From Promethearchaeota archaeon (GTDB lineage Archaea; Asgardarchaeota; Lokiarchaeia; Sigyniarchaeales; SOKP01): DNA of 27,654 bases. The stretch lies in contig JABCSY010000053.1 of the NCBI GenBank assembly GCA_018238625.1, positions 1-27,654 on the forward strand, read 5' to 3'. How positions within the stretch are numbered: the first letter of the stretch is position 1; each line of letters starts with the position of its first letter. The position numbers were made by a program, and so were the translations under genes. A model generated the notes under the pieces. That model was not told the origin of the DNA. It made no database searches and saw only the letters and a program-made list of their open reading frames with translations. Shown piece by piece: positions 1-27,654 of the stretch.

Positions 1-2660
1 AGGTTTTCAATCTCTACTACTAATATCGTTAAGCTACCGTTAATTTCTGCGATATAACTAGAATATTGATAAACCGAGTAGTTGTTTGCACCATTAGAGA
101 CTGTCCACGTTAAAGTAAAATTGCCGTCGTCGTCAGGACTTCCCGCATTTGAGGAGATTACAAAGCTACTATCAAAAGTGGTGTTAAACGATATTGGTAC
201 TTGTCCGATTATTCTATTGCCATCGTAGGCGGTTATATTACCTGTAACGACGGGGTAATTCTCGGGAGCGATAGGTATTTGTATATCTTTTTGATAGGTG
301 TGATATGTCGTCTGATCGAATAAAATCGTTCCGAGTTGGACGCTTTCGAGCTTGACCGTCGCGTATTGTCCAAAATCGGAAAGAATAACGTTGCATAACT
401 CCGCTGAGATCGCGTTAACCCCCCCTAAGACAACTGAGGGGGAATATTGAGCGTTTATTCGCACCCGATCGTTTTTAGCCATTTCGCAAACCCAGAGAAG
501 CGCCTCTTGTTCTATTCTTTCTCTGTTGGAAGACAAATAAAACTCGTTGTAAGTATCTGAATAAATCGAGCGTATCAGACCGTGCGATTGCTCCACGTCG
601 AAGGCGATTTCTAAGTCTAAAATCTCGGATATTTTGTAGCAATAATATAGGTTTTTAACGTTTGAGTAGTTTAAGTTGTTTACCGCGAAGTTTTCGATTT
701 TTGAGGAGTTTAGAGCGAATTGATCGGTCGCTTTCAGAGCGTAAATCGCGTAGTACAGGTTTTCTAAACGGTCTTCTACTTTATCGGAGTATTTTAAGTC
801 AAAATAGAGCTCCAAGGGCGTTTCCACGACGTTTCTAACGATATAAGTCGCCAAGGCGGTTTTATCGAAACTCAAATTAGTAATAGAACCTAACCCTAGA
901 TAATCGGAAATAAGCTCCATAACTTTTATCGCGTAAAAAGAGTATTTCAGATAAATCATTCTATTTTTCCATTCCGAAGAACTATATATGTTATCGTGCA
1001 AAAAAGCTCCGAAGTTTTCTTGGTATTCTGGAGCTGGATCGAGAAATTGCGAGTCGATTACTCCTTGCAATACGGAATTAAGGTCTCGGGAAGCGGCAAA
1101 ATCGTTAAGTTTAAATATCTTCTGAAGCGAACTAAGAATCGAGTAAGTTTCTTTATGGGAGTACATCACGTTTATTTCGTCGACGTGCTTGTGATACCCC
1201 AGAGTGTAATAATCGAACGGTTTAGAGCGAAAACTCGGGACATTTGGGTTCAGGTTAGTACAGGCAGAAAAGTAGTTTCTCCCGCCCATATATAGCGCGC
1301 TACCTTCTAACAGGTCGTACAACCCTTGTATGTCTAAGTCCGCTATTTTATCGAAATAATCGTAAGAAGAGATAATAGTATGGATAAGTTCTACTGACGT
1401 GTAATCTTCCGAAAGCAACGAGTAGCCATTATACCGAGAGAAAAGTTTTATAAAGCTAGCGATTTCGTCTTTCGCGCTTAAATCCAATTCCGAAATAGCC
1501 CCCGTGTTTGCCAGCGAGCGAACTATTTGGAAAGTGTCGATTAACTCGTGGTACTTAATGGTAGTCGAGGCGTCCCAACCGCCCAAAGCGTTCCGATTGT
1601 CGATTATGAAACCAATTACCCCTGCTCTATCAATCCCCGTAAAGCCCGTTAAGTCCGACAGTTCTAGATTGATAGCAGTTGCCACTACGTTAGTGTAATT
1701 ATCGAGCCAAGCCACCGAAGATATGTCGAAGTAAAAATCTTCGGGGTGGTAAAGGTCGGTTAAGTCTTGGTGAAATCTATTTGCGTCAATAACATTAATA
1801 TAGCTACTTCCGAAAGTTTCTAAGGTTTTTACGGCGTAAAAAGAGGCGAATTGGTTCGGTTCCAACTCTAACAAAGAATCGAACAGGTAATTTTTGTCGT
1901 TAAAAAATCCAGTGTGAGAGCCTAACGATTGCAACCCGTCTATATAGCCCACGATACCGCTCCTTTCTTGGGGATACGAGCCCCAGTCAGATATAAGGAG
2001 GTCGAGCGTTGTCACCGCGTAATAAGTGTTGTCAGCAGTGGGAATTTTAAAACCATCTTCTAAGGAAACTTCGTACGGCTGACCTATAAATCCGTGTAGG
2101 TTAGGGTGGTAGCACTGCCAAATAAAATCGATGGTTTCGGCTGTATCGATTAAGCTTAAAGCGTTAAGAATGTCTAAGGAAAGCACCGCGTAGCAATTAA
2201 TCTCAAGCAACGTAGTTAAGGGTAAATACAAGCCCGGTATCGTAGAAGCCAAGTATCTTTTCGCGCTGGCGTCTAAAAATTGATGGGAGGTAGAATTGTA
2301 AAAAGACATTACGTAATTAGTAACTTCCCCTTGGTCGATTTCGCTTAGTTTTCCGATGGAGTTTAACACGTATAAAGCGTAATAAGTAGCCTGAAGCGAT
2401 GGCTGGTAAACCTGCGGATAATAGCCTTTTTGGGCGTAATTGTTGCCTTTAGCGTCGAAAATGCTTTCTATAAAGTCCAAGTTGGTCGCGTTAGCGGCGT
2501 TTAAAAGTTCGAAGTAGTTCCCACGTTCAGCGTTAAATTTTTCGGAGCCGTCTGGCAGAGCTTGCCTCGAATCGTCGTTTGCCAAGAAACAAAAGGTAAG
2601 CGCAATTGAAACGATTGCAATTAGCGCTACTTTTCTTTTTTCGTTTATTTTTAGTTGCAT
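1..2660 (-). CDS. Large secreted/surface protein (>886 aa, truncated by window edge): signal/TM segment, prenyltransferase/squalene-cyclase-like alpha-alpha repeats, then beta-rich/FN3-like domain
   Basis: Manual translation from ATG at 2660 (MQLKINEKRKVALIAIVSIALTFCFLA...) stays open to position 1. It has recurrent helical motifs (SLQATYYALYVLNSIG, TADNTYYAVTTLDLL, FASFYAVKTLETFG, KYSFYAIKVMELI, ENLYYAIYALKA) with GF/GGW turns, and ends SSNAGSPDDDGNFTLTWTVSNGANNYSVY. Absent from the ORF track because there is no stop in the window. Confidence 0.8.
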   Translation of the reverse strand, partial: MQLKINEKRKVALIAIVSIALTFCFLANDDSRQALPDGSEKFNAERGNYFELLNAANATNLDFIESIFDAKGNNYAQKGYYPQVYQPSLQATYYALYVLNSIGKLSEIDQGEVTNYVMSFYNSTSHQFLDASAKRYLASTIPGLYLPLTTLLEINCYAVLSLDILNALSLIDTAETIDFIWQCYHPNLHGFIGQPYEVSLEDGFKIPTADNTYYAVTTLDLLISDWGSYPQERSGIVGYIDGLQSLGSHTGFFNDKNYLFDSLLELEPNQFASFYAVKTLETFGSSYINVIDANRFHQDLTDLYHPEDFYFDISSVAWLDNYTNVVATAINLELSDLTGFTGIDRAGVIGFIIDNRNALGGWDASTTIKYHELIDTFQIVRSLANTGAISELDLSAKDEIASFIKLFSRYNGYSLLSEDYTSVELIHTIISSYDYFDKIADLDIQGLYDLLEGSALYMGGRNYFSACTNLNPNVPSFRSKPFDYYTLGYHKHVDEINVMYSHKETYSILSSLQKIFKLNDFAASRDLNSVLQGVIDSQFLDPAPEYQENFGAFLHDNIYSSSEWKNRMIYLKYSFYAIKVMELISDYLGLGSITNLSFDKTALATYIVRNVVETPLELYFDLKYSDKVEDRLENLYYAIYALKATDQFALNSSKIENFAVNNLNYSNVKNLYYCYKISEILDLEIAFDVEQSHGLIRSIYSDTYNEFYLSSNRERIEQEALLWVCEMAKNDRVRINAQYSPSVVLGGVNAISAELCNVILSDFGQYATVKLESVQLGTILFDQTTYHTYQKDIQIPIAPENYPVVTGNITAYDGNRIIGQVPISFNTTFDSSFVISSNAGSPDDDGNFTLTWTVSNGANNYSVYQYSSYIAEINGSLTILVVEIEN

Positions 2661-2865
2661 AATGCTTCACGCGTAAATTTTTTTAGTTTTAATTAAAATT
2701 TAAAAAACTACAAAATCGTACATATTTAAAAGAAAATTTTTTTCGAGCAGGGGTTTTAACTTCGAAATGATTCTAAAAGAAAGATTTTTTTTAATTTTTA
2801 ATCTAAAGGGCTAGCACATTATTATCCAGCAAAAAAATCATCTTCTTTCTTTCCTTTTTTTATTT

Positions 2866-2882
2866 CAGTATCTAAGTATTTA
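2866..2882 (+). repeat. IS left terminal inverted repeat
   Basis: CAGTATCTAAGTATTTA; 15/17 match to the reverse complement of 4382-4398. Confidence 0.85.
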
Positions 2883-2932
2883 TTTTTTTTATTATTATTT
2901 TCGATGGTCAGCAAGCCGACATTATTTGTAAT

Positions 2933-4240
2933 TTATCCGACCACCCCACGTGATTTTTTCTCTGATGAAAGAAATGATTCCATCAAGTAGTCTTGATTTT
3001 GAACTAATGTCCAACCTGGCCCCTTACCTTGATTTCTACTAGAAATTTGAATTAGCTTTTTATTCATTTTCCACGAATTATATAGGAGCATTCTTACCAA
3101 CATATCCAAATATCGGACATTATCATAGTTTGACTTCCAACGACGATTAATTCGATTTAAGTCGGAGAAACCTGTTTCGATCAACCATCGTCGACGATAA
3201 AATAGTGCCGTGCGGGACGCCCAAGAGCTTGTCTTGCCTCGAGGCTTCTCGGTAGTCATTATTAAGAATAAACGCTTTCGAGCATCGTCCAACGATATTC
3301 TTCCCGCTTTATAATCTCGCTTGACTCCTTGAAGAGTGAATTGATTTTTTGCTTTTATTATCACATAAACATGCCGAGAAAATCGACATTTTGCGGCCGT
3401 CTTGCTAGAAAACGTGTATTTCCGCACTCGACCATGCGTTCCCTTGAGATAATCGGTAAGGAATTGCTTGATCTTTTTATATTTCTTGGCAGGAATGATG
3501 ACCTCACCCCCCATTCCTTTAATCCTATCTAATAGTTCAGCTCTATAGAATTCTCTATCCATCAACACGAAGCCTAACTTAAATCCCAGCTTAAGTAATC
3601 TTTCAAGAAACTTTAAGATGATGGGTATTTTAGACTGACCCGTTGCCACTTGTTCCAATCCTGCATAAAGATGTGTTTCTCGGGACAATATCGAGAAGCC
3701 GAGGTAATGACGCATTTTTAGCGTTCCTTTCTGCCGGTTCGTTCCTTTGATCATGTTATCCTCTCTCTTTCCAAAATAAGGATGTTCAGTGAAATCAATG
3801 AGCACATTTACCTTCTTTGAGATGAACTCTTGTTTTAAGGCATCCAAGAGCTGCCCATCCAAGCACCCACGTAAGATCTTCTGCGCTTTCCTAAACCCAA
3901 TCTTGCGGAGATACTTGTTGACTTCTGTTTGGTGAGGTATCGCGCGCTTTCTCCGTCCATCCGCAAATATTTTTGGTCTTCCTCCTCTATGGCTCATTAG
4001 ATGGGCGTTGAGCAATTCACTCGTGTCATGAATGGACCTACCTAGTAATTCTGAGAAGAAGAACACCTTCAAAAACTCCTCCTCTTCATATCTCGAATTC
4101 TTGCCCTTTTTAAAACGCCAGGTACGAGAGGTAACTTCATCACAAAACTTTTTAAAAAAAGACAGCATATTATGATTTGAAAGAAGTGATTTTATGCCCG
4201 AGTTCCTAACCGAATTAGGAAATATATTGCCTGGTAGCAT
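2933..4240 (-). CDS. DDE transposase (ISH3/IS4-like)
   Basis: Motifs LIDFTEHPYFG (first D), LMDREFY (second D) and YRRRWLIETGF (YREK-type E). Basic composition; lies between the TIRs. Confidence 0.9.
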   Translation of the reverse strand: MLPGNIFPNSVRNSGIKSLLSNHNMLSFFKKFCDEVTSRTWRFKKGKNSRYEEEEFLKVFFFSELLGRSIHDTSELLNAHLMSHRGGRPKIFADGRRKRAIPHQTEVNKYLRKIGFRKAQKILRGCLDGQLLDALKQEFISKKVNVLIDFTEHPYFGKREDNMIKGTNRQKGTLKMRHYLGFSILSRETHLYAGLEQVATGQSKIPIILKFLERLLKLGFKLGFVLMDREFYRAELLDRIKGMGGEVIIPAKKYKKIKQFLTDYLKGTHGRVRKYTFSSKTAAKCRFSRHVYVIIKAKNQFTLQGVKRDYKAGRISLDDARKRLFLIMTTEKPRGKTSSWASRTALFYRRRWLIETGFSDLNRINRRWKSNYDNVRYLDMLVRMLLYNSWKMNKKLIQISSRNQGKGPGWTLVQNQDYLMESFLSSEKKSRGVVG

Positions 4241-4381
4241 ATATTAATAATATCACTTCTTTCTTAAAAGTTTTAAGGTAGATTTCCGATGGAAATCAAT
4301 TTAAAGTTTGAATATAAGCATTTGCAAAATTGAAATAAAATTTACGAAAGATAAGATTCAGCTCAAGGGGTTTCTAACATC

Positions 4382-4398
4382 TAAATCCTTTGATACTG
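4382..4398 (-). repeat. IS right terminal inverted repeat
   Basis: TAAATCCTTTGATACTG on + strand, which reads CAGTATCAAAGGATTTA on - strand. Confidence 0.85.
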
Positions 4399-4545
4399 TT
4401 TTATTTATTTTTTAGGTTTAAGTTAAGAGTCTAATTACTCGTTATATGAAATTATTAAATGAATAAGCTATTGAAACACTCCTTTTTTGGAAAAACTTAG
4501 ATATATACAATAATTTTATTAATTAAAAACACTAAAGGTGTAAAA

Positions 4546-4938
4546 ATGTTAGAAGTGTATAATAGTAAGCATAAAAAAATAGGATATATAGATGGAAAAA
4601 ATTATTTAAATAAAAAAAATAAAAAAATAGGTTCTTTAGAAGGAAACGTAGTTAAAAACAAAACCGGATTTCCTCTAATGAAGTTTGATAAACATAATAA
4701 TATCTTAAACAATATTGATTCGCAAATAGCTTTCATTTTAGATTCAAAAATTGGTAATGATGACGGACCTATGTGTGAAATTTTAAAAGAGAAAGGTGAA
4801 ATTCTTGATCTTGAAGGGGAGGTTATTTTATCTCTGGAAGGTAACTATGAAACGTTAGAATTAATAGATTTTTTAGGAATTGCTGCGACTTATCTTAAAT
4901 CCATATGGAGTGAGAGGATATTAGGAATTAAGTTTTAA
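4546..4938 (+). CDS. Hypothetical protein with short beta-hairpin-like repeats
   Basis: 130-aa ORF with AGGTG SD 5 nt upstream. Repeats VYNSKHKKIGYI / YLNKKNKKIGSL / VKNKTGFPLMKF / ILDLEGEVILSL. Confidence 0.75.
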   Translation: MLEVYNSKHKKIGYIDGKNYLNKKNKKIGSLEGNVVKNKTGFPLMKFDKHNNILNNIDSQIAFILDSKIGNDDGPMCEILKEKGEILDLEGEVILSLEGNYETLELIDFLGIAATYLKSIWSERILGIKF

Positions 4939-4966
4939 TATGTGCTTCACACTAATGAAATACTTT

Positions 4967-5527
4967 TTATATTTTTATTTTTAACCAATCTTCTTTTAGG
5001 AGCGAATAAATATAATTATCCAAGTATTCTCCGTTAACATACATATCTTTCTTAATTGTAGCTTCGCGGGTAAAACCGTTTTTCTCTGCGCAACGCCACG
5101 ACCCTTTATTAACAACGAGGATAGAGGCTTTAAGTTTAAAAATGTTTAGTTCGTTAAACGCATATTCAACTAATAACCTTGTAGCTTCTTCTCCAATTTT
5201 TTGCCCCCAATAATCGGGCTCTCCGATAATCAACCCTAAATAGGCTTGTTGGTTGTACCAGTTGATATCAGCCAATTCACCAAAGCCAATCGTCTTTTTA
5301 TCTTTTTTGTGCCAAATTTCGAAACTTACTTCATTTTTAAGTTTTTTATCGGAAGGCTCTAGATATTTCTTAAGCTCTTCTACAGTACGAGGTAAAATAT
5401 TACGAGAGTAGATCCGAACTTTTGGGCGATTCTCCCATTTTGCGTATAGTTTGATATTTTCAATATTTAACGGGACGAGATCTATAGTTTCTCCTTCGAT
5501 AAAGGTAAAAATATCTTGATTCTTCAT
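4967..5527 (-). CDS. GNAT N-acetyltransferase, RimJ/RimL/SpeG-like (copy 5)
   Basis: Acetyl-CoA motif IIGEPDYWGQKIGEEA; AFNELNIFKL; GFTREATIKKDMYVNGEYLD..YSLLKEDW tail. Confidence 0.92.
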   Translation of the reverse strand: MKNQDIFTFIEGETIDLVPLNIENIKLYAKWENRPKVRIYSRNILPRTVEELKKYLEPSDKKLKNEVSFEIWHKKDKKTIGFGELADINWYNQQAYLGLIIGEPDYWGQKIGEEATRLLVEYAFNELNIFKLKASILVVNKGSWRCAEKNGFTREATIKKDMYVNGEYLDNYIYSLLKEDWLKIKI

Positions 5528-5552
5528 ATTTATATCAAATGTAAATATTATT

Positions 5553-6110
5553 TTATTTCTTTGATTTTAGCCAATCTTCTTTTAAATATCTATACATCCT
5601 CGCATCGACATACTCTCCATCGATATACATCATCTTCTTCTCAACACCTTCTAACACAAAACCAGCTTTCTCAGCCACGCTCCACGAACCTATGTTAGGC
5701 TCAAATATTCCCGCGTAAATCTTATGAAAATTAAGCTCTCCAAATCCATAATCAATTAAAAGTTTCGATGCTTCGGTTCCTAAGTTTTTATTCCAATATT
5801 TTGGCTCGCCTATTGACATAAATGTATTAGCGTGTCTATTTATCCAATCAATGCGTCCATATCCACAAGTTCCAATTGGTACTTTATCCTTTTTATGATA
5901 AATTTCAAAAGTTACAAATTCCTTTATCCCTTCCCTTGGTTCAAACCATTTTTTTGATTCATCAGCGGTAATTGGCATTGTATTACGAGCATATCTTCTT
6001 ACGCGAGGGTTGTTTATCCATTTCGCGTACAAATTAACGTGTTCTAAATTAATAGCAACCAAGTCAATGTTTTCTCCTAAAATAAAGGGAAAAACTTCTG
6101 GTTTTTCCAT
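5553..6110 (-). CDS. GNAT N-acetyltransferase, RimJ/RimL/SpeG-like (copy 4)
   Basis: IGEPKYWNKNLGTEA; GFGELNFHKI; N..S..VAEKAGFVLEG; GAGGTT SD 7 nt upstream of ATG. Confidence 0.92.
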   Translation of the reverse strand: MEKPEVFPFILGENIDLVAINLEHVNLYAKWINNPRVRRYARNTMPITADESKKWFEPREGIKEFVTFEIYHKKDKVPIGTCGYGRIDWINRHANTFMSIGEPKYWNKNLGTEASKLLIDYGFGELNFHKIYAGIFEPNIGSWSVAEKAGFVLEGVEKKMMYIDGEYVDARMYRYLKEDWLKSKK

Positions 6111-6169
6111 CTTCTATAACCTCATAAGTTTTCAGTTTAAATTATTCATTTGATTTTTTAAAATAGTAA

Positions 6170-6730
6170 TTATTTATTCGTCTGTTCCCATTCTTCTCTA
6201 AAAATACAAAAGATCAATTCATCGACATACTCTCCGTTGAAATATGTTTGATTTTTCAGTACTAATTCGAGTTTCATTCCAATTTTCTCAAGCATACGAC
6301 AAGCTCCTTCATTTGGCCTTAAAGCTGAAGCTGTAACCCTAACTAAGTTTAATTCTTCAAATCCGTATTTGATCATTAGTTTTGCTGCTTCTGTACCCAA
6401 ATTTTTACCCCATAATTCTTTTTCTCCTATTAAGACGCTTAAATCTGCTGCGTGATTTATATAATTAATATTATGGAATTCTACAAAACCAATAATTTTA
6501 TCAAGTTCTTTATTATAAATTTCAAAAGAAATATCTCTCTTTGGTCGCTCTTGTTGTTGCTCTAAACGCTTCTTTAGATCTTCAGGGGACACTGGAAAAA
6601 GATTTCGGGCGTATAATCTCGCTTTAGGGTCGTTCTTCCATCTAGCGTGGATCTTTACATTTTCAGAATTAATTGGGAGAAGTTCTATGCGTTCCCCCTC
6701 AATAAATCTTATTTGTGTATTTTTTTCTAT
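6170..6730 (-). CDS. GNAT N-acetyltransferase, RimJ/RimL/SpeG-like (copy 3); frame extends to a probable ATA start at 6730
   Basis: The ORF track starts at GTG 6592, but the frame is open upstream: (I/M)EKNTQIRFIEGERIELLPINSENVKIHARWKNDPKARLYARN, which aligns with the paralog N-termini. An in-frame TAA lies two codons above the ATA and GGTGAG is 6 nt upstream. This gives 186 aa, like the paralogs. Confidence 0.85.
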   Translation of the reverse strand: MEKNTQIRFIEGERIELLPINSENVKIHARWKNDPKARLYARNLFPVSPEDLKKRLEQQQERPKRDISFEIYNKELDKIIGFVEFHNINYINHAADLSVLIGEKELWGKNLGTEAAKLMIKYGFEELNLVRVTASALRPNEGACRMLEKIGMKLELVLKNQTYFNGEYVDELIFCIFREEWEQTNK

Positions 6731-6758
6731 AATTTACTCACCAATCGTTTGCTTAATA

Positions 6759-7356
6759 TTAATCGTCTTTCATTTTCCAATCTCTTTTTAAAAGCGAAAA
6801 TCTATGATTATCGTGATATTTTCCATCAATATATATTGTTTCTTTTATAATTGCTTCTTTTTCAAATCCCAATTTCTCAGCTGCGCGAAGAGATCTTTTA
6901 TTTGGGCTAAAGATTCCCGCATGAATTTTATGTAAATTCAATTCGGTAAAACCGTATTTAATCACTAGTGCACAAGCTTCACCGGCTATACCCTTTCCCC
7001 AATGTTCGGGTTCCCCGATCAATGCAAAAAGATTAGCGTTCCTACTACCCAATTGATCTCATCTAACCCCACACTACCAATTGGCCGTTTTTCTTGCTTA
7101 TGAAAAATCATAAAATTTGCAACATCCCTAATATGTCTGTCTGGTGAATGTTCGAACCTTTTTTTACATCTTCAAGAGTCTTTGGCCATATATTTCGAGA
7201 ATAATGACGAACTTTTGGATTATTAATCCATTTACAAAATAAATTTACCCATTTCGAATTTCCAGCGACTAAATCGATCCTTTCTCCTTCTATAAAAGGA
7301 AATACATCATTTTCTTCTTCCTTACCTTCTTTATCTTTTTTTTCTTCTGTCATCAT
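6759..7356 (-). pseudogene. GNAT N-acetyltransferase (copy 2) interrupted by two 1-nt deletions (pseudogene or homopolymer sequencing error)
   Basis: ORFs 7108-7356 and 6759-7052, plus the intervening frame FEHSPDRHIRDVANFMIFHKQEKRPIGSVGLDEINW, align continuously with 7389-7985. Breaks are at the T7 run 7159-7165 and the C3 run 7048-7050. Confidence 0.85.
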
Positions 7357-7388
7357 TAATCCTTCAATTATTAATTGTTAATCATCTT

Positions 7389-7985
7389 TCATTCTTTCAT
7401 TTTCCAATCTCTTTTAAACAACGCGAATTTGTGTATGTCGTGATATTGCCCGTCAACGTACATTTCTTCTTTTAAAACGCCTTCTTTTTCAAAACCTAAT
7501 TTTTCAGCTGCGCGAAGAGACCTACTGTTTGGTGTAAAAACTCCAGCAAAAATTTTATGAAAATTCAATTCAGTAAAACCGTAATTGATCATGAGATTAG
7601 AAGCTTCACCAGCTATTCCCTTCCCCCAATATTCAGGTTCTCCGATTGTTAAAAATATGTTAGCATTTCTACTAACCCAATTAATGTGATTAAATCCTAT
7701 ACTACCAATTGGCCGTTTTGCGTGCTTATGATAAACGGTAAAGACAATAAATTCCCTCATTTGTCTGTCTGGTGTGGGTTCGAACCATTTCTTTACTTCT
7801 TCGAGAGTCTTTGGCCACATATTTCGAGAATAATGACGAACTTTTGGATCGTTCATCCATTTACAAACTAAATTAGCCCATTTAGAGTTACCAGCAACTA
7901 AATCAATGGTTTCTCCTTCTATGAAAGGAAATACGTCATCTTCTTCTTCTTTCTTATCTTCTTTAACTTTTTTTTCTTCAGTCAT
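7389..7985 (-). CDS. GNAT N-acetyltransferase, RimJ/RimL/SpeG-like (copy 1), with charged N-terminal extension
   Basis: TIGEPEYWGKGIAGEA; GFTELNFHKI; NSRSLRAAEKLGFEKEG; N-terminus MTEEKKVKEDKKEEEDD. Confidence 0.93.
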   Translation of the reverse strand: MTEEKKVKEDKKEEEDDVFPFIEGETIDLVAGNSKWANLVCKWMNDPKVRHYSRNMWPKTLEEVKKWFEPTPDRQMREFIVFTVYHKHAKRPIGSIGFNHINWVSRNANIFLTIGEPEYWGKGIAGEASNLMINYGFTELNFHKIFAGVFTPNSRSLRAAEKLGFEKEGVLKEEMYVDGQYHDIHKFALFKRDWKMKE

Positions 7986-8040
7986 GATTTAACATCAAAT
8001 AATATCCATAACTCATTGAATTTGATTAAGAAATCAAAAT

Positions 8041-8100
8041 GAGAGTAAAAATTAATATTTTTACATTTAAAATAAAAAAAGAAAAAATTAAATAATTTTT
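8041..8100 (-). terminator. Possible oligo-T archaeal terminator downstream of the histone gene
   Basis: Minus strand reads ...AATTTTTTCTTTTTTTATTTT... within about 50 nt of the histone stop. AT-rich background weakens the call. Confidence 0.35.
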
Positions 8101-8114
8101 ATTAACAGACTTAC

Positions 8115-8327
8115 TTATAATAACTTCATTGCCAAGGTCATGTCGTTGACAGTTAATTTCTTTCGGCCGGCGTGTCGAGTCATTTCTAATGCTTTATTGG
8201 TTACTCCTCTCGCTGCTTTCTCTAAATAGTCGATTAAAGCGTCTACTGCTTCGCGAGCGACCATTTCAGCGCCGTTATCTTTCATTAACTTTCGAACTGG
8301 TGACCAGGCAAATACTTTTTTAGCCAT
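8115..8327 (-). CDS. Archaeal histone (HMf-like single histone fold), probably 70 aa starting MAKK
   Basis: FAWSPVRKLMKDNGAEMVAREAV...ALEMTRHAGRKKLTVNDMTLA aligns with HMfB (G16, H49, R52, D59, L62 kept). GGAGGA SD at 8337-8342 abuts ATG 8336 but is 9 nt from ATG 8327, favouring the latter. Confidence 0.95.
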   Translation of the reverse strand: MAKKVFAWSPVRKLMKDNGAEMVAREAVDALIDYLEKAARGVTNKALEMTRHAGRKKLTVNDMTLAMKLL

Positions 8328-8810
8328 TTTTTTCATTCCTCCACTTTTAACTTTTTAATATTTTTTTCTAAAGTTCACATTTTTCAATTTGAACCTTATT
8401 ATATTATATATTTTCTTTTAAATATTTAAAACTTGCGTAATATTTTTGATAGGATATGTTTCGGTTAATAATTTCATCCGATCGACAAAATTACGATGTT
8501 AGAGAAGAAAAGCGGGAGATGCTCTTCTGAGCCGTTAGATCAGAGATCTTTTTTTGTTTTGGAAAATGTAGATGATGCAGATTTAAACATAGAGGACATG
8601 GGCTAGCTTTGGTTAAAATATTATTGTCTGAATTATTTTCGGGATAAAAATTAATGATTTCAAAGATTTTGTTATCTTCTTGATTTTGATTACATAACGC
8701 TTAATTGATTTAAAATTTTGCACTTTTTTTTCTTTATTTTCCAGATCTGATAAGTTTTATAACATCTGGTAATTTATTTTACACAATTATATTACTTGAC
8801 TTGAAATCTC

Positions 8811-9875
8811 ATGAAAAAAATCATTTCTGTATGTAGGGGGGACGGTGTAGGTCCTGAGGTTGTAAACGAAGGAGTAAAAGTTCTCGAAATCGTTTCGGGT
8901 TACACTGAGTTTGATTTTGAATTCAAAGAAGCACCAGCGGGAGGGGAAGTCTGGAAAAAGTTTGGTAACAACCTTCCTGAACAATCGTTTGAAACGATTA
9001 AGAATTCCGATGCGTTATTGTTTGGGGCCCTAGGATTGCCTGATTTGCCTTTTGGAGTAGCAGAGAGTGCTATAATGAAGATCAGACAGGGGTTAGATTT
9101 ATACGTTAATTTAAGACCAATTAAACTATACGACATACTTCGCGAAAAATGCCCATTGAAAGACGAATTTATAGGTAACGGGATAGATATCACTTTTGTA
9201 AGGGAAAATACTGAGGGGCTCTATAAAAATATAGGGAGCATAGACGAGAATTCTGCTCAGAACCTAATGCTATACACTAGAAAAGGCTGTGAACGAATAA
9301 TAAAGTACGCTTTTGAATTTGCCAAAAAAAAGGGACATAGCAAAGTTACTTCTGTTGATAAAGCAAACCTTCTAAAGACTAGTCAATTGTGGCGTAAAAT
9401 ATTTCACGAAATAGGTGAAAACTATCCAAAAATCCAAAAAGAAGATATTTACGTTGACGCGTATTGTCAATGGCTTATTCGAGCACCTTATAAATTTCAA
9501 ACAGTTGTTACGGGAAACATGTTTGGAGATATAATTAGTGACGAGGGAGCGTTTCTAATAGGAAGTTTAGGAATGGCTTCCAGTGGAAATATTAATCCTG
9601 GAAAAGTATCTATGTACGAGCCTATTCACGGCTCTGCTCCCGATATAGCCGGAAAAGGGATAGCTAACCCTATTGGTACGATTTTAAGCGTAAAATTAAT
9701 GCTGCAGGAGTCGTTTAATTCACTTGAAATAGGAAACGAAGTTGATAAAGCAGTCGAAGAAGCCCTTAAAGAAGGGAGAACTGTAGACATAAAAAGTGAG
9801 AAATTAAAAACGCTCTCAACCGAGAAAATGGGCGACTTAATCGCCGAACAATTAAAAAGTAGGTTAAAAAAGTAA
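8811..9875 (+). CDS. leuB: 3-isopropylmalate dehydrogenase (isocitrate/isopropylmalate dehydrogenase family)
   Basis: GDGVGPEV, NLRPIK, VRENTEGLY, VDKAN, NMFGDIISDE, YEPIHGSAPDIAGKGIANP. Exact substrate within the family is not provable from motifs. Confidence 0.88.
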   Translation: MKKIISVCRGDGVGPEVVNEGVKVLEIVSGYTEFDFEFKEAPAGGEVWKKFGNNLPEQSFETIKNSDALLFGALGLPDLPFGVAESAIMKIRQGLDLYVNLRPIKLYDILREKCPLKDEFIGNGIDITFVRENTEGLYKNIGSIDENSAQNLMLYTRKGCERIIKYAFEFAKKKGHSKVTSVDKANLLKTSQLWRKIFHEIGENYPKIQKEDIYVDAYCQWLIRAPYKFQTVVTGNMFGDIISDEGAFLIGSLGMASSGNINPGKVSMYEPIHGSAPDIAGKGIANPIGTILSVKLMLQESFNSLEIGNEVDKAVEEALKEGRTVDIKSEKLKTLSTEKMGDLIAEQLKSRLKK

Positions 9876-9879
9876 TATA

Positions 9880-11439
9880 TTAATATTTTAAGTTTCTCGT
9901 GTTAACTATAGTGCTTAACATGAGCTTAAGGTAATCGTGTATTTTTTCTCTGTAATCAGAACCAATTTTTAGAAATATTATTGATACAACCTTTTCTTCT
10001 AAATCTTTGTCAATAACAAACTCTTCCATTAATTGGGACCAGTTATTGTCGTCAGAAACTCGAACTCCAACGATAATTGTTCGTTTTTTTCTAATTTTTT
10101 GAATAATTTGAATTAAAATCTCCTTCCAATTAGGATCGATGTGCTCTTTGTCTCTAGCGTCGAATATACAAAAAGCACCATCGGAATTAGAAAGGTTAAA
10201 TTTATCGTAAAGAAAACTACTTAAGATCACTCCGTTCTTATAAGTGTATAATTTTTCTTCGCTACTATCTTTTATCTTAGAAAATTCGCCTAGTTTTTCG
10301 ATATCTAATATGGTATGAAATCCAGGGTTCCAACTCATGCTATAAGTAATAAAAGTTAATTCTAATATAATCAACTCTTTTAAAGCGAAATCAATCGCTT
10401 CTATTAGATCATCCTTGATTCTATCCTTTTCTTGTCTTTTTCTTTTTACTATGTAATGATAAGCAATTAATTCAAACGCGTCTTTAACGTTATTTCCCGT
10501 AAGTGCGCTCGTTTCTATATAGGAAGAGGCATTTTCAGAAAATGATTTGGCTAAAACTTCTCCTTCTTCGGTGGATATTAATCGTTGTTCGCTCAAATCG
10601 CTTTTGTTACCAATGATCACTATGGGAATATTTTTTTCTTCGATAAGGTTAGATATTTCCTTATGCCAACTCTTTACATTTTCAAACGATTCTCTTCTAG
10701 TAAGATCAAAAACGATAAAAGCAGCTTCTGCACCCGTGTAATAAATCTTGCGAAAGCGTTTGAAATATTGTTGTGCCCCAATATCCCACAACTGAACACC
10801 AATCTCATTTCCTTCAAAATCGAAATTATGTGCTAAAATATTTAAGCCAATAGTGGCTCTATAATCGTGTGTAAATTTGCGCTCTACAAATTGACGAATC
10901 AATGATGTTTTTCCAACCTCATGATCACCAACAATTACGAATTTAAATGCATAATTACCGCATTCACTGAATTCCGATTGACATATTGATGCTTTTAACC
11001 TTTCATGTCTTTCAGCTTCATTATCAAAATCGGGAATTGCCAATTGTATTAAATCGCCCGTTTGGGCGTTCAGTATTTGAGCTGATTTCTCAGCTAGAAA
11101 GTAAGTATAAGGCGCAACCTTTTCTACTGAAGCCATACTGTTAAAGATTATACTTAATATTCTCTCTTCGTCAATAGTAACAAAAAGTAAACGGTATTCG
11201 TCTGTGTCAAACGCAGCAGTCCCAAATTTTTTGAAAGAGAATTCATTTCGGATCCTTTGTAAGAGCGGGTTTATAAGTGTAGTCAAAACAGATACAATTT
11301 CGAGATCAATATCTTTTCTTTTTTCTCCCGCAATAACGAATCCTTCGACATCAGAGACGATAATCGCTTCAACTTCTGTAAATCTTTCTAAAAAATTACT
11401 TAATATCTCGTTAAAAAGTTGATTTCTGTTAATAATCAA
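9880..11439 (-). CDS. Roadblock/LC7-like domain + Rab-like small GTPase + C-terminal degenerate GTPase-like domain (paralog A)
   Basis: N-terminal VEAIIVSDVEGFVIAG (roadblock/MglB-type); G1 GDHEVGKTS, G2 YRATIG, G3 WDIGAQ, G4 NKSD, G5 ETSAL; C-terminal SDGAFCIFDARD...IIVGVRVSD. The TTG start aligns with the paralog's ATG. Confidence 0.9.
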   Translation of the reverse strand: MIINRNQLFNEILSNFLERFTEVEAIIVSDVEGFVIAGEKRKDIDLEIVSVLTTLINPLLQRIRNEFSFKKFGTAAFDTDEYRLLFVTIDEERILSIIFNSMASVEKVAPYTYFLAEKSAQILNAQTGDLIQLAIPDFDNEAERHERLKASICQSEFSECGNYAFKFVIVGDHEVGKTSLIRQFVERKFTHDYRATIGLNILAHNFDFEGNEIGVQLWDIGAQQYFKRFRKIYYTGAEAAFIVFDLTRRESFENVKSWHKEISNLIEEKNIPIVIIGNKSDLSEQRLISTEEGEVLAKSFSENASSYIETSALTGNNVKDAFELIAYHYIVKRKRQEKDRIKDDLIEAIDFALKELIILELTFITYSMSWNPGFHTILDIEKLGEFSKIKDSSEEKLYTYKNGVILSSFLYDKFNLSNSDGAFCIFDARDKEHIDPNWKEILIQIIQKIRKKRTIIVGVRVSDDNNWSQLMEEFVIDKDLEEKVVSIIFLKIGSDYREKIHDYLKLMLSTIVNTRNLKY

Positions 11440-11608
11440 TAGAATCTACCTTCAAATATGAACAATATCAAACGGAATTTGTACTTATCATAAATATAAT
11501 ATAACTTATTTTTAAAAGTAGCTATTTCAATTTATAAAATTATAAATAAAATTTGTGTCCCAACATCCCAGAGTGATAAAATTTCAATTAGAAATAATGG
11601 AGGATATT

Positions 11609-13171
11609 TTAATTTATGATGGTGTTAAACATTACTTCAAGTTGGTCGTAGATTTCCAAGCGATACTCGAAACCAATCTTAAAAAATAAAAGAGATATCA
11701 TCCTCTTTTCTAGATATTCGTTAACATTAAATTCTTCCATAATATTTGACCAATCACTCTGCTCAGATACTCTTACACCTATTAGGGCAACTTTGTTTTC
11801 GCCAAGGTTTTTGATTATATTGACAACAACGTCTTTCCACTTTGGTTCGATATGCTTCCTATCTCGAGCGTCAAATATGACGAAAACGCCATCAGAATCT
11901 GTTACATCTAAATTATCAAAAAGAAAGTTCTTTATTAATAATCCATTGGAATATTCGTATAATCTTTTTTCTTTGTCGTCAATTACTTTCTCACACTCAC
12001 ACAATTTATTTACTTCGTTTAAGATTTGTAGCCCTGGACTCCAAAACGGACTATCAGTTACAAACGAGACAATTAATTTTCCTTTCTTATTTAAAATCGA
12101 CTTAATTTGATCCATTAAATTTTCTTCTAGCTTTTGTTCTTCTCTTTCTTTACTCTTCATTATATAATGATATGCTATCAAGCTGAACGCGTCTTCTATG
12201 TTTTCGCCTGTTAAAGCGCTGGTTTCAATATATGAGATATCTCCACCAGAATAATCCTTTGAAAGTTCATCAACTAAAGCAACACCGTTTTTAAATTTAA
12301 CGATTCGCTGATCCGACAAATCTACCTTATTTCCTACGATTGTGATTGGAATTTTCTTATTTCCTATAAATTCATCTAGCTCTTTATACCAAATTTTCAC
12401 ATTGTCGAACGATTCTCGATTACATACATCAAAAACTATAAAAGCAGCTTGTGCACCTACGTAGTAAGTCTTTCTGAAGCGTTTAAAGTATTCTTGGGCG
12501 CCTACATCCCAAAGCGATAAAGATACCTCGTTTCCGTAAAATTTAATTGAGTGAGATAAGACATTAAGCCCTAAAGTTGCCCGATAATCGAGAGTAAATC
12601 TATTTTCTACAAACCTTCTTATAATAGAAGTTTTTCCCACTGAACTATCGCCAATTATTATAAATTTAAATTTGTAAATCCCTCCGGAATCTAGGCGGAG
12701 TTGGTATATTTGTTCTTTTATTCTACTTGTACTATCAGAAGTATTAGATTCTATTTCAAAATTCGGTACATTAACTTGAATTAAATCGCCTTCGCTTGCA
12801 AATATGATTTGAGCAGTTTTTTCTGCTAGAAAATAAGCGTATGGGCTAATTTTATCAACAGAAGCTAAAACATCTAAAACTATGCTAAGAGTTACATTTT
12901 CGTCTATAGAAATAAAGAGCAATCGGTTTTTTTCGGTGTCAAAACTAGCTGATCCAAACTTTTGAAAGGCAAATTCTTCCCGCATTCTTTCTAAAAGTGG
13001 ATTTATTAATGCTGTTAATACAGATACTAATTCCATATCAGTGCTTGCTTTTTTTTGGCCAGCTATAATAAATCCTTCTCGATCTGATACGATTAGAGCT
13101 TCTACATCGTCATTAACGAGCAGAAAGTTAGTAAGAAGTTCATTAAAAAGTCGTTTTTTGTTTAAAGACAT
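11609..13171 (-). CDS. Roadblock/LC7-like domain + Rab-like small GTPase + C-terminal degenerate GTPase-like domain (paralog B)
   Basis: VEALIVSDREGFIIAG; GDSSVGKTS, YRATLG, WDVGAQ, NKVD, ETSAL; C-terminal SDGVFVIFDARD...ALIGVRVSE. Colinear with 9880-11439. Confidence 0.9.
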   Translation of the reverse strand: MSLNKKRLFNELLTNFLLVNDDVEALIVSDREGFIIAGQKKASTDMELVSVLTALINPLLERMREEFAFQKFGSASFDTEKNRLLFISIDENVTLSIVLDVLASVDKISPYAYFLAEKTAQIIFASEGDLIQVNVPNFEIESNTSDSTSRIKEQIYQLRLDSGGIYKFKFIIIGDSSVGKTSIIRRFVENRFTLDYRATLGLNVLSHSIKFYGNEVSLSLWDVGAQEYFKRFRKTYYVGAQAAFIVFDVCNRESFDNVKIWYKELDEFIGNKKIPITIVGNKVDLSDQRIVKFKNGVALVDELSKDYSGGDISYIETSALTGENIEDAFSLIAYHYIMKSKEREEQKLEENLMDQIKSILNKKGKLIVSFVTDSPFWSPGLQILNEVNKLCECEKVIDDKEKRLYEYSNGLLIKNFLFDNLDVTDSDGVFVIFDARDRKHIEPKWKDVVVNIIKNLGENKVALIGVRVSEQSDWSNIMEEFNVNEYLEKRMISLLFFKIGFEYRLEIYDQLEVMFNTIIN

Positions 13172-13282
13172 GATGGGTTTATAATACGATTATATTAGAT
13201 TGAATTATTAAATAAAAACCTAGGTTTAAAAGTAATAATTTTATAATTTATTAAATAGTTTTCTGAATAATAGTTTTCTGAT

Positions 13283-13858
13283 ATGGCTACTTGTATTATT
13301 TGTCATCTGGATATTATTGAAGGTGTAGATTCTTTCCAAGAGTGCCCTAACGGACATCCTACACATACGGATTGCTTGAAAGAGTGGCTACTTCACGCTT
13401 CAAACTGTCCTTTATGTAGAGAACCGTACTCGATTCACGTTATTGAAGGCTTTAAAGATTTTATTCAGCAAAGAGAGCATGAAAAACACGAAGCTTTAGA
13501 AAGTGAACTGAAGCAAGAAAAAGTCAAACAAATGGGGAAAATTGCTGAAAAAATTATATTTCTGAAATTTGTTGAATCTATTGAGGTATTAATGGTTGCA
13601 AAAGAATACGAGTACGCTTTATCAAGGTTAGATTTACACGATAACGATACCACTTCAAATCAAAAAAACCAAAACCTTTTGTTTTTAAAGGGAAAGATTA
13701 ATTACTTGAGAGGTCGTTACGATATGGCAATTAGCTTATTAACTAAATTAGTAAAAGAAAAATACGACTATCCAGAAGGGTTTTTATTCCTTGGAAAATC
13801 CTATGAAGCCTTAGGTTTAAAAGATCAAGCCAAATGGGCGTTTGATAGAGTTAATTAG
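13283..13858 (+). CDS. RING-H2 finger + helical linker + TPR protein (putative E3 ubiquitin ligase)
   Basis: C-x2-C-x13-C-x3-H-x2-H-x2-C-x10-C-x2-C (CIIC...CPNGHPTHTDCLKEWL...CPLC) with the conserved Trp. C-terminal TPR-like LFLKGKINYLRGRYDMAI and FLFLGKSYEALGLKDQA. Confidence 0.88.
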   Translation: MATCIICHLDIIEGVDSFQECPNGHPTHTDCLKEWLLHASNCPLCREPYSIHVIEGFKDFIQQREHEKHEALESELKQEKVKQMGKIAEKIIFLKFVESIEVLMVAKEYEYALSRLDLHDNDTTSNQKNQNLLFLKGKINYLRGRYDMAISLLTKLVKEKYDYPEGFLFLGKSYEALGLKDQAKWAFDRVN

Positions 13859-13881
13859 TAATAAATTACTAACACTATAGA

Positions 13882-15282
13882 ATGAAAACTTTTTGTTTAA
13901 CTATTGCCGGTTCAGACCCTACATGTGGCGCGGGAATTCAAGCAGATATTAGAACGTTTGATAGGTGTGGAGTACACCCTTTTTCTGTAATAACGGCTAT
14001 TACTTATCAAAGTGCTACGGAATTTTATGGATATCAATCTCTTTCAGACGATTTAAATAAACAGCTAGATGCTATTTTTACTTCTTATCCTATTAAGTAT
14101 GTTAAAATAGGGATGATTCCAGATGTCAAAGCGTTAGACATTATCGTAGATATAGTTAGAAAACACGATTTAATCGCTATTTTGGATCCTGTTTCGATCT
14201 CGAGCGCAGGTGGAAGACTCTCAAGCGAGGGATTCGAATTAGAAATAGAAAGAGGTTTGTTTCCGCACGTAAAAGTCCTTACACCAAACATTAATGAAGC
14301 CGGTTTTTATGCGAACCGAGATTTATTAAATAAAACTACAGAAAATATTGCTGAACTCAAGGAAGCAGCAATAATATTGGTAAAAAAGTTATATTCTGAT
14401 GAGCAGACATTGGATGCGGAGAAAGCAGTTGTTATTAAAAGTGCGGGAACTAAACAAGGAGAGATTTTCGATCTCGTATGTATCAGTAAAGGAATAGGTT
14501 CCAATGAAAATTATGAATTTACTTTATATCAAAAGTCAAAACTATTATTTAATGGAAATGTCCACGGAACGGGATGCGTTTTTTCTTCTGCTATAGCTGC
14601 TTTTCTTGCTAAAGGAAATCCCTTAGCTATGGCTATTGAAAAAGCAGAAAACTTTTTTGACGCTAAATTTCAGAAGTTTGTTGAATTACCCGATAAAGGT
14701 AAAGCAATAGATCTAACTATTTCAGAAGAAAGAGTGGAAGTTATAAATCAAATTAAGGAAATCTACAGTTTTATCTCTAGGTTGAAAAAGTTTAGCAAAT
14801 TAATTCCTGAAGTTAGAATGAATATATCAGGGGCCTTACCTAACGCTACTATAAAAGAGGATATCGCGGGTATTGAAGGTAGAATTACAATTGTTAATGG
14901 TTATCCCCAAGCTTCCGGAGAAATAAAGTTTGGAGTCTCAAATCATACCGCTCGATTAATTCTCTCGGCGAAAAAGTTCGATAATTCAATTAATTACGTA
15001 ATAAATCTTAAGTATGACCCAAATTGGATAGATTTAATTCAGCAAAACTCTGATTTAGAATTACAAGAGATTATTAGAGAAGATCAGCCAGAAAAGATTA
15101 AAAAACAAGAATTTTCAACTATGCAATGGTTAATTAAAGAAAGTATGGCTAATAAAGGTAAAATACCAGATATCATTTGGGATAAAGGAGCGATCGGTAA
15201 GGAGCCTATTATCAGACTTTTTGGTAAGAATTCCATTGATGTGATTAAGAAATTACAAAAAATCGTAGATTTGATTACTTAA
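13882..15282 (+). CDS. thiDN: Bifunctional HMP/HMP-P kinase (ThiD) - thiamine-phosphate synthase (ThiN) fusion
   Basis: ThiD: LTIAGSDPTCGAGIQAD, VKIGM, LTPNINEA, HGTGCVFSSAIAA. ThiN: LIPEVRMNI, GIEGRI, FGVSNHTAR, PDIIWDKGAIGKEP. Confidence 0.92.
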   Translation: MKTFCLTIAGSDPTCGAGIQADIRTFDRCGVHPFSVITAITYQSATEFYGYQSLSDDLNKQLDAIFTSYPIKYVKIGMIPDVKALDIIVDIVRKHDLIAILDPVSISSAGGRLSSEGFELEIERGLFPHVKVLTPNINEAGFYANRDLLNKTTENIAELKEAAIILVKKLYSDEQTLDAEKAVVIKSAGTKQGEIFDLVCISKGIGSNENYEFTLYQKSKLLFNGNVHGTGCVFSSAIAAFLAKGNPLAMAIEKAENFFDAKFQKFVELPDKGKAIDLTISEERVEVINQIKEIYSFISRLKKFSKLIPEVRMNISGALPNATIKEDIAGIEGRITIVNGYPQASGEIKFGVSNHTARLILSAKKFDNSINYVINLKYDPNWIDLIQQNSDLELQEIIREDQPEKIKKQEFSTMQWLIKESMANKGKIPDIIWDKGAIGKEPIIRLFGKNSIDVIKKLQKIVDLIT

Positions 15283-15380
15283 TATATTGATTCTTTATTT
15301 CTACTAAAAATATTCTCCAATATTTGGTTTGAATTAAGATTTTTAATGAAACTTATTTTTTTGCTTTTCAATATGATATA

Positions 15381-15435
15381 GAATTACCAGAGTGATTTAA
15401 ATAAGACTTTAAAATATGTAAGATGTATATTTAAC
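15381..15435 (+). promoter_or_regulatory. Conserved upstream element copy 1 (TATA-like boxes + inverted repeat)
   Basis: 48/55 nt identical to 17274-17328. Contains TTTAAATA and the inverted repeat AAATAT-gtaagatgt-ATATTT. Confidence 0.7.
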
Positions 15436-15474
15436 TTTAAAATTAAATTTGAATTTGAATTCAATGTGAATAAA

Positions 15475-17154
15475 ATGATGATACAGCAAAAAAAATCGAA
15501 ATTTTTTTTATTAACAATAAGTCTATCAGTACTTTTATTATTTGTAGGAGTAGGCGTTAATATCAATAGTTATGTCTTGGATAATAAATCATTAGACGAA
15601 GATGTTTTAACTCAACCTAAAGAATCGTGGACATATACTACCCGAATTCTTAGGCCAAATGAGGACGTATCGAATAATGGTTTTCAAAGTAGTCCAATAT
15701 TTAATAAAATTAATGAAGTTGTAACATACCCTAGTTCCGGTGGAGATAGTAGTTATATTATAGGCGATGTTACAACAGATAGTTGTGAAGTTAAAATGAG
15801 TACAACTTACCAGCTTGAAGGACAGAGTTTTACAAGCATTAAAATTTATGCTCGGGGAAGAAAAGGAGGTACTCCTGGAGATACAACTTTGAATGTAAAA
15901 TTTGACTGGAGATTAGAAGGGGGAAGCTTCTCAACACCCAAATCAGTTAATTTTGATGAAGATAGTTTCCACTGGCTTAGTACTATTTCATGGGATAATT
16001 TAGATTTATCTAAAAATGAATTAGATCATTTACAAATTAGAATACGCATTGGAGGAATTGATGAGATTGATAAAGAACAACATATATCGGTTGTATACGC
16101 TGAAATTACCGTTAAAAGCAACGAAGATCCGACTGTCAATGTAATCTCTCCAAACGGAGGCGAAATCGTTCAAGACACTGCTTTGATAAATTGGAGCTAT
16201 TCTGATCCTGAAGGTCAAACTCTTACTTATGAATTATCTTATAGCATAATCCCATCTGGGACGTTTCACACTATTGTTTCTGGGTTAGTAAATGTGAACA
16301 CCTACGAATGGGACTTAAGTGGATTTACTGAAAGGTGTGATAGTGTTAGAATTATGGTAGAAGCTTGGGATGGAAACGGGGGTTATGATTACGATCATAG
16401 CGATGATTATTTCGAAATATTTGTTAACCACGATCCCATCGTAAATCTAACCTCTCCAAATGGAGGTGAGGTTCTACAAGAGAGCTCGTTGATAACATGG
16501 GATTGCTCTGATACTGATGGAGATACATTAACATTTAATATATCTTATGATATTGCGGGTGCGGGATGGACGCCTATAGTTTCAGGATTAGTAGATGAAA
16601 CATCCTACGAATGGGATTTAAGCGGATTTCCTCAAAGATCTGATCAAGTTTTAGTTAAAATTGAAGTAGACGACGGATATGAGGGTTTTAATGAAGATGT
16701 TAGCGATAATTATTTCGAAATTTTTTTTAACCACGATCCTACAATAACCTTAACCTCTCCAAACGGAGGTGAAACTCTAAAAGGAAACTCAACGATAGCA
16801 TGGAATTGCTCTGATTTTGATGGGGATACGTTAACATTCAACATTTCGTACAATATCGCAGGGACTATATGGCAACCTATAGCATCTGGATTAGTGAATG
16901 TAAGTTCTTACGAATGGGATCTAGGTGGATTTGCTTTTATTTACGATCAAGTTAGAGTAAAAGTACAAGTACGCGATGAATATAATGGATACGCAGAGGA
17001 TGTTAGCGACAATCCATTTGTAATTAATGCGGCAATAGAAGAATTAGAAACGATACCTTCCTTTAACATATTCATTGTTGGAGCTAGTGGATGTATCGCG
17101 GGTATTTTTCTTTGTGCTAAGGGAACAAAAAAAAACGTAAGAAATTCACTTTAG
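15475..17154 (+). CDS. Cell-surface protein: signal peptide, beta-sandwich head, three ~101-aa SPNGGE Ig-like repeats, Loki-CTERM-like anchor
   Basis: Hydrophobic N-terminus; SPNGGE at 16147, 16453, 16756; C-terminal IPSF + hydrophobic stretch + basic tail. ATG 15475 is preferred over GTG 15466 because it aligns with the paralog's start (CAATG + 8 nt). Confidence 0.85.
   Translation: MMIQQKKSKFFLLTISLSVLLLFVGVGVNINSYVLDNKSLDEDVLTQPKESWTYTTRILRPNEDVSNNGFQSSPIFNKINEVVTYPSSGGDSSYIIGDVTTDSCEVKMSTTYQLEGQSFTSIKIYARGRKGGTPGDTTLNVKFDWRLEGGSFSTPKSVNFDEDSFHWLSTISWDNLDLSKNELDHLQIRIRIGGIDEIDKEQHISVVYAEITVKSNEDPTVNVISPNGGEIVQDTALINWSYSDPEGQTLTYELSYSIIPSGTFHTIVSGLVNVNTYEWDLSGFTERCDSVRIMVEAWDGNGGYDYDHSDDYFEIFVNHDPIVNLTSPNGGEVLQESSLITWDCSDTDGDTLTFNISYDIAGAGWTPIVSGLVDETSYEWDLSGFPQRSDQVLVKIEVDDGYEGFNEDVSDNYFEIFFNHDPTITLTSPNGGETLKGNSTIAWNCSDFDGDTLTFNISYNIAGTIWQPIASGLVNVSSYEWDLGGFAFIYDQVRVKVQVRDEYNGYAEDVSDNPFVINAAIEELETIPSFNIFIVGASGCIAGIFLCAKGTKKNVRNSL
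16120..17030 (+). repeat. Three intragenic ~303-bp tandem repeats (N.DP.V.L.SPNGGE...W..SD.DG.TLT...YEWDL.GF...D.SD.YF.I)
   Basis: Periods of 306 and 303 nt between SPNGGE codons; two further copies at about 18012-18615 in the next gene. Boundaries approximate. Confidence 0.9.
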
Positions 17155-17273
17155 CCTAAATATTTTTTATTTCTTTTTCATTTTAAAGAGGAAATCTGTA
17201 GAAAGCATTACTCTTTTAAATTATAACTAATAGATTTAACCTAAATTGCCTTGTGAAAATTCATCATGGCATT

Positions 17274-17328
17274 GAATTACCAGATCGATTTAAATAAGAC
17301 TTTTAAATATACAAAATGTATAGTTAAC
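17274..17328 (+). promoter_or_regulatory. Conserved upstream element copy 2
   Basis: GAATTACCAGATCGATTTAAATAAGACTTTTAAATATACAAAATGTATAGTTAAC; contains the palindrome TATACA-aaa-TGTATA. Confidence 0.7.
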
Positions 17329-17363
17329 AGAAATACTAATTATTTGAATTCAATGGGATCGAA

Positions 17364-19115
17364 TTGAAGTCACGACAAAAAAAGGCAATATTCGTTTTAT
17401 TAGCTGTAAGCTTTGGTTTTTTTTTTGGTTTAACATTTTTTATTAAAGGTGACTCAAACACTAGTAATCTCGTTTCGGAAAAAGAGAATTCAATTCAACC
17501 TGAAAATTCGTACACATATTCCACTCAAATTATTAGACCAGACGATGACCTAACAAATAGTGGTTTTACACTTGTACCAGGTGGTGGTTATTTATATACG
17601 AAAATAAATGATAATGTAAGTTCACCTGCGGCTGGAGGAGATAGTGAATATATTATTGGTGATCATGATCTAGATGATTGCGAGGTCGAGATGAGTTCTA
17701 TAACTTTAAATCCAGGTCAAGTTGTCACAGGAATAGAAATATATGCAAGGGGGCAAGTTGGAGGTGGTCCTGGAGAAGTTACTATTCGTACAGGTTTTAG
17801 ATGGAGAATTGGGACAGGAACCTATTCCTCATCTAACTCAGTTCAATTTGATGAAAGTAGTTTCTACTGGCTTAGTGCAAGTCCATGGCCGGATTTAGAA
17901 TTATCACAATCTGAATTAAATGATTTAAGGATTGAAATAAGTATTACAGGAATTGTAGGTGTAAAAACACAAGAAATTTCAGTAATGTATGTGGAACTTA
18001 CTATTAGAAGTAATGAAAACCCTAATGTTAATTTAACTTCTCCGAATGGAGGTGAAATTCTACAAGAAACTGCGAATATAACTTGGAATTATTCTGATCC
18101 TGAAGGTGATACCATAACATTTAACTTATTATATGACATTGCGGGGGCAGGGTGGACTCCAATAGTTTCTGGATTAGTAAATGAGACTTCTTACGAATGG
18201 GATCTGACGGGTTTTACTCAAAGATACGACCAAGTTAGGGTAAAAATAGAGGCGGACGATGGAAATGGGGGATACGATGAGGATATTAGCGATGATTATT
18301 TCGATATATTTGTTAACCATGATCCCGTAGTAAACTTAATATCTCCAAATGGGGGTGAGATTCTACAAGGTAATACATCAATAACATGGAATTTTTTTGA
18401 TGCTGACGATGATCTTTTATCATTTAATATTTCGTACAATATAGCTGGAACAGGATGGACCCTTATTGTTTCTGGATTAGTAAATAAGAGTTCATATCAA
18501 TGGGACTTAAGTAATTTCACCCAAAGATACGATCAAGTTTTAATCAAATTAGAAGTAAATGACGGGTATAATGGATATAGCGAGGATATTAGCGGAGACT
18601 ATTTTGTAATAAATATAATAGAGCAAAAGGGAGAGTTTGATCCTATTATTCTGATTTTGATCTTTGGAGCAAGCGTAGGAATTTCAGGTATTTTTATTGG
18701 AAATAATATTGTAAAAAGAAAAAGGAAGAAAAGCATTAAAAACAGAGATTCATCAATTCCATATAGGGTTAAACAAGTAGATAGTGTTGGTAGTAATCAT
18801 AAAAAGATTATAGTAGAAGCTGATCTTTTAATTAGAAGAACTAGCAATGGTAATAGTAAAGATTTAATTTCTAATCTGTTTTCTAAAAATTCTAACCTTC
18901 TAGATGAAGTAGTAGGGAAAGAGGGCTATGAAGTAGTAAAAATATTAGGAAAATTCCGCATTACAACATTATCTGATGATTTTTGGGATAAAGTAGAGCA
19001 ATTTGAGTGGGAAAATAATGAGAAAGAAGAATTCATAAAAGATATGCTTGGATTGCCCCCTGATTGTCGTGAACAGTTTATTGATGATATGTTAAGGCAA
19101 TCAAAGAGGCGATAA
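17364..19115 (+). CDS. Single-pass surface protein paralogous to the upstream gene: same head domain, two SPNGGE repeats, TM helix and ~130-aa cytoplasmic tail
   Basis: SPNGGE at 18039 and 18342; TM PIILILIFGASVGISGIFIG followed by KRKRKK; acidic helical end TTLSDDFWDKVEQFEW...EFIKDMLGLPPDCREQFIDDML. TTG start. Confidence 0.85.
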   Translation: MKSRQKKAIFVLLAVSFGFFFGLTFFIKGDSNTSNLVSEKENSIQPENSYTYSTQIIRPDDDLTNSGFTLVPGGGYLYTKINDNVSSPAAGGDSEYIIGDHDLDDCEVEMSSITLNPGQVVTGIEIYARGQVGGGPGEVTIRTGFRWRIGTGTYSSSNSVQFDESSFYWLSASPWPDLELSQSELNDLRIEISITGIVGVKTQEISVMYVELTIRSNENPNVNLTSPNGGEILQETANITWNYSDPEGDTITFNLLYDIAGAGWTPIVSGLVNETSYEWDLTGFTQRYDQVRVKIEADDGNGGYDEDISDDYFDIFVNHDPVVNLISPNGGEILQGNTSITWNFFDADDDLLSFNISYNIAGTGWTLIVSGLVNKSSYQWDLSNFTQRYDQVLIKLEVNDGYNGYSEDISGDYFVINIIEQKGEFDPIILILIFGASVGISGIFIGNNIVKRKRKKSIKNRDSSIPYRVKQVDSVGSNHKKIIVEADLLIRRTSNGNSKDLISNLFSKNSNLLDEVVGKEGYEVVKILGKFRITTLSDDFWDKVEQFEWENNEKEEFIKDMLGLPPDCREQFIDDMLRQSKRR

Positions 19116-19119
19116 GAGG

Positions 19120-19773
19120 TTGAACTCAATAGCGTCTACTGAATTCGAAAACGAAGAAGAAATCGTATTTAATGCGGTTCAAGACTATTTAAACGAGAAT
19201 AAAATAGTTGAAAAAAACAATTTAGTTAATTATATCAAATCTTATTTCTCTAAAATTGCTATCAACATCAATGAAGAGGGAATTGTTAAAAATTTGGAAT
19301 CTTTAATTGAAAAGAAGAGAATTGTTGAAGGTTCTAAGTTAACTAGGAATACAGTATTACAAAATGAAAAAAGAAAGAAAATTTATGATTGTATTGTCAA
19401 CAATCCCGGAATGTACTTTAATAAAATATTAAAAAACATGAATCTCAGCAACCACGTTGTCTATTGGCACGTAAACATCCTATTAAAATTTAATTTAATA
19501 AAAACAACTGAAATTCAGAACCGCGACATATATTTTAATTCTGATTTTGACGTTAAAGAAGCTAAAACGCAATACATTTTGAGAAAAAAAGGTAGTAAAA
19601 AAATACTCGAATATCTTAAAGAAAACACAATTGGTATAAATAAAAACCAACTAGCTTCAGAATTAAAAATGCACGCTAAGACAATTAAAAAATACGTCGA
19701 CCTTCTTGAAGAATATGGATTTATTGAAAAGAAAAAGTTTTCTCCTAAAGAAATTTTATATTTTTTAAAATGA
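19120..19773 (+). CDS. Winged helix-turn-helix transcriptional regulator with tandem wHTH domains
   Basis: NEKRKKIYDCIVNNPGMYFNKILKNMNLSNHVVYWHVNILLKFNLI and KKILEYLKEN..GINKNQLASELKMHAKTIKKYVDLLEEYGFI. Starts 4 nt after the previous stop. Confidence 0.88.
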   Translation: MNSIASTEFENEEEIVFNAVQDYLNENKIVEKNNLVNYIKSYFSKIAININEEGIVKNLESLIEKKRIVEGSKLTRNTVLQNEKRKKIYDCIVNNPGMYFNKILKNMNLSNHVVYWHVNILLKFNLIKTTEIQNRDIYFNSDFDVKEAKTQYILRKKGSKKILEYLKENTIGINKNQLASELKMHAKTIKKYVDLLEEYGFIEKKKFSPKEILYFLK

Positions 19774-19806
19774 AATCTATTAATAAATAAGTAATTTCTG
19801 ATAATT

Positions 19807-21126
19807 TTATAATATCTTTTTAGATGCTTTCTTATCTAAGGCATCTTTTAAAATCTTAATCGCGCAAAATTCGCCGCACATACTGCATACATCATCGTCA
19901 TCGTCAACATTTCCATTTCTAAAATGAATCTCGCGAGATAATTCTGGATCGATCGATTGTTTTATCATTCCTTCCCAATCTAGATTTTTACGGGCTATAT
20001 CCATTTTGTAATCCCAATCTGATGCCCTTTTACCATATTTCGCAATATTTACGGCATGTGCTGCGATTTTCGAAGCAATAACCCCTCTTTTTACTTCTTC
20101 CTTATTGGGTAGTGCCAAATGCTCGGAGGGAGTAACGTAACAGAGATAATCTGCTCCGGCCATACCCGCCATTACACCTCCTATCGCACTTACGATGTGG
20201 TCGTAACCCGGAGCTATATCAGTTACTAATGGTCCTAAAACATAAAAAGGTGCGTTATTGCATAATGATTTCATAATTTTTATGTTGCGCTCTATTTCAT
20301 TAGCAGGAATGTGTCCAGGCCCTTCCACCATTACTTGGACATTCTGTGACCAAGCGCGTTTTACTAATTTTGATATCTCAACTAACTCTTGAATTTGGGC
20401 GTAATCTGTGGAATCAAATATACTACCCGGCCTCATCCCATCTCCAAGTGAGAGCGTGAAATCGTGTTCTTTCGCCATTTCTAATAAGTAGTCGTAATTA
20501 CTATTAAAAGGGTTTTCTAAATCGTTCTCAAGTATCCATGCGGCTAAAAAAGTTCCTCCGCGAGAGACCACTCCCATAGTTCTTGGATGGTCTTTTAGGT
20601 AGTTTACTATCTCTTTCGTAACTCCAACATGAATTGTAAAAAAGTCCACGCCTTCTTTAGCCTGTTCTTCTACTACGTTAAAGAGGTCATCTTCGTCAAA
20701 GTTTATAATAGCTCCTTTTTTTTCCAACGCTCTTAACGCGGATTGGTAAATAGGAACCGTTCCTAATGGGACTTTAACTTCTTTTAAAATTTGTTTTCGA
20801 ATGTTTTTCACGTCGTCCTCGGTTATTCCAGTGCTTAAATCCATGATGGTATCTGCCCCGTATTTTACAGCGATCTTGGCTTTTTCTAATTCTTCGTTAA
20901 TATCACATACTCGTTTGCTGGAGCCTAAGTTAGCGTTAACTTTTACTAGCAAACCTTCACCTATGCCAATAGGTTCGATATCGCGATTATTGGATTTTGG
21001 AACGATAATACGGCCTTTTGCGATTCCTTTTCGAAGGAATTCTACATCTACTTGTTCTTTTTTCGCAACTAATTCCATTTCTTTGGTGATTTTACCATCT
21101 CGAGCGATTTTCATTAATGTGGGCAA
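19807..21126 (-). CDS. thiC: Phosphomethylpyrimidine synthase ThiC
   Basis: KVNANLGSS, GADTIMDLSTG, GTVPIYQ, VSRGG, SLGDGMRPG, MVEGPGH, APGYDHI, CYVTPSEHL, C-terminal CSMCGEFC Fe-S motif. Confidence 0.97.
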   Translation of the reverse strand: MPTLMKIARDGKITKEMELVAKKEQVDVEFLRKGIAKGRIIVPKSNNRDIEPIGIGEGLLVKVNANLGSSKRVCDINEELEKAKIAVKYGADTIMDLSTGITEDDVKNIRKQILKEVKVPLGTVPIYQSALRALEKKGAIINFDEDDLFNVVEEQAKEGVDFFTIHVGVTKEIVNYLKDHPRTMGVVSRGGTFLAAWILENDLENPFNSNYDYLLEMAKEHDFTLSLGDGMRPGSIFDSTDYAQIQELVEISKLVKRAWSQNVQVMVEGPGHIPANEIERNIKIMKSLCNNAPFYVLGPLVTDIAPGYDHIVSAIGGVMAGMAGADYLCYVTPSEHLALPNKEEVKRGVIASKIAAHAVNIAKYGKRASDWDYKMDIARKNLDWEGMIKQSIDPELSREIHFRNGNVDDDDDVCSMCGEFCAIKILKDALDKKASKKIL

Positions 21127-21315
21127 ATTTTTAGACCTTCTTGTAATGTGTTTCTTATTCTACTAACGATTAAATATCAATTTCTAATATAAATTTATTA
21201 TAGGTGAATTAAATTGTTTTGTTTAATAAAAAATAATAAGACACCATTTCAGAAATATTTTGTTATAAATATATTCGTCTATAAAGATAGAAAAAAAAAA
21301 AAAGGAATTTAAGGT

Positions 21316-21654
21316 TTATACTTCTGGTGCAGTCATACCTAAGATTTTATAAGCTTCTGCTAAGTCCAAAAAGATTTCTACTTTATATTTAAGCCCATCA
21401 ATTTTAGAAGCCATGAATAAGTTTTGTTGAGTTGACCGTTTTAGGGCTTCTTTTTCCATGCCTTTCATTATCTGACCAATACCATAAGTTAAAAGAGTTC
21501 CATCTTCGTCTGAACCGACAGCAATGGCGAGTGTTTTTTCAATTGAATTATCCGGAGGGTTATCTTTTAGAAAATCTGTATACGCTTTTGCTATTTTATT
21601 TGACTGATCAGCAGGAAACCAAACTCGACTTACTAAGAGTGTTATTTTAATCAC
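21316..21654 (-). CDS. Small hypothetical alpha/beta protein
   Basis: 112-aa ORF with normal composition. The real start may be ATA at 21645, with the GTG being part of a GATGTGA SD-like sequence. Confidence 0.75.
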   Translation of the reverse strand: MIKITLLVSRVWFPADQSNKIAKAYTDFLKDNPPDNSIEKTLAIAVGSDEDGTLLTYGIGQIMKGMEKEALKRSTQQNLFMASKIDGLKYKVEIFLDLAEAYKILGMTAPEV

Positions 21655-21838
21655 ATCATTCTTTTAATTAAATTAGATTTCGTTGCATTTGATAATCAGA
21701 TACAAAAATATTTAAATCTTTACATTTTTGTCAATCAAAGAATAGGATTTCGTTAAGAATATAGACTTTAATTATCAAAAAACAAAAAGAAAGGAATTTT
21801 TTCTAAAGTTTATGATCAAACATAGAAAAAATATCTTG

Positions 21839-22306
21839 TTAGTATCCCATTTTTAGTTGCTTTAAGAGCTCAACTAAAGATTCGGTTAATTTATATGTTT
21901 TTAAATCTTTAAATGGCACGAATTTAGCGTCTAACGCGTCGGAATCGGGCATAGGTGGTTGATTTAGATCGCCCTCAGTTTGTTCTACGAAATAATTAAT
22001 CAAAACGTAATGGTATTCGATCTTCCCGGTATCGTCGTACATTATTTTATCTATTATTCCAGCTAATTTTGTAACCTTCACCTTAAAGCCGGTTTCTTCA
22101 AAACCCTCTCTTTCAGCAGCAGATTGTGTTCTTTCACCGATGTCTAAGTGTCCTCCGGGAATAGACCAATATCCCGCATCAGGATTGAATTTTCGTTTAA
22201 CTATCAATAACGAATTATTTCGAATCAGTAAAACGCCAACTCCTATTAATGGAACGATAGGATAACGTCTTAAATCGTAGGGGGTAAAATCTTTTTTATC
22301 TACCAT
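21839..22306 (-). CDS. Nudix hydrolase (ADP-ribose pyrophosphatase-like)
   Basis: Nudix box GGHLDIGERTQSAAEREGFEETGF; WSIPGG; YHYVLINY; SDALDAKF. Confidence 0.92.
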   Translation of the reverse strand: MVDKKDFTPYDLRRYPIVPLIGVGVLLIRNNSLLIVKRKFNPDAGYWSIPGGHLDIGERTQSAAEREGFEETGFKVKVTKLAGIIDKIMYDDTGKIEYHYVLINYFVEQTEGDLNQPPMPDSDALDAKFVPFKDLKTYKLTESLVELLKQLKMGY

Positions 22307-22507
22307 TTTAAAACAAAAACTTTAAAGATATTTATCAATAATTTTAGAATCTACTACTATAAATTGTTATTTTTGTATAATTTACTTATCTATTCTTGAT
22401 ACAATTTTAATTTTTTTTATCAGAATAAATTTAAATATTAGGAAAAAGATTTTCATCATTAGTTATTTAACTTAGTTTCTTAAAAATGAAATAAGGCGAA
22501 ATTTAAA

Positions 22508-25500
22508 ATGAATCATTTTAATTTAAAAAAAAAAGAAAAATGCATAATAATTTCTCTGTTGTACTTTTGTTCAATCTTTTCAAATGTTTTTATTAATAAC
22601 GGAACTTCAGATTTATTTTTGGCAACGCAAGAAAATGTATTTGGAAACAACGATGATTTGATCGAATTAAAGGTCACTATCTCCGATATTTTAATAGAAG
22701 ATAAGGAATCACCAACTGGAGAATGTTTTCAACGACTTAGCATAGACGGAGGCGGAAATCTTGATCAAACGGGAAGCCCTAGTCTACCCTTTAAAATTGT
22801 AAAAATGCTCCTTCCATATGGCAAAGATATGGCAGATATCGAAATCATTACTGGAGAAACACATATTTTAGAAGGATCGTATAAAATAGAACCCGCACAA
22901 GAACAAGTCCATATTAGCTCGAACGAGGTAACCGAATTTAAATTGGATAATTCAATTTACAATTCAATTAGCCCTTTTCCTAATAAACAATATTCAATTG
23001 TAGGTGTATATGAACTTAGGGGATATAGGATTTTAGTCCTAAATCTATACCCTGTGAGTTATATCCCAAAAACTGGAAAAGTATCTTATTTTAAAGATAT
23101 AATGGTACGAGTTAGCCTTACAAATCGTCCTAATACGAATTCTCTTTTCAGAGATTTAAAAGTAGATGAAAAACGAGTTGTCAATACCGTTGACAATCCA
23201 GAGTTGGTGGATGTTTATAGAGGAAAAAATACTCAATTAATTTCTCTTGGAGCAAGTTTAGATTTGCCTCCTGCATCTTATGATTACGTCATTATTACAA
23301 ACGAAGCTTTAAATAATTCTAATGGAGCTTATACTTTTCAAGATCTTAGGAATAGTAAAAATGCTGCAGGCATACAAACTACAGTTGTTACTATTGAATA
23401 TATTTACGCTAATTATCTTGGTGCCGATAACTCAGAAAAAATTAGAAATTTTATTATCGATGCCTATCAAACTTGGGGTGTAGAATATGTTTTATTAGGA
23501 GGTGATGGAGATGAAGTCAATATAGGTGGAGAGAGTGGAGATTCTATAATTCCATCTAGGGGCTTTTATGCTACGGCTTATGGAGAAGTAGAATTCAACG
23601 TTACATCCGATTTATATTATGCTGGGTTAGATGGAAATTGGAATACTGACGGAGATAATATGTGGGCTGAACCAGGCGAAGACGATCTATATGCAGAGGT
23701 GTATGTTGGTAGAGCTCCTGTGGATTCTGAAGATGAACTATCTAATTTTGTATACAAAACTTTAGCTCACGAGACAGATACTCATCCTTACCTATCTGAT
23801 GTATTGATGGTTGGTGAAGATCTTCATTGGTATGTGTGGGGCGGTGATTACAAAGACGAAGTAAAAGACGGTTCTGATGCACAAGGCTATACAACTGAAG
23901 GGTTTCCATTAGGATATTTTGTTGATACGCTTTACGACCGCGAATTAGACCCGGCAAGATGGGATAAAAACGATCTTATCCCTTTAATTAACGATGGAAT
24001 TCATATAATTAATCACCTTGGCCACTGCAATGTTGAATATAGCATGAAAATGGAAAATTATGATGCAGATGCGCTTACAAATGATCACTTTTTCTTTGGT
24101 TACAGCCAAGGATGCTACAATGGTGCGTTTGATAATAAGGGTCCTTGGGGGGAAATACACGAAAACGATTCTATTGTAGAACACTTTGTAACTACACCTC
24201 ACGGAGCGTTTGCTTTTATTGCTAATAGCAGGTTCGGATGGGGTGACCCTTACGGAACTAATGGAGCTTCTCAGTATTACGATCGCCAATTTTTTGATGC
24301 TATATTTTCAGAAGGCATTGAAGAAATAGGAAAAGCAAATCAAGACTCAAAGGAAGACAACATAGGATTTCTCTCTCAAGAAGCAATGAGATGGGTTTAT
24401 TATCAACTAAATCTCTTCGGAGATCCAACAGCAACGATTCCACCTCAACCTAATGATTTTACACCTTCACTTACTGATGGAAGCCTTTCGCCCACTTCTG
24501 GAAACCAAACAACTCTATTCACATACAACGTGACTTATACTGATGCTGATAATAACCCTCCAATTTATATAAATGTGTTAATAAATGAAACATCTTACCC
24601 TATGGAAAAACATGATATAATGGATGAAGATTACACTGATGGCTGTATTTATCAATATCTTACTTATTTACAACCTGGAAATTACAATTATTCATTTGAA
24701 TGCAAAGATTATAAATTTTCTAATAATACTGGAGTAACTAATGGCCCTTCTGTTTCAGAAACCCCAAATGTAGATTCACCTATTTTAAGTAATGGGCAAG
24801 TCTCTCCTTCAACGGGTATTAAGCATTGGGATACATTTAGATTCTCAGTAGTTTATTCGGATGCCGATAATAATTTGCCGGAATATGTTAATATTATACT
24901 AAATTCGAAAACATATACTATGGTACAACTAGATTATTTAGATTCAAATTATATGGATGGATGCGTATATACTTTCAGCACAACTATACATCAAGATGGT
25001 AATCAAAATTATTCGTTCGAGTGTTCTGATGGCGATTTTACTCATACTATTGGTCCCTTTAGTGGCCCTTCTGTTTACGAAATATTGAATTATACTATGG
25101 TCCCTGATTATGAGTATAATTGGATTGACGCATCTGGTGGAACAGAATTATTACTAAATGACGATGGATATTCAACACAATCTTTACCTTTTGACTTTCA
25201 ATTTTACAACAGGACATTTTCAACCATATATTTAAGTGCAAATGGATATTTAAGCTTCACCGACTCAACGCCTTCTGGATGTTCGCCTATCCCTTTACCT
25301 TCGGCAGACTCTAGGTATTCTTACTTTTTAGCTCCATTTATGGCTGACTTATACACCGAATATGCGGGTGGTAATGGTACTATTTATGTTCAATCATTCG
25401 GTAATTATTGGGTTGCTGAATGGCAGAATATCGCTTATTTGGGAGGGGGGCAAATTGCTGGTTCTTTTGAAGTAATTCTATATGATACTGGAGAAATCAT

Positions 25501-27654
25501 CTTTAATTACGATTATCTCGACTCTATTAATATTTATAGCGGGTATACTTGTGGATTAAATTTAGGTGAAGACACTAGATTTTTTAATTCGTATCAAGAC
25601 TTGGATACAAGTACCGATAATTTCTCGTTATATTTTTACGCAATGACTAATGATTTTGCTCCAGAATTATCTTTAGAATCTGTCATACCGACAAGTGGAT
25701 ACCAAAATACTCTGTTCAATTTCAATGTTACTTATACCGACCAAGACAACAACCCACCGGTTCAAATGGATGTTATTATTAATGGGACAACTTACCCTAT
25801 GGAAAAGGAAAACCCATCTGATGATAATTACACAAATGGTTGTCTATACCAATATTTGACTTACTTACAACCAGCAACTCATAATTATACTTATTACTTT
25901 AATTGCTACGATGGAATATTTACAAATACAACCGCTATTTATTCTAATATAAAAGTAGAAGGATCGAATAGCTTTAGCCCTAGTTTGTCAAATGAACAGG
26001 TCGTTCCAAATCCAGGCTATAGACAAACAACAATTTTCTCATTTATGGTTACTTATACTGATCCTGATAATAATGCACCTGAGTCTATAGAAATTACTAT
26101 TAATTCAACGACATCTACTATGTTAAAGCAAGATTATATGGACTCTAATTTCATGGATGGATGTGTGTATATATATAATACACCATTAAATGATACGGGT
26201 ATCTATTCGTATAATTTTAGTTGTTCAGACGGGATTTTTACAGCCAGCGCTGGACCTTTTGTGGGACCAATAGTAGAAAAAGGTCCTTTATTTGATGGTA
26301 TGTATATAGATCATACATTCAATCTTATGGGTTCAAATACAGGTCCTTCTCAATTCGCCTATTCTTATCTTTCAGGTGAGTACTATCGTGCTGAATGGGA
26401 TTTAAGTATATCGGGCTATAATTATTACTCTTATTGGGATGTAGATCCTCAGACAAGAATTATGTCTAATATGGGTGGATATACTCTTTTATATGAAGGA
26501 CATCATACTCCAGCATGGATAGTTAGAGATTTATCTTTAGGTGATACCGTTCCAATTGCTGTTATTGGAGGAGAGGAGCATATCTTCAACATCACAAGTG
26601 AATTTATTTATGATCTACCTGGTTTTGGACTAATAGATGTTTGGGAGCTAGAAGATTTAACTCTTCCTGGGGGAGTTGCTTGGTACGAGAAAAGTACTGG
26701 AATTCTCTTGAGTGGAACATTTTACTATGCTGGAGGAGCGTATTGGTATACTTTTGATTTCGTAGATACTAATGTAGAATTTACTTATATTACGTTCGAT
26801 CATGAATTAAAAGTTTCCTTAGAAGTTCCAACTAATCCAAAAATTAATCAGACTTACATCATTAATGCAACAGTCACCAATAATGGTAAAAATGATGAAA
26901 CTAATGTTGATCTGTTTTTATATCTTGATGACATACTTGTAGATTCAATTACTATTTCAAGTTTAACTGTTGGTGCGAGTGAAACAATTAATTATACGTG
27001 GACTCCAACCGAATATGAAACCTACAATTTCACTGCTTATGCTCCACCTGTCTTTGATGAAGGTTTCATAAATAATAATATCGTAACTGAGTTAATACCA
27101 ATTGTGGATTCTAAATTATTCGAAGGTATGTATATTGAGCATATTTACACTGAATCTGGTAGTAGTCACTCTTCAAAGTTTTCATATTCTTATTATTCAG
27201 GTAGTCTATTTTTTGAAACTTGGGATGTTATGGGATTTTCTTTTGGATGGTATGTTGATTCTCAGACAAGAATTGTTTCAGGTGGGTCCGTTTTTGGCGA
27301 TGGCACTCATACTCCGGCATGGATTTTTATCGATGTATCTTTAGGAGACGAAATTTTAATTGCTGTTGATGGTGAAGGTGATCATCTTTTCAGCGTAGCA
27401 GGCGAATTAATCTATGATCTACCCGGTTTTGGACTGGTAGATGTGTGGGTTTTAGAAGATTTAACTCTTCCTGGTGGAGTTGCTTTGTACGAGAAAAGTA
27501 CTGGAATTCTCTTGAGTGGAACATTTTACTATGCTGGAGGATCGTATTGGTATACGTTTGATTTCGTAGATACTAATGTAGATTTTACTTATATTACCTT
27601 CAATCATGAATTAAGAGTTTCCTTAGAAATTCCATCCCTTCCAGAAATTGATCA
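22508..27654 (+). CDS. Large secreted peptidase C25 (gingipain-like) with propeptide and multiple C-terminal repeat domains (>1715 aa, truncated by window edge)
   Basis: Manual translation from ATG 22508; frame checked at several points and no stop seen. Signal-like N-terminus; propeptide GSPSLPFKIVKMLLPYG; C25 motifs YDYVIIT, IRNFIIDAY, YVLLGGD, SDLYYA, VYVGRAP, INHLGHC (His codon 24023), SQGCYNGAFD (Cys codon 24113), NLFGDP. Followed by Ig-like, NIDO-like and CARDB-like modules. Confidence 0.9.
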   Translation, partial: MNHFNLKKKEKCIIISLLYFCSIFSNVFINNGTSDLFLATQENVFGNNDDLIELKVTISDILIEDKESPTGECFQRLSIDGGGNLDQTGSPSLPFKIVKMLLPYGKDMADIEIITGETHILEGSYKIEPAQEQVHISSNEVTEFKLDNSIYNSISPFPNKQYSIVGVYELRGYRILVLNLYPVSYIPKTGKVSYFKDIMVRVSLTNRPNTNSLFRDLKVDEKRVVNTVDNPELVDVYRGKNTQLISLGASLDLPPASYDYVIITNEALNNSNGAYTFQDLRNSKNAAGIQTTVVTIEYIYANYLGADNSEKIRNFIIDAYQTWGVEYVLLGGDGDEVNIGGESGDSIIPSRGFYATAYGEVEFNVTSDLYYAGLDGNWNTDGDNMWAEPGEDDLYAEVYVGRAPVDSEDELSNFVYKTLAHETDTHPYLSDVLMVGEDLHWYVWGGDYKDEVKDGSDAQGYTTEGFPLGYFVDTLYDRELDPARWDKNDLIPLINDGIHIINHLGHCNVEYSMKMENYDADALTNDHFFFGYSQGCYNGAFDNKGPWGEIHENDSIVEHFVTTPHGAFAFIANSRFGWGDPYGTNGASQYYDRQFFDAIFSEGIEEIGKANQDSKEDNIGFLSQEAMRWVYYQLNLFGDPTATIPPQPNDFTPSLTDGSLSPTSGNQTTLFTYNVTYTDADNNPPIYINVLINETSYPMEKHDIMDEDYTDGCIYQYLTYLQPGNYNYSFECKDYKFSNNTGVTNGPSVSETPNVDSPILSNGQVSPSTGIKHWDTFRFSVVYSDADNNLPEYVNIILNSKTYTMVQLDYLDSNYMDGCVYTFSTTIHQDGNQNYSFECSDGDFTHTIGPFSGPSVYEILNYTMVPDYEYNWIDASGGTELLLNDDGYSTQSLPFDFQFYNRTFSTIYLSANGYLSFTDSTPSGCSPIPLPSADSRYSYFLAPFMADLYTEYAGGNGTIYVQSFGNYWVAEWQNIAYLGGGQIAGSFEVILYDTGEIIFNYDYLDSINIYSGYTCGLNLGEDTRFFNSYQDLDTSTDNFSLYFYAMTNDFAPELSLESVIPTSGYQNTLFNFNVTYTDQDNNPPVQMDVIINGTTYPMEKENPSDDNYTNGCLYQYLTYLQPATHNYTYYFNCYDGIFTNTTAIYSNIKVEGSNSFSPSLSNEQVVPNPGYRQTTIFSFMVTYTDPDNNAPESIEITINSTTSTMLKQDYMDSNFMDGCVYIYNTPLNDTGIYSYNFSCSDGIFTASAGPFVGPIVEKGPLFDGMYIDHTFNLMGSNTGPSQFAYSYLSGEYYRAEWDLSISGYNYYSYWDVDPQTRIMSNMGGYTLLYEGHHTPAWIVRDLSLGDTVPIAVIGGEEHIFNITSEFIYDLPGFGLIDVWELEDLTLPGGVAWYEKSTGILLSGTFYYAGGAYWYTFDFVDTNVEFTYITFDHELKVSLEVPTNPKINQTYIINATVTNNGKNDETNVDLFLYLDDILVDSITISSLTVGASETINYTWTPTEYETYNFTAYAPPVFDEGFINNNIVTELIPIVDSKLFEGMYIEHIYTESGSSHSSKFSYSYYSGSLFFETWDVMGFSFGWYVDSQTRIVSGGSVFGDGTHTPAWIFIDVSLGDEILIAVDGEGDHLFSVAGELIYDLPGFGLVDVWVLEDLTLPGGVALYEKSTGILLSGTFYYAGGSYWYTFDFVDTNVDFTYITFNHELRVSLEIPSLPEID
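24450..26280 (+). repeat. Four VTY(T/S)DxDNNxP Ig-like repeats arranged (A,B)-NIDO-like-(A',B')
   Basis: Motif near 24530, 24850, 25727 and 26048. A/A' share YPMEK...YT.GC.YQYLTYLQP; B/B' share DY.DSN.MDGCVY. Boundaries approximate. Confidence 0.8.
26283..27654 (+). repeat. ~804-bp-period intragenic repeat (novel beta-rich domain + CARDB-like domain), second copy truncated
   Basis: LF(D/E)GMYI.H...HTPAWI...YEKSTGILLSGTFYYAGG occurs twice; a 55-nt exact match at 26683-26737 and 27487-27541. Confidence 0.9.

Follow-up and report, generated by a model that had tools for sequence, protein, structure and literature searches.

The window, as we call the whole stretch of 27,654 nucleotides that was analysed, comes from a Loki-type Asgard archaeon and contains on its minus strand two adjacent genes, here A (P0001) and B (P0002), each encoding a protein with a predicted roadblock-like N-terminus, a Rab-like GTPase domain and a C-terminal region shaped like a GTPase. 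The first-pass annotation had described two colinear paralogues of about 520 residues, and this was borne out exactly in coordinates and strand: an end-to-end BLASTP alignment of A with B has 518 aligned positions, 7 gaps and 51% identity. The genes, their domains and the divergent neighbour of A are as follows.

11609..13171, minus strand: gene A (P0001), three-domain protein (open reading frame, 520 aa, ATG start)
12803..13171, minus strand: A roadblock domain, MglB-like, aa 1-123 (AF2 model, Foldseek)
12677..12802, minus strand: A linker between roadblock and GTPase, aa 124-165 (alignment of 70 members)
12161..12676, minus strand: A Rab-like GTPase, aa 166-337 (Pfam Ras, E 4.6e-44)
11612..12160, minus strand: A connecting helix (~339-363) and predicted pseudoGTPase (~364-520), aa 338-520 (AF2, Foldseek)
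11440..11608, minus strand: A+T-rich spacer of 169 bp from the A stop to the B TTG start (sequence read)
9880..11439, minus strand: gene B (P0002), paralogue with an identical domain set (open reading frame, 519 aa, TTG start)
11071..11439, minus strand: B roadblock domain, aa 1-123 (family roadblock HMM)
10450..10953, minus strand: B Rab-like GTPase, aa 163-330 (Pfam Ras, E 5e-47, aa 166-326)
9883..10449, minus strand: B connecting helix and predicted pseudoGTPase, aa 331-519 (family pseudoGTPase HMM)
13283..13858, plus strand: RING-H2 protein with a TPR-like tail, divergent from A (Pfam zf-RING_2, E 1.4e-7)

Of 40 loci fetched, 29 have a homologue of the RING protein adjoining the three-domain gene, and ThiD-ThiN flanks that homologue on the far side in every locus extending that far. 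A homologue search returned 783 matches; among the 120 listed, lengths run from ~472 to 525 aa and identities from 63 to 90%. Values of dN/dS lay between 0.02 and 0.26 in every computable comparison of the roadblock, GTPase or pseudoGTPase domain (0.03-0.26 for the pseudoGTPase, computable for 13 orthologue pairs out of 14), and purifying selection acts on all three. Because of these 783 homologues and low dN/dS values, the architecture of A and B is not a product of chance.

The N-terminal and middle domains

Both N-termini contain the roadblock motif that had been picked out earlier (VEALIVSDREGFIIAG in A, VEAIIVSDVEGFVIAG in B). Pfam scores for this region are weak: against a gathering cut-off of 23 bits, Robl_LC7 (PF03259) reached 16.1 bits for full-length A, 13.1 bits for full-length B (E 0.079) and 19.3 bits for the isolated A domain. 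The same profile matched 37 of 68 family members at E ≤ 1, with a best value of 3.8e-5, and the family's own profile matched the roadblock protein PDB 7yh1_D at E 0.029. The AF2 model of the A domain (pLDDT 82.9, pTM 0.80) has the order α-β-β-α-β-β-β-α (DSSP: H3-19, E23-30, E35-40, H48-72, E74-78, E82-88, E93-100, H105-123), in which H105-123 corresponds to the extra C-terminal helix of longer roadblock proteins. Foldseek returned 90 PDB matches to this model at E ≤ 1e-3, all those listed being roadblock proteins, with MglB at the head (best match 1j3w_C, E 1.1e-6, TM 0.64/0.71; 1j3w, 3t1r and 3t12 at E ~1e-6); Asgard roadblock homodimers and LAMTOR come next. This fold match upholds the earlier proposal of a roadblock-like N-terminus despite the weak sequence score, and the model supports assignment of the region as an MglB-like roadblock domain. 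In B, aa 1-139 are matched by the family roadblock HMM (E 2.2e-65), and the boundary at aa 123 was transferred from the A model via the A/B alignment. The roadblock segments best kept between A and B are α2 and β3 (74% and 84%); in solved roadblock dimers, α2 and β3 are dimer contacts. Within the A linker, P136 is invariant and Q132, F138, K152 and Q157 are nearly invariant in the 70-member alignment, and the N-terminal A model has pLDDT values of 85-88 at aa 121-140 and <50 at aa 141-150.

The middle domains match Pfam Ras (PF00071) over approximately aa 166-333, at 150.3 bits in A and 159.9 bits in B (cut-off 21.6). All 60 PDB matches listed for the G domain are Rab/Ypt proteins, the best being Ypt1 (6.5e-33), and a Thorarchaeota Rab is among the PDB matches (1.2e-31). 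Gtr1_RagA (PF04670) scores 23.9 bits on A (cut-off 22), compared with 150 bits for Ras over the same stretch, and is absent from the listed Pfam matches of B. Judged by the listed PDB matches, the middle domain is closer to Rab than to Rag.

The motifs of A are G1 GDSSVGKT (174-181), G2 T199, G3 WDVGAQ (221-226), G4 NKVD (281-284) and G5 SAL (318-320); those of B include G1 GDHEVGKT, G3 WDIGAQ, G4 NKSD and G5 SAL. In the motif census and alignment (A3), which cover 70 family members, G1 GxxxxGK[ST], the G2 Thr, G4 NKxD and G5 SA[KL] are kept in 70/70. The first-pass annotation had listed a Rab-like GTPase with G1 to G5, which stands for the Rab-like character and for the intact G1, G2, G4 and G5, but not for G3, where A and B read D-[VI]-G-A-Q and the Gly of the canonical DxxG has become Ala. 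Across the family this position holds Ala in 64/70 members, Ser in 3/70 and Gly in 3/70, and the catalytic Gln is present in 70/70; apart from A and B, no ORF of this genome that matches the G HMM showed DxGAQ (71 HMM matches, with a G3 regular expression that itself overlooked A and B). The equivalent Gly-to-Ala change impairs Ras and G-alpha, and the middle domain may not be a conventional switch. None of the 70 members has a prenylation Cys in its final 6 residues, where the G domain in any case is not C-terminal; judged from their sequences, A and B are soluble proteins in which a membrane anchor was not seen.

The C-terminal domain

The C-terminal strand signatures described before are present in both proteins (SDGVFVIFD in A and SDGAFCIFD in B; ALIGVRVS and IIVGVRVS). 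An AF2 model of the C-terminal 183 aa of A (pLDDT 92.4, pTM 0.88) has its secondary-structure elements in small-GTPase order, except that the switch-II helix is missing, and Foldseek returned 298 PDB matches to it at E ≤ 1e-3, those listed being almost all small GTPases (Arf1 3lrp, E 3.5e-6). In VIA the best match was HodArfR1 (8oul_A, Z 13.6, rmsd 3.3, 161/183 residues aligned), and the best five all belong to the Arf/Sar family (Z 11.8-13.6, 151-170 residues aligned). Three sequence comparisons point towards GTPase ancestry: the family C-terminal profile matches Rnd1 (2rex_B, E 1.2e-4) over β4-α3-β5, an hhalign comparison with the G domain of the family itself has P 2.8e-4 and a probability of 41%, and the pseudoGTPase HMM matches a genuine Asgard small GTPase of 230 aa (E 1e-6); all three align, in register, one stretch that runs through β4-α3-β5 up to the G4 position. 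In B, aa 331-513 are matched by the family pseudoGTPase HMM (E 4e-73).

The nucleotide-binding motifs are gone from this fold. The P-loop GxxxxGK[ST] occurs in the C-terminal domain of 0/70 members, NKxD at its G4 position likewise in 0/70, and in the hhalign alignment the switch-II segment of the own G domain has no counterpart here; no Pfam GTPase family matched the domain in any of the 70 members, among 25 families listed at E ≤ 1. The near-invariant residues are W377, P379, G410, D427, F433, D434, R436, W445 and R467, and G465 is invariant. Model, Foldseek/VIA searches and census agree with the earlier description of a GTPase-like fold that has lost its P-loop and NKxD; the C-terminus models with an NTPase-like fold and the N-terminus with a roadblock fold. 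As modelled, the C-terminal domain is a pseudoGTPase of Arf/Rag shape, class I in eukaryotic usage and predicted not to bind nucleotide. It is also the domain that has diverged most between A and B, with 39% identity in the window and 44.5% across 20 same-genome A/B pairs, as against 62.6% for the roadblock and 62.4% for the G domain.

Distribution and history of the family

A and B belong, as paralogues in tandem, to a single protein family specific to an Asgard lineage. The three-part family was confined to one Asgard order; nearly all genomes of one GTDB family have it, and two sister families (f28 and f29) have it in single copy, each of their four genomes with one full roadblock-GTPase-pseudoGTPase ORF of 522-549 aa. 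A survey of 201 genomes found 41 carriers of the pseudoGTPase domain, with at least two copies in 32 of them and one copy in nine. Tight tandems (<2 kb, one strand) occur in 19/41 carriers, and five more of the 41 have both copies on a common contig and strand. A lies upstream of B in 17/17 tight tandems examined in genera g1 and g2 (16 loci and the window), and two or three unrelated genes separate A from B in three genomes (G057, G071 and G162).

In the family tree the two window genes fall in an A clade and a B clade, respectively, each of which spans g1 and g2 (SH-aLRT 93 and 89); the duplicate has therefore been retained since before these genera split. Genus g4 has its own, independent tandem duplication. 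Two g2 genomes (G008 and G171) have the B-type gene only, and A without B was not seen at any carrier locus whose contig was long enough to judge. The ancestral state is one gene, presumably acting as a homodimer, from which the A/B pair arose later by duplication. The genome of the window also encodes three further roadblock-GTPase fusions, all without the third domain.

Known systems and competing interpretations

Asgard roadblock-GTPase fusions have already been published (PMC10933270 section 7; PMC4917890 Box 1). Like A and B, the RB-GTPase that Tran et al. describe from Ca. Prometheoarchaeum MK-D1 belongs to a Loki-type Asgard archaeon and has a small GTPase behind an N-terminal roadblock, but A and B add a 157-aa GTPase-shaped domain without nucleotide motifs and have Ala for Gly in G3. 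The legend to Fig. 1f of PMC10933270 includes '?' domains of unknown function. No description of the pseudoGTPase domain or of the three-part design was found in the searchable texts; the supplementary figures of Tran et al. may draw this protein as R-G-?. The earlier opinion that the architecture is uncharacterised thus applies to the third domain but not to the two-domain fusion. Eukaryotic class-I pseudoGTPase domains, such as p190RhoGAP pG1/pG2 (PMC5593906) and AAGAB (PMC12490416), likewise place a motif-less GTPase fold beside other signalling domains in one polypeptide. The domain of A and B is archaeal, directly follows a Rab-like domain and shares its chain with a roadblock, and the likeness is one of fold, motif loss and domain layout. 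In p190RhoGAP an active GTP-binding domain is also present in the same chain.

The C-terminal domain could have come by its shape through convergence, as an unrelated three-layer α/β fold of the flavodoxin or Rossmann kind. Its structural matches do include a TIR domain (Z 10.4), response regulators (Z 8.6-9.0), FMN reductase and flavodoxin, its identity to GTPases is 6-15%, and both the Pfam silence across 70/70 members and the hhalign probability of just 41% fit such an origin. We consider it very unlikely because Arf/Sar GTPases (Z 11.8-13.6) outrank the unrelated folds in VIA, the alignments to Rnd1, the own G domain and the 230-aa Asgard GTPase are in register, and the elements follow small-GTPase order, minus the switch-II helix. 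We give almost no weight to a domain that still binds nucleotide or another small ligand in a non-canonical pocket, forming a two-site GTPase like EngA/Der or Miro: the top family-specific residues in the alignment do lie at the former P-loop (W377, P379), G4 (G465, R467) and G5 (F496), which argues that the old pocket region is under constraint, but Walker A and NKxD at G4 are each found in 0/70 members, GK[ST] anywhere in the domain in 1/70, and the switch-II segment is gone relative to the G domain.

Two readings concern the chains as a whole. In an obligate Rag-like heterodimer, A and B would act only as a roadblock-joined A:B pair with distinct roles, like RagA/RagC or Gtr1/Gtr2. Rag/Gtr proteins and the Asgard Rag-like LokiRagO and LokiRagM (8yl2, 9m28) also carry a GTPase and a roadblock in each chain and are encoded by two paralogous genes side by side, and the pseudoGTPase model matches LokiRagM (Z 10.8), LokiRagO (Z 10.6) and RagD (Z 10.3) in VIA. 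The long-retained duplicate, the 19 tight and five further linkages among 41 carriers, the constant A-before-B order, purifying selection on both genes and the failure to find A without B on adequate contigs all favour obligate pairing. However, the order in A and B is roadblock, G, pseudoG, opposite to the N-terminal G and C-terminal roadblock of Rag; the active G domain is Rab-like; g4 duplicated independently; unrelated genes intervene in three genomes; B stands alone in two; and the A and B clades are fixed differently at just 2/520 positions, with α2/β3 highly kept and no sign of specialisation towards hetero-pairing at that interface. Since single-copy relatives exist (9/41 carriers, and the f28 and f29 genomes with one full-length gene each), an obligate heterodimer is unlikely; a facultative A/B dimer may form. 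Of the heterodimeric switch first proposed for these adjacent paralogues, the tandem arrangement is conserved across two genera, and Rag-like pairing of the two proteins is hypothetical. It is somewhat easier to entertain, if still improbable, that each protein is a self-contained module of the MglB/MglA type, in which a dimer of roadblock domains sits on the attached GTPase, whether of its own or of the partner chain; that the roadblock would then be a built-in GAP or exchange regulator, making an autonomous timer that awaits no external regulators, we likewise regard as a minority view. MglB and MglA of Thermus and Myxococcus (1j3w, 3t12, 6izw) pair the same fold with a Ras-superfamily GTPase, whereas A and B fuse both in one chain with a Rab-like GTPase and an extra pseudoGTPase. 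The closest solved structures to the N-terminus are MglB, including MglB-MglA complexes (3t12, 6izw; E 1e-6 to 2e-5), the A model has H105-123, the linker leading into the G domain is highly conserved, with P136 invariant, and the three two-domain fusions in the same genome indicate that the roadblock-GTPase unit recurs. Against this, the G domain is not MglA-like, Tran et al. note in their reply to reviewers that, among MK-D1 GTPases, only those of MglA-like type have the activating arginine, roadblock proteins serve as scaffolds or in exchange besides acting as GAPs (PMC10933270), and the pseudoGTPase is left unexplained.

The reading we prefer, with a probability of roughly 55%, is that A and B are three-domain Asgard paralogues combining a dimerising roadblock, a regulated Rab-like domain and a pseudoGTPase that serves as a nucleotide-independent binding module. 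By analogy with solved roadblock proteins, the roadblock domains would dimerise as A:A, B:B or mixed A:B; the dimer platform and conserved linker would keep the attached Rab-like domain in place or regulate it, in the fashion of MglB or Ragulator; and the pseudoGTPase would set partner specificity. The A/B duplication would permit mixed dimers and not require them.

A more speculative extension, which we consider unlikely, is that each chain is an intramolecular analogue of the Rag heterodimer, with a switchable G domain and a permanently 'off-shaped' one (most like GDP-bound Arf/Rag) on a roadblock platform. If that were true, the family would be the first archaeal pseudoGTPase and a prokaryotic case of the asymmetric two-G-domain logic of eukaryotic Rag/Ragulator signalling, in which the A/B duplication would diversify the 'dead' half for different partners.

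Genes A and B and their surroundings

The first-pass annotation had placed a pair of open reading frames between positions 9880 and 13171, and both were found exactly there, on the minus strand of an A+T-rich window (G+C ~28-43% per kb) drawn from an Asgard genome of 4.29 Mb in 201 contigs. The two genes, A and B, are separated by an A+T-rich spacer of 169 bp, and their products are 51% identical over their entire length.

Features of the window (coordinates, strand, description)
3-2660, minus: ORF of at least 886 aa running off the window edge, with a prenyltransferase alpha-alpha toroid domain (PF00432, E = 2.5e-11)
2933-4240, minus: DDE transposase gene (PF01609, E = 8.3e-12)
4967-7985, minus: four GNAT acetyltransferase paralogues in a row (186, 185, 140 and 198 aa)
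9880-11439, minus: gene B, ORF of 519 aa, TTG start
10772-10789: G3 motif of B, WDIGAQ
11609-13171, minus: gene A, ORF of 520 aa, ATG start
12506-12523: G3 motif of A, WDVGAQ
13283-13858, plus: RING-H2 finger protein with a TPR-like tail, divergent from A
15466-19115: two proteins with weak Big_7 (bacterial Ig) domain matches
22508-27652, plus: protein of at least 1715 aa running off the window edge, a gingipain-type C25 peptidase with propeptide and CARDB domain

Database searches with A returned 783 matches; among the 120 matches listed, identity was 63-90%, full-length homologues measured ~521 aa and, where named, they were called 'GTP-binding protein' or 'Rab family GTPase' and came from Loki-, Prometh-, Hod-, Thor- and Hermodarchaeota. 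A homologue stored in the ESM Atlas (P0016) fell only into archaeal GTPase clusters of its own. Among 24 sequencing runs, the single one labelled RNA-Seq (X20) is probably DNA, and its pieces are only 90-99% alike.

The gene order around the pair runs ThiC, ThiD-ThiN, RING, the divergent tripartite gene or genes and a convergent isopropylmalate/isocitrate dehydrogenase gene, and is retained in single-copy loci too. A RING homologue adjoins the tripartite gene in 29 of 40 related loci, always between the GTPase gene and ThiD-ThiN. We nevertheless rejected the RING gene as a functional partner, as all loci belong to one family, where ThiD-ThiN, ThiC and the dehydrogenase gene are likewise conserved neighbours, and synteny by itself is not evidence. 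The TPR tail of one family member, P0129, was likewise considered as a Rosetta-stone link to the RING/TPR neighbour and discarded, BLASTP returning generic TPR similarity (best E = 0.79). GNAT genes turn up again close to the GTPase pair in related loci, and the DDE transposase stretch has a G+C of 0.41, compared with ~0.28-0.37 in the flanking kilobases.

A roadblock domain, an altered Rab-like switch and a predicted pseudoGTPase

The N-terminal domain of both proteins matches Pfam Robl_LC7 below threshold (16.1 bits in A and 13.1 bits in B, cut-off 23; 19.3 bits for the isolated domain), with 37 of 68 family members matching at E ≤ 1 (best 3.8e-5), and its family profile reaches the Asgard roadblock structure 7yh1_D at E = 0.029. 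An AF2 model of residues 1-150 (68 sequences; pLDDT 82.9, pTM 0.80) has the roadblock element order plus an extra C-terminal helix, and Foldseek matched it to 90 PDB entries at E ≤ 1e-3, the best being Thermus MglB (1j3w_C, E = 1.1e-6, TM 0.64/0.71) along with MglB complexed with MglA, followed by Asgard roadblock homodimers, LAMTOR subunits and MglC. The fold thus matches but the Pfam scores are sub-threshold; therefore, the roadblock assignment made at first reading holds by fold and not by the Pfam sequence threshold.

The reading of the middle domain (G domain) as Rab-like is borne out by Pfam Ras (E = 4.6e-44 in A, 5e-47 in B) and by PDB sequence matches, all 60 of the 60 listed being Rab/Ypt (Ypt1, 6.5e-33; a Thorarchaeota Rab, 1.2e-31). 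G1, the switch-I Thr, NKxD and SA[LKA] are each present in 70 of 70 family members. The exception is G3, where the DxxG glycine is replaced while the Gln is kept: the motif reads D-x-G-A-Q in 64 of 70 members, with Ser in three and Gly in three, and the Gln is retained in all 70. A motif scan of the 71 ORFs in the same genome that match the family G-domain HMM found no DxGAQ in the others, and three other roadblock-GTPase fusions of that genome carry WDLAGQ, YDLAGQ and WDIGGQ. Genes from a sister family, f29, retain WDFGGQ, which places the origin of the G3 Ala inside the main family. Substituting Ala for Gly at this site impairs the GTP-driven switch of Ras (G60A) and of G-alpha subunits; by analogy, the A/B family may be a slow or atypical switch. 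None of the 70 members has a C-terminal Cys, so there is no sign of a Rab-type lipid anchor, and for this reason the prenyltransferase-toroid ORF at the window edge implies no link to A/B.

Pfam and NCBIfam returned nothing relevant for the C-terminal region (pG); when the pG of all 70 members was scanned, the 25 Pfam families listed (E ≤ 1) included no GTPase family. From strand signatures, the first-pass annotation had proposed a GTPase fold lacking P-loop and NKxD, and this proved right by structural modelling, the Foldseek search it had called for and a motif census. The AF2 model of residues 338-520 (70 sequences; pLDDT 92.4, pTM 0.88) runs helix, beta1, alpha1, three strands, beta4, alpha3, beta5, alpha4, beta6, alpha5. 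Foldseek gave 298 PDB matches at E ≤ 1e-3, almost all of those listed being small GTPases, with Arf1 (3lrp, 3.5e-6, TM 0.60) and Asgard HodArfR1-GDP on top and Rab, Ras, Arl and Sar1 lower down. VIA-align against 48,161 representative chains ranked HodArfR1 (Z 13.6, rmsd 3.3, 161 residues aligned), Entamoeba Arf (12.6), ARL10B (11.9), Sar1 (11.9), LokiRagM (10.8), LokiRagO (10.6) and RagD (10.3), and also returned unrelated alpha/beta folds, namely a TIR domain (10.4) and response regulators (8.6-9.0).

Three sequence comparisons put the identical stretch of pG in register with genuine GTPases. The pG family profile reached Rnd1 (2rex_B, E = 1.2e-4), aligning SDSDGVFCIFDAR...LIGIRVS over SDSDAVLLCFDIS...LIGCKTD; hhalign of pG against the family's own G domain gave P = 2.8e-4 (probability 41%), leaving 23 residues unaligned at the expected beta3 and switch II; and the pG HMM matched a 230-aa small GTPase from another genome (E = 1e-6). 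Throughout the 70 members, pG lacks GxxxxGK[ST] and never shows NKxD at the G4 position; three have a chance [NT]KxD elsewhere. dN/dS in pG was 0.03-0.26 (13 of 14 orthologue pairs computable), a range as in the other two domains. Taken with the models, these alignments identify the C-terminal region as a conserved, predicted pseudoGTPase.

Distribution, duplication and pairing

Searching pG alone against 1.84 billion representatives gave 44 matches: fragments and full-length proteins (508-543 aa) of the same family, the 894-aa P0129 and two low-complexity chance matches. A stand-alone or differently fused pG was rejected on the strength of this search. P0129, whose three domains continue into ~350 aa of coiled coil and TPR, could be a genuine fusion or a gene-prediction error.

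Of 201 genomes surveyed in the phylum, 41 were matched by a single-sequence query. These were the genome of the window and 40 of 40 others in GTDB family f1; the 160 genomes from 26 other families gave no match. A family-profile query matched 133 of 400 genomes: 124 of 134 in f1 plus the genome of the window, one of one and three of four in its sister families f28 and f29, none of 14 in f2, three of 31 in f5 (marginal, E ~1e-4) and one of 22 in f22. The genes of f28 and f29 are single ORFs of 522-549 aa with all three domains. The f22 carrier (G226, contig C309) holds an A/B-like pair (L047, L052) with f1-typical scores, which is probably a binning contaminant because the contig is 4.3 kb long and the bin is 9% contaminated. 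The family is restricted to one order.

The synteny survey suggested at first pass was run on the 41 carriers found with the single-sequence query.

Gene arrangement in the 41 carriers
Two genes less than 2 kb apart on one strand: 19 genomes
Two genes 4-8 kb apart, sharing contig and strand: 5 genomes
At least two copies on different contigs, several fragmentary: 8 genomes
One copy: 9 genomes

In three genomes (G057, G071, G162), A is separated from B by two or three unrelated genes. At L020:4726-7610 and L040:2340-5224 (two genomes of one genus), the intervening genes encode a 180-aa Ras-family GTPase and two Pfam-less proteins (377 and 358 aa). Two genomes (G008, G171) have the B-type gene only.

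In a quick IQ-TREE analysis of 70 members, the A-type genes of genera g1 and g2 form one clade (21 rows, SH-aLRT 93) and their B-type genes a second (22 rows, SH-aLRT 89); as both clades span g1 and g2, the duplication is older than the divergence of the two genera. The tree also shows a separate tandem duplicate in genus g4. Some g1 genomes carry a third paralogue of 545 aa; it (~545 aa; L030-L033, L037) lies at a different locus flanked by a conserved protein of 417 aa and another of 704-739 aa, and one representative of each (417 and 704 aa) had no Pfam match.

Across 20 within-genome pairs, A and B are 62.6% identical in the roadblock, 62.4% in the G domain, 44.5% in pG, 45.5% in the linker and 31.3% in the connecting helix, and only two of 520 positions are fixed differences between the clades. 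The roadblock segments best conserved between A and B are alpha2 (74%) and beta3 (84%), which form the dimer contact in MglB and LC7 structures; if this contact applies, it is unspecialised, which would fit promiscuous homo- and heterodimers better than an obligate pair. A complex prediction run without controls on the A roadblock (residues 1-140), the B roadblock (1-137) and, as partner, the A G domain (141-340) gave ipSAE values of 0.20, 0.31 and 0.28 (the mark being 0.32), which speak neither for nor against docking or dimerisation. The earlier suggestion of a Rag-like A/B heterodimer is not supported as an obligate arrangement, given one copy in nine of 41 carriers, single ORFs in f28 and f29 and the close A/B conservation of the putative roadblock contact segments.

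Proposed mechanism and significance

We propose that A and B would act as roadblock-dimerised Rab-like switches, in which the conserved linker (P136 invariant) and the roadblock platform may hold or regulate the G domain, and pG may bind partners independently of nucleotide, as a module in which A and B differ. MglB-type self-regulation, also suggested at first pass, would be a less probable reading.

The expanded Asgard repertoire of small GTPases and roadblock/longin domains is taken to foreshadow the membrane and nutrient signalling of eukaryotes. Strain MK-D1 has 74 small GTPases, of which 26 occur in combination with a roadblock or longin domain, and the available portions of the same paper describe RB-GTPase and GTPase-RB architectures, '?' domains of unknown function (Fig. 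1f legend) and one operonic Rag-like pair predicted to be a heterodimer (PMC10933270). The available part of PMC12962969 makes no mention of the three-domain architecture, and no literature was found under the name LokiRag. PseudoGTPases in the literature found, as far as its available parts go, are from eukaryotes (for example, PMC5593906 and PMC12490416), with bacteria mentioned in one abstract; titles and abstracts on pseudoGTPases and archaea included no archaeal pseudoGTPase. Judged by sequence and structural models, A and B are Asgard roadblock-GTPase fusions that, unlike those described in the available texts, add pG, a predicted archaeal pseudoGTPase.

That a roadblock of MglB type has been conserved in one protein with a Rab-like switch and a putatively dead GTPase fold suggests that pseudoGTPase domains arose in archaea too. 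Being compact and soluble, with regulator, switch and a possible effector-like module on one chain, A and B would be suited to in vitro study of how roadblock platforms act on Rab-type GTPases, of the effect of Ala at the DxxG glycine of a natural switch and of the binding partners of a pseudoGTPase.

What the first reader, a model, noticed from the sequence alone, without database searches (positions are those of the whole stretch)
13172..13858. RING-H2/TPR putative E3 ligase head-to-head with the GTPase pair
Seen: a complete C3H2C3 RING with the conserved Trp, a charged helical linker and TPR repeats. It starts 111 bp from the start of GTPase paralog B on the opposite strand. Known: RING-H2 domains recruit E2 enzymes, TPRs bind substrates, Asgard archaea encode ubiquitin systems, and eukaryotic Rag/Rab GTPases are regulated by RING ligases. 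Inference: a shared divergent promoter could co-regulate a GTPase switch and a ligase that targets it. No ubiquitin, E1 or E2 gene is in this window.
Basis: partly seen in the sequence, partly recalled or inferred. Interest (0 to 1): 0.7.

Follow-up and report, generated by a model that had tools for sequence, protein, structure and literature searches.

The report
RING-TPR ligase gene in thiamine cluster
A small Lokiarchaeal protein with a ubiquitin-ligase-type RING finger and a TPR binding domain is real, but across relatives its gene stays with vitamin B1 (thiamine) genes rather than with the neighbouring GTPases.

Summary
ORF 13283-13858 (+, 191 aa) has a RING-H2 finger (Pfam zf-RING_2 above cut-off; all eight ligands invariant in 32 homologs), one long charged helix and about three TPR-like repeats (AF2 pLDDT 91.7). 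It starts 111 bp from GTPase B. The genome also encodes ubiquitin-like, E1, E2 and JAB genes.

The proposed GTPase link is weak. The head-to-head pair occurs in every family-f1 locus with upstream flank, but so does the whole block IDH-GTPaseA-GTPaseB-RINGTPR-ThiDN-ThiC-NUDIX. Outside f1 the 520-aa GTPases are never adjacent.

The gene tracks thiamine genes instead:
- In f1 it lies a median 26 bp upstream of thiDN, which suggests an operon.
- In all 13 family-f2 loci (seven genera) it lies beside ThiDN, ThiN, Thi4, ThiW or a thiBPQ-like ABC transporter, one of them riboswitch-controlled.
- Five transporter-type genomes show no ThiN, and four of five no ThiC, yet keep the gene.

Best reading (0.42): a lineage-specific RING E3 tied to thiamine homeostasis. 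E3 activity, substrates and co-transcription are inferred, not shown.

The parts
13172..13282 (.). 111-bp A+T-rich spacer between the start of GTPase B (-) and the start of the RING-TPR gene (+). It holds two separate conserved TATA-like blocks: one near 13184-13202 facing GTPase B, and TTTTATAATTTATTAAATAG at 13239-13258 facing the RING-TPR gene.
   Evidence: Sequence. In an alignment of 21 upstream regions from close relatives, both blocks are conserved in at least 90% of rows. The 20-mer occurs once in the window. Promoter function is inferred.
13283..13858 (+). RING-TPR gene, 191 aa plus stop. It is single-copy and specific to this lineage.
   Evidence: ORF. 296 homologs, named where named as Lokiarchaeota/Promethearchaeota 'hypothetical' or 'RING finger domain-containing protein'. 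AF2 mean pLDDT 91.7.
13292..13420 (+). RING-H2 finger, residues 4-46: C4, C7, C21, H25, H28, C31, C42, C45, with I6, W35 and P43 on the presumed E2-binding face.
   Evidence: Pfam zf-RING_2 32.1 bits against cut-off 27.3. Ligands, W35 and P43 invariant, I6 at least 90% in 32 homologs. Matches to solved RING-H2 E3 domains.
13454..13597 (+). Single long charged helix, residues 58-105. It is a spacer or a possible dimerisation element, and its C-terminal end packs as the first TPR-like helix.
   Evidence: AF2 secondary structure H58-105. The spacer/dimer role is inferred.
13598..13855 (+). TPR-like domain, residues 106-191: helices 109-120, 126-142, 146-159, 164-176 and 180-188. The family signature is LGLxDKAKWAYxR at the C-terminus.
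   Evidence: AF2. Foldseek matches to three-repeat TPR modules. Profile hits to MamA and Cdc27. Conserved columns. Peptide patterns used.
13882..15282 (+). thiDN (HMP-P kinase + ThiN thiamine-phosphate synthase), 23 bp downstream on the same strand. Probably co-transcribed.
   Evidence: Pfam Phos_pyr_kin 171.9 bits and ThiN 165.6 bits. NCBIfam. In relatives the gap has a median of 26 bp and is at most 60 bp in 50 of 56 loci. Co-transcription is inferred.
19807..21126 (-). thiC (HMP-P synthase). In close relatives it directly follows thiDN; here it is separated by an insertion at 15466-19773.
   Evidence: Pfam ThiC_Rad_SAM 620.5 bits. Present downstream in 56 of 59 related loci that have at least 3.5 kb of flank.
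21839..22306 (-). NUDIX hydrolase gene at the far end of the thiamine cluster.
   Evidence: Pfam NUDIX 71 bits. Present in 46 of 59 related loci with flank and next to thiC in f2 loci L047 and L048. A thiamine-related role is inferred.
11609..13171 (-). GTPase B (520 aa: weak Roadblock hit + Ras-family GTPase + about 180-aa C-terminal region). It is the divergent neighbour; no specific link to the RING-TPR gene is supported.
   Evidence: Pfam Ras 150.3 bits, Gtr1_RagA 23.9 bits against cut-off 22, Robl_LC7 E 0.0093. Synteny analysis.
9880..11439 (-). GTPase A (519 aa), a paralog of GTPase B (52% identity, 51%).

Best explanation
The gene encodes a single-chain RING-H2 ubiquitin-type E3 ligase restricted to Lokiarchaeia.

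Proposed mechanism:
- The N-terminal RING-H2 would recruit a charged E2 from the genome's own E1/E2/ubiquitin-like system, through the conserved Ile6/Trp35/Pro43 face.
- A 48-residue helix spaces, and possibly dimerises, the protein.
- A three-repeat TPR module binds the target.

Its conserved genomic partner is the thiamine (vitamin B1) gene set, not the GTPases. In family f1 it is the first gene of a probable RINGTPR-thiDN operon at the edge of a thiDN-thiC-NUDIX cluster. In family f2 it stays beside whichever thiamine acquisition genes the genome has.

I therefore propose that it acts on thiamine homeostasis. It could mark thiamine enzymes (ThiC, Thi4, ThiDN) or thiamine transporters for turnover or down-regulation.

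Shown: the domain architecture, the conservation, the presence of E1/E2/Ub-like genes and the gene-neighbourhood pattern.

Inferred: zinc binding, E2 binding, ligase activity, co-transcription, and any thiamine-pathway substrate.
For: Domains:
- zf-RING_2 is above its cut-off.
- Eight ligands plus W35 and P43 are invariant and I6 is at least 90% conserved in 32 homologs.
- The profile matches solved RING-H2 E3s and TPR proteins.
- The AF2 model is confident, pLDDT 91.7, and its TPR fold matches solved TPR modules.

Ubiquitin system in the genome:
- Contig C50 carries Ub-like, E1, E2 (with HPN motif and a Cys) and JAB genes in a row.
- That E2 is 71-94% identical across the order.

Precedent: passages of bioRxiv 10.1101/2023.07.25.550441 report an active Helarchaeial E1/E2/RING E3 cascade in vitro.

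Thiamine link in f1:
- thiDN lies 23 bp downstream in the window.
- In relatives the gap has a median of 26 bp and is at most 60 bp in 50 of 56 loci.
- Where thiDN is replaced, the neighbour is a ThiN-only gene plus a convergent ThiD in 12 loci (a 13th, L144, has ThiN only), or a convergent ThiD alone in 8 loci.
- ThiC follows in 56 of 59 loci with flank.

Thiamine link in f2 (13 of 13 loci, seven genera):
- A thiB/thiP/thiQ-like ABC transporter is the neighbour in 8 loci. Its binding protein scores 174.6 bits on TIGR01254 against a cut-off of 93.4.
- One of these transporters sits behind a TPP riboswitch scoring 68.9 bits against 54.3.
- The other neighbours are ThiDN+ThiC; Thi4+ThiDN+ThiC+NUDIX; ThiW+ThiN+ThiC; or ThiW+ThiDN in one co-directional row.
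- The neighbour on the other side varies: hydrolase, MFS transporter, proteasome subunit, or tRNA with a small Ras.

Retention without biosynthesis: five transporter-type genomes (89-93% complete) show ThiN in 0 of 5 and ThiC in 1 of 5, yet keep the RING-TPR gene.

No other known regulator found: the own genome has no TPP riboswitch and only one ThiN domain, so no ThiR-like paralog.
Against: - There is no experimental or expression evidence.
- The basic residue after the last Cys (R46, the 'linchpin' in my recollection of RING E3s) is not conserved in the family.
- The third zinc ligand is offset by two residues relative to the closest solved RING-H2 domains.
- The gene is not in the ubiquitin operon.
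- The Ub-like protein of that operon ends ...STAGYF, not in an obvious Gly-Gly.
- The thiamine adjacency could be inheritance from one ancestral thiamine super-locus in which this gene was a passenger. The loci compared are related, not independent.
- In f2 the transporter is convergent with the gene, so it is not co-transcribed with it.
- The two most distant homolog loci show no thiamine gene nearby: f3 L052, and f4 L054 at 24-27% identity on a contig of only 5.3 kb.
- No fused RING-TPR/thiamine-enzyme protein was found (which the tool itself rates as weak evidence).
Confidence: 0.42

Rival explanations
1. General-purpose E3. The protein is a RING E3, for example a CHIP-like quality-control ligase that uses its TPR to bind chaperones or many clients. 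Its position beside thiamine genes is inherited synteny with no functional meaning.
For: - The domain evidence is the same as for the best explanation.
- Among natural proteins, the TPR fold's best matches include chaperone-binding TPR modules: STUB1, Sgt2 and RPAP3.
- The whole f1 block is syntenic, so adjacency there carries little weight.
- The f3 and f4 homolog loci lack thiamine genes.
- A proteasome subunit gene lies directly upstream in L148.
Against: - Across seven f2 genera the thiamine side is always a thiamine gene, though a different one each time, while the other side varies.
- The spacing to thiDN is tight and length-conserved at about 26 bp.
- The gene is retained next to the transporter in genomes where ThiN and mostly ThiC were not found.
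Confidence: 0.22
2. Thiamine-linked, but not a ligase. The RING-like zinc module and the TPR act as a non-catalytic adaptor, sensor or assembly factor for thiamine enzymes or transporters, without ubiquitin transfer.
For: - The thiamine neighbourhood evidence applies.
- The linchpin position is variable.
- The third-ligand spacing is unusual.
- The gene lies outside the ubiquitin operon.
- No known thiamine regulator, riboswitch or ThiR-like ThiN paralog, was found in the own genome.
Against: - The residues at the canonical E2-contact positions (I6, W35, P43; positions recalled) are invariant or nearly so.
- The closest solved relatives of the finger are all active RING-H2 E3 ligases.
- The genome has a conserved E2.
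Confidence: 0.16
3. The ligase and the Rag-like GTPase pair share a divergent promoter, and the ligase regulates the GTPases.
For: - The head-to-head arrangement holds in 22 of 22 same-genus loci with flank and in 79 of 79 f1 loci with flank.
- The spacer is strongly conserved among close relatives.
- A small Ras GTPase lies upstream in 2 of 15 non-f1 loci.
Against: - The entire block of about 10 kb is syntenic in f1.
- The spacer holds two separate TATA-like blocks rather than one shared element.
- Spacer length varies from 99 to 882 bp across f1.
- f2 keeps the RING-TPR gene but shows only about 340-aa forms of the GTPase, none adjacent.
- In the f3 and f4 genomes that have both genes, they lie on different contigs.
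- Ras-family genes are very numerous in these genomes: 43-91 first-look candidates per genome.
Confidence: 0.1

Closest known systems
Small RING E3 ligases of archaeal ubiquitin systems (Caldiarchaeum subterraneum operon; Helarchaeial ESCRT/ubiquitin cluster)
   Same: Both are archaeal RING-type fingers in genomes that encode eukaryote-like E1, E2 and ubiquitin. Such a cascade is reported active in vitro (passages of bioRxiv 10.1101/2023.07.25.550441; PMC5654768 seen only as a search listing and abstract start).
   Different: This gene is not in the ubiquitin or ESCRT cluster. It carries a long helix and a TPR domain, sits in a thiamine cluster, and is confined to the Lokiarchaeial families f1-f4. 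I did not compare it directly with those proteins' sequences.
CHIP/STUB1 (TPR - helical dimerisation region - U-box E3)
   Same: Both are single-chain E3-type architectures that join a three-repeat TPR module and a long helix to an E2-recruiting cross-brace domain. A STUB1 TPR structure is among the Foldseek matches (9r1p, E 1.8e-3).
   Different: The domain order is inverted. The finger is a zinc-binding RING-H2, not a U-box. Binding of a chaperone EEVD tail, and dimerisation, were not tested. The CHIP architecture is recalled, not taken from a call.
Eukaryotic RING-H2 E3 domains of the HRD1/synoviolin, RLIM, RNF165/Arkadia, EL5 type
   Same: These are the best sequence matches of the finger. 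They share the C3H2C3 pattern, the Trp after the sixth ligand and the CPxC ending.
   Different: The third ligand is shifted (C-x3-H instead of C-x-H). There are no transmembrane or other eukaryotic accessory domains. Identity is limited to the finger.
Known controllers of thiamine genes: TPP riboswitch, archaeal ThiR, and yeast Rsp5-Art2 control of thiamine transporters (the last two recalled from memory)
   Same: The gene co-localises with the same gene set that riboswitches and ThiR control: thiC, thi4, thiD, thiN, thiW and thiBPQ. If it is an E3 acting on transporters, the logic would resemble ubiquitin-dependent down-regulation of nutrient transporters in yeast.
   Different: It is a protein with no ThiN or DNA-binding domain, so it is not a ThiR. 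It belongs to no RNA family. Its ligase family is unrelated to the HECT-type Rsp5. ThiR is mentioned only in passages of 10.1101/2025.09.23.678117.

Membership tests
RING-H2 finger (Pfam zf-RING_2, PF13639) | Score above the curated family cut-off | tested here: met
   32.1 bits against 27.3, E 1.4e-7, residues 3-46. On the DNA it scores 35 bits in the own-genome scan.
RING-H2 finger (Pfam zf-RING_2, PF13639) | Eight zinc ligands in C3H2C3 order with cross-brace spacing | tested here: met
   C4-x2-C7-x13-C21-x3-H25-x2-H28-x2-C31-x10-C42-x2-C45, all invariant in 32 homologs. Caveat: C21 lies two residues upstream of the canonical third Cys, where N23 aligns. Metal binding is not testable here.
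RING-type E3 ubiquitin ligase | Conserved hydrophobic E2-contact residues: Ile after the first Cys, Trp in the central helix, Pro in the final CPxC (positions recalled from solved RING-E2 complexes) | tested here: met
   I6 at least 90% conserved; W35 and P43 invariant. The basic 'linchpin' after the last Cys (R46) is present in the window protein but variable in the family.
RING-type E3 ubiquitin ligase | Cognate ubiquitin-like protein, E1 and E2 encoded in the same genome | tested here: met
   UQ_con hits at 3 places, ubiquitin family at 2 places over its cut-off, ThiF/E1 at 6 places, JAB at 6 places. Contig C50 carries Ub-like, E1, E2 and JAB in a row.
RING-type E3 ubiquitin ligase | E2-dependent ubiquitin transfer to itself or to a substrate | not testable with these tools
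   This needs an in vitro ubiquitylation assay.
TPR repeat proteins | Tandem 34-residue helix-turn-helix repeats forming a right-handed solenoid | tested here: met
   Single-sequence Pfam TPR hits are all below their cut-offs. The family profile hits MamA at 1.8e-12 and Cdc27 at 2.5e-11. The AF2 model aligns to three-repeat TPR modules over 91-102 residues, rmsd about 2-2.7 A. f2 homologs pass TPR_11 or TPR_1 cut-offs.
CHIP/STUB1-type co-chaperone E3 | U-box (no zinc ligands) at the C-terminus, after an N-terminal TPR | tested here: not met
   The finger is an N-terminal zinc-ligand RING-H2 and the TPR is C-terminal. It works like CHIP at most by analogy.
Archaeal ThiR thiamine regulator (definition recalled) | ThiN-like ligand domain fused to a DNA-binding domain | tested here: not met
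   The protein has no ThiN or HTH hit. The genome's only ThiN hit is ThiDN.
Member of a thiamine gene cluster (by genomic context) | Adjacency to thiamine genes kept across lineages with rearranged neighbourhoods | tested here: met
   Met in all f1 loci that have downstream flank and in 13 of 13 f2 loci in seven genera with at least five architectures. Not met in 2 of 2 f3/f4 loci.
Co-regulated divergent gene pair with the 520-aa GTPases | Head-to-head arrangement kept beyond background synteny | tested here: not met
   It is kept only where the whole block is syntenic, in f1. It is absent from 15 of 15 non-f1 loci.

The most novel reading that the evidence does not exclude
Lokiarchaeia use a dedicated ubiquitin-type E3 as the post-translational controller of vitamin B1 homeostasis. 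The RING-TPR protein is made from the thiamine operon itself. It would tag spent or surplus thiamine enzymes (ThiC, Thi4, ThiDN) or thiamine and precursor transporters (ThiBPQ-like, ThiW) for removal. In family f1 genomes this would fill the regulatory role that TPP riboswitches or ThiR play elsewhere. It would be a pathway-specific, eukaryote-style use of ubiquitylation that predates eukaryotes.
Probability: 0.25. Interest if true: 0.75.

Novelty: new variant of a known kind. Interest (0 to 1): 0.5.

Why it matters
Asgard ubiquitin systems have so far been linked to ESCRT sorting and to the ubiquitin operon itself. In the papers I could search I found no natural substrate or pathway assignment for any of the free-standing Asgard RING proteins.

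Here a single-copy RING-TPR gene is present in 117 of 134 f1 genomes and 13 of 14 f2 genomes. It stays with thiamine biosynthesis, salvage or uptake genes through several rearrangements. That gives a concrete, testable pathway hypothesis for an archaeal E3.

It also proposes a candidate for the unknown thiamine control in genomes where neither a TPP riboswitch nor a ThiR-like gene was found.

Some f2 genomes are closed single contigs. If cultured strains carry the gene, the hypothesis can be tested directly.

The result also corrects an attractive but unsupported story, a ligase that targets Rag-like GTPases.

Tried and rejected
- Complex prediction of the C50 E2 (alignment A2) with RING residues 1-60 (alignment A1): no verdict, score 0.00 against a mark of 0.32, controls not folded. 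This is neither for nor against binding.
- Public sequencing runs: 20 DNA holders in 11 studies, no RNA holder listed. Co-transcription could not be examined, and read laying was not used.
- Search for longer, fused relatives of the protein: none at E <= 1e-5 among 561 candidates. The tool rates this as weak evidence, and it also missed the 570-699-aa f2 forms seen.
- Protein Atlas: only the protein's own cluster (95 members, Promethearchaeota) scored above 0.9.
- TPP riboswitch: none in the window, none in the own genome, and none at E <= 0.1 in L042-L045 and L050.
- A shared operator between the RING-TPR promoter and other window genes: the conserved 20-mer occurs once only, and 13 of 100 shuffles give at least one match. 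Nothing was seen upstream of thiC by eye.
- Phyletic co-loss. Five f1 genomes without a full-length homolog were examined. ThiC was not found in 3 and sits at a contig edge in 2. In two of the three genomes searched the GTPases are missing as well, and in G076 the hits are other, longer paralogs in an unrelated context. This fits block-level absence or assembly gaps and does not discriminate between models.
- A thiamine/ThiR literature search by word start returned mostly irrelevant papers.
- Considered and rejected: a PHD finger, because the ligand order is C3H2C3 and not C4HC3; and ThiR, because there is no ThiN or HTH domain.
Full report
**1. What is in the window**

The finding spans 13172-13858. 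The ORF itself is 13283..13858 on the + strand, 191 aa.

Pfam places a RING finger at residues 3-46: zf-RING_2, 32.1 bits against a cut-off of 27.3. The ligand pattern is C4-x2-C7-x13-C21-x3-H25-x2-H28-x2-C31-x10-C42-x2-C45, with W35 four residues after C31.

Every single-sequence TPR hit is below its Pfam cut-off, E 0.0015-0.043. I therefore tested the TPR claim in other ways.

**2. Family, conservation and fold**

Distribution:
- A same-order sample of 41 genomes gave full-length homologs in 23 of 24 same-genus genomes at 49-92% identity. The 24th has only a 32-residue piece at a contig end.
- All 11 genomes of a second family, f2, have a homolog at 32-40% identity.
- A protein-database search found 296 relatives. 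Where named, they are Lokiarchaeota/Promethearchaeota 'hypothetical' or 'RING finger domain-containing' proteins.

Conservation. An alignment of 32 homologs (A1, down to 24% identity) has as invariant columns C4, C7, H8, C21, N23, H25, H28, C31, L32, W35, C42, P43, C45 and Y49. I6 is at least 90% conserved.

Matches of the A1 profile to solved structures:
- TPR proteins: MamA 1.8e-12, Cdc27 2.5e-11.
- RING-H2 E3 domains: HRD1 1.6e-8, RNF165 1.5e-7, plus EL5, Arkadia and AMFR.

Fold. AF2 on A1 gives mean pLDDT 91.7 and pTM 0.62. It predicts a small beta/alpha finger (residues 1-50), one helix from 58 to 105, and five further helices from 109 to 188. Foldseek against the PDB matches only the C-terminal part, to three-repeat TPR modules: designed TPRs, STUB1, MamA, RPAP3 and Sgt2. 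E-values are about 1e-3, and only 2 hits reach E <= 0.001.

A nuance on the finger. Pairwise alignments to synoviolin and RLIM put the invariant N23 where those fingers have their third Cys, with C21 two residues upstream. The spacing C-x3-H is at the edge of the RING consensus as I recall it.

**3. Is a ubiquitin system available?**

Yes. The own genome (4.29 Mb, 201 contigs, 97.9% complete, 7.6% contamination) has:
- three UQ_con places;
- two ubiquitin-family places over the cut-off;
- six ThiF/E1 places;
- six JAB places;
- five zf-RING_2 places, three of them over the cut-off.

Contig C50 carries Ub-like, E1, E2 and JAB genes in a row. The E2 has an HPN motif and a following Cys. It is 71-94% identical in 27 relatives, with H82, P83, N84 and C99 invariant. 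The RING-TPR gene is not in that operon.

Passages of a 2023 preprint report that a Helarchaeial E1/E2/RING E3 cascade is active in vitro.

**4. The GTPase link**

Within family f1 the arrangement is universal, but so is everything around it:
- In the same genus, GTPase B is divergent and adjacent in 22 of 22 loci with upstream flank, and thiDN follows in 23 of 23.
- In 80 further loci from named MAGs (47-91% identity; some are probably the same species as the G handles), a GTPase of this type is the divergent upstream neighbour in 79 of 79 with flank.
- The same loci also keep IDH, GTPase A, thiDN, thiC and NUDIX in order. The pairing is therefore part of block-wide synteny.

The spacer:
- Its length varies from 99 to 882 bp, median 176.
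- Among 21 close relatives it is well conserved and shows two separate TATA-like blocks, one facing each gene.

Outside f1:
- None of 15 loci has a 520-aa GTPase next door.
- f2 genomes show only forms of about 340 aa.
- Full-length three-domain orthologs exist in f3 and f4. In the two genomes that also have a full-length RING-TPR homolog (G026, G031), the two genes lie on different contigs.
- A small Ras GTPase of 193-226 aa lies upstream on the same strand in 2 of 15 loci, L046 and L147. Ras-family genes are very abundant in these genomes.

**5. What the gene does track with**

In the window:
- thiDN starts 23 bp after the RING-TPR stop codon.
- thiC (620.5 bits) lies at 19807-21126 and a NUDIX gene at 21839-22306.
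- They are separated from thiDN by an insertion of two Ig-domain genes and an HTH gene.

In related f1 loci:
- The gap to a full-length thiDN has a median of 26 bp and is at most 60 bp in 50 of 56 loci.
- In 12 loci the downstream gene is a ThiN-only gene (170.8 bits) followed by a convergent ThiD (335 bits). A 13th locus, L144, has the ThiN-only gene but no ThiD hit.
- In 8 loci the neighbour is a convergent ThiD alone (326 bits).
- Three loci lack downstream flank.
- thiC is present in 56 of 59 loci with at least 3.5 kb of flank, and NUDIX in 46 of 59.

In family f2, all 13 loci (seven genera) have thiamine genes alongside:
- Eight loci (g2, g8, g9) have a convergent ABC transporter. Its binding protein passes the thiamine-type model TIGR01254 (174.6 bits against 93.4), and its permease is most like ThiP.
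- In L147 a TPP riboswitch (68.9 bits against 54.3) sits just upstream of that transporter.
- L046 has RINGTPR->ThiDN<-ThiC.
- L047 has NUDIX, ThiC, ThiDN, Thi4 (233.9 bits) and RINGTPR.
- L048 and L051 have a ThiW fusion (TIGR02359, 112 bits against 84.35), an unknown 233-aa gene and RINGTPR. L048 also has ThiN, ThiC and NUDIX.
- L148 has proteasome subunit->RINGTPR->ThiW->232-aa gene->ThiDN, all on one strand.

The neighbour on the non-thiamine side differs between genera.

Five transporter-type genomes (89-93% complete) show ThiN in 0 of 5 and ThiC in 1 of 5. They nevertheless keep the RING-TPR gene beside the transporter.

The f3 locus (L052) and the f4 locus (L054, 24-27% identity, a 5.3-kb contig) show no thiamine gene nearby.

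**6. Range of the family**

- In the class, the A1 profile finds the family in f1 117 of 134, f2 13 of 14, f3 1 of 1, f4 1 of 4 and f5-f7 0 of 7 genomes, almost always as a single copy.
- In a sample of 301 genomes of the phylum, full-length matches occur only in f1 (63 of 68) and f2 (7 of 7), plus one contig-end match in an f27 genome. Seven f10 genomes match only the TPR half and one f19 genome only the RING half.

**7. Interpretation**

The most economical reading is a lineage-specific RING-H2 E3. Its TPR module selects targets, and its function is tied to thiamine homeostasis. It is probably co-transcribed with thiDN in f1.

Support for E3 activity rests on four points:
- the complete and invariant ligand set;
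- conservation of the residues at the canonical E2-contact positions (positions recalled);
- the genome's conserved E2;
- the in vitro precedent in another Asgard class.

The thiamine link rests only on gene neighbourhood. That evidence is persistent but phylogenetically non-independent. A passenger gene sitting inside an ancestral thiamine super-locus would give a similar picture.

The own genome has no TPP riboswitch and only one ThiN domain. The usual thiamine regulators were therefore not found, which leaves room for a protein-level controller.

I found no paper linking a RING finger to thiamine genes in Asgard archaea. The searches were made, and I saw listings and abstract starts only. 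Passages of the Thi4 preprint do not mention RING as a protein domain, ubiquitin or Asgard.

**8. What failed or stayed open**

- The E2-RING co-fold gave no verdict.
- No RNA data set holds the locus.
- No fused forms were found.
- Supplements of papers were not available.

**Verdict**

The E3 identity is plausible. The GTPase story is not supported. The gene belongs, by context, to the thiamine gene cluster.

Noticed in passing
window 9880-13171 (-): Two tandem 519/520-aa paralogous GTPases (52% identical). Each has a weak Roadblock/LC7 hit, a Ras-family domain and an unassigned C-terminal region of about 180 aa. GTPase B also passes the Gtr1_RagA cut-off (23.9 against 22). Further paralogs occur elsewhere in relatives. 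Family f2 shows only forms of about 340 aa.
   Followed up: partly
window 15466-19773 (+): Two Ig-like (Big_7) proteins with N-terminal hydrophobic segments, plus a double-HTH protein, are inserted between thiDN and thiC in this genome. In close relatives such as L067 and L068, thiC follows thiDN directly.
   Followed up: partly
L147 13472-13574 (-): A TPP riboswitch (68.9 bits, gathering score 54.3) lies upstream of a thiB-like binding-protein gene in a Lokiarchaeial (f2) genome. None was found in the window's own genome.
   Followed up: partly
L048 6169-6870 (+); L051 1118-1819 (+); L148 8346-9044 (+): A conserved soluble protein of about 232 aa has no Pfam family and carries a P-loop-like G-E-S-x-x-x-K-T motif. 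It always lies directly after ThiW (thiazole-precursor transporter). It could be an unrecognised kinase of the thiamine salvage route.
   Followed up: partly
L043 6901-9000 (-); L044 5987-7699 (+); L050 4212-6239 (+): In genus g2 the RING-TPR homolog is the C-terminal third of a 570-699-aa open frame. In L043 and L050 that frame has a second RING-like stretch near its N-terminus, and no family is assigned to the middle.
   Followed up: partly
L148 6208-6867 (+): A proteasome subunit gene (169 bits) lies directly upstream of, and co-directional with, the RING-TPR gene in one f2 genus.
   Followed up: no
window 21316-21654 (-): A 112-aa ORF with no Pfam family lies between thiC and the NUDIX gene. 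It recurs at that position in many f1 loci at 50-88% identity.
   Followed up: no
window 4967-7985 (-): Four GNAT acetyltransferase ORFs lie in tandem (Acetyltransf_3). Similar arrays occur upstream in many related loci.
   Followed up: no
G000 C185:23904-24359 and C91:7688-8224: Two nearly identical E2-like genes. The C91 copy is interrupted by an in-frame TAG and a short insertion. This is a possible pseudogene, strain variant or bin contamination; the genome's contamination estimate is 7.6%.
   Followed up: no
L080, L083, L091, L092, L098, L104, L110, L117, L118, L127, L131, L141, L142: These records are titled Nanopelagicaceae bacterium, or Hermod-, Odin-, Hod- or Thorarchaeota. They carry the same syntenic block (where their flanks reach) at 48-66% identity to the window protein. 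Their titles probably do not reflect the contig's true lineage.
   Followed up: no
window 22508-27652 (+) and 2933-4240 (-): A very large Peptidase_C25 (gingipain-like) protein with a CARDB domain runs off the window end. A DDE transposase gene lies upstream.
   Followed up: no

Follow-up and report, generated by a model that had tools for sequence, protein, structure and literature searches.

The window analysed here is a stretch of 27,654 nucleotides (positions 1–27,654, forward strand, of contig JABCSY010000053.1, assembly GCA_018238625.1) from a Promethearchaeota archaeon (Lokiarchaeia; Sigyniarchaeales; SOKP01). It contains a cassette of two paralogous surface-protein genes, g1 and g2, and the gene of a winged-helix regulator, enclosed by two convergent genes. 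The features of the locus, in order of position, are:

13882–15282, thiDN, convergent with thiC, flanks the cassette
15283–19806, no strand assigned, whole cassette between the stop codons of convergent thiDN and thiC
15349–19586, no strand assigned, segment of 4,238 bp present or absent in natural populations (metagenome contigs)
15384–15403, + strand, g1 promoter core: TTACCA (15384–15389), 6-nt spacer and TATA box TTTAAATA (15396–15403), inside the island 15381–15435
15466–17154, + strand, g1, tail-less paralog: N-terminal signal/anchor, head, three SPNGGE Ig-like repeats, transmembrane (TM) helix and 11-residue basic end
17277–17296, + strand, g2 promoter core: TTACCA (17277–17282), 6-nt spacer and TTTAAATA (17289–17296), inside the island 17274–17328
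17364–19115, + strand, g2, tailed receptor paralog of 583 residues (sequence, Pfam, alignment)
18912–19112, + strand, acidic helical tail domain of about 65 residues (g2 residues ~517–583), predicted docking site of the regulator (HMM, AF2, complex model)
19120–19773, + strand, regulator of 217 residues with a TTG start (Pfam, AF2, Foldseek, pI per domain)
19807–21126, thiC, convergent with thiDN, flanks the cassette

Between thiDN and thiC, the cassette is an insertion that varies from strain to strain, in agreement with the first-pass annotation, which had likened it to an inserted module. Thirteen of 19 congeneric loci lack the cassette and have thiDN directly adjoining convergent thiC, at a distance of at most ~100 bp; the four closest loci are all among these 13. 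In contigs from three of four metagenome runs, position 15348 is joined straight to 19587, with a matching side of only 27–40 nt, and depth over the cassette is lower than that over the flanks. PADLOC finds no defence-system model for g1 and g2; for the regulator it finds only the CasR, Csa3 and CARF models, by way of their generic HTH portions, and the cassette does not qualify as a known anti-phage system.

Surface paralogs and the tail domain

The proteins g1 and g2 had been described as paralogs with a common head and SPNGGE repeats, and their alignment bears this out, with 54% identity over 420 residues (E = 2e-150). It also suggests that the true start of g1 is the ATG at 15475. The SPNGGE-type Ig-like repeats, which number three in g1 and two in g2, have a period of 303 bp (TRF). 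The Pfam family Big_7, a bacterial Ig-like domain, matches g1 above its gathering score (33 bits, cut-off 24.1) and g2 just below it (23.3 bits). The C-terminal end of g1 consists of a TM helix followed by KGTKKNVRNSL, and no curated sorting-signal model of NCBIfam, including PGF-CTERM and its relatives, matches g1 at E ≤ 0.01. The "sorting-type" anchor originally assigned to g1, and with it an archaeosortase-type signal, is therefore not supported; its sequence identifies the end as a plain C-terminal membrane anchor. Only g2 continues into a cytoplasmic tail: the head (residues ~41–215) and two Ig-like repeats are followed by a TM helix (~425–447) and about 135 cytoplasmic residues that end in a compact acidic helical domain, as had been noted. 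An ortholog of g2 in another genome (L040 in G223) is 48% identical and is likewise followed by a regulator gene.

The last ~65 residues of the g2 tail are predicted by AF2 to form a compact helical fold with a pLDDT of 83, which exceeds 90 at residues 31–83. The tail domains of the family are acidic, with a median pI of 4.77, and the conserved domain of g2 carries the motifs ITTLS.DFW, F.WE and EFIKDML.LPP..R. No relatives of the domain were found in Pfam, NCBIfam or the PDB, where the best E-value of the tail profile is 0.12; by these profile comparisons, the domain is previously undescribed. The tail family comprises 293 representative proteins among 1.84 billion searched, nearly all of them Lokiarchaeal. 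Across the family, the domain sits beneath widely differing outer domains, which include NosD/beta-helix, SBBP, LVIVD, PQQ and WD40 propellers, Laminin_G, a sialidase-like CBM, GH9 with fn3, and Big_7. Short free-standing tail proteins also occur. In its own genome exactly three of 17,329 ORFs match the tail profile significantly (HMM), and a single genome can hold up to 18 tail matches together with 25 full or partial regulator matches.

The regulator and its association with the tail

The regulator starts at 19120, leaving a gap of 4 nt after the g2 stop codon that ends at 19115. Its AF2 model (pLDDT 93.5) comprises three winged-helix-like modules: an acidic N-terminal docking domain (residues 1–78), wH2 (82–147) and wH3 (160–203). 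The "extra" N-terminal domain of the first-pass annotation is the first of these, and the description of a basic multi-wHTH protein holds as well, with a pI of 9.3 for the window regulator and a median of 9.56 for the family. Modules wH2 and wH3 are basic and consist of a helix-turn-helix and a beta wing in the AF2 model. Scores above the Pfam gathering cut-offs, 36.6 bits for HTH_HVO_0163_N in wH2 (cut-off 31) and 37.3 bits for HTH_24 in wH3 (cut-off 21.9), place the regulator in these winged-helix families. Sub-threshold matches include Csa3-HTH, Sta1, Lrs14, ArsR/SmtB and SdpR, and homologs are annotated merely as hypothetical proteins or predicted regulators. The best Foldseek matches of the whole chain are non-regulatory tandem winged-helix arrays (RPC34, SelB, ESCRT-II and ScpB).

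The first-pass annotation had proposed that the g2 tail could sequester or release the regulator, and both a profile of the tail end and a multimer model agree with such a partnership. Matches to the profile almost always adjoin the regulator family. Of 40 fetched loci of type-I tail proteins, 37 have a regulator as the next gene downstream in the same orientation, which covers 39 of 42 tail genes. In a subfamily of 266–270 residues, a regulator is the next gene upstream in all 27 loci, and in five genomes listed in full a regulator adjoins 44 of 51 tail matches. These counts are not independent because the genomes are close kin. The three type-I loci without a regulator nearby all belong to one WD40/PQQ-propeller subfamily. 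In the same five genomes, regulator matches that extend over the N-terminal domain lie beside a tail gene in 44 of 48 cases and partial matches in only one of 46, a contrast biased by the derivation of the regulator profile from tail-adjacent copies. The three tail-profile ORFs of the window's own genome each adjoin one of the three closest regulator paralogs. Tail and regulator genes are separated by 4 nt or overlap. In a mirror-tree test the three regulator domains hardly differ (r = 0.64, 0.60 and 0.55).

In at least five natural proteins, a single chain unites receptor, tail and regulator. Four ORFs of one genome (G153) carry tail and regulator in one frame, and one of them, L106, reads through as a protein of 1107 residues; in P0179, tail and regulator are joined to a polytopic membrane protein. 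In addition, the window's own genome encodes TM-fused relatives without a tail, C136 (419 residues) and C195 (249 residues). The fused relatives fall within the HVO_0163/HTH_24 regulator family.

The multimer model of tail and regulator reaches ipSAE values of 0.54, 0.73 and 0.72 (median 0.72), against 0.00 for the best of three controls. Of 157 solved complexes, 116 attain this ipSAE mark, as do two of 215 mismatched pairs, a calibration that is only rough with user-supplied alignments such as those used here. At least 38% of the contacts agree among the three runs, with a partner pLDDT of at least 59; the weaker run has an ipSAE of 0.54 and a partner pLDDT of 59. The tail domain is thus predicted by modelling to bind the regulator. 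In the modelled complex the ITTLS strand of the tail pairs with the strand IVEGSKL of the regulator N-terminal domain, and the tail helices pack on the wH2 helix that bears the invariant Trp116. Conserved residues are not significantly enriched in the modelled interface (p = 0.23 and 0.43).

Promoters and the recurring gene triad

The islands upstream of g1 and g2, 15381–15435 and 17274–17328, are identical at 48 of 55 positions, whereas the flanking upstream DNA is far less alike; the common upstream element reported earlier is thus real. The arrangement TTACCA-N6-TATA occurs in 18–19 of 29 tail-less promoters, plus both promoters of the window, and a relaxed form of the pattern has only 41 matches across the 4.29-Mb genome. 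Of 30 upstream regions, 15 contain the 7-mer TTACCAT, where 1.2 are expected. Most upstream regions of tailed genes lack TTACCA, and TACCAG stands beside the TATA box in only three of 29. TTACCA-N6-TATA is a candidate operator for the regulator.

Of the 44 tail genes examined, 31 have a tail-less paralog as their immediate upstream neighbour. The window's own genome contains a second triad in the order tail-less, tailed, regulator, whose ectodomain is unrelated and whose promoter likewise has the TTACCA-N6-TATA layout. Because the triad recurs with an unrelated ectodomain, the tail-less paralog appears to be a working part of the system.

Proposed mechanism, alternatives and related systems

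The cassette is probably, at a likelihood of about 60%, a member of a Lokiarchaeal two-protein transmembrane signalling module in which the tail docks the regulator at the membrane. By analogy, it may be read as an archaeal membrane-tethered regulator divided into two proteins that associate non-covalently and operate in the manner of an anti-sigma/sigma pair. The product of g2 would be a single-pass receptor with a variable outer domain, formed here by the head and Ig-like repeats and elsewhere by beta-helices, propellers, lectin/CBM modules or a GH9 glycosidase. The conserved acidic cytoplasmic end of this receptor, ~65 residues long, is predicted by the model to dock the co-translated regulator and would so retain this basic DNA-binding protein at the membrane. 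If the ectodomain changes (by ligand binding, oligomerisation or cleavage), the hold on the regulator would be altered, and the regulator would therefore reach or leave its targets. These are likely to include the TTACCA-N6-TATA promoters of g1 and g2, so that a feedback loop may arise. With the same outer part and unable to hold the regulator, g1 is most likely a co-receptor or a competing decoy.

The existence of fused forms indicates that permanent tethering is tolerated, and activity at the membrane fits them at least as well as sequestration and release. In a ToxR/CadC-like arrangement, the tail would recruit the regulator, the docked regulator would bind DNA and activate the TTACCA-TATA promoters, and the ectodomain signal would shift receptor clustering instead of freeing the regulator. 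The single-chain receptor–tail–regulator fusions and the tail-less TM-fused C136 and C195 favour this, as does the location of the motif, which closely precedes the TATA box, as sites of archaeal activators typically do. However, the model sets the tail on the wH2 helix (residues 110–120) that contacts DNA in ArsR-type domains, and an acidic tail opposite basic winged helices suggests competition with DNA. Neither point is decisive, and the arrangement is considered unlikely.

It is considerably more doubtful that the regulator controls the surface-protein genes without touching the tail, which would then serve otherwise, for example in cytoskeletal or membrane anchoring. Regulators commonly adjoin genes under their control, a recurrent promoter motif requires no protein contact, and three members of a tail subfamily and several mini-proteins have no regulator. 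However, the linkage tracks the tail domain rather than the ectodomain, because it is kept across unrelated ectodomains and membrane topologies, and the repeated in-frame fusions, the gene gaps of 4 nt or overlaps and the complex model that passes its controls all argue for contact. Equally improbable is a triple winged-helix scaffold, similar to ESCRT-II or UFL1/DDRGK1, that couples surface proteins, through their cytoplasmic ends, to sorting or ubiquitin-like machinery. The whole chain matches ESCRT-II Vps22/36 (3cuq_A, 1u5t_A, 2zme), RPC34 and UFL1–DDRGK1 with E-values of ~1e-4 to 7e-4, and in the family's most conserved pair, which lies amid Ubl and E1-like genes, the membrane partner bears a Ubl domain. 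However, TM-scores of 0.23–0.31, with rmsd values of 13–15 Å to 3cuq, 1u5t and 2zme, reflect only the tandem winged-helix layout. The Pfam families EAP30 and Vps25 have no match, and membership of ESCRT-II is rejected; the modules wH2 and wH3 are basic and score above the cut-offs of DNA-binding HTH families, and the fused relatives group with regulators.

To our knowledge, the means by which Asgard archaea sense their surroundings and syntrophic partners are largely unknown, and archaeal transmembrane signalling to transcription is little worked out. It is possible, at slightly less than even odds, that Lokiarchaeia own an expanded receptor system in which interchangeable outer domains act through the new docking domain on a dedicated triple winged-helix transcription factor, with a tail-less decoy or co-receptor in most cassettes. 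Such a system would amount to a non-covalent route from receptor to transcription factor that arose separately from the two-component and sigma/anti-sigma systems of bacteria, in the closest prokaryotic relatives of eukaryotes. The system is compact and its parts are clear. The receptor has swappable ectodomains, several of which are of the glycosidase or carbohydrate-binding type; the other parts are the new docking domain, its cognate DNA-binding protein, a candidate operator and the built-in tail-less paralog. It offers concrete predictions on interface residues, the promoter motif and tail/DNA competition. The split form is tied to a fused archaeal family of receptors with a DNA-binding tail, and this natural series enables one to ask whether regulators act at the membrane or after release.

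Archaea, as far as we know, have no sigma factors, and the partner here is, unlike that of anti-sigma proteins, a triple winged-helix protein. Neither g2 nor the regulator has a Pfam or NCBIfam match to sigma-70 or to anti-sigma domains (zf-HC2, RsgI_N or similar), and membership of these families is rejected. Transmembrane anti-sigma/ECF-type sigma pairs, above all the RsgI–SigI pairs of Clostridium thermocellum (PMC10328401, PMC12203970), are nevertheless alike in that a genome has several paralogous pairs, the single-pass receptor carries a variable sensing domain of carbohydrate type outside the cell, and the cognate co-transcribed transcription protein is retained by a small conserved domain in the cytoplasm. 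The topology is inverted relative to RsgI–SigI, with the sensor N-terminal outside and the docking domain C-terminal inside. The tail does not resemble anti-sigma domains, and no proteolytic cascade is known for its system.

SdpI of Bacillus subtilis reportedly sequesters SdpR at the membrane. The likeness of the SdpI–SdpR pair (PMC2910880) is that an ArsR-type winged-helix autorepressor is captured by the membrane protein of the neighbouring gene; SdpI, however, is polytopic and without a comparable tail domain, whereas the regulator here has three winged-helix modules. The match of wH2 to the SdpR-family model is weak (23.9 bits, far under the cut-off of 100 bits). ArnR and ArnR1 of Sulfolobus acidocaldarius (PMC6396743) are likewise archaeal membrane-bound transcription factors for surface-structure genes, but they are one-component proteins with an N-terminal HTH and C-terminal TM helices, without a separate receptor or a tail domain.

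Like the window system, the transmembrane transcription regulators ToxR, CadC and TcpP combine an outer domain with a single TM helix and with DNA-binding domains of the winged-helix type in the cytoplasm; in the text of a census of such regulators (PMC10269533), the words "Asgard" and "Lokiarch" do not appear. Unlike these regulators, the window system is split over two genes and joined by a pair of docking domains, and its DNA-binding part lies C-terminal to the membrane helix. Its assignment as a one-component regulator is rejected, as g2 and the regulator are separate ORFs divided by a stop codon and the 4-nt gap. The relatives L106 and C136 combine TM and DNA-binding parts in one polypeptide, and the fused C136 and C195 of the same genome and the tail-containing L106 and P0179 parallel the layout of the ToxR-type proteins.

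Surface proteins, regulator, and promoters of the cassette

Contig C159 is part of a 4.29-Mb Lokiarchaeal (Promethearchaeota) genome, and four features are located on it between the convergent genes thiDN and thiC. The cassette and its borders are organized as follows:

13882-15282: thiDN, convergent with thiC, left border of the cassette
15466-17154: g1, tail-less surface paralog, 562 residues
17364-19115: g2, tailed paralog and putative receptor, 583 residues
19120-19773: regulator, basic protein of 217 residues, pI 9.3
19807-21126: thiC, convergent with thiDN, right border of the cassette

The proteins g1 and g2 are 54% identical across 420 residues, which bears out the paralogy, with a common head and SPNGGE repeats, that the first-pass annotation had proposed. 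Both consist of an N-terminal signal or anchor, a head of approximately 175 residues, and Ig-like repeats bearing SPNGGE, of which g1 has three and g2 has two. The C-terminus of g1 is a transmembrane (TM) helix followed by 11 basic residues; it had been described as a sorting-type anchor, however, it matches none of the curated sorting-signal models and is therefore a plain membrane anchor. The chain of g2 does run on beyond its TM helix as a cytoplasmic tail, and the regulator gene starts 4 nt past the end of g2, as had been noted. The regulator is assigned to the Pfam families HTH_HVO_0163_N and HTH_24, exceeding the cut-off of each. Its predicted structure (AF2, pLDDT 93.5) contains three winged-helix-like modules, in agreement with the earlier description of a multi-wHTH protein with an additional N-terminal domain; the first module (residues 1-78) is acidic.

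The head domain shared by g1 and g2 (positions 17484-18008 in g2) is rare. It was found in six of 135 genomes of the family, with four of those matches in giant surface ORFs, and the frames in which it recurs include one of 14,552 residues (L081, G249:C47) and others of 1,538-2,790 residues in three genomes. Look-alikes retrieved with a language model (score 0.94) are uncharacterised, mostly viral proteins and provide a lead only. The window also contains, at 22490-27652, a very large secreted or surface ORF of more than 1,721 residues with an N-terminal TM helix, which runs past the window end.

The upstream element attributed to both g1 and g2 is indeed common to them, with 48 of 55 positions identical between 15381-15435 and 17274-17328. 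In both islands, TTACCA is separated by 6 nt from a consensus TATA box, TTTAAATA. Of the 44 tail genes examined, 31 are immediately preceded by a tail-less paralog, and the resulting triads of tail-less paralog, tailed paralog, and regulator include one on contig C76 of the same genome, with an acidic ectodomain that shows no relationship to the ectodomain of g1 and g2. The TTACCA-N6-TATA motif is present in both window promoters and in 18-19 of the 29 tail-less promoters from these triads, and the 7-mer TTACCAT occurs in 15 of 30 upstream regions where 1.2 are expected; these counts are not independent, because the loci are orthologous. Since a relaxed form of the pattern has only 41 matches on both strands of the genome of the window, TTACCA-N6-TATA is not the general promoter form. 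The motif is missing from most upstream regions of tailed genes, and in the C76 triad, in which the upstream regions of the two paralogs align poorly, it is present in the tail-less promoter only. Its presence at both window genes results from the inclusion of the promoter in the duplication. A scan of positions 15250-19800 for inverted repeats returned none at the settings used. A perfect 10-bp palindrome, TTGAATTCAA, is positioned at 15455-15464 and 17344-17353, just 5' of the start codons of g1 and g2, within a second conserved patch of their upstream regions.

The tail domain and its linkage to the regulator

The acidic C-terminal end of g2 is predicted to fold as a small helical domain. 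Searches of Pfam, NCBIfam, and PADLOC identified no relatives of this tail domain, and neither a profile search of PDB sequences nor a Foldseek search with the domain model (best E 3.5) provided a usable one. The profile of the tail end detects exactly three significant ORFs among the 17,329 of the genome of the window, namely g2, a 459-residue protein on C76, and a 262-residue protein on C50, each of which adjoins one of the three closest regulator paralogs. Matches occur in 153 of 400 genomes of the phylum and are concentrated in the family of the host (121 of 134 genomes); only 293 of 1.84 billion representative proteins are matched at E <= 0.001. These proteins are 58 to 1906 residues long, and the tail is nearly always at their extreme C-terminus. 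The ectodomains above it are very diverse, including NosD/beta-helix folds, SBBP, LVIVD, PQQ, and WD40 propellers, Laminin_G/ConA-like domains, a sialidase-like CBM, GH9 with fn3, and Big_7. Several members (L049, L053, L057, and L076) have a cysteine-rich, zinc-ribbon-like insert, C..H...CP.CK.KYC..C...CWVC, between the TM helix and the tail. A weak tail-like domain forms the whole of a free-standing 74-residue protein (L008, G000:C57, 2440-2664) whose gene neighbours encode a TPR protein and a PAS histidine kinase, and similar mini-ORFs of 85-98 residues occur in genomes G158 and G161.

The co-occurrence of the tail with the regulator was borne out by a set of 40 fetched loci in which the open frame spans 418 residues or more, selected among 150 tail matches listed; six lower-ranked matches of the same kind and 210 further matches beyond those listed lie outside this sample. 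The regulator is directly downstream on the same strand in 37 of these, accounting for 39 of the 42 tail genes. The remaining three constitute one WD40/PQQ-propeller subfamily. Its members (L055, L067, and L078) are 611-620 residues long and have a propeller ectodomain and a divergent tail, and the regulator is absent within the fetched locus. In the C50-type subfamily of 266-270-residue proteins, the regulator is directly upstream in all 27 loci. In five genomes for which the listing of matches was complete, 44 of 51 tails are beside a regulator; the seven others include two at contig ends and four mini-ORFs of 85-98 residues. Of the regulator matches in these genomes, 48 extend over the N-terminal domain, and 44 of them are beside a tail gene, in contrast to one of 46 partial matches, a difference that is biased because tail-adjacent copies were the source of the regulator profile. 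Tail and regulator are joined in a single open frame at four loci of genome G153, one of which (L106) encodes a 1107-residue protein composed of a beta-helix ectodomain, a TM helix, the tail, and the complete regulator. The database protein P0179 is a fusion of a polytopic membrane part, tail, and regulator.

The most widely conserved tail/regulator pair (L002, G000:C50, 3645-7552) comprises a 223-residue regulator and the 262-residue protein, in which the tail domain is accompanied by two TM helices at the N-terminus and a ubiquitin-like (Ubl) domain at the C-terminus. The genes around the pair include two free Ubl genes and one that is E1-like, and in most of the 27 C50-type loci of other genomes a free Ubl gene is convergent to the membrane-protein gene. 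Other regulators of the same genome are attached to membrane helices in a direct, tail-less fusion (C136 and C195) or adjoin polytopic membrane proteins (C125, C189, and C194). The regulator paralogs L004 (G000:C194, 2850-5333), L005, and L006 neighbour such proteins, and therefore the regulator family as a whole is linked to membranes by further routes. One of the neighbours is a 7-TM protein, the cytoplasmic end of which contains repeated 'EILEEL..L.EEEQ' helices; the two others are 6-TM proteins.

Predicted contact and proposed working mode of the pair

The tail had been proposed to bind the regulator, and an interface is predicted in the complex model of the regulator with residues 501-583 of g2, for each of which an alignment was supplied. 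The ipSAE values are 0.54, 0.73, and 0.72 (median 0.72), and the best of three controls reached 0.00. The mark of the pair is attained by 116 of the 157 solved complexes and two of 215 mismatched pairs, counts that hold only roughly for user-supplied alignments such as those used here. Contact agreement among the runs is at least 38% and partner pLDDT at least 59. In the model, strand FRITTLS of the tail is paired with strand KRIVEGSKL (66-74) of the regulator, and the tail helices pack against helices of the N-domain and residues 110-120 of the second winged-helix module, including the invariant Trp116. The median pI is 4.77 in the tail family and 9.56 in the regulators. The modelled interface shows no significant enrichment of conserved residues, and mirror-tree correlations of tail distances with those of each regulator domain (r = 0.64, 0.60, and 0.55) do not single out a contact domain.

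The most economical reading is that g2 and the regulator may be a split receptor/transcription-factor pair working like an anti-sigma/sigma pair or, alternatively, like SdpI/SdpR. By the same reading, the pair shares descent with the archaeal winged-helix regulators that are fused to their membrane tether in one chain, whereas the window pair is split; these fused regulators are members of the TTR class (PMC10269533). Neither the tail domain nor the tail/regulator pair was found to be described in searches of the literature on HVO_0163, Asgard signalling and transcription factors, and archaeal membrane-bound transcription factors, although the supplements of PMC10936438 (ESCRT) and PMC10269533 might list these genes. 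A reading of the cassette as a defence system was rejected with PADLOC.

Origin and strain variation of the cassette

The cassette had been likened to an inserted module, and thiDN directly adjoins thiC in 13 of 19 congeneric loci. Position 15348 is joined straight to 19587 in contigs from three of four metagenome runs, and sequencing depth is higher in the flanks than in the cassette. The cassette is thus a recent addition to an old family of modules and varies between strains. Alignment of the insertion boundaries to the empty sites of relatives gave no clear sign of a target duplication or of the ends of a mobile element, and no confirmed relative was obtained when metagenome contigs were searched with g2. 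A true ortholog of g2 was found in genome G223 only, where it is also followed by the regulator. The cassette-less metagenome form lacks a segment of 4,238 bp (15349-19586), and of the regulator gene it retains the final 187 bp. In one metagenome run, a variant of g2 lacks one Ig-like repeat of 303 bp, or 101 codons (18279-18581).
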